A stretch of 64,000 nt of DNA from Phoronis australis (Eukaryota > Animalia > Phoronida), in contig NMRA01000163.1 in the NCBI GenBank assembly GCA_002633005.1, forward strand, positions 342,071-406,070. Reading direction: 5' to 3'. The stretch's first letter is position 1. Each line of letters opens with the position of its first letter. The position numbers and the translations under genes were made by a program. Below the pieces are notes generated by a model, which did not search any database, was not told where the DNA came from, and was given only the letters and a program-made list of their open reading frames with translations. Below, piece by piece: positions 1 to 64,000 of the stretch.

Positions 1-2336
1 TCGAACTAAGACAGTAACATGTCTGTATATGAATACAGTCACGATGTAACATTTTGCATAACATGTAGAGTGAATTCTTCGCCATAAAATGCATGGATTC
101 GCGAAATTTGTTCGTATTTATCAAGAACTCTGTATATTCGACGAGGCACGAGTAAGTGGCACCATTTTTAATTTATGAGCTTGATACAAAATTACTTCTT
201 GTACACGGGATTCGGCAACTGAAACCTGTGTATGGGTCAGTTGAAACAATTAAAGAGGGGTATGTAAAAAACATTTCAAAAGTGGATTGCACCTTGTGGA
301 TTTTCAAGTGGCGTTATTGGATGTCAGCTTTCTCACTTCAGCTTTCTCACTGGGATTGTGAATTCTAGTGACGAACAGGAGTATAGAATGGAAGATGTTT
401 ATATTATCAGCCAATAGGTTTTATAACAACAGTTAATGAAGAATGTTTCAAGTTTCTTTGAAAACTTTGAAACAGGCAAAATAGGTAAACAAGAGTCAGA
501 ATCCGTGGGAACAACTGACTTCTGACTGACGTACATGCATGCTGTGTAGTATATTGTTAAAACAGGTCGGAATCGATAGCTGCACATATAGGTTGGTCCA
601 ATTTGACACCAACACAAAAACGAGTATATTCAGCAACTCAATAAATAAAGTTCACCTGATCAATATCACAGATTAAAACACTACAAGACCTGTGCACAAC
701 TGACATTCGTCAATTTGCTTCACAGCAATACACAGTCACGTAAATAAATTAACAAACAGAAAGTTATTGACACCAGCATTTTATGACTACTGCATTCGCA
801 TAATTTACCCCTATCTTACACATGTACCATTTACATCTTGACAGCCGTTACTACATGTATATCCCTTGCCTTCTCAAATGCTCATTTAGTGGACATACAC
901 TGTAACTGCATACCCACAGAGCAGAAGCAGTCTCAGCAATGAAGATGACAATTACAGCCCATTCGAATACTCGATCACCTCCATGTTGGCCTAACAATTA
1001 TGATCAGACATACTTAGGTTTAAACGCTTCTAGGCCTATTTCAGGAAAAGTGACTTAAAGATGCTGTGTTTGATTAAAACCGCGAATATCTAAATTTGTA
1101 GCAAGTGCCACCTAGTGACTTACTGGAGAACTGTGTGTGTGTGTGCAAGTATAGTAAGGAAAAGAAAGAGTTTGTAAATAAAATGCGGTTTTAAAGAAAA
1201 CACCACAACTGATACACTTAATATAAACAAAATGTGAACATAAGAAACCCCTAGTTATTCCAAATAAGTAATCATAATTTGACGGTGAAATGAATAAATA
1301 ATAAAAACTTTGCCTTGTTTTACTGGGGTAACGATGACATAATACCATACTGATGTACATAAAAATAGTCTTGCAAAATGAGACTTTCACAAGATTGTAA
1401 TGGTAACCGGTTCTCGGATGGTTTCTGGCACACCGGAAGACCCAGGCTTCTTCCTACACTAATACTGCATTTGCATCTTCACAATTTAATGAGACATAGC
1501 ATGCTTAAGGCTTTAGTCAGAGATTCTGTCTCGCACTCCCACTTTGCTACTACAAAAGAAATGTTTGATTTCATTATTAGTTGATTAAAAACAAAACCGT
1601 ACTTTATGTTGCACAGCTTGATATACACTCCCTCATGCTCTCCGCATCGTTTTCCTTCTTCCAGTGTACAATTAGTTGTAAAGCAAATTGCCAATAGACA
1701 TTTCAAATAAACAAGTTAAAATAGTAGCTATATTTTGAGAGCACATGTATCGTCCTCAGGCACCTGGTAAAATAAAAGTGGAGGAAGCGTAATAAACAAT
1801 GAAATAAACCATGACAGAATGTGTTTTTTAAATCAAGTTTGGTTTAATGAAAGGCTGCTACCGAACTATACTGATATTTTTGAATAACATTTTAGGAAAT
1901 ACTGTTGGATTAACCTGCAGTATCAAGTACACTGGGTCTCACAGACTTTGCATTCTGCTGAAGTGAAATTAAATTACTTTCCGGGAACATTTGCGTGGAA
2001 TGCAAGACAGAACTTCAGACTTTGAGCACCAAAAGTACATGTAAATGACTATTACACTGGGACTGCCTCTTTTAAACAATGGTGAGTGTCAAATATGAAT
2101 TAATTTTCAGATGGTCAGACAGGTCACAGACATCCCATTTGGGAAATAAGGCAAAGAGTTGGCTCTTGTTTTTATGGTTACAATGTACATGTAATCGCAA
2201 GGGAGCTGTGATTTTTGTCTTTTTAAACCAATTCATTCTTATTTTACCTTACTTTAAAGTTGACAATTTTTGACCTACAAAAGCAGGGCTCAATATAACT
2301 TAAGGACGTCTCATGGATAAGTCATTGACTCTAACA

Positions 2337-2562
2337 TCATCCATCCTCTCCCCAGTCTACGGCCACTCGGTGAAGTGCTATAGCAGCAACAATAACCAGC
2401 ACATGAAGAACAACTAATAGGACTTTAGTCCATGTGTTGGTGCTAGAGGGCGCTTCTAACACTTTGTGATTGGCTTGTTCTAGCTTCTTCTTCCATAGTA
2501 CTTTATTGGGCCTCTGTGGTGATGAGGACTTCTGCACTTTTTGGTAGTTAGATATTGCTTTG
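2337..2562 (-). CDS. TBC1D20: TBC1D20 last coding exon (C-terminal transmembrane anchor)
   Basis: ttttccAG acceptor; KAISNYQK...QRPNKVL...KVLLVVLHVLVIVAAIALH...WGEDG stop. Confidence 0.88.
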
Positions 2563-5500
2563 CTGGAAAAAATAATGAGCTTAAACAAACCCCAAGAATT
2601 ATTATAATTTGTATTAATATTACTATTACTGCTATTATCAATATTGTTGTGTTGTAATCTTAATTCATTTACCTTCTAAAGGAAAGGCTCCAAAATCCAA
2701 GTTTTGTTCAAATGTAACACTTGTTTCAGTGTTTTCGTCACTCTGATATTAAATGTCAATGAAGACTCGGAAGCATTTGGTGAGTAAAACGTTAAACTGA
2801 ATAATCAAACTTAATCCACAGTAAGTACAAATACCCAGAGGAATTAAACTGTGAAACTCAAAAATCAGGGGCTGAGATCAATCAAACATGGGCATTTGAA
2901 AGTGACAGAAAATTTGGAAGGGCCTTCACTAGCCAAACATTTACATCAACCTAGAAAAAAGGTACAAAATGTGCCTAATGAAATTTTTTCAGGTTGTAAG
3001 TTGTTAAAATTTCAGAGTAAAAGATTTTGACTAATTTTTAAATATTTAAGTTATTCTTGCCAGGGTTACGAGAAAACAAACAGCAAACTGTTACATACCT
3101 CTTCTTGTAGACAAGCTTGGCTTCCCCAGCCAGTTTATCTGGTGGATATTGAATAAATAACTGTCCTGCTTTAGATATCAGATCCTCATAGGGTAAGTTA
3201 TCCGGGATTTTAGACAATAGGCCATGCATTATACACATGTCACATTCACACGATAAGATGTCCTGCTCCCTGTAAAGGACGATCTAGGAGAAAGAAGACA
3301 GAGCTGTTTAGCAGATTGATACAACTTGAGCAACCTTCCAGGAAGATCACTGAAGAATACATTCTATACAGTCAAATACTTTACAGGACGCTTTCCTTTT
3401 ATTTGTTTGTAAATTTCAAAGCTCGATGAAGTGCCATCTTTGAAAACCCTGTTTAGGTTTTCATTTTTTGTTTTTTAAAGCAGCCAATTAGTGATCCTAA
3501 CCACAAAATTATAAAACCTTGGATTGAACAGGGTTTAATGAGTGTTCCACCACACAGATTTACAGAAAATTAGCACTAACGTTAGATTTATTTTGGTTTG
3601 AGTATTGCTATTTAGACTTGACCTAACTAACGCTGCATGTAACAATGATTGACTTTAAAACATAATTTACTTAATGACTATGCACAGTTTGAGAGTTAAG
3701 CGAAAGTAAACAATTAAGATGACACGGATAAGTGAAGTAATGCTATTAAACAACTGACAGATTAAAAGTTTTAATTTTTAAAACTATTTTACTATGCATT
3801 GTTGCAACACCACAAACAGGTTGAAATTAAATGAGACTTATCTCCCTCGTTTGCACATGATTGCTTCCGCTTATTGTGCATCACAAGTCGACATGTCGGA
3901 ATAATCAGTCTTTGTGTGTGAGAATATTTTGGAAGAATCTATGCCACAAGTAGACGATATAACTTTGCTATCCGAAGATTCTGACATCGATCAGACCAAG
4001 GTGAAGAGCTAGTAAATAACTTCTCATAACTTCATCAAGATGTTAATATGTACATGTACATATCACAGTCAGCTTCCTACCAGGCAATCCAATAGAAAAA
4101 TGAGAACTACCTCTAGAATTGTTCAATGGCTGTCGATTGGCTGCCATCTTCCTCAGTAGCGATTGCCATTAGGTGGAGCTCCTGAACAGAGTGCTCAGGT
4201 GTAGGGAGCCTTCGTCTTTGATCATACACCTTGGCATGTGTTTGACGGTAATAGACTCCTGTATTTTGCGTTAACTTTGTAGTTGTAGGTCTCTTGGCAT
4301 ATTAGGCTAGGAAAACACCAGCCTAATGGCCCAAGATACCAACGACTGAAAAGGCAAGATAAAGGAGTCTATTTACATCGAACAGATGCCAAGGTGTATG
4401 AACAGAGGTGAGGGCTCCCTACGCCCAAGCTCTGTTTACAGCGTGCAATTTTCAAGGGCTCCACCTAGTGGTAGTCACTATTGAGGATGATGGCAGCTAG
4501 TCAACAGCCACTGAAAATTTCTAAGAGTTAATTTTTCTGTCAGATGGCTATTAAGAAACTAACTATGCAGATCAGGGATATTCAGAAAACAGGATTGTAA
4601 CTGATGTGCGACCGAAGAATGCAGTGTTACATTAAATCATTATCACCCAGCTTCGGCTTCTTATGATGAAACAAATCTTAAAGTGAACTTCTGGCGTGCT
4701 TTGGAAATTTTCAAAAAATAATTAAAGAGTAATAGGATGACGATAATGCGTTCAGAAATTCATTAAATGTCTTACATCAAAGTACCGAGGATGAGCACGA
4801 AATTACTCTTCATAATCTTGACATGAAAAGTAGATAAAGAGAACTCTTCTGTAAACTTGGTGTTATTACAGAAAAAACCCACATTTTTGGAATAATTGTG
4901 GGATGGGATAGACTTCTTGAAGTTGGGGGTTTGACCAGTGACATAAAAGAACAAAATTCGTTGTGTTTTTTGTAATTTCATTGCAAATAGTCAATTCTTG
5001 CCCTTGTCTACAATAAATTTTGCTGAAATTGAGGCAGGTGACTTTACAATTAAGTTAAATATAATCAGTTAAATACTCTGTCATTTACTAAGTGTAGCAG
5101 AGCTGCACCAAGAGAACATTAGACTGTAACTGTGGCGGTAACAGGTAAAATTCCAAGCTGAGGCTAATCATAAAAATCACTTTTCTGCCCTTGTTACAAG
5201 GCATACTGAAAACGCAAACAGATGGTAGTAGTTTTCAAAAACAACTGGCAAATATATAGTGGAAGTTTGTTTAGCTTTGTTGAAGTTTCAGCAAAAGTCC
5301 TGCAGCAAACCAGGTAAAAATTCTGTCCACCAAATCACTTGTCAAACCTGCTACAAGGCCAGAGTGATGCAGTTAGAGGGGTTTACACGTCCACGATTTA
5401 TTTCTTTGATAAAAACCCAGGTTTAGGACAGCTTTAGCAAAAACCTTCTGCTCCAAACGTTTCTCAATTTTCTACGAGCAGAGATTTCATCCTCCTTTTG

Positions 5501-8500
5501 AAAAAAACAACAGAGAATAAAAGTCACAACAGACTAAATAATTATGTGGAGCATACTTACAGCTGCTGCCAAATATATAGGCATGAGTGGGTGGCAGGCT
5601 AGGAAGAAGTCATACAGACGGACAATTTGGCGGAATTCATTGAGGACATGGCCGAACCAGGTAATTAACCAGCTTAAACAGAATACGTTGCCAACCTCAG
5701 AACTGAAAGACAACAACTGCATATCAAACTTTTAGTTCTTCTGATAGAAAATATCATTGGTAAATTATTCCAGAAATGTTCTTGAAAGAAATTCAAAGCT
5801 AAAAACGAATAAAGTACATGCAACTAGAAGCTGACAAATATGAATTATCATTTGTCGGAAAGTCAAAATCCAGAAAATTGTTAATAAAAATCTTTAACAC
5901 CTCCACCGAAAAGAAACAACTTGAACTTATGACAGTTAAAACACAATGATCTTTTTCTCCAAAAAATTTAGTTTTTGGCAAGTCTGTTACAAACAAAGGA
6001 TACTAGATTGTCGCACTAAGAAAGATACGATTCCTGTCATCTAAATAGATCGAGACCGAATGCTGTTCTCAAGCACGGGGCCTTTGTAAGATACAGCCCC
6101 ATGATGACTGAGGCAAGCACAATTCACAGGCATGACATCCGGAAATCTAACAAGATGGAATCATAATTCTATATTTAGGAAGTTGCCAGAACTATAAGCC
6201 ATTGAAGGTGATAGCTGTTACTTTTGCAGCAAAAGAAATTGGCTTGTCATGGTGGAAATGGTTTATGTCCAGTAGCTTTTGGCATGTACTGTGCCTGATG
6301 CAAACACTTATACAGCTAGCACCAATGTTTCACTAACGCCACCATATGGCAAGACCACATTTTCCTCAGACTACACACTATTACTCACTCCTCCAGGTAA
6401 CTTCTCAGCTTCTCATTGGCTTTACCGATGATGGGATAGAGGTAATTCAACATGTGCTTAGTTCTGTCCATGGACTGGTCCATAAAATCCCTACAACGCA
6501 ATACAGTGGGGTACACAATGGACTTCCAACACATACTATGTACGATCATTGCTTTCAAAAATAAGAGCAACGCAAAGTGTTGAAATATGTTCATGACTGA
6601 ACCGCAAATGTAATATGATGGTAGGCATATTACTATCACAGGAAATATAAACTTAAAATGCCACTAGGTGGCAAACCATATGTCACATCTATATGAAACA
6701 GGCATGTGCTGTCATGACCTTATAAAATTATTTGCCAAGAATCAGTGAACATTCATCAAGGAACTTCAATATCTAAAAATGCCACATTCACAGAAAACTT
6801 TTAAGTTCTTAAAACCAACATTAACCTTGTTTAGACAAGTAACAACATTGTCAGCATCCTTAAATCTTCCATTATACCGTAGAAATGCATATCACAATCT
6901 TGAATTCAATATCCCAAAAATGAGGAAACAGAAGAAAAGCAAAAGTTTCTTAGCTGCGTGTGACAACGTCACAAGCACCAGTGTGTCATGACCATTAACT
7001 TGCGAGTTTTGTGCGGAACTTGGGATGCAGATAACGTTGTCCATCTCAAAATACAAAGGCATTGTCGCCTCCATAATTTGCCAATAAAATTTCACGAAGA
7101 CTCGTAAAACAATGGGGTGGATATGGAGCTAATGTAAAAAACTCAAACTGCTTGTAGGGGAACAGCAGTAGTTAAATACATCTCAAAATTCGCTTGTGTT
7201 ATCATGTCCATAGGAACATGTCTACAAAATTTCAGGAACATTCCATAACAGGATTTTGGAGATAAAACAGCTGACTTACATTAGCTGGACGAAAGTCAGA
7301 TAGACAGAGATGACGGCCCCATGTACCCAAATGTGGGCGCATAATGACGAAAGTAACATCTTCTAGAACTACCCGCAAATTTTAAAATAATTCTCAAATG
7401 ACTTAAAAAATAAATTTCCTTGTGATTTCATTCATAATTTTTGACCAGCTGGATTTTTTTACTCATCACCTGGCAAATCATGGCGTTTCAAACCGTGTTT
7501 ACAGTACCCTTGTTTACCCACCCTTGCAGTTTTTCAAACAAAACATGAAATCCTGGCTGAAATTGATATGGGTGGAGGCTTTTTTAAGTCTGACAGTGAG
7601 CAAAGGTCTCAAAACCACTCGGGGTAAAGACCAGGACCAGTTTCTGTGGCCATGTTGGAATTAATTACAATGACAATGAAAATGTCAGCAACGAAATTTA
7701 TTCACGGACTATTGGCCATGTACTTCACGCTTAAATTGATTAATTTCAACAATTGTGCCAAGAGCATAAATATGGTGTTACCTTAAATGAGCTTTAGACA
7801 GCTTGTCAACTAAAATGAAAGCTATGTCTTGACCACACACCAACAGAAATGTGACTACGATATCATGATAGCCCTGCAATAAGAAAACAAAATTTAATAA
7901 TATTATTCAACATGTTAAAGAGTCACTGCATGAGAAAAGCAAAATAGGATAGGGCAAAAAACACGCCACAAAATTCCAATTTTCTACTTTGTATTTCTAT
8001 CATCTGCTGATCTATACTCTAAAAGGCTTTAAGGTTATGTACGATCCATATAATCCCAGAAAAACGTCCCAATTTGGGTTACTTTGAAACATCCTATCTC
8101 AGAGATGGCATATCACACTCACATGAACCATCTATACTACACCCACGATTGTATCTATACTATACCCAGGATTGTATCTATACTATACCCAGGATTGTAT
8201 CTATACTACACCCACGATTGTATCTATCAGTTGGTATTGTAGCAACAACAACTTGCCCTCTCTACTAGCCTGGTAGTAATGTAGTTCATCATGTCTTGTC
8301 AAAACTCTCATGATTGTGTCAACCAGCTGATCTTGTAGCACCAATCGTTGATTTTCCTTCATTCCCGGTGGAAACCGTCTTAGCGACCTGTTGACATCTA
8401 GCACCACCTGGTTGTAGTCTCGGTGTTTCTCTAGATCGCCTGTAAAAACAAAGAAAGTGCTGAATTTATGAGAGCTGTAAGGCAGTGACTGCTGGCAACT

Positions 8501-11500
8501 CATCGGAGACACAACTTTAACATCCTTCACTGCAGAGATAATAACTCTTCGGCTGTCTCCGGTGAGTCTATTCATTCTTGAATGATGTTTAGGTAAATTA
8601 AATTTTTTAAATGATCTGGAGATCAATGCCATCTAGTATGATACAAGCAAAATAAAAGCACCAGGTGAAAATTAAATTTGTGCGATTCATCATTAGACAT
8701 TTGTCAAGATCAGAACTGAATTGTATAACGGGCAGAGTGATAGTAAACGACAAAAGAGCATCAAGCAGGTGCACATCCATAGGTCACAGTAAACCTAGTG
8801 GAGAGAAACGGAAAGAGCAGGAATAATGAAATGATCTTGAACATACTACCAAGCATTAACAATTAAGTGTATTCTAAACAAAATAATGAAGATAAGGATA
8901 TCAATATTCTGTGCAGTTCGCCAATCCTTTGTCCAATGTATGACGGCTGGGGACTGCTCTGTGTGATCCTCTTCCCAGAGAGGCGGAAGCATTTTTGCCA
9001 GCCAATTGCCACCCATTCCAGAACCTATTCCCGAGCTAATCCACTCATTAACTAAGTTATGCTAACTTTATTGAACATGTATTCGAACAGAGAAAAAGCA
9101 TGTTAGACACAGTGCTTTTTAAAACAAATCTGATAATGGTGTATGAGTACAAGACGAAAGTATTCACTCCAGGTCAATTTGTCTGAACACTTTTGACTTG
9201 TACTTTAGATGATTGACATTTAACATGCGATTAGAAAACTGTGAGTTATATGAAAAATAAAATATTAGGCATGCAACATACAGGCTTTCTATTATGAGCA
9301 TTGCCTAGCTGAAAAGAGGACTGAATAACACGTTTCAGCATATTAATTATGAATTTTGAAAGTATAAAGGTTGCTTACTGGCATTCACATCTTCTTAAAT
9401 AGTGCACAGTATCTTAATTTTTTTACTTCGAAAAATAAAAATTTATTACTTCCGTAAAGCCCCACTGTTAGCGTTGCTTTTCATGACGTCACTGAGGCTG
9501 TACAGCACAAAGAGATATAGGTCATTGGCCGTGTGAGTACATATTCCAGTCGACAAACCACCTGGTGCATACTCACAACCTTTTTTGTTTTCCTTCTCTG
9601 TGACAGTGATTCGTCCCAGGGCCTAGCCAGCCAGCTAGCTGTATGAAGACTATCGTCAAAATACAGCTGGGTATCAGTAGCACTGTATGTTGAGCTCTGT
9701 TAGACTCCAAAATTTCACATAGCCCGGGTAATTCTGCTTGTCACCTTGTCGTGAAACTTATATCAACATGTACACTGTAGAGCAATAAACTGACAAAGGT
9801 GCATGCAAATATCTGGGTGTCAACCAACACTCATCTTGTCCGCTGGAGCTTTTTAAGTAAAAAACAATCTAATAAAGGTCACATTCTCTCATAATTCTCA
9901 GCCTTTTGTAACAAAGAAGTCAGTCGTAGTTTTGAAAACAGTACACTCAACACCCAACATTTCCTAAAATTTTGCATCATCTCTCAGAGATGGTGACAGC
10001 TTTGCAGGAGCAAATTTTGTTCTGAAATTCGGTTTGCTGGTATTAAAATACAAAAAACTTGAAGCAATCGAAACCAGCTCCAATAATTTGCTGTGACATG
10101 TACGCAACTTCGAAGAACAGTTCGATCACTTGTTGTACTTGGAAGACGAAAGTCTCGAGTAAGAAAACTGGCCAATAAGGCAACAGGTGGTAATTCTGTG
10201 TCAGATTTTACTCGATCAGTTTTTACCCAGGTTGGCACAAGGGCTGTATATTTAGTATACAGCTTTGCACCAAGGCAAGGCTACGCAGTCAGGGCCCCTG
10301 CCTGGCCTGATGCAGAATGCCATCGTTCGATCCATTAATAGTCAACACTACATGACAGTAAACTTGTATTATGAACTTTTGAGAGCTGAGATCGCAGACG
10401 AGTTATACACATTAAGCACAGTTCTGTAGCCAAGAGGCATTCACCCAATGAGCTATATACATAATAAGCTTAATTTATCTCATTGCCTTCAGCCACGGTA
10501 AAGCCTCAGTGTCGTCAGACGCACGTTAGACAATAGGAACTAACATTGGAAAAACTTTTTTTACAAAAATGTGGAAGAATAATAAACATGAGATTTCAAA
10601 CTAAATTACATGAAAAATGTATGTTTTTGTACTTCATGAACCTTTTATGAACCTTCATTAAAAAACAAAATAACAGAAAAAAATCTAACATCGTGTATTC
10701 CAACGTAAACCAATTTCATTTTACTGACATTTTCTCTGACTTGACAATGATTAGCTTTTAAAACATTACTATGGGTATTCATTGATTCAGTTACTCTAGC
10801 CTAGACTGTCTGAAAAATGCATAGTTACAAACCAGGTTTGGAAGGCGTGTCATAGATATTGGCTCCCAGAAGCTTTGGCCAGGCTTCTCTCCTGAGTTCA
10901 TTATTCACTAGTCCATGAGTACTGATAGCTAACTGCTTCAGCGTTGTAACATCAACTGGGTCTTCAGATAACGCCTTCCTTATCACAACTACCTTCTGCC
11001 TACGTGACAGGCTTCCTTCATCTGCATAAAAATTAGCATGATTACAGTAACAATTACAAAATAGCACAGACTGAAGTTCTCAAAATTTTACATACGGATT
11101 CCACATAAATTGGTTGAAAACAAAATCTCGTCATATCAAAAATCAGAAATTAATCACAACACTCCTCACTTTGAAAGTATTTTATTGACGATGAATTTTG
11201 CCTCGACTTTCTAAGGGCTGTTCCAGCAAAAAACGTATGAGAGGGGGAAAGGCACTTTCATTTTTTACCCAACGCCCATATTTTTCTTTTATTTCTCCAA
11301 CCCATGACCCATAATTTTAATTAGGTTGAAATATAAAATGCATCACTTGTAAACAAATTGCCACTAGGATGACAGGCTGTTAAGTGCTTAGATGATCAAT
11401 GGACAAGAACTAGTCGAATCTTGTCAAAAACTAAAGCAGCCAAGAGGGTGGTCGAATCAGAACAAGAATCGACTTTTGTCAGTGCATCCATTCCTGCCAT

Positions 11501-13037
11501 ATATCTTTGTGCCAAATTTCATCCAGCTGCGCCAATAGCTTTTTGAGATAATCAACCTGTCTTGTCAAAAATTAAAATGACCTACAGAGGGTACTACAGT
11601 AGCCAAATTTGTCCAAAATTTGACTGGGTGCTGGCACATACCAGCCATCCATCTCTATGCCAAATGTCATCATGATCCTTTAAGAAGTTTCAAGATTATC
11701 GACAGCCAAGCAATGACGCGAGCAGTCGAAAATTAACAGGGATGCCACAATAGTTGAATCCATCCAAAAATTGACTGGTGCGGGCACATTCTTGCCATGT
11801 ACCTTTGTATCGAATTTCACTGTGATTCGTCTAGCAGTTTTTGAGATAATCGACGCACAAGGAATGGCTTGTCGAAAATTAAAACGACCAACATGGGGTA
11901 CCACGGTAACCAAATTCGTCCAAAAATCAACTGGTGCTGGTGCACCCATGTCAATTACCTCTATACTAAATTTCATCATGATCCGCCAAGCGGTTCTTGA
12001 GATAATTGACAGACAAGAAATGATATTGACAGACAAACTGATTGACAGACAAACAAAGGTAAGAACGAGATGCTGACTATATTCGACCACAAAAGTTTTT
12101 GTGGGTGCAGAAAAATTCCATGTGAGATCACAACTCATGTCAGTTACCACAAACTTCCTTTTCAAAGACACCTGTGAGCAATACTTTAAGCAGCCACCAG
12201 GTGTCTCTGTCCACCATGTGTCTGTAATTTCAATAGGATTTCTTCATTTTCAAGAATCTATGAATCTCAAAATGTTTCCATGAATGCTTTTTAAGCTGCT
12301 ATGCCAAGTGAACATTGGAAATTTTCTATCTGACTTTGGCTTAAAATACCCACCTGTCAACATTTACAGGACACAAAATACCACCCATTTTTAATGACAC
12401 ACTTCTTTCAAGGAGGACCGCCCATGATTTTAAGTTTTTTCAAAATACAACCACCCATAAATTTTACTATCCAATGCCCCCCCCCCCCAACATCCGGATT
12501 TTGCTGGAACAGCCGTAATTGATTTTCACCAAAATTTCAACAAAACAAGATATATTATTACAAGATTCACGAATCATTAAACTAATATTATTTACTGTAC
12601 TGCGTGATATTAAGTTTGTTACAGGCATGTAGCAGACCATGCTTGCTCATTAGCAATACAGTGATTAAAATGTTCGATTTTCTAAAATATCTTTCAGACA
12701 AACCAATCGTCCAATGCTCAGTTACACAAAACAGCTTGCATCCAATGGAACCTACTAGTATGTAAATTAAGGTATTATGCTTAGATAGAAAGAGTGAAAT
12801 CTCATAGATTTTATTAATCTTGTTAAAACAATGGGTTCTGCATTTTGATTTTAAATTGTTTTGACCGGAAATAAGAAAAAAATCGACAGTAAACTTGTTT
12901 TTTACAACTTGTTTGCTCATTTAGCTCTGGCAGCCATTGGCATTGGAAATTAGACAGAAATACACTTCATTACCTCTTACTGGTGAATCACTTCTCTCTG
13001 TCAGTTGTGACCCTATGGATATTGCACTGCTTGTCAT
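2337..13037 (-). CDS. TBC1D20: TBC1 domain family member 20 (Rab GAP), spliced gene model of about 389 aa
   Basis: Exons 13037-12974, 11021-10833, 8439-8270, 7873-7782, 6490-6389, 5702-5561, 3283-3099 and 2562-2337 join in frame (1170 nt). The protein has the TBC R-finger DVNRS, the Q-finger LHYYQGYHD, SWLITWFGHVL...RLYDFFLACHPLMPIY and a C-terminal hydrophobic anchor. Confidence 0.95.
3099..3283 (-). CDS. TBC1D20: TBC1D20 exon
   Basis: IVLYREQDILSCECDMCIMHGLLSKIPDNLPYEDLISKAGQLF; AG/GT boundaries. Confidence 0.93.
4064..4567. mobile_element. Fold-back (palindromic) MITE-like element of about 500 bp
   Basis: Left arm 4064-4308 is an imperfect reverse complement of right arm 4319-4567 (for example catacaccttggcat / atgccaaggtgtatg), with a short loop. 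Confidence 0.75.
5561..5702 (-). CDS. TBC1D20: TBC1D20 exon
   Basis: SEVGNVFCLSWLITWFGHVLNEFRQIVRLYDFFLACHPLMPIYLAAA; tttcAG acceptor and GTaagt donor. Confidence 0.95.
6389..6490 (-). CDS. TBC1D20: TBC1D20 exon
   Basis: DFMDQSMDRTKHMLNYLYPIIGKANEKLRSYLE; GTgagt donor. Confidence 0.93.
6655..7343 (-). mobile_element. Degenerate Helentron-associated (HINE)-like repeat
   Basis: Shares aaatgccactaggtggcaaac-atgtc and the terminal tgtgggcgcataa with the copy at 45323-46248. Confidence 0.5.
7782..7873 (-). CDS. TBC1D20: TBC1D20 exon
   Basis: GYHDIVVTFLLVCGQDIAFILVDKLSKAHL; ttgcAG acceptor and GTaac donor. Confidence 0.93.
8130..8227. repeat. 23-bp minisatellite, about 4 copies
   Basis: Unit atctatacta(c/t)accca(c/g)gattgt. 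Confidence 0.92.
8270..8439 (-). CDS. TBC1D20: TBC1D20 exon (ends at a GC donor)
   Basis: DLEKHRDYNQVVLDVNRSLRRFPPGM...LHYYQ; donor CAG|GCtagt. Confidence 0.92.
10833..11021 (-). CDS. TBC1D20: TBC1D20 exon
   Basis: KVVVIRKALSEDPVDVTTLKQLAISTHGLVNNELRREAWPKLLG; phase 1 at both ends. Confidence 0.92.
11215..12515. mobile_element. PIF/Harbinger-like non-autonomous element
   Basis: TIR GGCTGTTCCAGCAAAA / TTTTGCTGGAACAGCC, flanked by TAA on both sides (11212-11214 and 12516-12518). Confidence 0.78.
11403..12116 (-). mobile_element. HINE/Helentron-like repeat nested in the Harbinger-like element
   Basis: About 150-bp degenerate tandem units with an aaatttcat core (near 11514, 11661, 11812, 11968), a GACA-rich tract and a terminal ccacaaaa/ttttgtgg hairpin. 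Confidence 0.6.
12974..13037 (-). CDS. TBC1D20: TBC1D20 probable first coding segment (exon 13083-12974)
   Basis: MTSSAISIGSQLTERSDSPVR, AG|GTaatg donor in the phase needed by the next exon; acceptor tttacttAG at 13084-13085. Not conserved sequence, so less certain. Confidence 0.6.
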
Positions 13038-13409
13038 TGTCTCTTCTCCGTACTTCGTTTCAACACACCAGAAGTGGCCTCATCTAAGTAAAAAATTTGA
13101 CATCAAAGCTGCAACAAAACTGACTTCTATCGCAAAAAAATTTCCTTCAGATCACTTACTGCTATTAAGAAATTGGTCTTAAATTGCTCAGTCAAATAGG
13201 AGACGATTTTAGGGTTTCAAGTTGTAAAAGTCAAGAATCTCATATCAGGATATTAAAACACACCTCACAAGATGCAAAATCGCGATGCTGAGGTACATAG
13301 ATCCGTATAGCACCAGTATAACCGTAACAGTTATCAGATGCTGGTATAGATTTTCAAAGGTTCAATTGACCTTTAGCTATAAAAAGAATGAAACACACAT
13401 TTTGACGTA

Positions 13410-15819
13410 CTCTGGAGTTCCGAATAGTAGTAGAGACAGCAATAATAGTATAGACTGGAAATTTTCACGATTTTTAATAATAGTAGAGACTAACAATAGT
13501 ATAGACCCAACATTTTGCCACTAGAAAAGTAGAATAATAGTATAGACCGGAAATTGTCGAAAAAAATTAATACTAGTATAGAATGAAATAATGATATAGA
13601 CGGCAAATTTGTGGATATTTAAACATAGTATAGACTGGAATAATAATATTGGTTATAAATTTAGGTAAAATCAAATAATGATATCGAAGAGAATGATAAT
13701 GTAAAACAGCAAATTCTAAGAAATAATGGTACAGTATAGACGGGAAATTTGTGGAAAATTAAAAATAGTTAGACTGGAATAATAACATTGCGTAAAATCT
13801 AGTAACGGTAGATGGAAATAATAGGAAGTGCAAAATCTAATAATGATGTAGATGGGATTGGAATAATAATGCAAAGAAGCATATTCTGTCTGACTTACCA
13901 CCACTATAAGTAATTGTTTCAAAGAAAAACTTTGAAATTGAACATTAGCATAGTTAAATTATTGCAGTGGTGTATCCACCCATGCCATAACATAGTACAG
14001 TGAAGTGGAATAAAGTGTCATTGCTAAAACAAAGACCATTCGTTTATTCAATAACTTTAAATGGAAGTCTAAAAGTATATAGATGTGTTTCAAACAGTAT
14101 GCATTATCATTTTACTAAAAAAAGAATGTGACATTCATACTAGTGATGACAATGTCAACTAAGTCCAAAAATTATAACAAGGAGGTAAAGATTTCAGCAG
14201 CAACGTCCAGTCTTCCACGAAGCCGGCAGTCTGAATAAATACAATAAAGTGTCTTGGTAAAACGAGTCGCAGTTTAATCATACATATTCCTGACAGTCGA
14301 GCCTTTGTTTCTCTCAATCTCATGTCTTGCACAACGTTCATAGTCAATACCCTCGGAATGTTAGTCAGAATTCGACGTCAAAAAGTCGGTACATCCAAAA
14401 TTTTACACGGCCAGAAATTGAAATTTCTTGCAGAATTGCAAAACATTCGAGTCCACGACCACAACTACGTCCACCATCTTTAATGTCTAATTAGGTATAA
14501 TAAACAAGCTGATTCACGTGCGCTTTTCCATTTATGTGGACGGGAGAGTAAGTAGAAATGAATTTCAATAGATATCGACTGGATTATCGAACGTTAGCAA
14601 CTATGTCATTTTCAAGATTGTCTCAGGTCCATTCTTCCTGTTCATAAAAACAATCTATTCTCAAGATGTCCGATGTTGTCGGCAACTTGTTGGTACTTTG
14701 TTGATTTTAGGAAACTGGTTCCTAGGTTGATTGAAAGGTTCGGCACCGTTCATTAACTGCACGGGTATTTGCGCTTCGTCGACTTGCCGCGTTATCACCA
14801 CGGTCCGTATCTGTAGCTGGATTATTTGTCGTACCAGCATCTGAATCAATGTCTGTATCTGGAACATCTCTCGGTTTGTAAAATAATCCTCGAATTCTTT
14901 AGGCCTTTGCGCGGCAGACGACATGATTAAGTATGTTGAATGTGCATGTCAATAATGACGAAAACCGCAGATGACACTGGCTGTGCTAAATCCCGGAATT
15001 ACTCCCCCGGAAACCCAAACTTCGGGGACAGACACAGTGAAGACTTGGTACGGCTTGCCAGTTTTTCACAGAGTGCAATCATAAATATTGGATTACCCAA
15101 AGAAACTCGTCGAAAGCGTTTTTATTCATATGTACGTTGAGCTGTCGGTAACACCGGTCTGTGTCACGGGGCGCGCGGAATATTGAAAAATGCACTTTTT
15201 GTGCATTAAATTCATCATTTCTGAAACTACTGATGGCCTATTTCTTTGAGCGACTGCCGACCAGCCGTTAATATTAAGAGAAGTGGTAATCATTTCAAGC
15301 TTTTTAAATTTTGCCAACACTTTCTTAATTCTGACCGATCCCGTCGAACCTGTCCAAAATACCATTCTGGCCGTCCAACAGAAGGCCACTGCGTAAACCG
15401 TTGCTTGGGAGTCCGATTATTTTACGCTTTGAAGCATACAGTTATATATTTTAGCGAAGAAAATCTTTTAATGTGTATTACATGTGACTTCCGTGTGTAA
15501 CGCGGAGTCGTATATAGCTCTTCTAAATTATGAAATCTGAACCGAGTGTCTCGTGGTCTAGAGGTTTAGAGCGAATTTAGAGCGAAGAAATCACGTCTTA
15601 CGACCAAGGTACGATACCCGGTATCTATGTCTAAGTTTTGGAGTAACAAATATGTAATGAATAAAACAAAAATTGAGAACTTGCTGAAACAAATAATCGT
15701 GGAGAGTGGAAAAAAGTTAGAAAATTAATAAACGTAGAGACCCGAATAAGCGTCGTATAGACCGGAAAACGAGTCTGAAAAAAATAATCGTATAGATACG
15801 ACTATTCGGAACTCGAGAG
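13410..15819. mobile_element. TA-flanked TIR DNA transposon (Tc1/mariner-like), non-autonomous, 2.4 kb
   Basis: TA|CTCTGGAGTTCCGAATAGTAGTA ... TACGACTATTCGGAACTCGAGAG|TA, with a subterminal array of AATAATAGTATAGAC-like repeats. Confidence 0.82.
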
Positions 15820-16037
15820 TAATGGTGATCCTTGATTCACCTAGCTGGTTCTAGGATGACTTGCAACAGCAAGTAATCCATCAGCTGCGTAAGCAATACA
15901 TTGCCTCATCTTCATGATATTCCTATTTGGGGATTGCTCGACAACTGTTTTACTTGGTGATTGTTACAATAAAATCTACATCAGAAAATGCTTAGACTGG
16001 CTACCAAATATCACTCACAAAACTACAGCAACTGACA

Positions 16038-16190
16038 TTTTGAGCATTCCATTCAATATTGCCCGAATCGGCAACTGGCCACTTTTAAAACTGTGAGCGC
16101 TCCTGGCACACATGGTAAAAACAGGAATGCATGCAGTATTAAAAATGGCCAGTTGTTGATTTGGGCAACTGATCAATGGACTGCTCGAAA
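16038..16190. repeat. Inverted repeat / hairpin of about 150 bp
   Basis: ttgcccgaatcggcaactggccacttttaa pairs with ttaaaaatggccagttgttgatttgggcaa, and pairing extends outward. Confidence 0.8.
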
Positions 16191-16565
16191 AAAGTTCGAT
16201 TACGCTTTACAGTACACGGCCTAATACGGGATTATTTGTTGGAATTGGAAGGAATTAAATGCACCTACGTCCGACCTCCTAAAGTATCCCTCTATGCTCA
16301 AAAAGCACTTATAACAATATGAATTTCATGTTTTAATCAGTGTGAGGCATAATTCGCCGAAAAGCTGCATGTGAAACTTCACTGTCCCTACGACGAGGAT
16401 GGCCAGTCGAGATGGTGGTGCACTGACAGTCTGACACTGTCTACCAAAGCAGGAACAATTTGTTCGATATTCGAACTCTCAGTACCCACAGTGCAGGCTC
16501 ATAATAATTAAACAGATCTGATAGGTAAAACGTTTACATTCTAAACCAAATGGCAATCCAGTTAC

Positions 16566-16700
16566 CTTATATGACTTATTGAAGTGGAACTGAGGCGATC
16601 ACCATCTCCAAATCCCATATCTGGGAAATCGGAAATGTGCACTGCAAGAGACATCTGGTGGTGTTTGCTTTCATTCTTCGCTTATTATCAAATAAATAAT
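16566..16700 (-). other. TBC1D20: Putative 5' leader exon of TBC1D20 (5' end not defined)
   Basis: AG|GTaac donor at 16565 near the divergent promoter; contains upstream ATGs. Confidence 0.4.
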
Positions 16701-16899
16701 AACATAAGGTCACAGTTGTGTAATTATTGACTGTCTCTATTTGCACTGTGAAATTCAGTTTCAAAATTTGAAACAAAAATATTATTCAAACGAAACTGGT
16801 TTGAATCTATCATCGTTCTGTCGTGCATTATAGTTTCTATAAGGGTTTTTTGACCATGACCTTTAACCTTCAAAATGTCTCCGGTAAACAAAGTGCGGA

Positions 16900-17250
16900 T
16901 GAGACGTTCTCTCAGTACAAATAAAGTCATAGAAGCGAGGGAAGTTGAAAAAAAGGAAATGTTGGACCTTCCTTATAAGGTGTAAGTACTAAAGAACTAG
17001 TGTATTTTGAAATTTAATGACTCACTTGGTTATCTATTCGCATGTTCGCAACCAAAATGATGAAACCGGAAGAGTAGTTCACTGAAGTTCAATCAATGCC
17101 ATGGGTTGGTGTTCATGCGTGTTTCATGTCTTGAACACGTGAGGCGCCACTGGTCCTCACCGGTGAAAGAATAAGTGTTTACCACCGGTTATCTGGGCTC
17201 ACACACTGTTTACCCCCCTGCTGCTGGCCTGAGAACACCGAGAGAGTCAT
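16900..17250. promoter_or_regulatory. Probable bidirectional promoter region between TBC1D20 and DGAT1
   Basis: Head-to-head gene arrangement about 1 kb apart; ETS-like ACCGGAAG near 17065 and E-box CACGTG near 17136. Confidence 0.4.
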
Positions 17251-17611
17251 CTGCAACTGGAGGAGGTCCTTTTCTGGAGATAGCTGTGCACATTGGCAAG
17301 AACAGTTTTAATGTTGAGGCTGCTAATGCTGAAAACTTGCTAATTTTAGCTAGCAACTGATGGTTGGCATCCTTGTGGTTTCTTAACCTTTCCAGGCAAC
17401 ATTAGGTGAATAGCATCAAGGAGTGCTCGTAGCCATCACAGTTTCTATGGGTCAGTTGCAAGTGTCAACTTCCTCAATTGCAAAGTGTCTTTTAGTGGCC
17501 ACATCCAACATAAAGATAACCAAGAGTTGGATGCATCTGGGTGTTTGAGCTTGGAAATTTCTATATCTACTATACAAAAGCAAGGTGATCTGGTCCTGGT
17601 AACTGCAGTTC

Positions 17612-17940
17612 ATGAAGTCGAGAACAAGACACACGATGAATAAGAAACACCTATCCCAAGCGCACTTGTCGCAGAGACTCATGAAAAGGCCGCACGCAAC
17701 AGAAGAGTGCAACAAAAGTGAGAAATTTTGCCAATCCAGGGACCACTCTTTAAAGAATGTGAATTGCATTTCCAAGGTCCAAGCGAATGTCCAGACACCA
17801 AGAAGGCATTACTTTCAAGATTGGATTTTTCAGTATTTTGTTCCACATTGGTGGAATGAGCCAGAGTTCTTCTGTGTACGCCCAAAACCAAGTTCTACAT
17901 CTAATGAAGCCAGCGGTGATCGTCCTGTAGCCCAGCCAAG
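17612..17940 (+). CDS. DGAT1: DGAT1 first coding exon (start codon uncertain)
   Basis: Open frame ending at an AG|GTaagg donor in phase 2, matching the next exon; several possible ATGs. Confidence 0.65.
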
Positions 17941-20900
17941 GTAAGGCTCCAGGCAGGTGCAGCACACGATATATGCCTTCCACTGATCGCTGGTCTCTCA
18001 GTATACAGAAATTGGTTTTCCTGTCTTATTTTAGTGAGCTACTGTTATGTTGAATTTAGTAGTTTAATGCTTTGAAAGTACAAATAGTATATAAGTTTCA
18101 GCATTTTGCAGACAATTTGACTTTGAAATCCATTCAGGGATGACTGTTCAAAACCCAAAGGGGGTAATAAAACAATAATCTTCTCAGCCAGGACCATGAG
18201 CCCTTTTTATGCTGTGTTTACTTACACAGACCAAGTGTTACAGTGAATAAGAGCAGGGTACACAAAGAATTACATTCGCTGTCCTTGCATGACCATTTGT
18301 AAAGGCCTTGAAATGACGCAGATGATTTACAAATGTTTACAAAATTCTAATCCACTATCTACACTAGTAAGCCCCTCCAGCCCAAAATGCTAAATTTATT
18401 AATTTATTCAAATCACATTGGTATGGTGTTTACCTGAAATGCAGTGTGCCTTGAAATCATTCTTATTTCCCATTATTATTGTGTCTGAGATATGTAGCTC
18501 ACATACTAACCTGGTAACATATTGTACAGGTCTGATGATAAGAGATAACCATGATTGAAGTCGTATTTACAGTGAACGGTTATTTTGGATTAGACTTTGT
18601 TTTGTCTTGTGTTCTTTTTTCAGAAAAAATATTAAAGTTTTGTAGTGATGTGGGTTGCTTGGTTTCGTTTTGAGTCTTTCGTATATCTGTTATCTGATCT
18701 CATAGCGTTGATCTTGATGACACCTGTTGCCAGTTGTCAGTACTTCTGCATGCTTCAAGGTGGATGGTAAAAAGTCCATTGACTGTATGAAAAAATAAAT
18801 AATAAACATTTAATCTGAGTACAGTAACACAAATATGGCGTTTTTCATGAAAGTATTATTTAGTAGTCTTACAAGTTAAGAGAAAAGTCATCGATCCCAT
18901 GTGCTCAGTCCTCTCCACTGTTTTGTGACAGTTTCCAACAGCAAAAGGACCTAACAACTTGACTTTTGTTATTTTGTCTAGCGTTCATCACCAGACAGAT
19001 TCGCTGTTCAGCTCTTCTAGTGGTTTCAACAACTACCGCGGCCTCCTCAACCTATGTATCATTCTTTTGGTATGTATTTCCTGATTGTCTGTATCTTGTG
19101 AGCTGCATGAAAAAGTACAATTTCTTACCACAATTACTCCTATTTGCAAAATAATTTCACTGTGAACCACATTTAAAAGACAGCTATCACTGGTACTAGT
19201 AAGCACATTTCAGTGACTAATGGTTCTGGTGAAATGACAGTCATTGCAGGATTGAATACATCCAAGCGAACTCTTATCTGATCCCATGAACGCCTTTTCC
19301 ATGGTGATGAAGTTTTTCTCTTTTTATTGACATTTAAAAAGCCAGTTTTCCTCATCAGCACCTCCTGGTGAATAAGTAGTCGGCCAATGTAAAGCAAATT
19401 ATCTCAAAATTGAAGTTATCAAATATTTTGGTAAAGCTGCTCATTTCCTTCGTTTCTTCTCAAAAACCCATGGATGGTGCCATTTTGAGATTCACAAACC
19501 AAAAATTCATGAATAATAGCAAATCTATGAGCCCGCAATCAACAAGGGAATTATAGCACTTTATTTTGTTGTTTGTACCACCAAACAAAATATCTGGATT
19601 TCTTGTCAGATCGTTTGATCTGTAATCTTACCTCTGACCCAAGCACTTGTAGTACGTCACCATGGCATTGTGGTTGGCATTACAGTTAGTCACATGATAT
19701 TTGCGAGACATTTGCATTTAAATGTGCTACCCAACAGTTCATTGTTCGTGTTTCAGTAGTTCACTGATTAACGAGTTATTGGTTTTGATAGTTGAATGTA
19801 TAGAGTTACCTTCCTTGTCTAATAAAAAATAGAAAATGGAAAAGTAGATTGAAGTCATTCCTCAAGGTCTGCTATTTGGATTTTAAAGGTTGTGTCCAAT
19901 GCGAGAGTGGCGTTAGAAAACATTATCAAGTGAGTATATTTCGTAGTTAACTTTTGGTGTGAGGATACTTAAGTATGTTTTTACAGGATAGAGGATAAGT
20001 AAGGTGTCACCAAATTAGGACGCAGTTTGGCCCCACAAATGATACTTTTAAGGATGGGGATAGTTGATTTGGTTATTATTCTGGTCCTTGTTCAGTTTCT
20101 CGCATCATGTGCTAAGCAAATGAGACACCTATTGTCCACCATGGGAAGCTAAGGTGTTACTTTTATGGTTATAATTGAAAGATCAATCTTTACCATTTTC
20201 AAGTTCTTTTCCATAGGAAACCATCTGAAAGTATTTTAAAAAGTGTGGCCGTGGACAACAATATTTACTTTTTAAAGTTTTAAAAATGTCCATTTTAGCT
20301 ATTAGTATTGTTCAAAATTTATGTAAGATTTTACCTTTAGTTACCAAATTATTAAACATCCTACTTGAAAACTAAGGAAATGGCAAAAATGATTCCTGTG
20401 CATGAGCACTAAGAAATTGCAACGATTCCTAGAAAATTTCATAAGATAATTGAGAGCATGGCTCATTTTGCAAGTTGTGTGGTGAGTTTTTGATGCACTC
20501 TAGGTCATATTTTGGACAAGTTTTGAATGGCATCATGATTTTGTAATTCCCGTCAAGTTTTATCAATTTATTTTCTTTGTGGAGAATGCTAAATAATGTC
20601 CTTTAAGAATCATGGAAATTGAACTGAATGAAAAACTTATAAGTTACCAGATGTGTTTCAAGTTTCTATCTTATCTTAGTGCAGTACTCGGCAGCTTTTC
20701 AATCTGTTCTACAATGTTTGTTTTTCAAAAATTACTGTCAGGGGTGTTTGCTTTTAAATGCATTTATCTGGGGAATTAATTTCTAGTGTAATTTTGAAAT
20801 GCATTTACTAGATAAGAAATTATCAGTCAAAAACTGTTTTTGTTTTTTGTTTTGTTTACATGCTACAGCTCGCATTTCTTATCGGCTTGACATGGAATTC

Positions 20901-23900
20901 ACACACAACGTATGTGTTGTTAATAGCTTGAGGCCTATCATGTTTGGTTGATTGGACACAAGATGGCGCTGTGGTGAAATTTAGTACTTGATCTATAGAT
21001 TTCATCCAACGCTATCTGGAGTAAGCCTTCAGTTCTTCGTTACACTTCAAAGTAACCATCCCCGTGATATTCGAGATTATACAATGACTGGTCGATAATT
21101 GAGTGATTTTTCCTGCCTGTTCTCCGGTATCCTATAAGTTGGTAGAACAATGGTATGTGGATCAATCTCATCAAGTGCTATCTCCATGATGCCATCCCGT
21201 TTCTCAGTAGCGTCTTACCATTCTCAAGATATTCAAGATTGACTGGACACTATTTCTTCGCTGCATTTTTGTTGATCTCTCATAATCGTGCTACAGGTCA
21301 CATTTTTGTTCTGATTGACACTAAATTTACTCAAATCATGCATCTTGCCTTCTTATAACAACTTCAAGGTGGTGATGTGTTTTCATCATTTCAAAAATCC
21401 ATTGGTCTGTTTACACCAACTTTTACCAGAGTCTAGCCTATTTACATTTAATTACAGGATGTTTCAGTTCATCAGCAGAGTTGAATGCTTGTAATAGGTT
21501 AGAGGAAAGCAGTCGACAGTCTGCATTAGGCCCTGCTATTTTAAGTCTGCCTTTTTCTGCTTGGAGCTTTCAATAAACACCAAATCATGAGAATCCTTTT
21601 AGATTTTTATAAGAGTCTTTAACTGTGTTTAATGAGGCTGATGACTAGCCAGACTGATTTTACCAGGTAGTAAATGTGAAATGGCCTCTGTGTTTAGATT
21701 GCAGTTCATATGAATTATTAGCCATAATATGTTGATTTATCAGATTGTAAATATCATCAGGAACTTGCTGAATTGGAAACTGCTTTAATGTATGCACACT
21801 TTTACCTTTTTATGCGCCCACATATTTATATGTGGACGCATTATGCCGTCATCTCCGTCCGTCCGTCCGGGCGGCGTCCGGCGTCCGCTGCTCTATCTCC
21901 AAAACCCTTTGACATACGTTCATGAAATTTGGCACATATGTTCCATTCATGAATGGGACGGCATGTGCGAACTTTCGGATGGATCCGACTACCGGTGTGC
22001 CCCCTAGTGGCAATTTTAGTTTTTTACGCTTACCTTTGTATCTTCAAAAGTCCTGAACGGATTTTCATGAAATTTGGTATGTANAAATTTCATAAGATAA
22101 TTGAGAGCATGGCTCATTTTGCAAGTTGTGTGGTGAGTTTTTGATGCACTCTAGGTCATATTTTGGACAAGTTTTGAATGGCATCATGATTTTGTAATTC
22201 CCGTCAAGTTTTATCAATTTATTTTCTTTGTGGAGAATGCTAAATTATGTCCTTTAAGAATCATGGAAATTGAACTGAATGAAAACTTCTAAGTTACCAG
22301 ATGTGTTTCAAGTTTCTATCTTATCTTAGTGCAGTACTCGGCAGCTTTTCAATCTGTTCTACAATGTTTGTTTTTCAAAAATTACTGTCAGGGGTGTTTG
22401 CTTTTAAATGCATTTATCTGGGCAATTAATTTCTTGTGTAATTTTGAAATGCATTCACTAGAAATTATCAGTCAAAAACTGTTTTTGTTTTTTGTTTTGT
22501 TTACATGCTACAGCTCGCATTTCATATCGTCGTGACATGGAATTCACACACAACGTATGTGTTGTTAATAGCTTGAGGCCTATCATGTTTGGTTGATTGG
22601 ACACAAGATGGCGCTGTGGTGAAATTTAGTATTTGATCTATAGATTTCATCCAACGCTATCTGGAGTAAGCCTTCAGTTCTTCATTACACTTCACAGTAA
22701 CCATCCCCGTGATATTCGAGATTGTACAATGACTGCTCGATAATTGAGTGATTTTTCCTGCCTGTTCTCCGGTATCCTATAAGTTGGTAAAACAATGGTA
22801 TGTGGATCGATCTCGTCAAGTGCTATCTCCATGATGCCATCCCGTTTCTCAGTAGCATCTTACCATTCTCAAGATATTCAAGATTGACTGGACACTATTT
22901 CTTCGCTGCATTTTTGTTGATGTATCATAATCGTGCTACAGGTCACATTTTTGTTCTGATCGACACTAAATTTACTCACATCATGCATCTTGCCTTCTTA
23001 TAACAACTTCAAGGTGATGATGTGTTTTCATCATTTCAAAAATCCATTGGTCTATTTACACCAACTTTTACCAGAGTCTAGCCTATTTACATTTAATTAC
23101 AGGATGTTTCAGTTCATCAGCAGAGTTGAATGCTTGTAAGAGGTTAGAGGAAAGCAGTCAACAGTCTGCATTAGGGCCTGCTATTCTAAGTCTGCCTTTT
23201 TCTGCTTGGAGCTTTCAATAAACACCAAATCATGAGAATCCTTTTAGATTTTTATAAGAGTCTTTAACTGAGTGTGTTTAATGAGGCTGATGACTGTAGC
23301 CAGTTTGATTTTACCAGGTAGTAAATGTGAAATGGCCTCTGTGTTTAGATTGCAGTTCATATGAATTATTAGCGGTAATATGTTGATTTATCAGATTGTG
23401 AATATCATCAGGAACTTGCCGAATTGGAAACTGCTTTAATATATGCACACATTTACCTTTTTGTTTTTGTTTTTATTTCTATTATTTATTGTTTTTTTCA
23501 ACTGATTGTTGTGCTGCAGGTACTGTTCTTGCTTTCAGATATGGCATTCTAGTGAATCCTCTACAGTGGATATCAGTGCTTCTTCACAAACCAGACAGTT
23601 GGCCTACCTTAAGTCTATCTGTCTGTGAGTGTCTGTACTTTAGATAAAACATGTGACAAGAGCATTCTCTTCAGTTTGGAGTTGTTATTATATTCAATTT
23701 GGTTTTACATCAGATTATTGTTGGTTCATTGGTGTAAATTTTTTGAAGTTATTTAGCTTTGACCAGAGCTATAAAACAACAGAATTCTTTGTGTTTATGT
23801 GATTTTTTTACAAATTGCCAACTTTCATGATTTGCCAAACGCTCACAGAAATCAAGGCCGATGTCTTTACCATATGGTTGAAATACTCTCACACATGGAA

Positions 23901-26900
23901 TTTGGATCAGCTGGGGAGCTAGCAGGTCAATTCTACTCTACTTCTAATTTCTGTAAAGTTTCTTTTCTTGCCAAGATATCTGTGCCTTTAATTTCAATTT
24001 TGTGACAAGAACAGAAAATAAAATGAATTATATACACCCACATTCAAGCATAGTCACTTAATGTGGAAAGAAAGTTCTCCAGTTTGGGCCAGTCTCTAAA
24101 ACTTGGGCCATGGAAATTCAAGCAGAAACTGAATGTTCTTGATTCTGATGATTGGGACAAATATGGTAGATTTTGCCATTTATCCTACAGTGTATTTCTC
24201 AACTCTGTTTTGTACCAAAACATTGACTTGGCAGTGGACAAAATTGTCAAAAAAACTGCCTACGCACATCCTTTTCATGCATCCTTGCAGTGTGTAACAT
24301 TGAGGTGAATGATTGTTTGTCTTTGATTGTAATTCTTGAAATTAGGAGATGGCCAATATTGCTTATTTTTTCAAATTTGGTACAAGCTCTAACCTTGAGA
24401 AAATAAATTTATTTTTTTGCTGTTCCAAACTGTAGAATGTTTCCGTAAATCATTCATTTTATGCTCAACATCATTAGTGGAGGTGTTCCTGTCATTACAA
24501 AATCCTCGGAGTTGGGATTTCATTTGCACATGACAGCAGTTTCTAAACCAAGCCTATTCCAGACATAACATCAATCTAGTCCATTGTTAAGCATTTCCCT
24601 GCTCTTTTGTACTGCATCACAACAAACAAGCCAATTATCTGCCATGGTTCAAAGGGTTGTTAAAGTGGATATCAGAGAACCAAAATCTAACATATCTGTT
24701 TTGGCTAATTTTATCCTATTCAGGTAAAATGACCTTGCATAACAATTACATGACTGCACAAGGAATTCATCATCAATTTTGTCTGGATACTATTTTTGTG
24801 TCAATTTATTCTGCTTAGTGCTTTGTTGCTTTGCAGCCATAGCCAATGTGGCAATATTTCGATTCGATGGTGATGTCATACATGTAGGTTGACTTAGGTT
24901 ACCTTTGCCTGCCATCTTTTAGTGCAAGCATAGGGCAGATTTGTTCGTTGTTCAGGGCAGTTTGCTTGTCATTTCTCTTGATTTAAAAGAATATTTCACA
25001 ATGATGGTGAATACCTGTTGCATTGTTGGCTATAGGATCTTAGATCAGAATTCCTAATAAACAGGCTTCTTGATGACATCGGGTTACGAAGTACAAAGTG
25101 CCATGAAATGGGCTGAGTTTCTAATGCCACCAGTGAGATCTAGTTGAAATAAAATCAGTAAATAATGTATGTATACTGGGTGCAATTTCTGTGCCTCCAT
25201 GATGGGTTTTTAGTTGTATACAATTGACTTTTTTACTAAACTTATAAGGCAGTATGATTAAGCAATTATTATTATAAATAAATGTATTTTTATTTTAGCT
25301 CTCATCAGCTTTGTAGTCATCACGTACTTAGTTGAAGTTTTGCTGTCCAAAGTAAGTAATCTACAGTTAAATCTTCTCTTATTTAGCAATATGGCTGACT
25401 TTTTTACAAAAGTGCACTGTCTTTAATTAGCCTATTACAAGCATGGTTTGCAGCATGTGGGTGTCAGAATTAAAACAAGATTGATGAAAGTTCCCATTAT
25501 TTTGAAAATAGTTGTCTGTCATTGAAGAGTGGAAAATTTCTTCATTGTACAAACTAATATTTTTGTACGAAATTAGCGTAGAATTGTGTTTTTAAAATAT
25601 TGACATTCATTTATATATCACAAAATATTCAACATGTCTCCTTGTCATGCATGATGATAGATTTTCAATTTTTTGTAAAATCTAATATGTACGATTAATA
25701 ACATGTTTTTTGAAATCTTGCATTGTGATTCTGTGTTGGAGAAGGACACTCCCAAGTATTTGCTTTCTGCATATTAAATTAAAATTGATTTTCAAAAAAA
25801 CGGACAAATATTTGTTCTCTACGAAAACCAACAAAATTTCCAAGCACTAACTCCCGTCTAACATTCATGTGATTTAGTATAATAGTTTTTCATTTTCCTT
25901 CTGACTTTCTGCCATAACCTTTTAACAAAGCCAGATGAATTTCAATGAAACACATTAACTTTTTTAAAACCTAGTATCTGTCAATTTTTTGAGTTTTCAT
26001 TGTTCTGGTGATTGCTGTTTATTCAAGAATGAATATTTAGTGCAAGGGGTACAACTCTTGATGTAGAAAAAATACTATCTGAATTTTTGTCATTTTATAC
26101 TGCATGAACATGCAGTGTAACACGGGGGAGGGGGGGGTCAGTCTCGGGTTGCTGCTGAAACCTTTTGTAACTTGTGTCTCATGCTGTAACAGCACCTACT
26201 TCATAGTTTGCATTATTCATCGGAATAATCTGACCAAAGACACAAGCGACCCTTGTTTTGTCATTTTTGTAAAACTACTATATGCATTTTTACCAGAAGT
26301 TTGGTTAAAGAGTGTTATAATTTGTGTTCCTTTCAGGACAAAATATCGGAAGGTTTAGGTCGTTTTATCCACATCATCACTCTTACCATTGAATTGGTCT
26401 TCCCTGCTGCTGTCATTCTCTACGTTCATCCTAATCCAAGTAAGTACCCTTACCATCCTGTGTTGAGGTAATTCTAAAAAAATGATGCTCGTATTTTCAT
26501 TTTCTGTCTTTTTCTGCGTTCCCGGCCATGCAGTTTAGAAGTTCAGTTCAGTGCAGTCTTCTGGGCAATGTCTGTCTTGCGTCGGAGTGACGCTTTCGCA
26601 CAGTTTTTCCTGGAGCTCTACCGGACTAGGCTGTAATTAATCAGCATTGACTACTGTTTGGGTATTGTTGTGTATTGACTTTACCTTGGGACATCCTGAT
26701 ACTCCCAATGGTGAGTGTTCAGTGTTTTGTTTTATCATAGTTTACGATCCTTACATAAGTCGTGTCATGAAATATCATTGACTGTTAATATAAATAACAG
26801 TAATAATTATATTGTGATTAGACTGGGGCTTACAAGAATTAGTGTTGTTTTTTAGTTAAAACAGGCTTTCTTTCCTGATTTGTGCACTATCTCAATATAA

Positions 26901-29900
26901 AGTCAAGATACTGTATTTCATTCTGTGTTCAATTACATTTCATGGATTATCTATGTTAATTGCTCTTTATGCCCCCGAAATTTGAAGCTAAAAGTTTGAG
27001 TTTGATCTGGAAGTCTCGAGGTTCGAGCTTGAGGAATACTATAAATCTAATTCGTCATCAAGTGTTAAAGCATAAAATGGTCATGAATTCTTAAAAAAAA
27101 TTCAAAACTAATTTCGAGCTTAAGTTTTAGCTTTTGGAATTTTGGACAGGACCCGGTGTGGTGGAGATTGGAGTGATTTTTTTTCTTAATTTTTAATAAA
27201 AGACTATTGCTTCCTACATGTAGTTTCAATTTTGTATCACAGGTTGTCACATATTATGGGGATACATATTTATTAGAATCTTCCAAATGATGAAAAAAGG
27301 TCTGTTATGGCTATTGTTTTGTGCAAAAATTCATGCAAATTACCAAAATCCTGCGTACTGCAACAAATAGCAGTTTCTCGCTGAACTCTAAGCTCTTGGT
27401 GAGGAAGAGATGGATGGATTTGTTATTCCCGCTAGTGCACTTGTCTGACTGTTTAATACTTTCAACAATGTAAATTATTTGTTTTCTGTTTCAGTATTTT
27501 CATGCTTCTGTCTGGGCCAAAGTACAATTCAGTTTCTAAAGTTAGTGTCGTATGTTTGTACCAACAAATGGTGTCGCGATGCCAACAGGGGACAGAAGAA
27601 GAAGAAACAGCGTAACAAGTCAATTTCTCATGATGATTCAGGTGAGCTATAGTAAGCGCAGTGTTCACTCTAGGATGCATATTTGTGTCATTTAGTGTCG
27701 CCAAGCTAAAGAAGGCTTCGCTACCATGCCATTGAAATTTCTCGCATTATTAGTTTGTGCCTTGTTTTTTCAGATTTTCTCGACTACATTAACTGTATTT
27801 GACCTTCCAATGCCAGCAAACTTATACCGCAGCTGTGCTGTGGGCTACAACCCCGGTGATAGAAAGTTGGATAAATTTCGGAAGTATCGGTGAATACAAT
27901 ATTTTCCAATGTTTCCCAGAGTCAGCCGGCCATTTGTAAAATGAGGCAAATATTACAACATTTTTGCTGTCTCCAAAACAAAGATTTAAATCAGAGGCCA
28001 TTTTTATTCTTTTTGTACGTGCCTTGTTCATCATGAGTAAAATAGTTAATAGTTTGTTCTGTACCAAGTGGTTTGGGTAGATGAAAACTTGTGCTGGTGA
28101 ATTTTTAATGATTTCAGGGCCGAGTTTCAGTGTACCCCAATGGACTCCAAAAAACTTGGAAGGTTGGTCCACTGGACCCCGGTGCTTGTAGTTACTGTCG
28201 GTAGTAAAGCACGCATTGATTTGTGTCCTTAGTCATCTCATTCAACTTGCTCCATATTGTGCATTTTGCAAAAAGATTCTTCATTTTATGCACTACTAGC
28301 AATTGATTGATTTCAAAGCCTTTCTGGTGCTATGTTGTTCGTGTTTGATTGCTCTGTTGATCCCCCACATTCGTGTTTGAGACTTCGTAGGTGCTGCATT
28401 GGTGCCTTTCAAAGATATCTAGGATCCCAGGGAAATGTCCAAATTTGACAAGGTCATGTCTCAGCAATAGCTGATGGGATTCAAAAGTTGCATAAAATGA
28501 CATTGATTATGATAGAAAACTGTTATGCAGCATTTGGTCGTGTTATTGAATGCTGTTCTGTTGCTGTTATGATGGCCACAAATTATGTGACTGTCTGATT
28601 GAAAATGTCTTCACTGTAGTTCAGGCCTGGTGATTTCAAGCTTGTATTGTTTTGTTTCAATTGTATTTGAGATATTAAGACACCATGTTTTAAACTTAAT
28701 GTTTTAGTCTGCAATCCATTAGAGTCTATTCTACTGAAGTGCATGTCGATTGTTGTGCCTAGTTCAGTATGGCTTTGATCATTAGCATTAATTTTTATAA
28801 TTTGAAAAATGTTTGCATGTGAATACCTGCCAAACATCTCATCTGCCTTGCTTATTGTAAACCTCCCAAATCCACTAGTAGATTTGCCTTGAGTTCGTAT
28901 TGTGAGAAGGCTACATTGCCTTAATGGAACTTATGGTTAGACTCTTCTTGTCCATGGTGACTGTCTGTGATTGGTCAAAAGAGCAGCCTTTATACTGAAT
29001 ATGATAATGAGTATTCAATGGTATATGTCTAAATTACCTGCACTCATAAAAGAGTTGTCTTTTGCCCATTTGTCTAATGTTGGTGGTTGTTGAACTTATT
29101 TTAAATTAGCCTTAGTTCTGATTCTGATGTCCTGTCTGCTGTAATTCGTAAAAATTCACACCTGATCTCACAATAAGACAACTTGAGCACACACACAATG
29201 TGGACTCGCATCTTGCATGGAACAAGTACTAGGTTTCTGTGGCAAGTGAAATTTAGCTTTCGTTGTTTGTGCCATGATAGTTTCATTTTGGTTTTGCATC
29301 ACTCAGAAAGAAATAGCTAATAAATTCATTGCACAATGGCTAGGACAAGTTTCCTTGCTTTATGAATACTGAAATCTCAACTGACAATTATGAGCTTTCG
29401 AAAATACGCATTTACACGAAAAATGGATAGTGTTAATATCAGACACGGTCAAATCTTGCCATATTCATAGCTAATCATTTTTATTTTACAACTTATTGGT
29501 GTTGTATATTTCAGAGCTGTCAGCCAGCAGTGACTCAAAGTCAACCGCTGATGTAACCCTGTCTCAACCTTTAGTTCACTACCCTAACAACTTGAACGTC
29601 AGAGGTAAGCTTTTTTAATGACTTGTGTACTGATCTCAATCAATGAAGAGCCCCAGGCTTACACAATAACTAAGAAATTAACAGCAGTGAGGAAGTTTGG
29701 ATTTTGTCTAGGAATAGACATTATCTTTAGAATTTATGTTATTTGGTGGTGCTTCATAATCTTTAGGTTATCTTGTTCAAACAACTTGAAGCAAATAAGA
29801 TAAAAAGGTTATCTTACAATCCAGGGTTGAGTACTAGGAATTTTCATTAAGATTGACTTTTTCTGTCTATAATCTGTTGTCCATATTAAGTGAAACCTCT

Positions 29901-32900
29901 CTTAAAATTCATTAATTTCCTGTTCAGCTCTTTGGAAACAAGGCCAAGATGTTTGTAGCTCAGAGTCAGCGGGAACCCTCACAGAGATTCTGACACTGGT
30001 CTTTTTTGCTTCTCAAAAGATCGACACGTACAAAAGGGCTACTTGGGCAACGTGGACGACAAAATGTTATGAAAGCTTGAAATAAAAGCGAAATGCTGAA
30101 GTACTAACCTTGTAGCTACTGTTATTGGAACTGTATTTTACTAAATTACAATTTACAAAACATTTATCATTATCAATTGACCTTTTACAACATTTTGTGT
30201 ATTACAGACATCGCTTACTTCATGGTGGCGCCTACCCTTTGTTACGAGCTCAATTTCCCACGATCTGCTCGAATCCGTAAACGTTTTCTTGTGAAAAGAG
30301 TTCTTGAAATGGTAAGTGCATGGATCCTTGGTGTATGAACCCGAGACATTTTGAACAAGGAATGTACCATTTTGTTTTGGTGTTGTAGTTCATCTGTTTA
30401 TAAGCTAATTCATTGAGTATTCAGTAATTGTGTTGTGTGTCTATCAGTGACTGTCAGAATTATCATTTGAAGGCACCAAGAAAGTTAACATGCATGTTCA
30501 TATTTGTGCTGGCATACATTCTACAGACCCAAGTCATCCACAATCTACGTGCAGTAAAAAAATGTTAGCTTAGTGAATGGAAACAGCAATTTCTAGGATG
30601 ACGATAATCCCACAATTCAACATTCCAAACTCAGCGAGCAATCACATCTGACAGTCGCCATTTTGCTACGGGTACCTAGTTTACTATGGTCTAGTAAGCT
30701 GACAACAATTCTCGCATAACACTCGCCTTTCTCTTGTGAGATTTTTTGTGGTCTTTTCCTTGCTTTTTCAAGTCCTTTGCATCTGTGGAATGCCATCTTG
30801 ATTTTAGTCATGGTAGATCACGTGTGTAACAATGCTCTGCAGTCTCTGTTTCCATGTGTTTCCAGATTTTCCTGGCCCAAGTGATCATGGGCCTGATACA
30901 GCAGTGGATTATACCGACTGTTTCTAACTCCCTCGTTCCCTTTCACAATTCTGAATGGTCTAGGATCATAGAGAGGCTGCTCAAGCTAGCTGTAAGTTGA
31001 GTTCAACAGTGAAATAGTGTGTTCTCTGGGCAATGCTAGGTGTTGATAGAATTAGACGATTTTAAGATAATTAGCAATCGGCTAACCAGGGGCCCCACAT
31101 TTGTGCCAATTTTTAATATCAAGAAAGCTACCTTCGTCAGATGTATGTATTTTACTTAACTGCAGATTTCTCCACTCTGAACAAAACCCAAACATTCTGT
31201 AAATTCAACAATGGTTAAAAGATTGAAACATAATTATTTATCTGGCACCTTGGTGGGTCTTTTGCACTTTCAGGGTCCTGCGTTTTTGTGTGTAAGTCTA
31301 ATTTTTTTGAGTAGCGCTACAACACCTACAATGCTTTGAACATCTCTAACTCAGTGGGACACCGCACCCTTGACCCTCACATATTGAAATTGGCATGGCC
31401 CACAAGGGAAAACTTTCCAAATTGGATTCACATCGCCTGAAACATGTATACATTTGGGTATTGGTGCCTCTGAACACGCTGTGGGCGCGGGGCTCCAAGA
31501 GGCTCAGGGAACGTAGCATAAAGTTATGCTGCTTCTGCTATGTTGTCAATTCAGCACTGGCTGTTTCATTTGATCCAGTTCAACTACCTACTGGTGGGTA
31601 CTCAATAAGTTAAACTGACTTTCTTTCAAACTTTATGAGCATTCTTTGGGTGTGAGGTGGATGGTAATTTTCTCACAACTTTCTAACAACTAGCCCAAAG
31701 TGTCAGTCCTGGCTGTCAATTTTATTGACATTTTACACGCCATATCAGGTTGTGTTTGCTGAGAAATTTACCCTGCTCTTGAAATTTTCATTAGCATCTT
31801 GTGTTCTTTTTGGAAATCTCAGTACTGACTTAATTACCGACTGACATGCAAATAATTTCTAATTGAAGTGTTTTGTTGAACAACATCTGGAGAGAGTCAC
31901 ATGAAGTTGATAGTTTTTTTTTGATTTGCATCAAATACAAACAGAAGCATGTCAGACACCTTCCAAGATTTCCTTGGCAGTGGTAGCTGTATCATTAACA
32001 TCTGATAGGCAGCTTTTACTACTGTCATGTCTTTTCAGATTCCGAATCACTTGATTTGGTTAATATTCTTCTACTGGTTCTTTCACTCGTGCCTCAATGT
32101 GATTGCTGAACTGACAAAGTTTGGTGACAGAGAGTTCTACAAAGATTGGTGGTAAGTTGTGTCCCTTCTTGTAGAATTATTAAACAATGTTGAATTTGAT
32201 ACTGCTAACGGTTCTGTCACTGCTTAGTTTCTGTACAGCAATTATAATATGTATTTGCATGGTGATTTTCACTTTAGCTCACTGTTGATATGGCGGATAT
32301 GTGGATTTTTCTTTTGTCATTTTTTATCAACCTTTACCTTAAGAAAACTTTGCTTCATTCTTATCAAGGTTGTAAACTTCACAGCTGCTGTAAAACATCA
32401 CTTTTCCAAATTTTATTTTTAGCTGAATGTGAAAACAATTGATATGAGATTTATTCTTAATGTGTGAATTAATTGAAGCAATACGGTCTTGAAAGTCTTT
32501 GTCTTGATTTTGAAAGTCTTTGTCCTTATTGAGTCAATTTCAATAGGAAAATAATATATTGACCTTATATGAATGCATTTAAGATTAATTTTTTCTGTTC
32601 TCTTCTGATTTTAAACCCTACTGTATATCTTCGTGTATTCAGCATGCAATATGGCAGAAATTTGGAATGCTGGTTTGTGAGGAAAATGTTCAATAAGAAT
32701 AAGCGTTGAGATCATTGTAATTCCGCTTTGGTTCAATTTATCTTCTCTGCAGCTGCCATGAAACGGTAACCTTTCGGAAATAATTTGCAAAGTAGAGGGC
32801 CTTTGAAATCATTTCTATGCCGAAGAGACATTGTTTTAGTTCCAAGTAACTGAAGAATAGACCTGGACATTTGTCTTGCTTTGTCTATTATGGTTCATGT

Positions 32901-35216
32901 ATTATCATTATTATTGTTTTTATAAAATGTTGCCAATAGTTATTGGAAATTTTGAAACAAAAATGTGGATTTGAAATTCTGTATATTATATTGTTGAGTA
33001 CATTGTAACAAGGATCATCTGTCCTTTTATAATATTCCTTCTGGGCCTTTCCCAGATGAATTTTGATGGAATTTGCTAACTTTTTAAAAATCTATGTTTA
33101 ATTTGTTTTTGTATTGTTGTCATGGCTTCCTCTCATCATTGAACAACAGTTTCATGCTGGAAAAACTCAATGGAAATGAAAAAGGCGTAAAAATTGTCAG
33201 TAAATCCTCTAGTTATCCAATCCTATGGTGAGTTTGCGCTTTCCATGGGAGACTGAAATTCAAATTTTAAAATACAGTAACTGTAAGTCTTTTTCAAAAC
33301 AGTGAGTGCATTCTGGAAACATCGTGTAAGTTTAACACAACAGGAATGAGTCATAGTTGTGTCTGGCTGTGTATAAACATGCATAAATAAATTGAATGCA
33401 TTTGTCAGGAATGCTGAATCTGTAATGTCCTTCTGGTCGACGTGGAACATGCCTGTTCACCGCTGGGCGAGGCGACATGTCTATCTCCCAATGTTGGAAG
33501 CCAAGTTCAGCAAGATGACCGCCTCTGTATTCGTCTTTGTTATCTCCGCATTCTTCCATGAATACCTCGTCAGTGTACCGTTAAGGATGCCACGGCTGTG
33601 GGCCTTCTTTGCTATGCTGGGACAGGTATAACTTCACGTAGTTACCACACTTTCCAGGCTTTATCGTGTTTTAATTAACATAGACCTCAGGTATTAGCCA
33701 TACATTAGCTACGTTGTCATTATTATACAGTAAGTCCAAAAATGATTTATTTTGTGATTTGTATTATGCCACAACAGGATGAGTAACATCCATTACCCGT
33801 GTACCTGGCTGATGTAATTTTCCTCCCTTCTCTTCAACATAAATTTTAAATTAAAAGACCAGTTGTGTTTTTCGTATGATAGTGTGCTCCTTTATATAGA
33901 CTTCGGCTAATAGCCATGTAGTCGCTTCATAAAATCAGTGCTTATGCAACTGAAAAGGGAAATTCTATAGCATAATTTGGAAATTCAATACCACGATTCA
34001 AAATTCCAACCTCACCGTCCAATCCCTTCAGTGTCTGCCATTTTGGTACATTATGCAATCCTGTGATTTTGCTAGAAACTTGGTCTCCGCATCACTAACA
34101 GTGGTTGAAAATTATCTACCTTAAAAGGAATTTCCAGGCTTATAAAAGTGACAATTCATTGTTAATTAACAGCACTTTTTAAGTTGGTGAGTAATATTTG
34201 ATCCCAGGAAATTAACTGGTAGCAATGAAACACTAAGAGTTATTGGGATTTTACATGTTCTGATGTTACGTTTAGTAAAACTCCCAAGACCTCTGGTCAT
34301 GTTGAAGAATAGGATGTAATATGCCCAATACTGTTCCCATCGTGAGCAGTCACTATCCATGGAATAGAATGTGATGCGCATTGCCCAGCAAAAGATTCAC
34401 GTCTTGGTTTTTCACTTGCTTCCATTTAGCAAACACAGTTAATGCCATACTCATTGTTGAACACAGGCTGTTGTTTTTTAGTCTTTGGTGTTTGTTCAAG
34501 GAAAGTGAATGCAGACCAAGATCTATTGTTCAGTGGTTGACATCAAATTTAAAGTAGTTGCTCTTCCCTTATAAATAAATTTTATTAAAGTTTTATATAA
34601 CACCTCTTATCGTGTATGTACATAGTGAAGTGAAATATACAGTCACACTGTATAGTTACATGTAGCACGGATTCAGTACACATGAAAAGTGGAAAGTGTG
34701 TAGTTTGCATGATTAAACACTGTTTGAGCAAACGCAATGAAATGCAGTTGAATTCAAAAAGTACAACCTAGCAGGCTTATATCTATGTCTGGGGTTTTGA
34801 CTGTTTTGGCATTTCCTTATCAGGAAAGTGTTTACTTGAGGCATGTTATCAGCTGATGGCTCAAGATTAGTGTTAATTATCTGCTTGTGAATCTGGGGCA
34901 GAAAACACTCTGTCTGGGTCAATGATCTTAGTTTTTACATAACAGTCTGGGTTTTCAGACACAACTTCCTTGCAGATAGCGAGCACAACAGACTGCTTCT
35001 TATCACAAAATTCTCTCCATTTAAAGTGCAAGGCTGATTCTCGTTTTTTTCTCCTTTCAGGTTCCGTATGCTGTAATGGTCACTAAGTATCTACATGCAA
35101 AGCTGGGCAACATGGCAGTGTGGGTGTCCATTATATTGGGTCAACCACTGGCTATTCTCATGTACGCTCATGATTATTACATTAATTATTTGTTAAACAT
35201 GGAATCAGCTACCTAA
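17612..35216 (+). CDS. DGAT1: Diacylglycerol O-acyltransferase 1 (MBOAT family), spliced gene model of about 550 aa
   Basis: Exons 17612-17940, 18982-19069, 19889-19929, 23539-23624, 25299-25351, 26337-26439, 27495-27641, 29515-29604, 30208-30311, 30866-30991, 32039-32151, 33409-33625 and 35061-35216 join in frame (1653 nt). Motifs: [49 protein letters not shown] and catalytic AFFHEY. Confidence 0.96.
18982..19069 (+). CDS. DGAT1: DGAT1 exon
   Basis: [29 protein letters not shown]. Confidence 0.94.
19889..19929 (+). CDS. DGAT1: DGAT1 exon
   Basis: [14 protein letters not shown]; GTgagt donor. Confidence 0.92.
20434..23462. repeat. Near-identical tandem duplication of about 1.38 kb (20434-21811 and 22085-23462) joined at an N; probably two haplotypes assembled in tandem
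   Basis: The copies differ by scattered SNPs and small indels; the N at 22084 sits exactly at the start of copy 2. Confidence 0.9.
21807..22083 (+). mobile_element. 5' part of a HINE/Helentron-like element, cut off by the N gap
   Basis: T-run, atgcgcccac...gtggacgcat hairpin and GTCC-type microsatellite; near-identical reverse complement of 45965-46248. Confidence 0.85.
23539..23624 (+). CDS. DGAT1: DGAT1 exon
   Basis: [28 protein letters not shown]. Confidence 0.92.
25299..25351 (+). CDS. DGAT1: DGAT1 exon
   Basis: [17 protein letters not shown]; ttttAG acceptor and GTaagt donor; phases fit. Confidence 0.88.
26337..26439 (+). CDS. DGAT1: DGAT1 exon
   Basis: [34 protein letters not shown]. 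Confidence 0.92.
27495..27641 (+). CDS. DGAT1: DGAT1 exon
   Basis: [28 protein letters not shown]... Confidence 0.92.
29515..29604 (+). CDS. DGAT1: DGAT1 exon
   Basis: ...[11 protein letters not shown]. Confidence 0.9.
30208..30311 (+). CDS. DGAT1: DGAT1 exon
   Basis: [34 protein letters not shown]. Confidence 0.95.
30866..30991 (+). CDS. DGAT1: DGAT1 exon
   Basis: [26 protein letters not shown]...IIERLLKLA. Confidence 0.95.
32039..32151 (+). CDS. DGAT1: DGAT1 exon
   Basis: [37 protein letters not shown]. Confidence 0.96.
33409..33625 (+). CDS. DGAT1: DGAT1 exon with catalytic His
   Basis: [19 protein letters not shown]...[27 protein letters not shown]. Confidence 0.96.
35061..35216 (+). 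CDS. DGAT1: DGAT1 last coding exon
   Basis: VPYAV...[28 protein letters not shown]...stop TAA. Confidence 0.95.
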   Translation, partial: VPYAVMVTKYLHAKLGNMAVWVSIILGQPLAILMYAHDYYINYLLNMESAT

Positions 35217-35584
35217 GAATATGGCCAGCATGCTGAACAGTTTGTATCTCGACAACAGCTTCATGTACCTAGACTTGCCTACAAAGCAATGTGAAGAAAA
35301 ATGCATGTGCTTGACAAATTAAATTGAGACATATTTTTATACTGGTTGTGATTAAAGAATAAATTATATCACTTATTATCAATGGGGAAGCATGACTTGT
35401 ATTTGTTTGTATTTGACTTCAAGTCTTTAGATTTTGTGCTTTCCTTCACATTTTCAAAATTTTGATTTTCAATAAGTTCAATGCATTGTCTTACAAAAGT
35501 GATACCGGATATACTATGGTCAACAACAGTGTTTGCACCAATTTTCACTGAACTGTGGTGAGACAATTCACAGTTGTTTGAATT

Positions 35585-35706
35585 GTGGCAAGGTAATACT
35601 CTAGTTGATGACCAGCAGATACGGTGGCAAGGTAATACAATACTCAAGTTGATGGAGTTACAGATTTCATGGCAAGGTAATACTTGAGTTGATATACATA
35701 CAGATA
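35585..35706. repeat. Degenerate tandem repeat of about 40 bp, 3 copies, downstream of the DGAT1 stop
   Basis: tggcaaggtaatac...agttgat...cagat occurs three times. Confidence 0.8.
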
Positions 35707-38700
35707 TTGTGAATAATGTTCAACGATACTAATTATGCAGCAACAAGCATGGTCAGGTCAGGTCAGGTCCGTCTGTGTTTATTTTTGTACATTGTTATCG
35801 ATTCTTTTCTACTAATCATGTTATTCTGTGGGTGTGTATACATGTACCTTGTTGTTTATGGATGCCAAAAAACTGTCTGCCCTATGAAAATAAAATGGTA
35901 ATCTAGTCATTTCCACAAAGGTTTCAATGAGACACCCATTTTATGTTGGTCTTACATTTATACGTGGTCATTTTCTGTGAACAAAAAGCATTATGCCTGT
36001 GCCGCTTAATCATTACAGTGTTCTGGCTCATGGTACGCATGTTTAATGTGACGTCAGTTTGATGGTTTGGACCCAATTAAAGTGCAAAAATTAAAAATCG
36101 GTAAGTGATGAGGCAGTGCTGTAAATTACCAAGCACAAATTATTATCTGGCTATGGGCCCAGTCAATCTTAATCCTTCTCAATTCCCTGGGAGTGGGCCC
36201 AACAGTTCTCGGACCACACCGATTAATACTTCAAATGCTAAACTGTCCACGTGATTACCTGAATCAGAACCAATCAAAGACCTGAATTTTTTTGAAAATG
36301 TGACTAGCAAGTATGTCGTCATTAAACCAATGAAATATTCCTATCCAACTATTTAGTTGGATTGTATTCCAATCGGCCCAACTTTGCTATCAAGAATGGA
36401 ATTTTATAAATAACTTTTTAAATAACAAATAAATATGTTTAAAATCCTTGACGATCATACAGTCTTATGAGTATTTTTTCTAGGATTTTCATGGGAACTG
36501 AAATAAACTTCACAAACATGTAATTTTTCGCATGAAACTTGCAAATTCTGTTTCGTTATTACTATGAGTGCCTTGTTTTGCAAATCTGATCCTGTCCATT
36601 ATTTTGATTTGATATATTTACAATTACTTCTAAAAGTAGAATGAGTGAATTATGCAGTGCTTTATAGGTAAATATTTACAATCAAGTTTCATTTAATACA
36701 CTTTCATTTCCATTTCTGGACAAATTCAATATCCTGTGGAGCACGAAAAAGTTGATGTTGAAGTTCAACATGCGACATATACAAGTGCCTAACACATGCA
36801 CCAAACCATTTCCAAAATATATTTTGTATAACAGATGACAAAGAGGCAACACCCATATGCCTACAGGATGGCTGATGGACATCTGACGCACAATGTATGC
36901 TTTGATTCACTGCCTGCTGCCGGCCATTCTAACATCTGGGCGCCACCTTGTGGCCATTTGTGTGAGCTATACCGCAAGGAAGACCTACAATGTCATGAAT
37001 GTAATACTTATAAACAACACAAGAGAAATCATTAAGTTAAAGTCTCGCCAATTTCGGATACAAATAATTGCCAAAATTTACTAACCTTGTTTCGTTTTTC
37101 AACATCAAAGCATTGCTGAGAATGTCCACAATTTATCACAATATTTTCTTATGGGGCAGAACTTGGATGCCATATATCTGTGTCCTAAATTGGTGAGCTT
37201 TTTACCTCCCGTTATTTTCAACAGAGTCCAGACAATCCACACAAAAGAGGCTACACAACAATGCGTGCACTAATCTATGCCCAACCCTTTGCATAAATGG
37301 CAAATGTATGCATCAAAACATTACAATTTGGTACATGTTGGTACAGTTGCCAACCTAAGCCTCGTCTACTTTTGCTGCAAAATAGTTCAACTCGTACAAC
37401 AATACTATAATATAATATAGCCAAATTAAAAGCAGGATGTTGAAAACAAAAACAACGTCAAAGTACAGCATGGACGACACTTGGACATTGGGAAAATATA
37501 ATCCTCCGGTACAATAGCCAAACGCAGTAGAACAGAATACCACAGAATGCCATATCAGTGTGACAGGATCTCTCAACTAACAACTACATGACATACCACA
37601 ACACCCACAGGGCATAATATCAAAACATTCATGCTGCACTCTAAACATTTTTAGAACATACTATCACGAGAGCCATATTTGACATGGGACTTAGCATGAA
37701 CTGACACGAAACGAAATACTGCACAATGGTGCAGTCACATGATCCAGATTTTTTCAACAATTTGAGGTACTGGCATTCTCAAAGCGTCTCAAACTAGAAT
37801 ACAATCCTCCATGACTTACTCGTAGCATTATATATTACTGTTTGAGGGTTTAAAAAAAGCTATTAAATAAATATAAAATTACTGGGCAACCACTTTTGTA
37901 AGAAATTAAATAATAATATAGTTCATACTACGGTAAGTGACTCGAGCATGAATTACCGCCATGTAATGTATGCATAAAAATTCATAAGTCAATTGACGAG
38001 TGATCATGTTTCACAATGCAATGTACATGTAGAAAGATTATGTGACATTTTGACCCATAAATGTATAGACCTATACAGACAGCAAACATGAGTACATGGC
38101 GCACGGACTAGATTAAAATATCAAGTTTACTGAGCTTAAGGTATTCAAACTTAATGTTACTAATACATGTAGCTGCTAATAGTTAACTGGGATCAAAACA
38201 TCACCTGTTTAGCAGTGTGTAAGTAAAAGTAACACACAGTAGGGAACAATACATAGTCATGAATTTTGTGATATACATGTAAACTTGCAGGACAAGATTT
38301 AATAACTTGAGCCGTAGATGAGCAGGGTGTCCCAAAAATGGACACAAGAATACTTTGAAATTTGACTACTGTGAAATGGATTTACAGAAGGGTACTAATA
38401 ACTACAAACATCTCTAACTTCCAACAGTTTTGGCTTTCAGCATTAAGAGTCAACTGAAAAATATGTAGGCAGAAATGACCTGCATGACGGGAAAACAACT
38501 TTTTTGTATATTTTCATTTGGCTTGTCATCAATCATACTAGTTGGCCAGTTTCTACATCACTTACTTCAGAGGTTGTGGCTGCAATTTTTCGCCTATTTA
38601 GCATGCAACACAGCCAACAAGTTAAGGTCTATTTTGTCAAATTCCTCCACGAAAATAAAGATTAGGAACATTTTAGTCTATTACTAACATGATTTGCAGT

Positions 38701-38839
38701 GTTTAGATACCATAAAATAACTGGTAAAATTGCCATTATTCATAGCAAAGTAATCAGGCTTTCAAAAATGAATAAAAATGAATTTCAAATAATGGCCTCC
38801 ATGTTCAGACTTAAAGCAGAGTGTCCCATTGGATAGAAC

Positions 38840-39005
38840 TCAACGTGATCCATTCATAGAGCGAGGCGTCTCAGCGTTAGACATTATCCCCGTCGTTTTC
38901 TTCATTTGATCAAAACTCCAGTGGAGTTGCTGAACTTCGGCATCATGCCGTTGTCTATTGTCTTCTATTTCTTTCAGAAGGTGTTCATTTGTCTGTACTA
39001 GTGAC
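38840..39005 (-). CDS. CEP72: CEP72-like last coding exon
   Basis: SLVQTNEHLLKEIEDNRQRHDAEVQQLHWSFDQMKK...stop. Confidence 0.92.
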
Positions 39006-42000
39006 CTGAAATGAATGACAAGTCTATGAAGAACTGCACAGCGATACACAGAAAGACAGTCCACTTACATTGTCATGAATTTTTAACAGGTCATTCGACA
39101 AGTATACAGATCTGAAAATAAGGGGACACAGACTTCAAAAGTCCAGTCCGAAGCAAGTTGAATCCTGATCAAGGATTGAGATTTGAAAATCGTGAAATCA
39201 GATCTAAAAATCTCAATTTGAAACAACGTGAAATCCATCAACCTGACTTTTTTTCGCAGTTGACAACTCCTCAGTTTGCAGCACACATCCCAAGCAGTCA
39301 CACTCATAACTGACCATGCTTTTAAAAGCAAACTTTCAACCCTAAAATCTAAAATTTCAGAGCATCGGGTTAAGGTGTGCTGCACTGCTGGTTGTCATGT
39401 CGTTTCATTACAAAAAATCACTATGTTGAATGTCATTAATGTGATGAGCGTTAATTACCACTCAGCAACCAATTCAGTTGAAACAAAATAAGACCAATTC
39501 CCACATCCCAAATTCAACTCTTCTCTTTAGCGGAGGTAGAAAAATGTAATGTATTTTATGATTCACCCAGTAGTAGGCAGACAAGTGAACGACCATTGAT
39601 TACGCTTCAATTCACTTTTCAATAATTTTGATGTCTGCTTTGCAACTCAATACGCAACAGAAAAACTTTACAGGTATCAAAGTGACAAATGACAAACTAA
39701 TTGAATGTAAACCTATAAGCAGTGCTTACCATGGCAGCAGTGGGTCTAGTGCCCTAAAGGCTCATAGCATTGTTGACCAATACCACAGTAAGGGTGTAGT
39801 AGTATTCTTGCATTAAGAGACAACCAAAGTGCACTGTTCTCACTTCAGAATTCTAAGCAGACTTTACATGGATTTGGGACAAAGGTGATTCAGATATTGT
39901 CGAAGTTTTTGGATATAAATATTTGGTGTTTCAGAGTGAAAACGTCTACTGAAATGCAAAAATCAATGAAAGCATTTTTATGGCCATAACCCTGTTAGTA
40001 CTCTAACTATGCATTTATAGAAAGTATAATTTACTCTAAGGCTTATACTTGCTTCTAACACCCGATGCCAAAGAAAATACATCAAAGCATTGTGCCCAAA
40101 CAAGCATAACCTGCATTCACTATGCCACAGTTGTTGTAATTTGCATAACAAGAGAAAAATCTGGCGATAGTTTTGGATTTCTAACACAAGGACACGTGTC
40201 AGGCTGAGAACATGACCTGGAATTCCTCATCGTGACAACTAAGCACACTTGAGGAATTTCCTGTCAAATGGCTCAGTGCAAGCAGAATTCACCACGACAG
40301 TTACACATCACAGTGCCATCATGATGTGTACGGTATTCTAAGACAGCATTAACAGCTAAATTACGTCATGACAAAAATAGGCGTGTAACAATGAAAAAGG
40401 AAACGTTTACTTATTATAATATGTTGAGATATTTAATTAATATGACCCATTTCACTCACTTGTGGCTTTCTTGAAGCATGGAGGCTAACTCCTGCATCTG
40501 TGAGAACTGTTTCAGGCGAATCTTCAACATGTCTACTTCCTGCTTGAGAACACTGTTTTGCTGCATCAGTTCATCTACAATTACGACAAAGCAACACTAA
40601 CAGTAAATATCCTAGAGCATAGTGCCGTGTCTTCATGTCGACATGATAAACAAGATTGTTAGTTTTCAAAATAAACTAGACAGACTTCAACAGAACTCTG
40701 CCAGAATTGGACAAACTTGGAAAACACCATGCCAGAAATAATTGGGAGTTGAGTCGAAATTTTGTCTGGCACAATGAATAGTGCTTTTGTTGAACTTTTG
40801 ACTGAGAGTTTAATGTGACATAGCATCTAGCCGCTAATTGTATATTCATGTCATGGACTTGTCCAGTATGTTGTTGTGATTTCGACAAATGTGGATGGGG
40901 CAAAACATGTTGGAGCTTTGTTGAGATTTAGCCAGAAATGAAATGGTCTCCAGTAAAAAATATATGGATATAGTCACGGATTTGTGCACCGGAACTTTGT
41001 CGAGTCTCGATGCTGCCCACTTTGAAAACTAGCCGCAGATATAGGGTAACTTAAAGCGGTTAATAACTCGCCTTTTGTCACAAAAAATACTTTTGTTTTA
41101 GTACACTTACCATTATGAACTTGCTCTAAAATTGATCCTTAGTCATTACACAGGTAAATTATCATTAGTCATAATGCAGGTAGATGATCTTTAGTCATTA
41201 TTCAGGTAAATAATCCTTTGTCATAATGCAGGTAGATTATACTTAGTCATCATACAGGTAGACGTGATTTCTAAAAGAACTAACAGTTCGCTATTGCATT
41301 AGGCCAGGCTTAAAAAGTTGACTTGCCATGGCCTAGAGCAACAACAAACTCAGTTCTTCGAAAGACCCAAAATCACTTCTTAACTGAGAAGTTGAGACCA
41401 AGTTTGTACGTGGTCTTAAAAGTAGGTTTCTTCCATGGAACGCGGTTTATAGATCTGACATTTTGATAAGGAGAAAAATGCTACCTCGATGTTTTAGTTC
41501 CTATATCTGGCCATAATGTTGAAAACAGTGAAGAATAGGGCAAAGTACTCAAAAGGAACAGATGCAAATTGCTCCTTTACAGGATAGCCCAATTTTTCAT
41601 TTTCATTCTAAATTTAGCATTTTACGACTGACATTTCTCACGTCTACAGGGATTATTTACAGCAGTCCTGGGAATTTTTTTTGACACCTATACAAATCAA
41701 ACTAGACAACACACAACGCAGCAGAGGAATAAAATTTGTTGCCTGAGGTATTTTTTTCCACAAATTAAAGTGGTGTTTCTGCAAAAAATGGAATGCAGTT
41801 GTGAGGTATTTGAAAGAATAGTCACCTGGTCAAAGGGCAAATGACCGTTTGGCTGGTTAAGTACAGGAGGGACCATCTGAAATCTCAGATTTTGGTAGGC
41901 AGGACCAGTAGATATTACTGGTCAAAGATATTTTTAAATGAATTTTGGGTGGTTGCATTCCAAAGTAAATAAAAATTATTGGTGGTGGATTAGAAAAACA

Positions 42001-45000
42001 AAGTAAAAATATGGAAGGCGGGTGAAATAATTGGTTTTTCCCCCTCAAAAATGGATTTCACTGGCTTTCCCCCTTCACATAAATGGATTTCACTGGCACA
42101 GCCTTAACTCTAAGATTCACTTTGCAAATTCATACCGAATTTTTTCTCAGTTATGACATAATCAAGTAAAACAGTCATAAATTTGCGACTTTTTAGTGAA
42201 ACACACCCCCTGGTGAGAAGCCCAACTGACCAGTGTGTGATCTATCCCCTGATCCACTGCGCACAGTTGTTCCATGGAGTCCACCACCAGCCAATAGCGT
42301 CTCAGAGTGTTCCAGTCGTTGACGTAACGAGGTGTTCTCCTCGTAAGCCTTCTTAAGTCTCTGTTGCAGTGCCACCTGTGAATAATAATGAAAACATTAC
42401 TGACTTAGTATACTTCAAAGTTGGGTGCCAAATTAGAGAGGCACTTTACTCGACTCATTGGTATCTTCAGGAACAAGTGCATGTTCTAAAAGTGCGGCTC
42501 AAATCGATACAAGCATGCACTCATATTGATATTGTGCAGATTTTTGAGAAATTTCAGTAAAATCATAAAGTACTGTGGAATAAACTTCTTATTTTCAAAA
42601 ATTCCCAATTTTGAAATGGATTGCTTCATTTGCAGTGATTTTGCTAGACAGAATATTTAAGAACACCAAGCTGTACAAGAATTATTAAGTGTCAAACATG
42701 TGGTATCTAAACTGCTGGTAATTGTGGATATTTCAACTTAGTCTTAGCTATTAAATACCAAATATTTTACAAATTGTATCTTTTAATTAGTTTCACACAA
42801 TATCTTTTAATACATTACTAGGATGGTTAAGTGCCTCTTAATGCGCGAGCTGTTCAGGACGGCTTAAATTGATTTTAATAAATGTGGCAAATATTTGTCT
42901 TTGCCTATTCTTCATATTGCTACAGATCACATTACATGAAGCCATGATCACGTCACATGTCAAACATCGAGATTTCTTTCAGTTTGCAGTCACAGTACTA
43001 AGATGTACATCCACACAAAAAACAAAAAATTGAAAATCATATAAAAAATAAATTAAGCTTCTGAATAACGCATGGTCCCAACCTCATTACACACAGATGT
43101 TGTGGTATTACAAAATTGCTAATATTTATAGTTCTAAGTTGTCAAGTTCAAATGACATGGTAATAAACTAAACAATGACACTACTTCGCAACTCCCCGTC
43201 ATTCCCATTTCACATCGTCACACCTTTTTGTCCTCCCAACCCATCAGGTCTGCCCTTCTCGTTAACAGTACAAGGTACACACTGGTTCAGATGCTAAAGC
43301 TTATAAATGGTAGAAGTTGACATCAATTCACTCACAGTCTGACTTTGAGTCTGTTCTACTGGTTCTTCACGTTGCTGGCAGTCATTCAGCTGTTCCTGTA
43401 ACAGCCGGTTTTCTTGACCTAGCTCTTGGTTCTGTTGCTGTAGTTTAGACACTTCTCCAGAGAGGGGGTTACTGCCTAGGAACTCGGTGAAAATGGCATC
43501 TGCTTGCTCTGTTGAACAAACGGAAGATTCACACCACTTGCTGGGGTGTGTCAACTTAAAGAATTTCACCAAAAGTACACATTGGCAAGATGGTAAAACA
43601 AACACTGGACATTTCCCATATTAAGCAAAACACACACAGGTCAGGTCTTCAATGAACTCGGGCAAAGTTTCGCAGTATGATTGTTCCAGCACTCAGCCAT
43701 CCACCAGATACCTGTAAGTCGGGTTACAATATCTCTGTCTAGTCAACTCCAATTTATGCGAGTTGCATCAAATGAAAAAGCAAGAGTTGTACTGAACACA
43801 GGTATTGCATGGCAGCTGGTGTGATAATGCTGTTATTAGCTAGAATAAAGATGATAAAGCAAGCAACCCACTTAAAGGGGCAATTTCTAGTTCTTTCTCC
43901 CCACCTAAAATGCATGGGGTAATAGGAACCAAGGTAATTCAACCACAAGAGACACAGCTCAAGCATTTTTACATCACAGCGAAAGTCACCTCCATCCCCA
44001 ACTGTAACAGTAAGTACAGTTTGGCATGTAGACTAGAAGATTGACACAGCTGATCATGGCCACACTTACTTGTAAACCTCTTATTCCTGTGTAGAGACTT
44101 GGAACCATTCCAATACTTATCCACTAAGTCAAGTAACTTGGACAGAAACGGATACTGGTTCTCTGAGCTGTCTGACTGGGCACTGCTGGAGGGCTGGAAT
44201 CAATAATGCCTACATTCTGTTGCTGTTCTATTTCTGACAATTGACTCTTGAACGTGACCTCCGACTTAAATACATCTAACTAGGCAGTAACCTGCTCAAC
44301 CATTAGGGTAAACATGCACCATCACTCCTTGACTTTCCAGTTTCCATCCCAAGCTTAAAAGAGCCGTGGGTGTTGATACAATTAAGCACATTTATAAGGA
44401 AAGCTATGTAGATCTTGCAGCTGATAGTTAATGTTTCTGAGACACCAAACCCCAGTCAACACAAAAACATGTGAATGATGTAATCTCAAATGTTCCAAAC
44501 AAACACATGATAGTCATACAGATACTTTTTGAATATTGGGCATTAGCTAGAGTTGCAAAACACTTACATAAACTTTGTGAGCTGTGTTAGACTGGGAAGG
44601 TTGGTAGGACAGGTCTTGCGAGGACTGGCCTGTGAACAAAAACAGTATTCTCAACTCAATGACCTAACACACACAAGGCATTAAATACACAAACTTGGCG
44701 TTACACAATTCAAGTCACTTGACTTCCAGTGAATCCTGGAAAATGTAGGAAAAACCTGCCTTGTCTTTTCCCAGGTATTAGAATGGTTATATAACATAGA
44801 CAACTAAACTTCAGCTACAATAACTTGTATTCGTGCAAGTTCTAGGTATGAAATGAAAACACTGTCAATTCTCGACTTGCCTGAATTGTTCATTCATACA
44901 GGACACAAAACACAACTGCCACAGTGATGACCAGCTTAAAGTCTTCAAGAATCGCTGAGATTTTTATGGTCTGCACAAGAAACTATTAAATGTCTCACAA

Positions 45001-48000
45001 CCTATCACATGGTTTACTGAGGATTTCACAGTTAAATGGTGGGAGTTACACAAGACTGAGATTATGGAATGAAAATGATCTGAATTATTATGACACAGAA
45101 ATAAACTACAGGATCTAAAATGTACGGTTTGTGGCAAGACCGGCTCGTCCAAATGTCGGTTCAACAAGAGCTGCAAAACAACATGTTGTGGAAATCGAAG
45201 ACATTCCATGAGTCCACTAAAAACAGCTCACCAAAGAGACAATTTATGAGCTAAAGAAGCAGAGAAAATGAACTTCCATTTATTATAAAATGAACCTCCA
45301 TTATAAAATGAACCTCCATTATAACAAGAGCAACGCGGAGCGTTGAAATGCGCCCACGAATGCATTGCAAATGGTGTGCTTTTAGGGTTATTTAGTATTT
45401 GTATCATAAAAATGGCCACTGGATGGGGCAAAAACATACAATCCATTCAAAAACAGGAACATGCCATATTTCATAAAAATCTGTCAAGGAACTTCAGAGA
45501 AACAAAAGAAAACAGAATAAAGTGAAATTGCCACTAGTGGGCACAGTGTCCGTTGGATCCGCCTGAAAGACGCCGTCGTCTGTTGTTATCTCCATTATAA
45601 ACACACAACTTACTAAATTTAGTAAAGATCCTGCAGTGGGTTTAAGAGATACAACTATGGGCGCGAAACAAAACTGCCACAAGCAGGCACCACAGTAGTC
45701 AGTCACCATCATCAAACGTCATCTTCACACTAAGAACATATATGCCAATTGTCAAATGATTTGGTTGAAAATCATCATCAACCATCCACTTTACAGTAAG
45801 CACATACATGCCAATTTTCACAATCATCCTTTGAGCGGTTTGTTTGATAGAGGGGTGGACGCAAAAAACACTCGAAAACAGTAAAAATGGCCACTAGGTG
45901 GTGCAAACTATGTCGAATCCATCCATAAACGGAAGGATAGCGTCATCTCACCAATAGGTGCCTACATACCGAATTTCATGAAAATCCGTTCAGGACTTTT
46001 GAAGATAGAAAGGTAAGCGTAAAAAAATTAAAATTGCCACTAGGGGGCACACCGGTAATCGTATCCGTCCGAAAGTTCGCTCATGCCATCCCATTCATGA
46101 ATGGAACATATGTGCCGAATTTCATGAACGTATGTCAAAGGGTTTTGGAGATAGAGGAGCGGACGCCGGATGGACGCCGCCCGGACGGACCGACGGACGG
46201 AGATGATGGCATAATGCGTCCACATATAAATGTGTGGGCGCATAAAAAGCAGAAATGATCACGTGGCATTGCTTTTAATGCCCAATATTACAAGATTTCA
46301 TGTTTTTTCGTCTGAAAGTAGCACACATGGTTACATGTGAATACAACAGCACTGTGACCACATATCACATGCTACTGTAGTCTTACAAACGCACACTTGT
46401 GAAGTCATTTGAATTGAGTATGGTTTCTACACGACGCATTGTTGGAAACTAGACTTTAACCAAGAGACTTTTAATTAGCTGAAAGTCCGCCCAGATGATT
46501 GGCAATTCTTTGTGTCACAGAGAGGTGTTCAATACAAAGACTATCTGAATGGAGACTTTTGCAATAATTAGGAAACCATTTTTCTATTCAGGGTTCAAAA
46601 TCATAAAGTTCCCATCAGATAACATTAGGGAAAAGTCATACAACAACAATGTAACTATCCACATTCCAGTTTTTAAGTTAAAATAACATAGGTCTAACAA
46701 TAGCAAAGCTTGAAACATGCTGCTCGTTACATAAAGATGTTGATGAATTAAACTATTTAATATGTATTACCAGAGAAAAGGCAGTCTCACCTTTGCTCTT
46801 GACTTGGTCATCTGGTGGCCGTGGATGTGGCGTAAATGTGCCATGGGACTTATAGCTTGTGTACGCCTCTATCTCATCCTGGTACTTCAGGTTGGAGTCC
46901 TTTCTAGGTGTACCCACCACAGAACTTGCCCTTTGGGTTAAAAGAAAACAATTGCCGTATTTTCTCAAACAATACTATATACAAATTGAATATGCAGATG
47001 GCGCGTTCATTGACGATAGTCTATCGTGAGATAGTCGCTGTGTGAAATGTCAATAGACAATGAGAACGGTAAGTATTATGGTGACAAAGATATTATCTTT
47101 TAAAAGCACCATGTAATGCCACCTTTAAAAACAAGTGTTGTCAGTGGTTCATGTTATGGGGTGTAACTCCTTAACTAATTTTTAAATACAAAGTTTTAGC
47201 GTTCTTAATTATGGTAATACACCAGCCTGACTGGAGTCCACGGATTATTTTAATGGAAGACTGACCGCCAATAGGAAGATTTCTTCCAATTTGAAGTTAA
47301 TGAGAGTGACCCTACTTGGATAACACTGCATGCCTTTGGGATTTTAAGTTTCAGACATTTTGAAGGTGCATGCCAATTATGACTGCAAGATGGTTCGCGA
47401 AACAAAGTGAATCCTAGGCATGCATTCCCTGGGTCTGATCTTTCTCAGCAAAACATATCCGCTCAGATTATTTAAAAGGATTCTTATTCATTAAGTGTTA
47501 TTTTGCACTTGGTTTCCCCCAGGGTTTGTACCACAAATTTTAGAAAACTTGGACAAATTTTGACAATATTGGTGAACTTTTTGAAAACAAGTAATATACC
47601 TGCTGTGAGATTGTGATGGTGACAGCTCCTCCTGGTGTTGGCGACGAGAACTACTCACAGGAGCAGACTCTCTGGCCTCTTCAGATTCCATTTGATGAAC
47701 AGCTACAGAATAGATCAAAGCACTCGTTAGTTTAGAGTCTACAACCAATTACCAGTTAGCAACCATTTACAATTATCGCCATTTTCAGAAGTGCATGGAA
47801 CAAACTCACACTTTTACCGACCAGCCCCCAAAAGTGTAAAAAACTTTAATATTTTCGTCGATCGGGACTGACTAAATTGTAAGCTGAAGGTATACATTGG
47901 CCAACAAAAGTGCCTGGATGACAAAGAATAATAAAAATTTCAAGTTATTTGTTGTGTTATTAATACATTTTACGAAGCAATAGATAAGGCGTTGAAATTT

Positions 48001-51000
48001 AGTCTTTTCGCAATCACCATTTTATGACTTCAAAAGCATACCCTAGCAGCAAGTTATGCCCCTCTCAACCTTATGCGTACATTTTGTACACTCATGTGGA
48101 AATAATTTTGCATGATCTCCAATGTTACTAACTAGCTGAACAAAATTAAGTACATGCCTTGGTAATGCAACACAATTGCCCTTCTCGTGACTGAACTGTT
48201 TATGGTCTGATTCTCACATGGAATTTAAGACATTATACTGAGACTGTGTATTGTATCAAAATAGGATTGCCTCTCCTTGAAAAGAAACAATAATTTACTT
48301 TGGGTTTTAACTAGTCCTACATAAATTTGAAAGTTAAGACACAAATGTATCAAATTCTCTCCATAATGATTCAAAACATTAGCAAAGAAATTTTCAGAGC
48401 TGTATATGCAGGATGTTAAAAAGTAATGCCATGAAAACATAAAAAGTTGTTGCAAACAAGCTTTGTGATGGATTTTGAGTGCAAAGAGGAAAACGTCAGC
48501 TTTGAGGAAGGATCCAGAATAAAGGAAACAGGTCTCAAAACTTGTGAATTACAAGACGAAGAATTTCTATTTTTTTCTGCAACCACATTGAAGACTCAGA
48601 AACATAACCATAATCAACATGTCAAAAGATACTTCAATAAGTACAAACTTCAAGGTATAGGTTAGGTACATTCAGCAAGTTTTTCAATCACTCTGAGGAG
48701 TTATGTAATCTTATGACATGTCTGTCATAGAACATGAAAAACTCATTCTACAAACACATGTCCGGTGAGATCAACAAGCACCCACCATCAAGCGAGTACT
48801 CTTCCTTGGCGGGCCGTGAAGCTGTAGAGCCTGTTATAGTCCTCGGTTGATTAAGGTCGCCACCAGAACGCGCTATTAGGTCGAGCATTGCCACATCATC
48901 ATCATCTAGAACTAGGAAAGTAGAAACAACATGCAGTAGAGCGACATACAGTACAAGACAAAAGTATTCAGACAAAATGACCACAATTCCACATCATGAA
49001 GGTTGGGCGGAAGCCAAATTTACCATCAAGTAGTCTTCTAATCTCCCATAATCAAGAATAAACTTAAGGGAAACTAGCAGGAAACAGTACGGTGGCTACA
49101 CCATTCTGTAAATTAGAATTTCGACATTACCACTCACTTTTGCTGCAAAGAGAGTTAGCCCTCATGGCAGTTAAATGGTCTTTTGTAACATTATTTTTGT
49201 CTTCTACTTTAGAATCAAGCGCAGCACCAGTCCTTCTTATTAAAATAATGGAGGCAAGCCAGACAAGGGAACATATGAAATGAGACGTTCTTAAAAGGAT
49301 ACCAAACTTGATTTTGGGTCTATTAATAGATACTAAAAACCACTTGCCTATGCAATTCTTTGAAATGAAATAAGGCTCTGTAACCCGCGAAGGTCTAAAG
49401 GAAAATTTGAAACTCCTTTCAAAGTCTGCTAAACAGGCAAGCATGACCTACACTTTTAGCAAATTACATAGCAACTGTGCATGACAAAGAATCCTACATA
49501 GACTCCGTCACAGGTCAACTCGACCATCAAAATTTCCCGATATTGATCAAAGACACCTTGCTCTAGACTTGTAGTTAATTACATCACCTCAGCTTGTTGC
49601 TGTTATCATTCTCTAGACAATGAGACACATCATAAACTCAGTGGAGGCAACAATAGTATTTTTAAATTTTTGTTTTGAAAGGTTTTAAATGGCATAATTT
49701 GAATAGTTCATGAAAAGTACATGTAATTAGGTTGTGAAAATGTGAATTTTAAACCTAAAATGTATAATGCTGTCACAGTATGTTCCTCTTTAATTCTGCT
49801 GGGTGTGCAACATAATTGGGCCAATTATCAAACCACCAGGCAGAGATGGGTTTTGAGGTAAACCAAGTGTCATCCCGACAATTCTTGGCATGTCAGAAAA
49901 GATCATCCACCATAATGTCCAATCTGTGGCACACGGAGTATGAGTTTTTGATTCCTGCCTTAACTTAGAAGATTGTCACCAAAGATGCATAGCAGGTGAC
50001 AGGACGGAGATTGGTGGAAATCACCAAACCATGGGTATCCTTTCAAGGTTATTTAGGACCTTAGAAAATGTCCAAGTTTGGCTGACTATTGCAAATCACA
50101 TCTCAGAAATTGCTGATCGAATTCATATGAAACTTACAGATATCCTGGCTTATTCATTGTCCTCCAAAACATTTTGTGGGAATTTTTCTTAAAATGTACC
50201 ATTTTTGTATCACAAAATAAGATTTTTATGATTTTTATACCTTAAAATTCCTTAATGAAAACAAAGCATCTTGAACATTTATATCAAACAAAATTTACTC
50301 TCTTTCTTGACACCACTGTTTTCCTATGAATGTTTGATTCTTTAAAATTTGTTAAATTGTACTTCAAAGATTTCCATGACTACCTCTCAGTAACAATGTT
50401 ACGTCATTCTACACAACAACCATCATCTATTTCCAGCACTCACCACCAGTCTTCTTCATACTGTTCACCATTTCAACACGCGGATTGGCCTTCTTCTCTG
50501 GAACAGGTTCTCTGGGACTGGGTTCAGTCAACTCGTATGCCTGTGACGTCCCAAAGTGCATCAGGGCCGCGCGCCTCTCACTGTCACGCACCCCACGGTC
50601 ATCTGAATAAAACTCAAGCACATAACAAGACAACATCTCAGATAGGAACACGGGGGTTAGTCTCCGATGAAGCGTCCAAACTCATCTCAGTGTTTGGAGC
50701 TGATGGTCATTTGCTCATACTAGAGCCACAGTGACTATAAACTCACGTTCAGTTGAGGAAGTGAACTCAGGGGAGTGAACTCTTAATTTAGACCACTTAC
50801 CACAATAAAATTGTATGCAAATGTATTTGAAACAAATTTCTGAAAACAGGACATTTTAAGATTCATTGGTCCATGCAGTGCATTTCTGTAAAATAATGAA
50901 ATGGCTCCTAACAACAAACCAACAGAATACAAGGATTGGTAAGTAGAGAAGAGCAGTATGTTTGATATAAAGTCAGGCTTATGCCGCAAGACTTGAAACA

Positions 51001-53800
51001 GAAATTTGGTCTCACAATCCCTCTTCACAATCGTTGAATAAAGTTTTAGCAAAGTAACCATGGGCGCATCATAGTCTAGAAATAATTTAGAAATTGTCTC
51101 AGTAACTATCAGTTAGGTAATATATTCTCAGAGGCTATATAAGTATTATTTAGTTATTTTTCATAAATAATCTTGTGGAGTGTCGGACCAAATTTATGAC
51201 TTAAGGCTTAGAGTCACTTCAGAAGCAGACCAGTGCTTTGGCACGATTACGTGAATGAAGCTGACCTAACTTTCTCAGACTTGGCAGCAGGTGTATGAGG
51301 AACAGTCTGTAGTCTGGCTCATCTCTAGTGACAGGGTTCAGTCTGAGGTCCAGTTCCTCCAGATTAGTATTGTGTCTCAGCTTGTGTAGCTCGTCCAGGC
51401 TGGAGATGTTGTTGTAGTACAGATTCAACCTATCCAGCATCTTCAGGTGCTCCAGGCCCTGCAGGTAGGAATTACATTAAAGCCTCAAGTGTTAACAAGT
51501 AGCCCCACCTAGTGTTCAATCCCTGGACCAACTTGTCGAATCCAACTGACAGATTCTGTCAGAGTGCGATAGTTCATTAAGGCCATTAGTAGCTTCTTCA
51601 ACCTCAGTCCTCAGCTATGATAAGCATTTTTTTCAAGTCCAGAAATGAGCAAAGACAAGTTAAGGCCAATCAATTCAAGGGTTTGAAGCGTTTGAATTGC
51701 TGAAGGTGGATGCTTCCAAGCTAAAATAAAATTCTTATTCCCATTACCAAAACCATGTTTTAAGACACAAATTTTAGCCGAGTTTGATGTACAACACAAC
51801 ACAATGCATGTTGCCACTTCAACAAGAAAATCGTAAAAGTACAAGTTTGTACTTCATACATCCAATCACTTACATCAAGGGAAGTCAAAGAGTTCCTGGA
51901 CAGATCTAGATGCTTTAGTCTCAGAAAGTTCCTCAACGAATGACCCAAGTGACATATCTTGTCTTGGTAGGTACCTGGTAAGGTGAGAGATCGCACATCC
52001 TCTGAAAACAAACAGAAAATGATTGCCCAATGCACCATGGATCCAGACTGGAAACTATATAAGTACTGCAAAAGTCAACTGAGGTAATTTTTAATAGATG
52101 CAATACATATACAGCCGTAGCCAAAAAGGGAAAAAATTGATGTCATCAAATAGGAAACTTTTCACATTGGCACTCTTTGGAGTAATGAGAGCATGAAAGT
52201 GACGGACAATTGATCCGACCAGAATTGACTGACTTCAATTACTATACATAATGGTTCATTAACTCAAAAGCAAAAGAATACATTCCAGTCAGTCCCTCCC
52301 AGTGAGTTGTTAAAATTCAGGAATTTATTTAGTTTTTTGACATCGGCTGGGATTGAAATTTTGCCGCTTTGTCAGCGGCAGCCACTGCTAGCTTTGTTGC
52401 GAAAACATCTTTGCGATACTTGAATCACCTGTTTAATTGTAACTTCCGTACACAACAGTTCGATATCAAAATAAACGACTAAATTGTAGCATTGGTAAAC
52501 ATGGTAAATATGGAAAACAGTTTAACAGTAACGCCACCACTCACGAGTCACGACTCAGCAGGCCTTTCAAAAATAATAGGGTGTCCAAAATGGGGTTCCC
52601 AATATTCCAGGGTGTCCATGATTCCGACGCATAACCCNTATTTTCAAACCCGTGTTCATGTGCAAGTCAAGTGGTTGTTCGTAAACCAAGGATAGAAATA
52701 TAAATCGTAAAACCGGTGATAGGTTAAAGCACAGTCACAGTTGGTCAAAATACTTATTCAAATCCTTGTAAGTATATCAGGCGAATACTCTTGGCTTTTT
52801 AACACCACTACTTAAAAATAGTTGAGGTGTTCCCTCTCTCCAGTGCCCAGTGGCGATGTGGTGACCGCAGTGCATAATCTTAGATGTAAAAACCTTGATC
52901 TATGCATTTGTTTGTAAAAAAAAATCTGTGTGCTGGGGGTTTTGCTGGGGGTGGGGGGTTACGCGTCGGAATCATGGACGCCCTGGAATATTGGGAACCC
53001 CATTTTGGACACCCTATTTTCAAAATCCTGGATAAAGGCCTGGCTAATTTAGTGTTTGCTGGCAGAAAGTGTTGTGAAACAACTCGATTTCCATCCCATG
53101 ACCAAGTGTTAGGGGAATCTTTATTTACATTTACATTACTCAAATAATGATTGTCAATGTACAACTTCTGCCCTGACGGTGCTGTAGCCCGGCAAAGCGG
53201 AACCTGACCCAATTCGCGGCCCCCGACGAGTAAGTAGATTTACAGTTTTCGTGGCTAATTCACCAACATAATCACCGTGCTCATTACTTTGGCTCACTAC
53301 TAGAGTATTTTTTTGACTGGAAGTTTAGTTTCCACTGAACTTTAGCTGGTTTATGTTCGTGATGTCACTGGCTGGGATAACGGCAGAGTCAATCCGGCCG
53401 GCCGCTACGGGCCTGATCGGGCTTCGAGTCACTGGCCAGGATAACAAGCGTTTTGTGTTTAGAACTCAAAGATCACAAGTCTAAACAATCTATCTAGGTT
53501 CTCCTGTCTGTATCTCACGGGAAGTACTTCGAAATTATCTCAGAACAGACCCCCAAACTCCTGCTACAGACCTTGTTTGCCTGCCGAACTTTGTAGACTA
53601 CTGTGTGTCAAAATACCAATAAATCCGTAAGAGCGAAATACAACAACACGTTTTTATAAGGACTCGGTGTATTTTCAAGTGTTTTACATCGAAGTTTGAT
53701 GATTTATTGGTGTTAAACGATGACTTCACGCGATAAGCTGACACCAGTTACCCATGTTGTGAACTGCTGAACAGACTGCGTGTGAAACCGGTGACATCAT
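38840..53800 (-). CDS. CEP72: Centrosomal protein of 72 kDa / LRRC36-like (N-terminal LRR plus C-terminal coiled coil), about 560 aa
   Basis: Exons 53800-53752 (tentative), 52001-51874, 51458-51266, 50602-50444, 48911-48786, 47702-47600, 46930-46791, 44629-44568, 44193-44070, 43508-43336, 42375-42231, 40574-40460 and 39005-38840 join in frame. Motifs: SLTLPGTYQDKICHLGHSL, LNLYYNNI, RLNPVTRDEPDYRLF, LLDLVDKYWNGSKSLH and LQESHKSLVQTNEHLL...QLHWSF. Confidence 0.9.
40460..40574 (-). CDS. CEP72: CEP72-like exon
   Basis: ELMQQNSVLKQEVDMLKIRLKQFSQMQELASMLQESH. Confidence 0.9.
41134..41262. repeat. 26-bp minisatellite, about 5 copies
   Basis: Unit approximately ttagtcat(t/a)atgcaggta(a/g)atgatc. 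Confidence 0.85.
42231..42375 (-). CDS. CEP72: CEP72-like exon (alternative same-phase donor at 42207)
   Basis: VALQQRLKKAYEENTSLRQRLE; coiled coil. Confidence 0.82.
43336..43508 (-). CDS. CEP72: CEP72-like exon
   Basis: QADAIFTEFL...LQQQNQELGQENRLLQEQL; GTgagt donor. Confidence 0.85.
44070..44193 (-). CDS. CEP72: CEP72-like exon
   Basis: FLSKLLDLVDKYWNGSKSLHRNKRF. Confidence 0.88.
44568..44629 (-). CDS. CEP72: CEP72-like exon
   Basis: QSSQDLSYQPSQSNTAHKVY; supplies the phase 1-to-0 change the model needs. Confidence 0.7.
45323..46248 (-). mobile_element. Apparently full-length HINE/Helentron-like non-autonomous element
   Basis: 5' T-run and hairpin, GTCC-type microsatellite and about 150-bp internal units. 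The 3' end has a subterminal inverted copy of atgcgcccac, a CAACGC-GGA-GCGTTG hairpin and a CTTGTT terminus. Confidence 0.8.
46791..46930 (-). CDS. CEP72: CEP72-like exon
   Basis: DSNLKYQDEIEAYTSYKSHGTFTPHP; GTgag donor. Confidence 0.82.
47600..47702 (-). CDS. CEP72: CEP72-like exon
   Basis: VHQMESEEARESAPVSSSRRQHQEELSP; phases fit the neighbours. Confidence 0.75.
48786..48911 (-). CDS. CEP72: CEP72-like exon
   Basis: LDDDDVAMLDLIARSGGDLNQPR. Confidence 0.88.
50444..50602 (-). CDS. CEP72: CEP72-like exon
   Basis: DRGVRDSERRAALMHF. Confidence 0.92.
51266..51458 (-). CDS. CEP72: CEP72-like exon (LRR and LRR cap)
   Basis: GLEHLKMLDRLNLYYNNISSL...LDLRLNPVTRDEPDYRLFLIHLLPSLRKL. Confidence 0.95.
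51874..52001 (-). CDS. CEP72: CEP72-like exon (LRR)
   Basis: DVRSLTLPGTYQDKICHLGHSLRNFLRLKHLDLSRNSLTSLD. Confidence 0.95.
52559..53042. mobile_element. MITE-like element with about 80-bp inverted arms starting CAGGCCTTT (hAT-like ends); contains an N
   Basis: aatagggtgtccaaaatggggttcccaatattccaggg pairs with ccctggaatattgggaaccccattttggacaccctatt; no matching TSD. Confidence 0.65.
53752..53800 (-). CDS. CEP72: Tentative first exon of CEP72-like gene
   Basis: caacATGG|GTaac donor in phase 1, within a CpG-richer promoter-like stretch. The peptide is not recognisably conserved, and the real exon could lie in the N gap at 52639. Confidence 0.35.
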
Positions 53801-54604
53801 TGGATAATTTCAACACCTCCGTCTGCCGTCAGGTGTCAGGTAACGCAACCGTACGTGTCGATATGGAGTAGAACTACACGATCTAAATTGATATAAATTA
53901 GGTTGTTTTTTGGGTGGCATGCTCCTTTAAATCGCCCGCCACAACTCCTAAGCGGTGTCACGTGATATATTTCAACGTATATTCTCTAGAGATTCGGAGC
54001 TCTTTCGCATTGAAGATAAGTTTGACCTTTACATCCGCTGTATTTTTTATCCAGAGCATGACAGTTTTATTGTAAAATTCGCATTATTGTATTCACTTTA
54101 AGTCACATAGTTTCAATTACTGATTGACTCATGTATTCGAGAGACCAGTTTGTATCTTTGGACGATGATGATTTTGACTGGCAAAGCATACTGGAGCTCA
54201 ATGACGACGAACGGAGCTCCACTTGTCTTGTGGGTTTTCTTCTGTTTGTGTCAGTGCCAGAACTGCCACTGAAACTGCGGTAACGAGCTCAGGTGTACGT
54301 GGCCAGAAATCAGGAAAATCAAGGAAATCTGGTACGTATCAAGGCAACTGCCTATCTCATATTGAATAAATGTTGTCAACATGTCAGTAGAAATCGCCTG
54401 ATTGAGGAACCGCCGCAACTCTGACCATTTTTCGTGGCACATTTATTGTTGTTGTGATATAGCACCGATTCCCACCTTCGTTGACATTGTTACTGTGTTG
54501 GTGTTAGTATCATGGTGTGTTGCATTACTGAGAGAAAAAAGATTCTGTATTCTCTTAGAAAGGGTTTCACTCTTTATTGCACAAAAGAACCACACTGTGA
54601 AACG

Positions 54605-54722
54605 GTATTATTGTTAATTTATTGTCACTGTATTTTATTGTTACTGTATCTATTATTGTTATTATTATTACTATTATTATTATCGTTACTGCTATTACTA
54701 TTATAATTATTATTTTATAATT
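54605..54722. repeat. (TAT)n-like microsatellite
   Basis: ttattattactattattatt runs. Confidence 0.85.
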
Positions 54723-54732
54723 GTTCTTGCAG

Positions 54733-55739
54733 GTCTAAAGCTGAGCACTCGATACACCAGAGACGTCTTTGAGGCTAATTTCCATGATTAAATCACAGAG
54801 GCCAAAACAGAAATTGTAGGTGATAGTATTTTACAGCTGACCGATTCTGGAAAGAAAGCTGCACATATTATTGGTCAAATCAACTATGCAGAAAAGCCAA
54901 AGATTTTAATGAATTTTTTATATTCATCATTGACAGCAGGAGATGACCTCCATTTGCCAAGTTCAAAACGTGAAAAAATGTGGGAGGTTTTTCACCAGCA
55001 ATGCATAGACTCGAGCTTCATTGCACAGGATGTAGAATTTCTGGAAAAATACGCGTCAAAAGAAGGTAACTATGTTTTGCGTCGTGTGTTTGCCACTTTT
55101 GTACGCACACTTTTCCATCATGTTTCTGTGGCATGCGATTCAACAAACATGCCAACAGTCCAACCAAACAAAGCAAAAGAACTACCGTAACACCTACAGA
55201 AGAAAAAGCATTGCACTATCTTGGAGGAGCAATTTGTTCGCGCTTGGAAAAGAAATTAAAAACTAAAGTCGGATGTGCACGAGCTGAACAGTGCTTTAAT
55301 TTGTTAGACTTTTTCTGATGGCGACGGTGATCAACGTGACAGTATCATGAGCGAATGGACTGAAATGAAAAACTAGTCACTCCGGTGGTTTGAAATTATT
55401 AAAACAGAACTCTTCCATTTCCTAAAAGAAGTTGAAAGAATTGGTTGCTACTGCTTACAGCCTGACAAACTAGTCAATTATCATGGTGGTGACATTCGAG
55501 ACAATGTCTTTTCCATTGTAAGGGAAAGTGAAAGTGGTCTAAAATTCTGGGATGACTTGTGCCAGAATACACCAGTTGATCATGACATTAAAATGTACAT
55601 CATGTCCATGGTAGTGAAATTTTATGTAACCCTCGGGGGTTATTCATTTCAAAAAGGATTACTGGAAATTTATCAGCACTTTTCATCCCAGAATGTTGCC
55701 CGTCAAAAGGCACTACGCAAATCACTGAAGAATGACTAG
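54733..55739 (+). pseudogene. Convergent transposon-associated pseudogene resembling the P-transposase C-terminal domain
   Basis: Follows a ttgcAG acceptor: ...KREKMWEVFHQ...EEKALHYLGGAICSRL...EWTEMK..GGL...LFHFLKEVERI...KFYVTLGGYSF...QKALRKSLKND stop, broken by stops and frameshifts. A possible degraded first exon starts at ATG 54131 (MYSRDQFVSLDDDDFDW). Confidence 0.72.
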
Positions 55740-56897
55740 GATATTTGGGCTGCAGGTTTTCTTAAAAACGGTGTTGAAACAACAAATTATGTTTTTCTCG
55801 AGCTTGTGTCTTGTGAAAACTGATTAGGTGAACTTTAATACAAGTGCAATACAGTGTCAACTTGACAATATCAAGTTAATTTATCTTCATAGATATTGCC
55901 ACGCTCTTCTTTTTGATGTCTTTTGTGTGTTATGTGAACTATTTTCAAGCCCACCTGCAGTAGACAGGACTTAAATTTGTCAGTGAGAAAGAAACCAACT
56001 CAAGCTAGTGAAAACAACCCAAGTCAGTTATTCAACAATATTTGTCTACAAGAAAACCTGCAACCTACAGATAGACATTTTCAATAATATTTGTGAAAGG
56101 GTTCTAGAAATTTCTGAGATCAAATCGTAACAGCCAATGATATGATTAGATATGATCATGCAGTTGCAGAACAGTGTGTGTTAGTAGGAGGATCGACCAA
56201 CGAGTGTCAAGTCCTACAGCGTGTACAGCAGATAAGACGTTTGATTATTTATGACTAATTGATTGAAATTACCCTTACGGAGGGTGGTAGCGTACTAACT
56301 CTTCTTCATTAGTATTCTAAATTACTTAATTAACGACAGGTTTCACTTGCATTACTTAGTGTTAATTAAATAATAAACTTATTACTGAATTTAATCATTC
56401 TCTCTCCATTCATGCACAATTACACACCATAGCTACCTTTTAAACTAAACCCACAGTCAACTTCTGACACTTTGAAACATGGTATTTCCCTCTAATACTC
56501 TAATAGTTCGTACTGTAGGCGTCCTAGGGAAAAATAGTTTGTACATGTAAGTTGCTAGCTGTTTGTCACTGCATAACTTGCCTCATCAGTGAAATTCGAG
56601 CATTGGTCATTGAGTGGAGTTTGATCTCGAATGGTTCGCATGTTTACTTTTGTCTCTATTAGTTTGAACATGAAGCTGTCAAGGGTAAAGTAGTACATTA
56701 GTGTACCAACTATTAATGAAACAATAGTGCATTGCAGTATGTGCACATGTAAAATACATTTTTAACTGTTGCTTTTAAGCAAGAGGCTAACCAATTTCAA
56801 TAAATATTATTACAGGCAACCAACAAATTACACCAGTTCAAATGGCTGCAGACAAGTTTTCAGTGCAGTAGCAATCCCCGTGCATTAGAATTGCTGT

Positions 56898-59800
56898 TCA
56901 GTAACGGTATATCGTGAATTCTTTCTTTCTCTTTGGAATTGCACTGTTGTCAACTTCGAAGTTGCATGGTCCATTCTTTCGACTGCCACAGTTACCAGTA
57001 AATGATGCACATGCACTAGATTTTTGCAGCCTCAGAGAAGCAGCATTGTAGTTGAATGTTGAACTGATGTACAGTAGGGTTGTCGCTAAAACCACCAGCA
57101 CTTCTTTGGAGGGAGAAATATTGTTCAAGTAGATCCTGATTAAAGTTTTCACTTAAAGCAAATTGAACATCATTGTTCAGGAGAAATTTGCATGCTTCAA
57201 TGAATGAGTGAACAGTAATTTGTATACCCTCCAATGTTTGAAAACTCAATAACATTTTACTTTTTTCTGATCTACTGAATCCAGGCCTGTTTTGCACTTC
57301 ATTTGTCCAAGCTTTGAGGTCCTCAAGAAAGACATGTTCCAACCAATGAAACCGAACATCATCCAAAGTGACATACGGAGCAAGGAATTGCTTCGCTCTC
57401 TCATGCTCATACAGAGACTGTACATTGAGACAATCAAAGTTTCTAATAAATTTAACATTTTCTGATACTTCATTACCAAACAGCATTTCTAATGCACTTG
57501 CAACGGCTGCACTTATTACTTGAGTGGCATAAGAAACCCTCATAGTGCCAAAAGAAGTGAGGTAGATGTGAGCTCATGACAGCTTGTGAGCAAGCCATAA
57601 AAATGCACTTTGTTCGTGGTGGTAGAGTTTTATGACATGCCCCCATGAAATATATTTACCATTGCGCCACAATGCTCTACTTCAATTGTGGGCAAAACTA
57701 TTAGAAAAGCAATTTCAAGTTGTTTTGATGAAGTGTGGAGCATCTGAGAAAAAGAACAGTTCACTACCATCTTCAGCCCAGGGGTTAAAAGTTTTGTACA
57801 CTATTGAGTTGGCACCTTGTTTGTGAATTTTAAAGAACTTTCTATATGGTGTCGCCCCATCTCCTGTTATACTTAAGACTTTGAAGTCTAACCACTCCAG
57901 TCGCTCAACTGCTTCCCATAAAATGGGGAGAAGATGCTGTGACTTTGCACCCGTTATGGGAAAGTGAGCAAAAAACCATACTAGTCCTCAGGTCATAAGT
58001 ACTAGCATGTGTGTGGCAACATCAGGCATGACTGGCCCATCTGCGTTTAGAGCCCGCTCCAGATCATCCATGTGATTGGCAACATCAGGCATGATTGGCC
58101 CATCTACGTTCAGAGCCCGCTCCAGATCATCCATGTGATTGGCAACATTCCCAAGATCAACAAAACCAATTAACTCTCCCGAGTGCTTGTCAAACACAAG
58201 GTTTGACTTCAGTTTTACCTCGTCCATAAGTATACCTACAAACATGTCTGATTTTCCTTTCTTCTTCATTTCAGCTTGCATCATAGAAAAAACATGTTCT
58301 TGAAATCCTGACTCAGTTTTGAAAACAGTGTAGTCTTTTAGAGTTCGCTGAGAGGGCAACTTGATGCAACCAGAATTACGCAGTTTCATAAGCTGCACTA
58401 GATTTGAATTTCAAACTGAGAGCCCAGCGGATTACCATGGGGTGCCAATGGATACTTTTGGCATTTTTGAGACATGTGGCTTTCATTTGCTGGTCCCAAA
58501 AGAGTGCAGCAAAAGAGTTTGGAGGAAATGAATGTTCATTTTTTTTCATTTACAATCTGCTGAATGTCAGATGCTGTTTCAGAGTCAAGGTTTACACCTT
58601 CTAATTGTATATTGTCCTGCATTCGTTTTTCCAGGCGAACAATGCGTTTTTTAAGTGTTTTGTTTTGGAGAGTCCTAGACTTTAGCTGATTCATCAGCTG
58701 AGTTGAATCAAGGTGAACTAGAGGCGTGCTAGAAGAAGGACTTTCGACGTTGTCCACGTTACGTCGCTTTCGGGAAAGGATTGCCCTCGGTGTGTTCCGA
58801 AACTGTGAACAGCTGGAACACCGGCTTTCACCTTTATCTAGCATAGCACAGTTCACAGACCTTACTGTTGAAATATACGTCTCCCCATAATTAGTGTTCT
58901 CTAAGAAGCCATTTTTGCTTTTCGATATGCAACTTTGAAACTGTTCATCAGAATTACCACAGCAAACACTAAACTCAGAAATCAAACTTATCACCTTATG
59001 AACATTTTCTTGAGTTAAGAGAGGGGGATCTCTACATTTGAAGATATCGTGACTGTGAGAGATTTCCCTAGAGTGAACTTTTATAGAAATTTCTGCCCTA
59101 ATAAAATTGACAACGAATTTACACATAGATAATTTAGCCACATCTACTAATAAAACCAGCTGCAGCAGACTGTCTTCATTCTTGGTGATGACCCATCCTT
59201 TAGGAAGCTCTCCGTGTTTATCTGTAAAAACAGTTGTAAGAAATCTTTGGTGTCCAGTCCTGATACCTACATTTCTCAAATGGACATTTTGCTGATACAT
59301 AATTTATGTTTTCTACAGTCAACCACTTTCAAGTGTTTCAGTGACAATAATGATTATAGTAAACACATTGACCTACCTGAGAACACTGTACCCTTTGTAT
59401 TTTCCAAATCAGAGTTGACCACAGTGTTGTTGTCACCACCACGACTTTTCCCGCTGCAACTGGACTCAGTCAAAGGAATGTCGAGATATCCATAACCATC
59501 ACTTTCACTGGAGGCTACAAAAATATTTAAGTGAAGTCTGAATGGAAAAAGCTATTGTTACACAACACTGCTGACAATTTAACTACTGCTTTTACCGGTG
59601 TAGTACATTTTAAAAACTGGTGTCCCGTCTTATTCACTAACACTGTAAATGCATGGTAATAACTGCGCTGTCAAGGTAACAATAAAACTAAGATTCTGAA
59701 GCAGATTTCATAATAAGTGAAACCTGGCTAAGAAGTAGTTGAATCTGCCACATTTTTCTAGTGTCCTTAACCACTACAAAGAATGTACGAAAAATACTAG

Positions 59801-60712
59801 AGATATGTAGACGATTCAGCTTCAAGGTCATGATCAATAAAATGTGCATTTAACAAAGGCCTACTACCAACAGAAACCATCTACAAGATGGGTTCAACAA
59901 GTATTCCCCTTTACTTGAAAACTCTGCTTCTGTGTTGTCCAAGCCAGAGCTGACCACAGTATCATCAAGGGCAGAGTGATCTTGAGTAAAAGTGGATTCA
60001 TTCAAAAGAACACTGAGAGGTACATCATCGTCGTCATCATCACTTTCACTTGAGCCTACAAAATAGTTGACAAACACCGAAATTGATAACCACATTTTAT
60101 GTTACACAATTCATAAAACCTTGATTGTCAAAGTATACAGAGTTGAATGGGGGCAGTAATGTTATATCCATTGGGAGGTGACCTGCCTGGGGTCTCCTAA
60201 ATTGGCCCACGACTCAAAACTGGCATCCAGCATAGAGCAGGAGTGAGGCTTAATTTTACTCAAGAGCAGATCTCGAAATGCATTTTGCTTTACCTGGAAA
60301 TGCAGTGGCATCATCATTTTCAGTGCTGGAACTGCCCAGGTCATCATTCGTATTACTTGGCTGGATGTTTCTGGAAGCTACAAGGAAAGAGACACACTGC
60401 ATTGTTGCTAAAAATACTTGTTAATACTTAATAATTGTACGTCAAGAATTTTTATAGTTAGGTTCTCACTTACAGCAAACACAATGCTCATTAAAAATGT
60501 AACGAAAAAGTAAATTTATTATTTTATCCACTCTACTCTGCTTGGTCAGCCTACTTATGTGCCTGAATGGAATTCTTTTCATCACAGGTAGCTCAAAAAT
60601 TGACTTACGAAGGTCTTATTCTATGTTCAAGTAGTACCTCTAAGTTCATCTTGCTTCCTCCGGCTGTTTTTTCGACGAATACCAATCCGCTTTAAGCACG
60701 TGGAACCCTCAT
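56898..60712 (-). pseudogene. P-element/THAP9-like DDE transposase pseudogene
   Basis: Reading across frameshifts and stops gives LFWDQQ...WHPMVIRW, LPSQRTLKDY, ILMDEVK (D1), GFVDLG, ITGDGA (D2), SDAPHFIKTT*NC, MRVSYATQVIS, NQDLLEQYFSLQR (E) and DNPT. Upstream spliced segments lie at 60712-60638, 60377-60294, 60055-59915 and 59514-59377. No THAP exon found. Confidence 0.92.
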
Positions 60713-62062
60713 CTAAAACAGGAAATGAACAGTAAAATTCCAACACTGAGCAAGATGTCAGGTCAGTCATTACAAGTAACATCAAGTGAGGATTTCACCA
60801 CATACTATCACTCTCTTATTCAGCTCAGCAAACTCAAGCTGCCCCGCGTAAGATGTAAACGTTTTAGAGGAAAAATCAAGTTTTTCATCGGGACATTTTT
60901 ATCACTTTTTACACTTGAAAATCAGGAAATGTATGAATTCTAAAACTTTAAGTAGTGCACAGTCTCTTACAGGGCATTACAGTCTCTCCCAATAACCCAA
61001 ATCCAACAGAAACCAGAACATTCGTTGAGAAAATATTCATGTTCAAAATTTCTTAAATTCCCATATCGGACCAGTTTAAGGACACTAAAGTAATTTTCAA
61101 AACTTTCACACTCACAACATTCCAATTTTAATAAATATAAAAACACCAAGAACCTTATCAGTACTTAATAATACTAAATCAGTTTTTAAAAAATTAAAAC
61201 TTCTTGAAGCCGACATTCCAGATTTGAGAAATTTTGTGCAAAATATGCTGGAAATTCGTAGTTTTAGCCAAAGCTTTGAATATTGCAAAGATTTGTCAGT
61301 TTCCATATCAAAATGAAGGGGATAACCACCTTGACTAAACAATCAGTACATAGCAAGGGTAGCTATTTGTCATAATAAAAAGAATACAATGATACTGATA
61401 TCCCAGTTTGGTGAATTATTGTGCAAAAAACAGAAAATATGCCAAGTGCGAGACCTACTATGGCAAAACAAGGAAATCTGCCATTTGTAACATGTCCTTT
61501 TAAGAATTATTTGAGGAATTAATTTATAAAAATACTACAATATGAAGTACAAATATGACAAGAGCTGTAAATGAACAGAAATTTCTGTACTTGAACAGCT
61601 TTGTGCATTACAAACACCTGGAAACATGCTATGAATGGTCAGCCAGTATTGCTAAATATGATTCATGGACTAGGGGTGGTGCACCACAGGGGTCTGGGGG
61701 GCTTAAGAGACCCATCTCCACTTTTTCAGTGCGGCTGCGCTGCCCATGTAGTGTCAGTGTGCAAGACTCAAAAGTCCAGTCCAGTCTGTTGTGTGACTGG
61801 AGTGGCATGCATTGGCATTGGATTTGGAATGCAGAGCAAAACTGGTATACTCATTCATGCCTGGGTATTCTTGTATTGGAAGTACAAAGTAGCAAAATGG
61901 CGGCCCATGATTTATGTAAGCTTTTATGAAAATTGTTAGGATCTTATTGGGAGTTTAGAGCAATTATCGAACAAAAGAAAGCTGACCCCCCTATAATATA
62001 TGCCAGGAAGGAGTTAATCATTCATGTAAGATATTGGCTACATGGGTAAACTTCTCAACTCC

Positions 62063-62100
62063 TTGTTGGGCTATAGAATCGTTGTTGGGCTATAGAATCG
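62063..62100. repeat. 19-bp perfect tandem duplication
   Basis: ttgttgggctatagaatcg twice. Confidence 0.9.
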
Positions 62101-62663
62101 AACAAGTTGGGAGCAGTAGGAAAATGCCGTAATGTTACTTATTACCCTTTGATTGATAAAATAATTACAAAATCTTTGGAACCAGTTACCTGTAAATAAG
62201 AGGTTGGATTATGAGTCAACTGACTAAAAAGCTGTGACCTTTGCCTAAAGAAAACATGTCTTTCAACTGATGATTTTAACTTTTTGCCATGCTAGCTTCT
62301 GAATTGCTATCAGCCTTGAGTTTTTGGCAAAGCTAGACCCCAGAGTCATGTGACTGTAATACCACCGGACAATCGTCTACTTTTAGTACCATCACCAGGT
62401 TTGAAGTGATGCACCCAGAAAGTGAATTGAAACATTTAGGAATGTTAAAATTGTAATAGCCAACAATTTTAGCTTTTTTTCACATTAAGGTCTCTTCCAG
62501 AAACCTCTTTGATTAGCTGGGTGATGATCGATGTAGCCCATCTTAACAATTGGAATTTGTAACAGTTGAAGATCTTGTGGCACGGCTAAGTATTACACCA
62601 ATGTAATTATAAAACTGGACTGGTGTCTTACAAATGATTATATTACATTTCAGTTTGTAAGTG

Positions 62664-62842
62664 ATGTCTGATGGTGAACAGACACTCAAAGTCAAGCGTT
62701 ACTATGTCCATGGCTGTGTTGTTCCATTTGAAGAAGACTCCACACATGAGTTCAAAGGCCACCGAAACCTTTCAGCAGAGGATGTCCCACCTTGGTGTTA
62801 CCACTCTGGATCAGAAAAAATGACCAGAAAGGCAGTGTCAAG
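62664..62842 (+). CDS. First coding exon of a Schlafen-like AlbA_2 domain protein; gene continues beyond the window
   Basis: MSDGEQTLKVKRYYVHGCVVPFEEDSTHEFKGHRN...RKAVS has the E-x-x-x-x-EFK signature. Acceptor tttcAG at 62653 and AG|GT donor at 62843; the window ends on a tttcAG acceptor at 64000. Confidence 0.8.
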
Positions 62843-62958
62843 GTAGAATTGTGGCTTTACTGAATATAGAGTACCAACTTCTCAGAATACTATCCAATGC
62901 CCTCTTGGATTCGGTGATATTTACCCACAGTGCTGTTCATCGATGGGGGTACTTGGCC

Positions 62959-63056
62959 TGTACACTGCTGTTCGTATGTTCACTATGTTGTACACTGCTG
63001 TTCGTATGTTCACTATGTTGTACACTGCTGTTCGTATGTTCACTATGTTGTACACT
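62959..63056. repeat. 30-bp perfect minisatellite, just over 3 copies
   Basis: Unit tgtacactgctgttcgtatgttcactatgt. Confidence 0.95.
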
Positions 63057-64000
63057 AAAATTAGATTGACGTTACATTAGTCATTCTGATATGAATTAAA
63101 GTTTTACTGTTGCGCAATGATGTACAATGCGGACACCAAATAATTTAGCTTGTTGAATGAGGCCCTATAAAATGTTCGTCTCTTGTCCAACTTGAGTCAG
63201 AAGTTTGTTAGTGGCCCTAGATTTTGAAAAAGTAGGTTAATTCTAGAATGCAAATTGTCTGCTTCGACACATGAAGAGGAATGACTGTGGGATGTGGGAA
63301 TTGTTGTTTATTGGCAATGAGAATTAAAGTCATTAGGTACCACGTGCTGAATTCTGTAATGAATCATTACTAGTCAACCGAATTTTAAATGCTTAGAGAT
63401 GATAAAATCTTTAATTAAAACACTTAAAAACATTATTCATTTTGGGTTCAAGCCGATCCATAGCAGTGAGTTAACTAGATGGAACTACTACATTAGATAC
63501 AGTAGCATAGGAGTTATTTATTAAACCAACACAATTGCTATCTCATTCAGCTTGTACGTCATTTGTGCTTTACATATCACTGTGGATGGGATGGATCCCA
63601 AAACATGTTCTTGAAGTGTTTTATATTTATTATTATCATGTTTATCGTCTCTATATATCTTTATTCAGGAAACCATGTTCTGGTGTTAAAAACAAACTTT
63701 TAAATAGAAGGGACATCTCTTCCAAAGCAATATCACCACTTTTTATATTTTGTTTGAGTTTATATTCATTTTGTTAACATGCAATAAATCTGAAATTTTC
63801 AGGCAACCATACTAATTACTTTGTTGACGACTGAAATTAACATGTTGTAATTTGCCACTTAATGGGCTTCATTTGAAGCAATAAAGACCTTGATGTTACA
63901 TTGATGTTCTAAATTGAGAAGCGCTACAGTATTCCTAGCTTGTTATGTGTTAGCTCAATGAGTAAGTAGGAATCTTAATTATCTGTTTTCATAATTTCAG

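Follow-up and report, generated by a model that had tools for sequence, protein, structure and literature searches.

Within the P superfamily, DNA transposons move by GTP-dependent cut-and-paste with 17-nt staggered ends. Galileo and 1360/Hoppel are single-gene elements, Galileo having long terminal inverted repeats (TIRs), whilst PIF/Harbinger elements encode two proteins, a transposase and a Myb/SANT-type DNA-binding protein, and have a 3-bp target site duplication (TSD). In the Drosophila P complex the C-terminal domain (CTD) of the transposase is structural and also contacts DNA, and the P repressors known as the 66-kDa and KP proteins are made of transposase parts (PMC7776569). In the accessible part of their description Galileo and 1360/Hoppel are intronless and have 7-bp TSDs (PMC3698922), and within the portion available for Kolobok, Kol0 is given a transposase and KolX, a protein with a Cys/zinc cytoplasmic-ballast fold, with KolobokP carrying a His-Me nuclease (PMC9587614).

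The stretch analysed here, called the window, is 64 kb of the Phoronis australis genome, and as judged from its sequence it contains a dead, decayed two-gene P element. The literature search, which reached few subscription journals and neither Repbase nor Dfam, turned up no account of a split P element, and entries in Repbase may already include a second ORF.

The transposase gene

The minus strand carries a broken P-superfamily transposase, pieces of which match Pfam and the Drosophila P structure 6p5a_A (E 9.5e-12), with the DDE RNase H domain split by a GTP-binding insertion as is the hallmark of the superfamily. The Pfam matches are PF21787 (E 2e-12), PF21789 (E 2e-8) and, below the cut-off, PF21788 (E 3e-4), all three being above the cut-off in the relative P0031, to which the core (57058..58383, minus strand) is 44% identical. 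Four in-frame stops lie between 58410 and 57019, and a 63-bp in-frame tandem duplication (58006..58131) is found within the RNase H domain. An earlier note on this DNA read three catalytic positions on this strand and all were found in the translation, the Asp of MDEV at 58222-58224 and that of GDGA at 57859-57861, both counted from the translation, and the Glu, the first E of QDLLE, at 57124-57126, with an SDAPH motif sitting between the catalytic motifs.

Upstream of the core, the N-terminal region (58382..59226, minus strand) was located by tblastn to residues 83-375 of P0031, it comprises a Cys-rich part, a coiled coil and HWHP/HTH and has two frameshifts, near 58382 and 58525. Candidate small acidic 5' exons (59380..60712, minus strand) are proposed on the letters alone, tblastn giving them no homology support. 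No THAP domain was matched in the transposase pieces of the window or in P0031; it was found in P0038 and P0043 and is annotated for only 11 of 29 relatives.

The gene ends early. Past a further frameshift near 57057 the tail reads ...GNCGSRK...SAIPKRKK... and the stop (56898-56900) lies some 75 codons past the catalytic Glu where roughly 70 had been estimated, and the canonical P/THAP9 layout with core and CTD on one polypeptide is absent from the window transposase. The segment from the Glu to the stop (56898..57126, minus strand), with its short tail of the form GN...D..IPKRKK and no CTD, is shared with 29/29 relatives and with 21 loci. These 29 relatives come from a search limited to longer proteins and every one ends early without a fused CTD, the distance from the Glu motif to the end being 53-80 aa in 27 of them, whilst in the remaining two the search pattern is missing but the tail is the same; a profile of the second gene scored against all 29 matched none. 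Because the long relatives are all equally short, the short transposase is a lineage trait and not the result of a local inversion.

The second gene

A separate spliced pseudogene had been proposed on the plus strand about 1.2 kb away, the motifs quoted for it are all present, scattered across three frames, and 1,158 bp separate the stop codons of the two genes. Exon 1 (54131..54331, plus strand) runs from an ATG at 54131 to a GT donor and encodes an acidic N-terminus and then a K-rich stretch, frameshifted here, its start matching residues 1-32 of Lingula XP_013410367 (tblastn in a 9.5-kb search space, 56% over 32 aa, E 9e-5). The GT-AG intron (54332-54732, plus strand), which contains a TAT microsatellite, is absent from one contig of X8, a putative RNA run, where the joint is 54333->54737. 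Exon 2 (54733..55739, plus strand), delimited by homology and family models, has a stop and frameshifts here, and the view that both genes are decayed thus holds. By the family models it contains a six-helix N-domain (~54790-55160, plus strand) and then a P-type CTD (~55190-55739, plus strand) that ends in a basic helix, the net charge of the last 35 residues being +6 to +10 in 9/9 homologues checked and +4 in the window copy.

Searching 1.84 billion proteins with gene 2 gave a phmmer E-value of 1.8e-19, and the family consists of stand-alone proteins of ~300-390 aa, with those of Lingula, Ptychodera and Saccoglossus annotated as 'uncharacterized'. Word-seeded protein searches with gene 2 returned none of 67 and none of 693 candidates, and no gene-2 relatives were found in the viral contigs scanned. 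Gene 2 is under purifying selection, with dN 0.066 and dS 0.255 in the closest pair of sequences; in the remaining eight of nine pairs dS is saturated or nearly so and dN is 0.2-0.5. It is likely that P. australis also has a spliced gene 2 with less damage.

In the predicted model the C-terminal half of the protein folds like the entire Drosophila P CTD, with residues 132-297 covering all 118 resolved residues of 6p5a_B, which was the top match and the only one with Z>=8 among 48,161 chains (rmsd 2.7), its Z of 10.8 falling in the range for which the search tool warns about helical bundles. Foldseek gave the same domain a probability of 0.89, a TM by target of 0.61 and an E-value of 0.72. The best PDB profile match for both gene-2 profiles is again 6p5a_B, at modest E-values (0.058 and 0.0057), two fused P transposases, compared through their CTDs by hhalign, gave E 2e-4 and 1.2e-5, and Pfam Tnp_P_element_C is weakly matched by 6/23 members (best E 8.7e-4). 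As structure, motif order and profile matches agree, gene 2 is identified as carrying a P CTD, in line with the suggestion of the earlier note that this domain is encoded as a protein of its own.

That note had also proposed a new N-terminal region, and the fused CTDs compared align neither to the six-helix domain nor to exon 1. On its own the N-domain reached a best Z of 5.8 and had no match in Foldseek or a PDB sequence search. Since 6p5a_B appeared in its structure search at rank 23 (Z 4.4), an internal duplication of the CTD was considered, this is unsupported because a profile comparison of N- and C-domain gave a probability of only 0.2%. An ESM Atlas search with P0003 returned sub-threshold leads only, among them AAR2 (0.82, from a model of poor quality).

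Related elements

Such a transposase lies alongside gene 2 at 26 of 32 gene-2 loci in metagenome and MAG contigs plus the window, a set from which the named mollusc, coral and echinoderm genomes are excluded; homologues of gene 2 are thus not the unlinked genes that would have told against a shared element. In 25 the genes are tail-to-tail, two of these (L018 and L031) having internal transposase fragments only. Viewed from the transposase, gene 2 is found at 7/9 loci, once as a fragment only. L078 and L079 have the C-terminal part of the transposase and no gene-2 match. In the six gene-2 loci where a transposase is absent the sequence ends within 150 bp in three and within 700 bp in one, with L007 (2.6 kb) and L028 (1.5 kb) having room. 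L089-L091 are decayed gene-2 pieces with no transposase in 13-14 kb, and L085 is a second gene 2 without a transposase of its own.

Pairs of TIRs enclose both genes in L005, L006, L008, L015, L027, L034, L037 and L039, they are perfect in L034 and L037 and 613 bp long in L039. TSDs of 7 bp flank L006, L034, L037 and L039 (four of seven checked), and the relatives therefore show the TIRs and 7-8-bp TSD typical of P elements. The expected tail-to-tail genes inside shared TIRs are thus found in the relatives, but the expected 8-bp TSD is not, being 7 bp there and undetected in the window.

The two genes diverge together (Spearman rho 0.80 over 248 pairs from 23 elements, permutation p 2e-4), although this Mantel p-value overstates independence because kin share history. 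Mean identity is 28% for gene 2 and 45% for the transposase core, so gene 2 evolves faster. In L012 both coding regions are on one strand and could be joined via in-frame phase-1 splice sites, and as it is nested among convergent elements in the tree, its sequence looks re-fused secondarily by splicing. The trees were made with FastTree (55 rows) and with IQ-TREE in its fast mode (26 of the 55), rows with fewer than 150 aligned core residues being excluded, and their root rests on two fused transposases only.

State of the window copy

The spacer between the stops (55740..56897) is, by depth peaks and loose ends, lengthened by inserted high-copy repeats (~56097-56650), the spacer in 18 related loci being 48-209 bp (median 110). 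An unrelated high-copy repeat (53043..53930), marked by depth and by loose ends at both limits, adjoins the gene-2 side and may have disrupted or hidden the end of the element. Another lies on the 5' side of the transposase (61950..62100, right limit approximate; depth, with loose ends found at 61950 and at 62081). The 64-kb window yielded neither a TIR pair nor a TSD for this copy, even when CA(T/G)AG(A/G) starts and the subterminal motif of the relatives were used for TIRs.

Contig depth across the element is near flank level and gives no copy number. The RNA reads that map to it are few, most of them fall below 95% likeness, and their strand bias in X5/X6 is the reverse of that in X7; they are therefore left aside as evidence of expression.

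A possible two-part transposase

Because the layout recurs in many related elements, the two proteins likely cooperate as a two-part transposase. The reading we favour, and think probable, is of a two-gene P element in which the CTD missing from the transposase is encoded by the convergent gene and protein 2, acting in trans, is an obligatory member of the complex of transposase and DNA. The CTD, on its linker, could be cut loose from the core, and protein 2 would dock where the CTD sits in the Drosophila complex, its basic last helix gripping target DNA. The N-domain may bind the transposase or the ends and so take the place of the covalent linker, and a separate gene-2 promoter would provide the element with a second control point. 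A complex prediction for a non-cognate pair (P0031 395-860 with P0007 185-493), made with alignments unused and no DNA, scored 0.00 and speaks neither for nor against a complex.

It is less likely, though worth weighing, that protein 2 is a non-essential regulator derived from the CTD, a repressor or targeting factor that tunes the activity or target choice of a self-sufficient short transposase by binding it or the element ends. Protein 2 does come from a separate gene and bear an additional N-domain, gene 2 evolves faster than the core, and P elements do encode repressors from transposase parts (PMC7776569). Yet protein 2 carries exactly the domain absent from the core, one that is structural and contacts DNA in the Drosophila complex, gene 2 is retained throughout the clade, and the known P repressors retain the N-terminal and not the C-terminal part, which is the opposite case. 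It is very improbable that the split exists in DNA only and trans-splicing or a rearranged transcript yields one polypeptide. By its sequence L012 does show that a spliced fusion could exist, yet 25/26 linked loci have convergent genes, gene 2 begins with a separate exon whose start is conserved and is cis-spliced in one contig, and databases predict the two kinds of protein separately. That the window contains a P element of the usual fused kind, rearranged by an internal inversion, or two unrelated neighbours, can be dismissed, for though this copy is old, with insertions and no recognisable ends, the identical layout occurs in TIR/TSD-bounded elements elsewhere, transposase and gene 2 are linked at most loci, the short tail is common to all the long relatives, L012 alone looking fused and that secondarily, and the gene-2 domain and first exon do not align to the fused CTDs compared.

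Going further, the evidence leans modestly towards a widespread, undescribed invertebrate P clade with an obligate two-protein transpososome. An ancient fission would have released the CTD, which grips target DNA, as a subunit of its own, a new helical domain would attach it to the enzyme, and in one lineage or more the two would have been fused again. If so, protein 2 would be a subunit that can come off and that licenses and targets the reaction, and in molluscs, corals and echinoderms much of what is predicted as 'THAP9' would be half of an enzyme. P is the textbook case of a transposon with a single gene. A natural split shows that core and CTD can be encoded separately, and it gives a clean test of what the CTD does in pairing, in cleavage, in the capture of the target and in setting the length of the TSD. 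A protein family without a name also gains a role, and activity tests or annotations of short 'THAP9-like' transposases may overlook a needed partner. Were protein 2 required, a switchable or retargetable two-part transposase could follow.

Comparison with known systems

With Drosophila melanogaster P (751-aa transposase, PDB 6P5A/6PE2) and vertebrate THAP9 the elements share the DDE RNase H core with its GTP-binding insertion and the all-helical CTD fold with its motif order and basic last helix, and the relatives have TIRs and short TSDs. Unlike in those systems, a separate, convergent gene carries the CTD together with an added six-helix domain, the core ends 53-80 aa past the Glu, and THAP is annotated in only some relatives and was not detected in the window; the TSD is 7 bp against the 8 bp of Drosophila P. 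The L039 TIRs are long like those of Galileo, whereas Galileo and 1360/Hoppel have one gene and these elements two. The 7-bp TSD is as given for Galileo and 1360/Hoppel in the available part of their description, where they are intronless, in contrast to the two intron-containing genes here (PMC3698922). Kol0 and KolobokP, in the part of their description available, are likewise DNA transposons with a second, accessory gene (PMC9587614). On the features given there a KolX or KolobokP counterpart was rejected, the gene-2 family alignment having no conserved Cys or His-Me pattern, the model being all-helical like the P CTD and the transposase P-type. A PIF/Harbinger element was also rejected, as the transposase is P-type by Pfam and 6p5a_A and the TSD is 7 bp and not 3 bp. 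The Myb/SANT family is not among the Pfam or fold matches listed for gene 2 or its N-domain, an absence that still leaves room for such a domain. The likeness to PIF/Harbinger is in the way of working, with catalytic and accessory functions split over two genes of one element, whereas here, in a different transposase superfamily, the second protein is itself part of a P transposase.

The two genes of the window copy

The window DNA is of eukaryotic type, with introns and abundant repeats, and the minus-strand gene is a P-type transposase whose pieces match the Pfam domains TNP-like RNaseH_N (E 2e-12) and RNaseH_C (E 2e-8), with the GTP-binding insertion at E 3e-4, under the cut-off. The Drosophila P transposase chain 6p5a_A also matches it (E 9.5e-12). 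There are four in-frame stops in the core, three frameshifts and an in-frame duplication of 63 bp. The gene stops about 75 codons past the catalytic Glu, leaving no room for the C-terminal domain (CTD), as had been noted from the sequence.

The convergent gene 2, on the plus strand, runs from an ATG at 54131 to a stop at 55737-55739 with an intron at 54332-54732, and is disrupted by one stop and several frameshifts. The stop-to-stop gap between the two genes is 1,158 bp compared with 48-209 bp in 18 related loci, partly because of repeats inserted there. Neither a TIR pair nor a TSD was found in the window copy, and unrelated high-copy repeats adjoin the element on both sides.

Another version of gene 2 is seen in same-species contigs. 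The intron is skipped by one contig of sequencing run X8, which is guessed to be RNA, and the stop at 54789-54791 is absent from this contig and from one of run X1. A different X8 contig is shorter by 5 nt where it crosses the first frameshift of exon 2, and in contigs of runs X1 and X3 exon 1 is shortened by 32 nt. These length changes appear compatible with an open frame, thus the species probably has an allele or sister copy of gene 2 with less damage.

A stand-alone C-terminal domain

The window reading of gene 2, with X at stops, was searched against 1.84 billion representative proteins, 24 of which match at E<=0.001, the longest being 493 aa. The top match is a 391-aa Lingula protein (E 1.8e-19) that likewise matches exon 1, and further named members come from Ptychodera and Saccoglossus; the repetitive match P0021 was excluded from every alignment. 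The motifs E.NALRY.AGY, W...RGGL, Y.TIRG.F and K.LRK.L are conserved across the family.

The best PDB match of the family profile is 6p5a_B, the CTD of Drosophila P transposase, at E 0.058, with E 0.0057 for a profile of the C-half only, and two P transposases of the fused kind found in this analysis, which carry core and CTD on one polypeptide, give hhalign E 2e-4 and 1.2e-5 over their CTDs. In an AlphaFold2 model of a family protein (pLDDT 80.5), residues 132-297 align with 6p5a_B over its full resolved length of 118 residues (617-734), at Z 10.8 and rmsd 2.7. This is the sole match at Z>=8 among 48,161 chains, the runner-up having 7.7; Foldseek gives this pair a probability of 0.89, but E 0.72. 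Profile, hhalign and structure thus bear out the earlier note's proposal that the plus-strand gene encodes the P CTD as a protein of its own.

The basic last helix is retained in protein 2. Its N-terminal ~125 residues are predicted with confidence (pLDDT 93) as six helices, for which no clear match was found among known folds or sequences. The Ptychodera gene 2 protein P0007 has a C2H2 zinc finger within its N-terminal extension, which could contribute DNA binding.

Linkage of the two genes

A metagenome scan with the gene 2 alignment gave 32 loci, and a transposase of this type adjoins gene 2 in 26 of them, convergently in 25 and on the same strand in one. In the six others the contig ends within 150 bp (three) or 700 bp (one), or there is 1.5-2.6 kb of flank (two). 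Searching from the transposase side, a convergent gene 2 match, once a mere fragment, is present on seven of nine eukaryotic-looking contigs of MAG assemblies, and on the other two the transposase match ends early too. Among 20 additional stretches selected from further scan matches, six hold the convergent pair, four or five hold transposases of the fused type or probably so, and solitary pieces of either gene make up the rest.

TIR pairs of 31-50 bp (613 bp in locus L039) surround both genes in eight elements, spanning 4.8-6.8 kb in the seven measured. The tail-to-tail pair within shared TIRs that had been envisaged is therefore found, but its TSD is 7 bp and not the expected 8 bp, being present in four of seven elements checked; in the remaining three the flanks do not match, as may happen with collapsed repeats. 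Identities of transposase and gene 2 correlate over 23 elements (Spearman 0.80, p 2e-4), which with the linkage and shared TIRs supports the idea of the two genes travelling as one unit. Purifying selection acts on gene 2.

The L039 element (7145-13908), which has a 7-bp TSD, has TIRs beginning TAG not CA. At L085:5682-9992 a single transposase C-terminal fragment lies between two oppositely oriented gene 2 copies. Intron-containing, eukaryotic-type transposons also lie on contigs, up to megabase size, of prokaryotic MAG assemblies (L033-L041, G001-G005), which suggests that host DNA was binned into those genomes.

Origin of the short transposase

Relatives of the transposase were sought among proteins of 813-2,320 residues, the size range expected of fused forms, using word seeding that distant fused forms may escape. 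This returned 29 proteins of 815-953 aa, those named being from Ptychodera, Pecten, Ylistrum, Mytilus, Stylophora and Holothuria. The QD..E motif lies 53-80 residues from the protein end in 27, the remaining two lack the exact pattern yet have the same GN...D..PK-type tail, and the gene 2 profile scores on none of the 29 (best E 0.35). The short tail is thus the rule in this lineage, and its presence in all 29 relatives from this search rules out that it arose by local inversion or truncation.

In a tree rooted with only two fused transposases as outgroup, all short-tailed transposases, including that of the window, form one clade (SH-aLRT 99; FastTree 0.85). At L012:2979-4497 the two genes share one strand, and splice signals that would keep the frame lie between them: a GT donor that directly follows the basic tail, an exon of 51 nt and in-frame phase-1 junctions. 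The tail has one in-frame stop. As L012 is nested among convergent elements in the tree (support 98; 0.98-0.995), its best interpretation is a re-fusion or tandem arrangement that arose later, the fusion being predicted from splice signals only. One assembly, G005, contains divergent split elements alongside P transposases of the fused type (L076, L077, L072-L075).

Other features of the window

A MITE-like element of 444 bp, with 63-bp arms that are 97% complementary, lies at 52575-53018, and a 430-bp palindromic element, 70% self-complementary, at 4105-4533. A 1.38 kb direct repeat (96.6%) at 20434-23462 has copies flanking a 278-bp repeat that recurs at 45963-46249, and a perfect 30-bp tandem repeat of about three copies is found at 62959-63056. 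There is an open frame at 8204-8632 on the minus strand, the middle of which resembles a TBC-domain Rab-GAP gene exon; a Pfam search of it gave nothing at E 0.01.

Mechanism and relation to known systems

The simplest account, and one we consider fairly probable, is that an ancestral P transposase underwent fission at the linker before the CTD, that protein 2 would contribute the CTD to the transposase in trans, and that its N-domain would take over the role of the lost covalent tether. The main rival, in which protein 2 is a dispensable regulator, seems unlikely.

The split two-gene layout is real, and is a variant of the P superfamily for which no description was found in the literature searched, which included PMC9587614, PMC7776569 and PMC3698922, with Repbase outside this scope. 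The 7-bp TSD is no hallmark of the split, as Galileo and 1360 also have TSDs of 7 bp (PMC3698922).

By its transposase core and TSD the element belongs to the P superfamily, whereas it departs from the single-polypeptide architecture of P and THAP9, in which the CTD is on the same polypeptide as the core. Harbinger transposition is a two-protein system, and the two-gene element here would work alike without being a member of that group.
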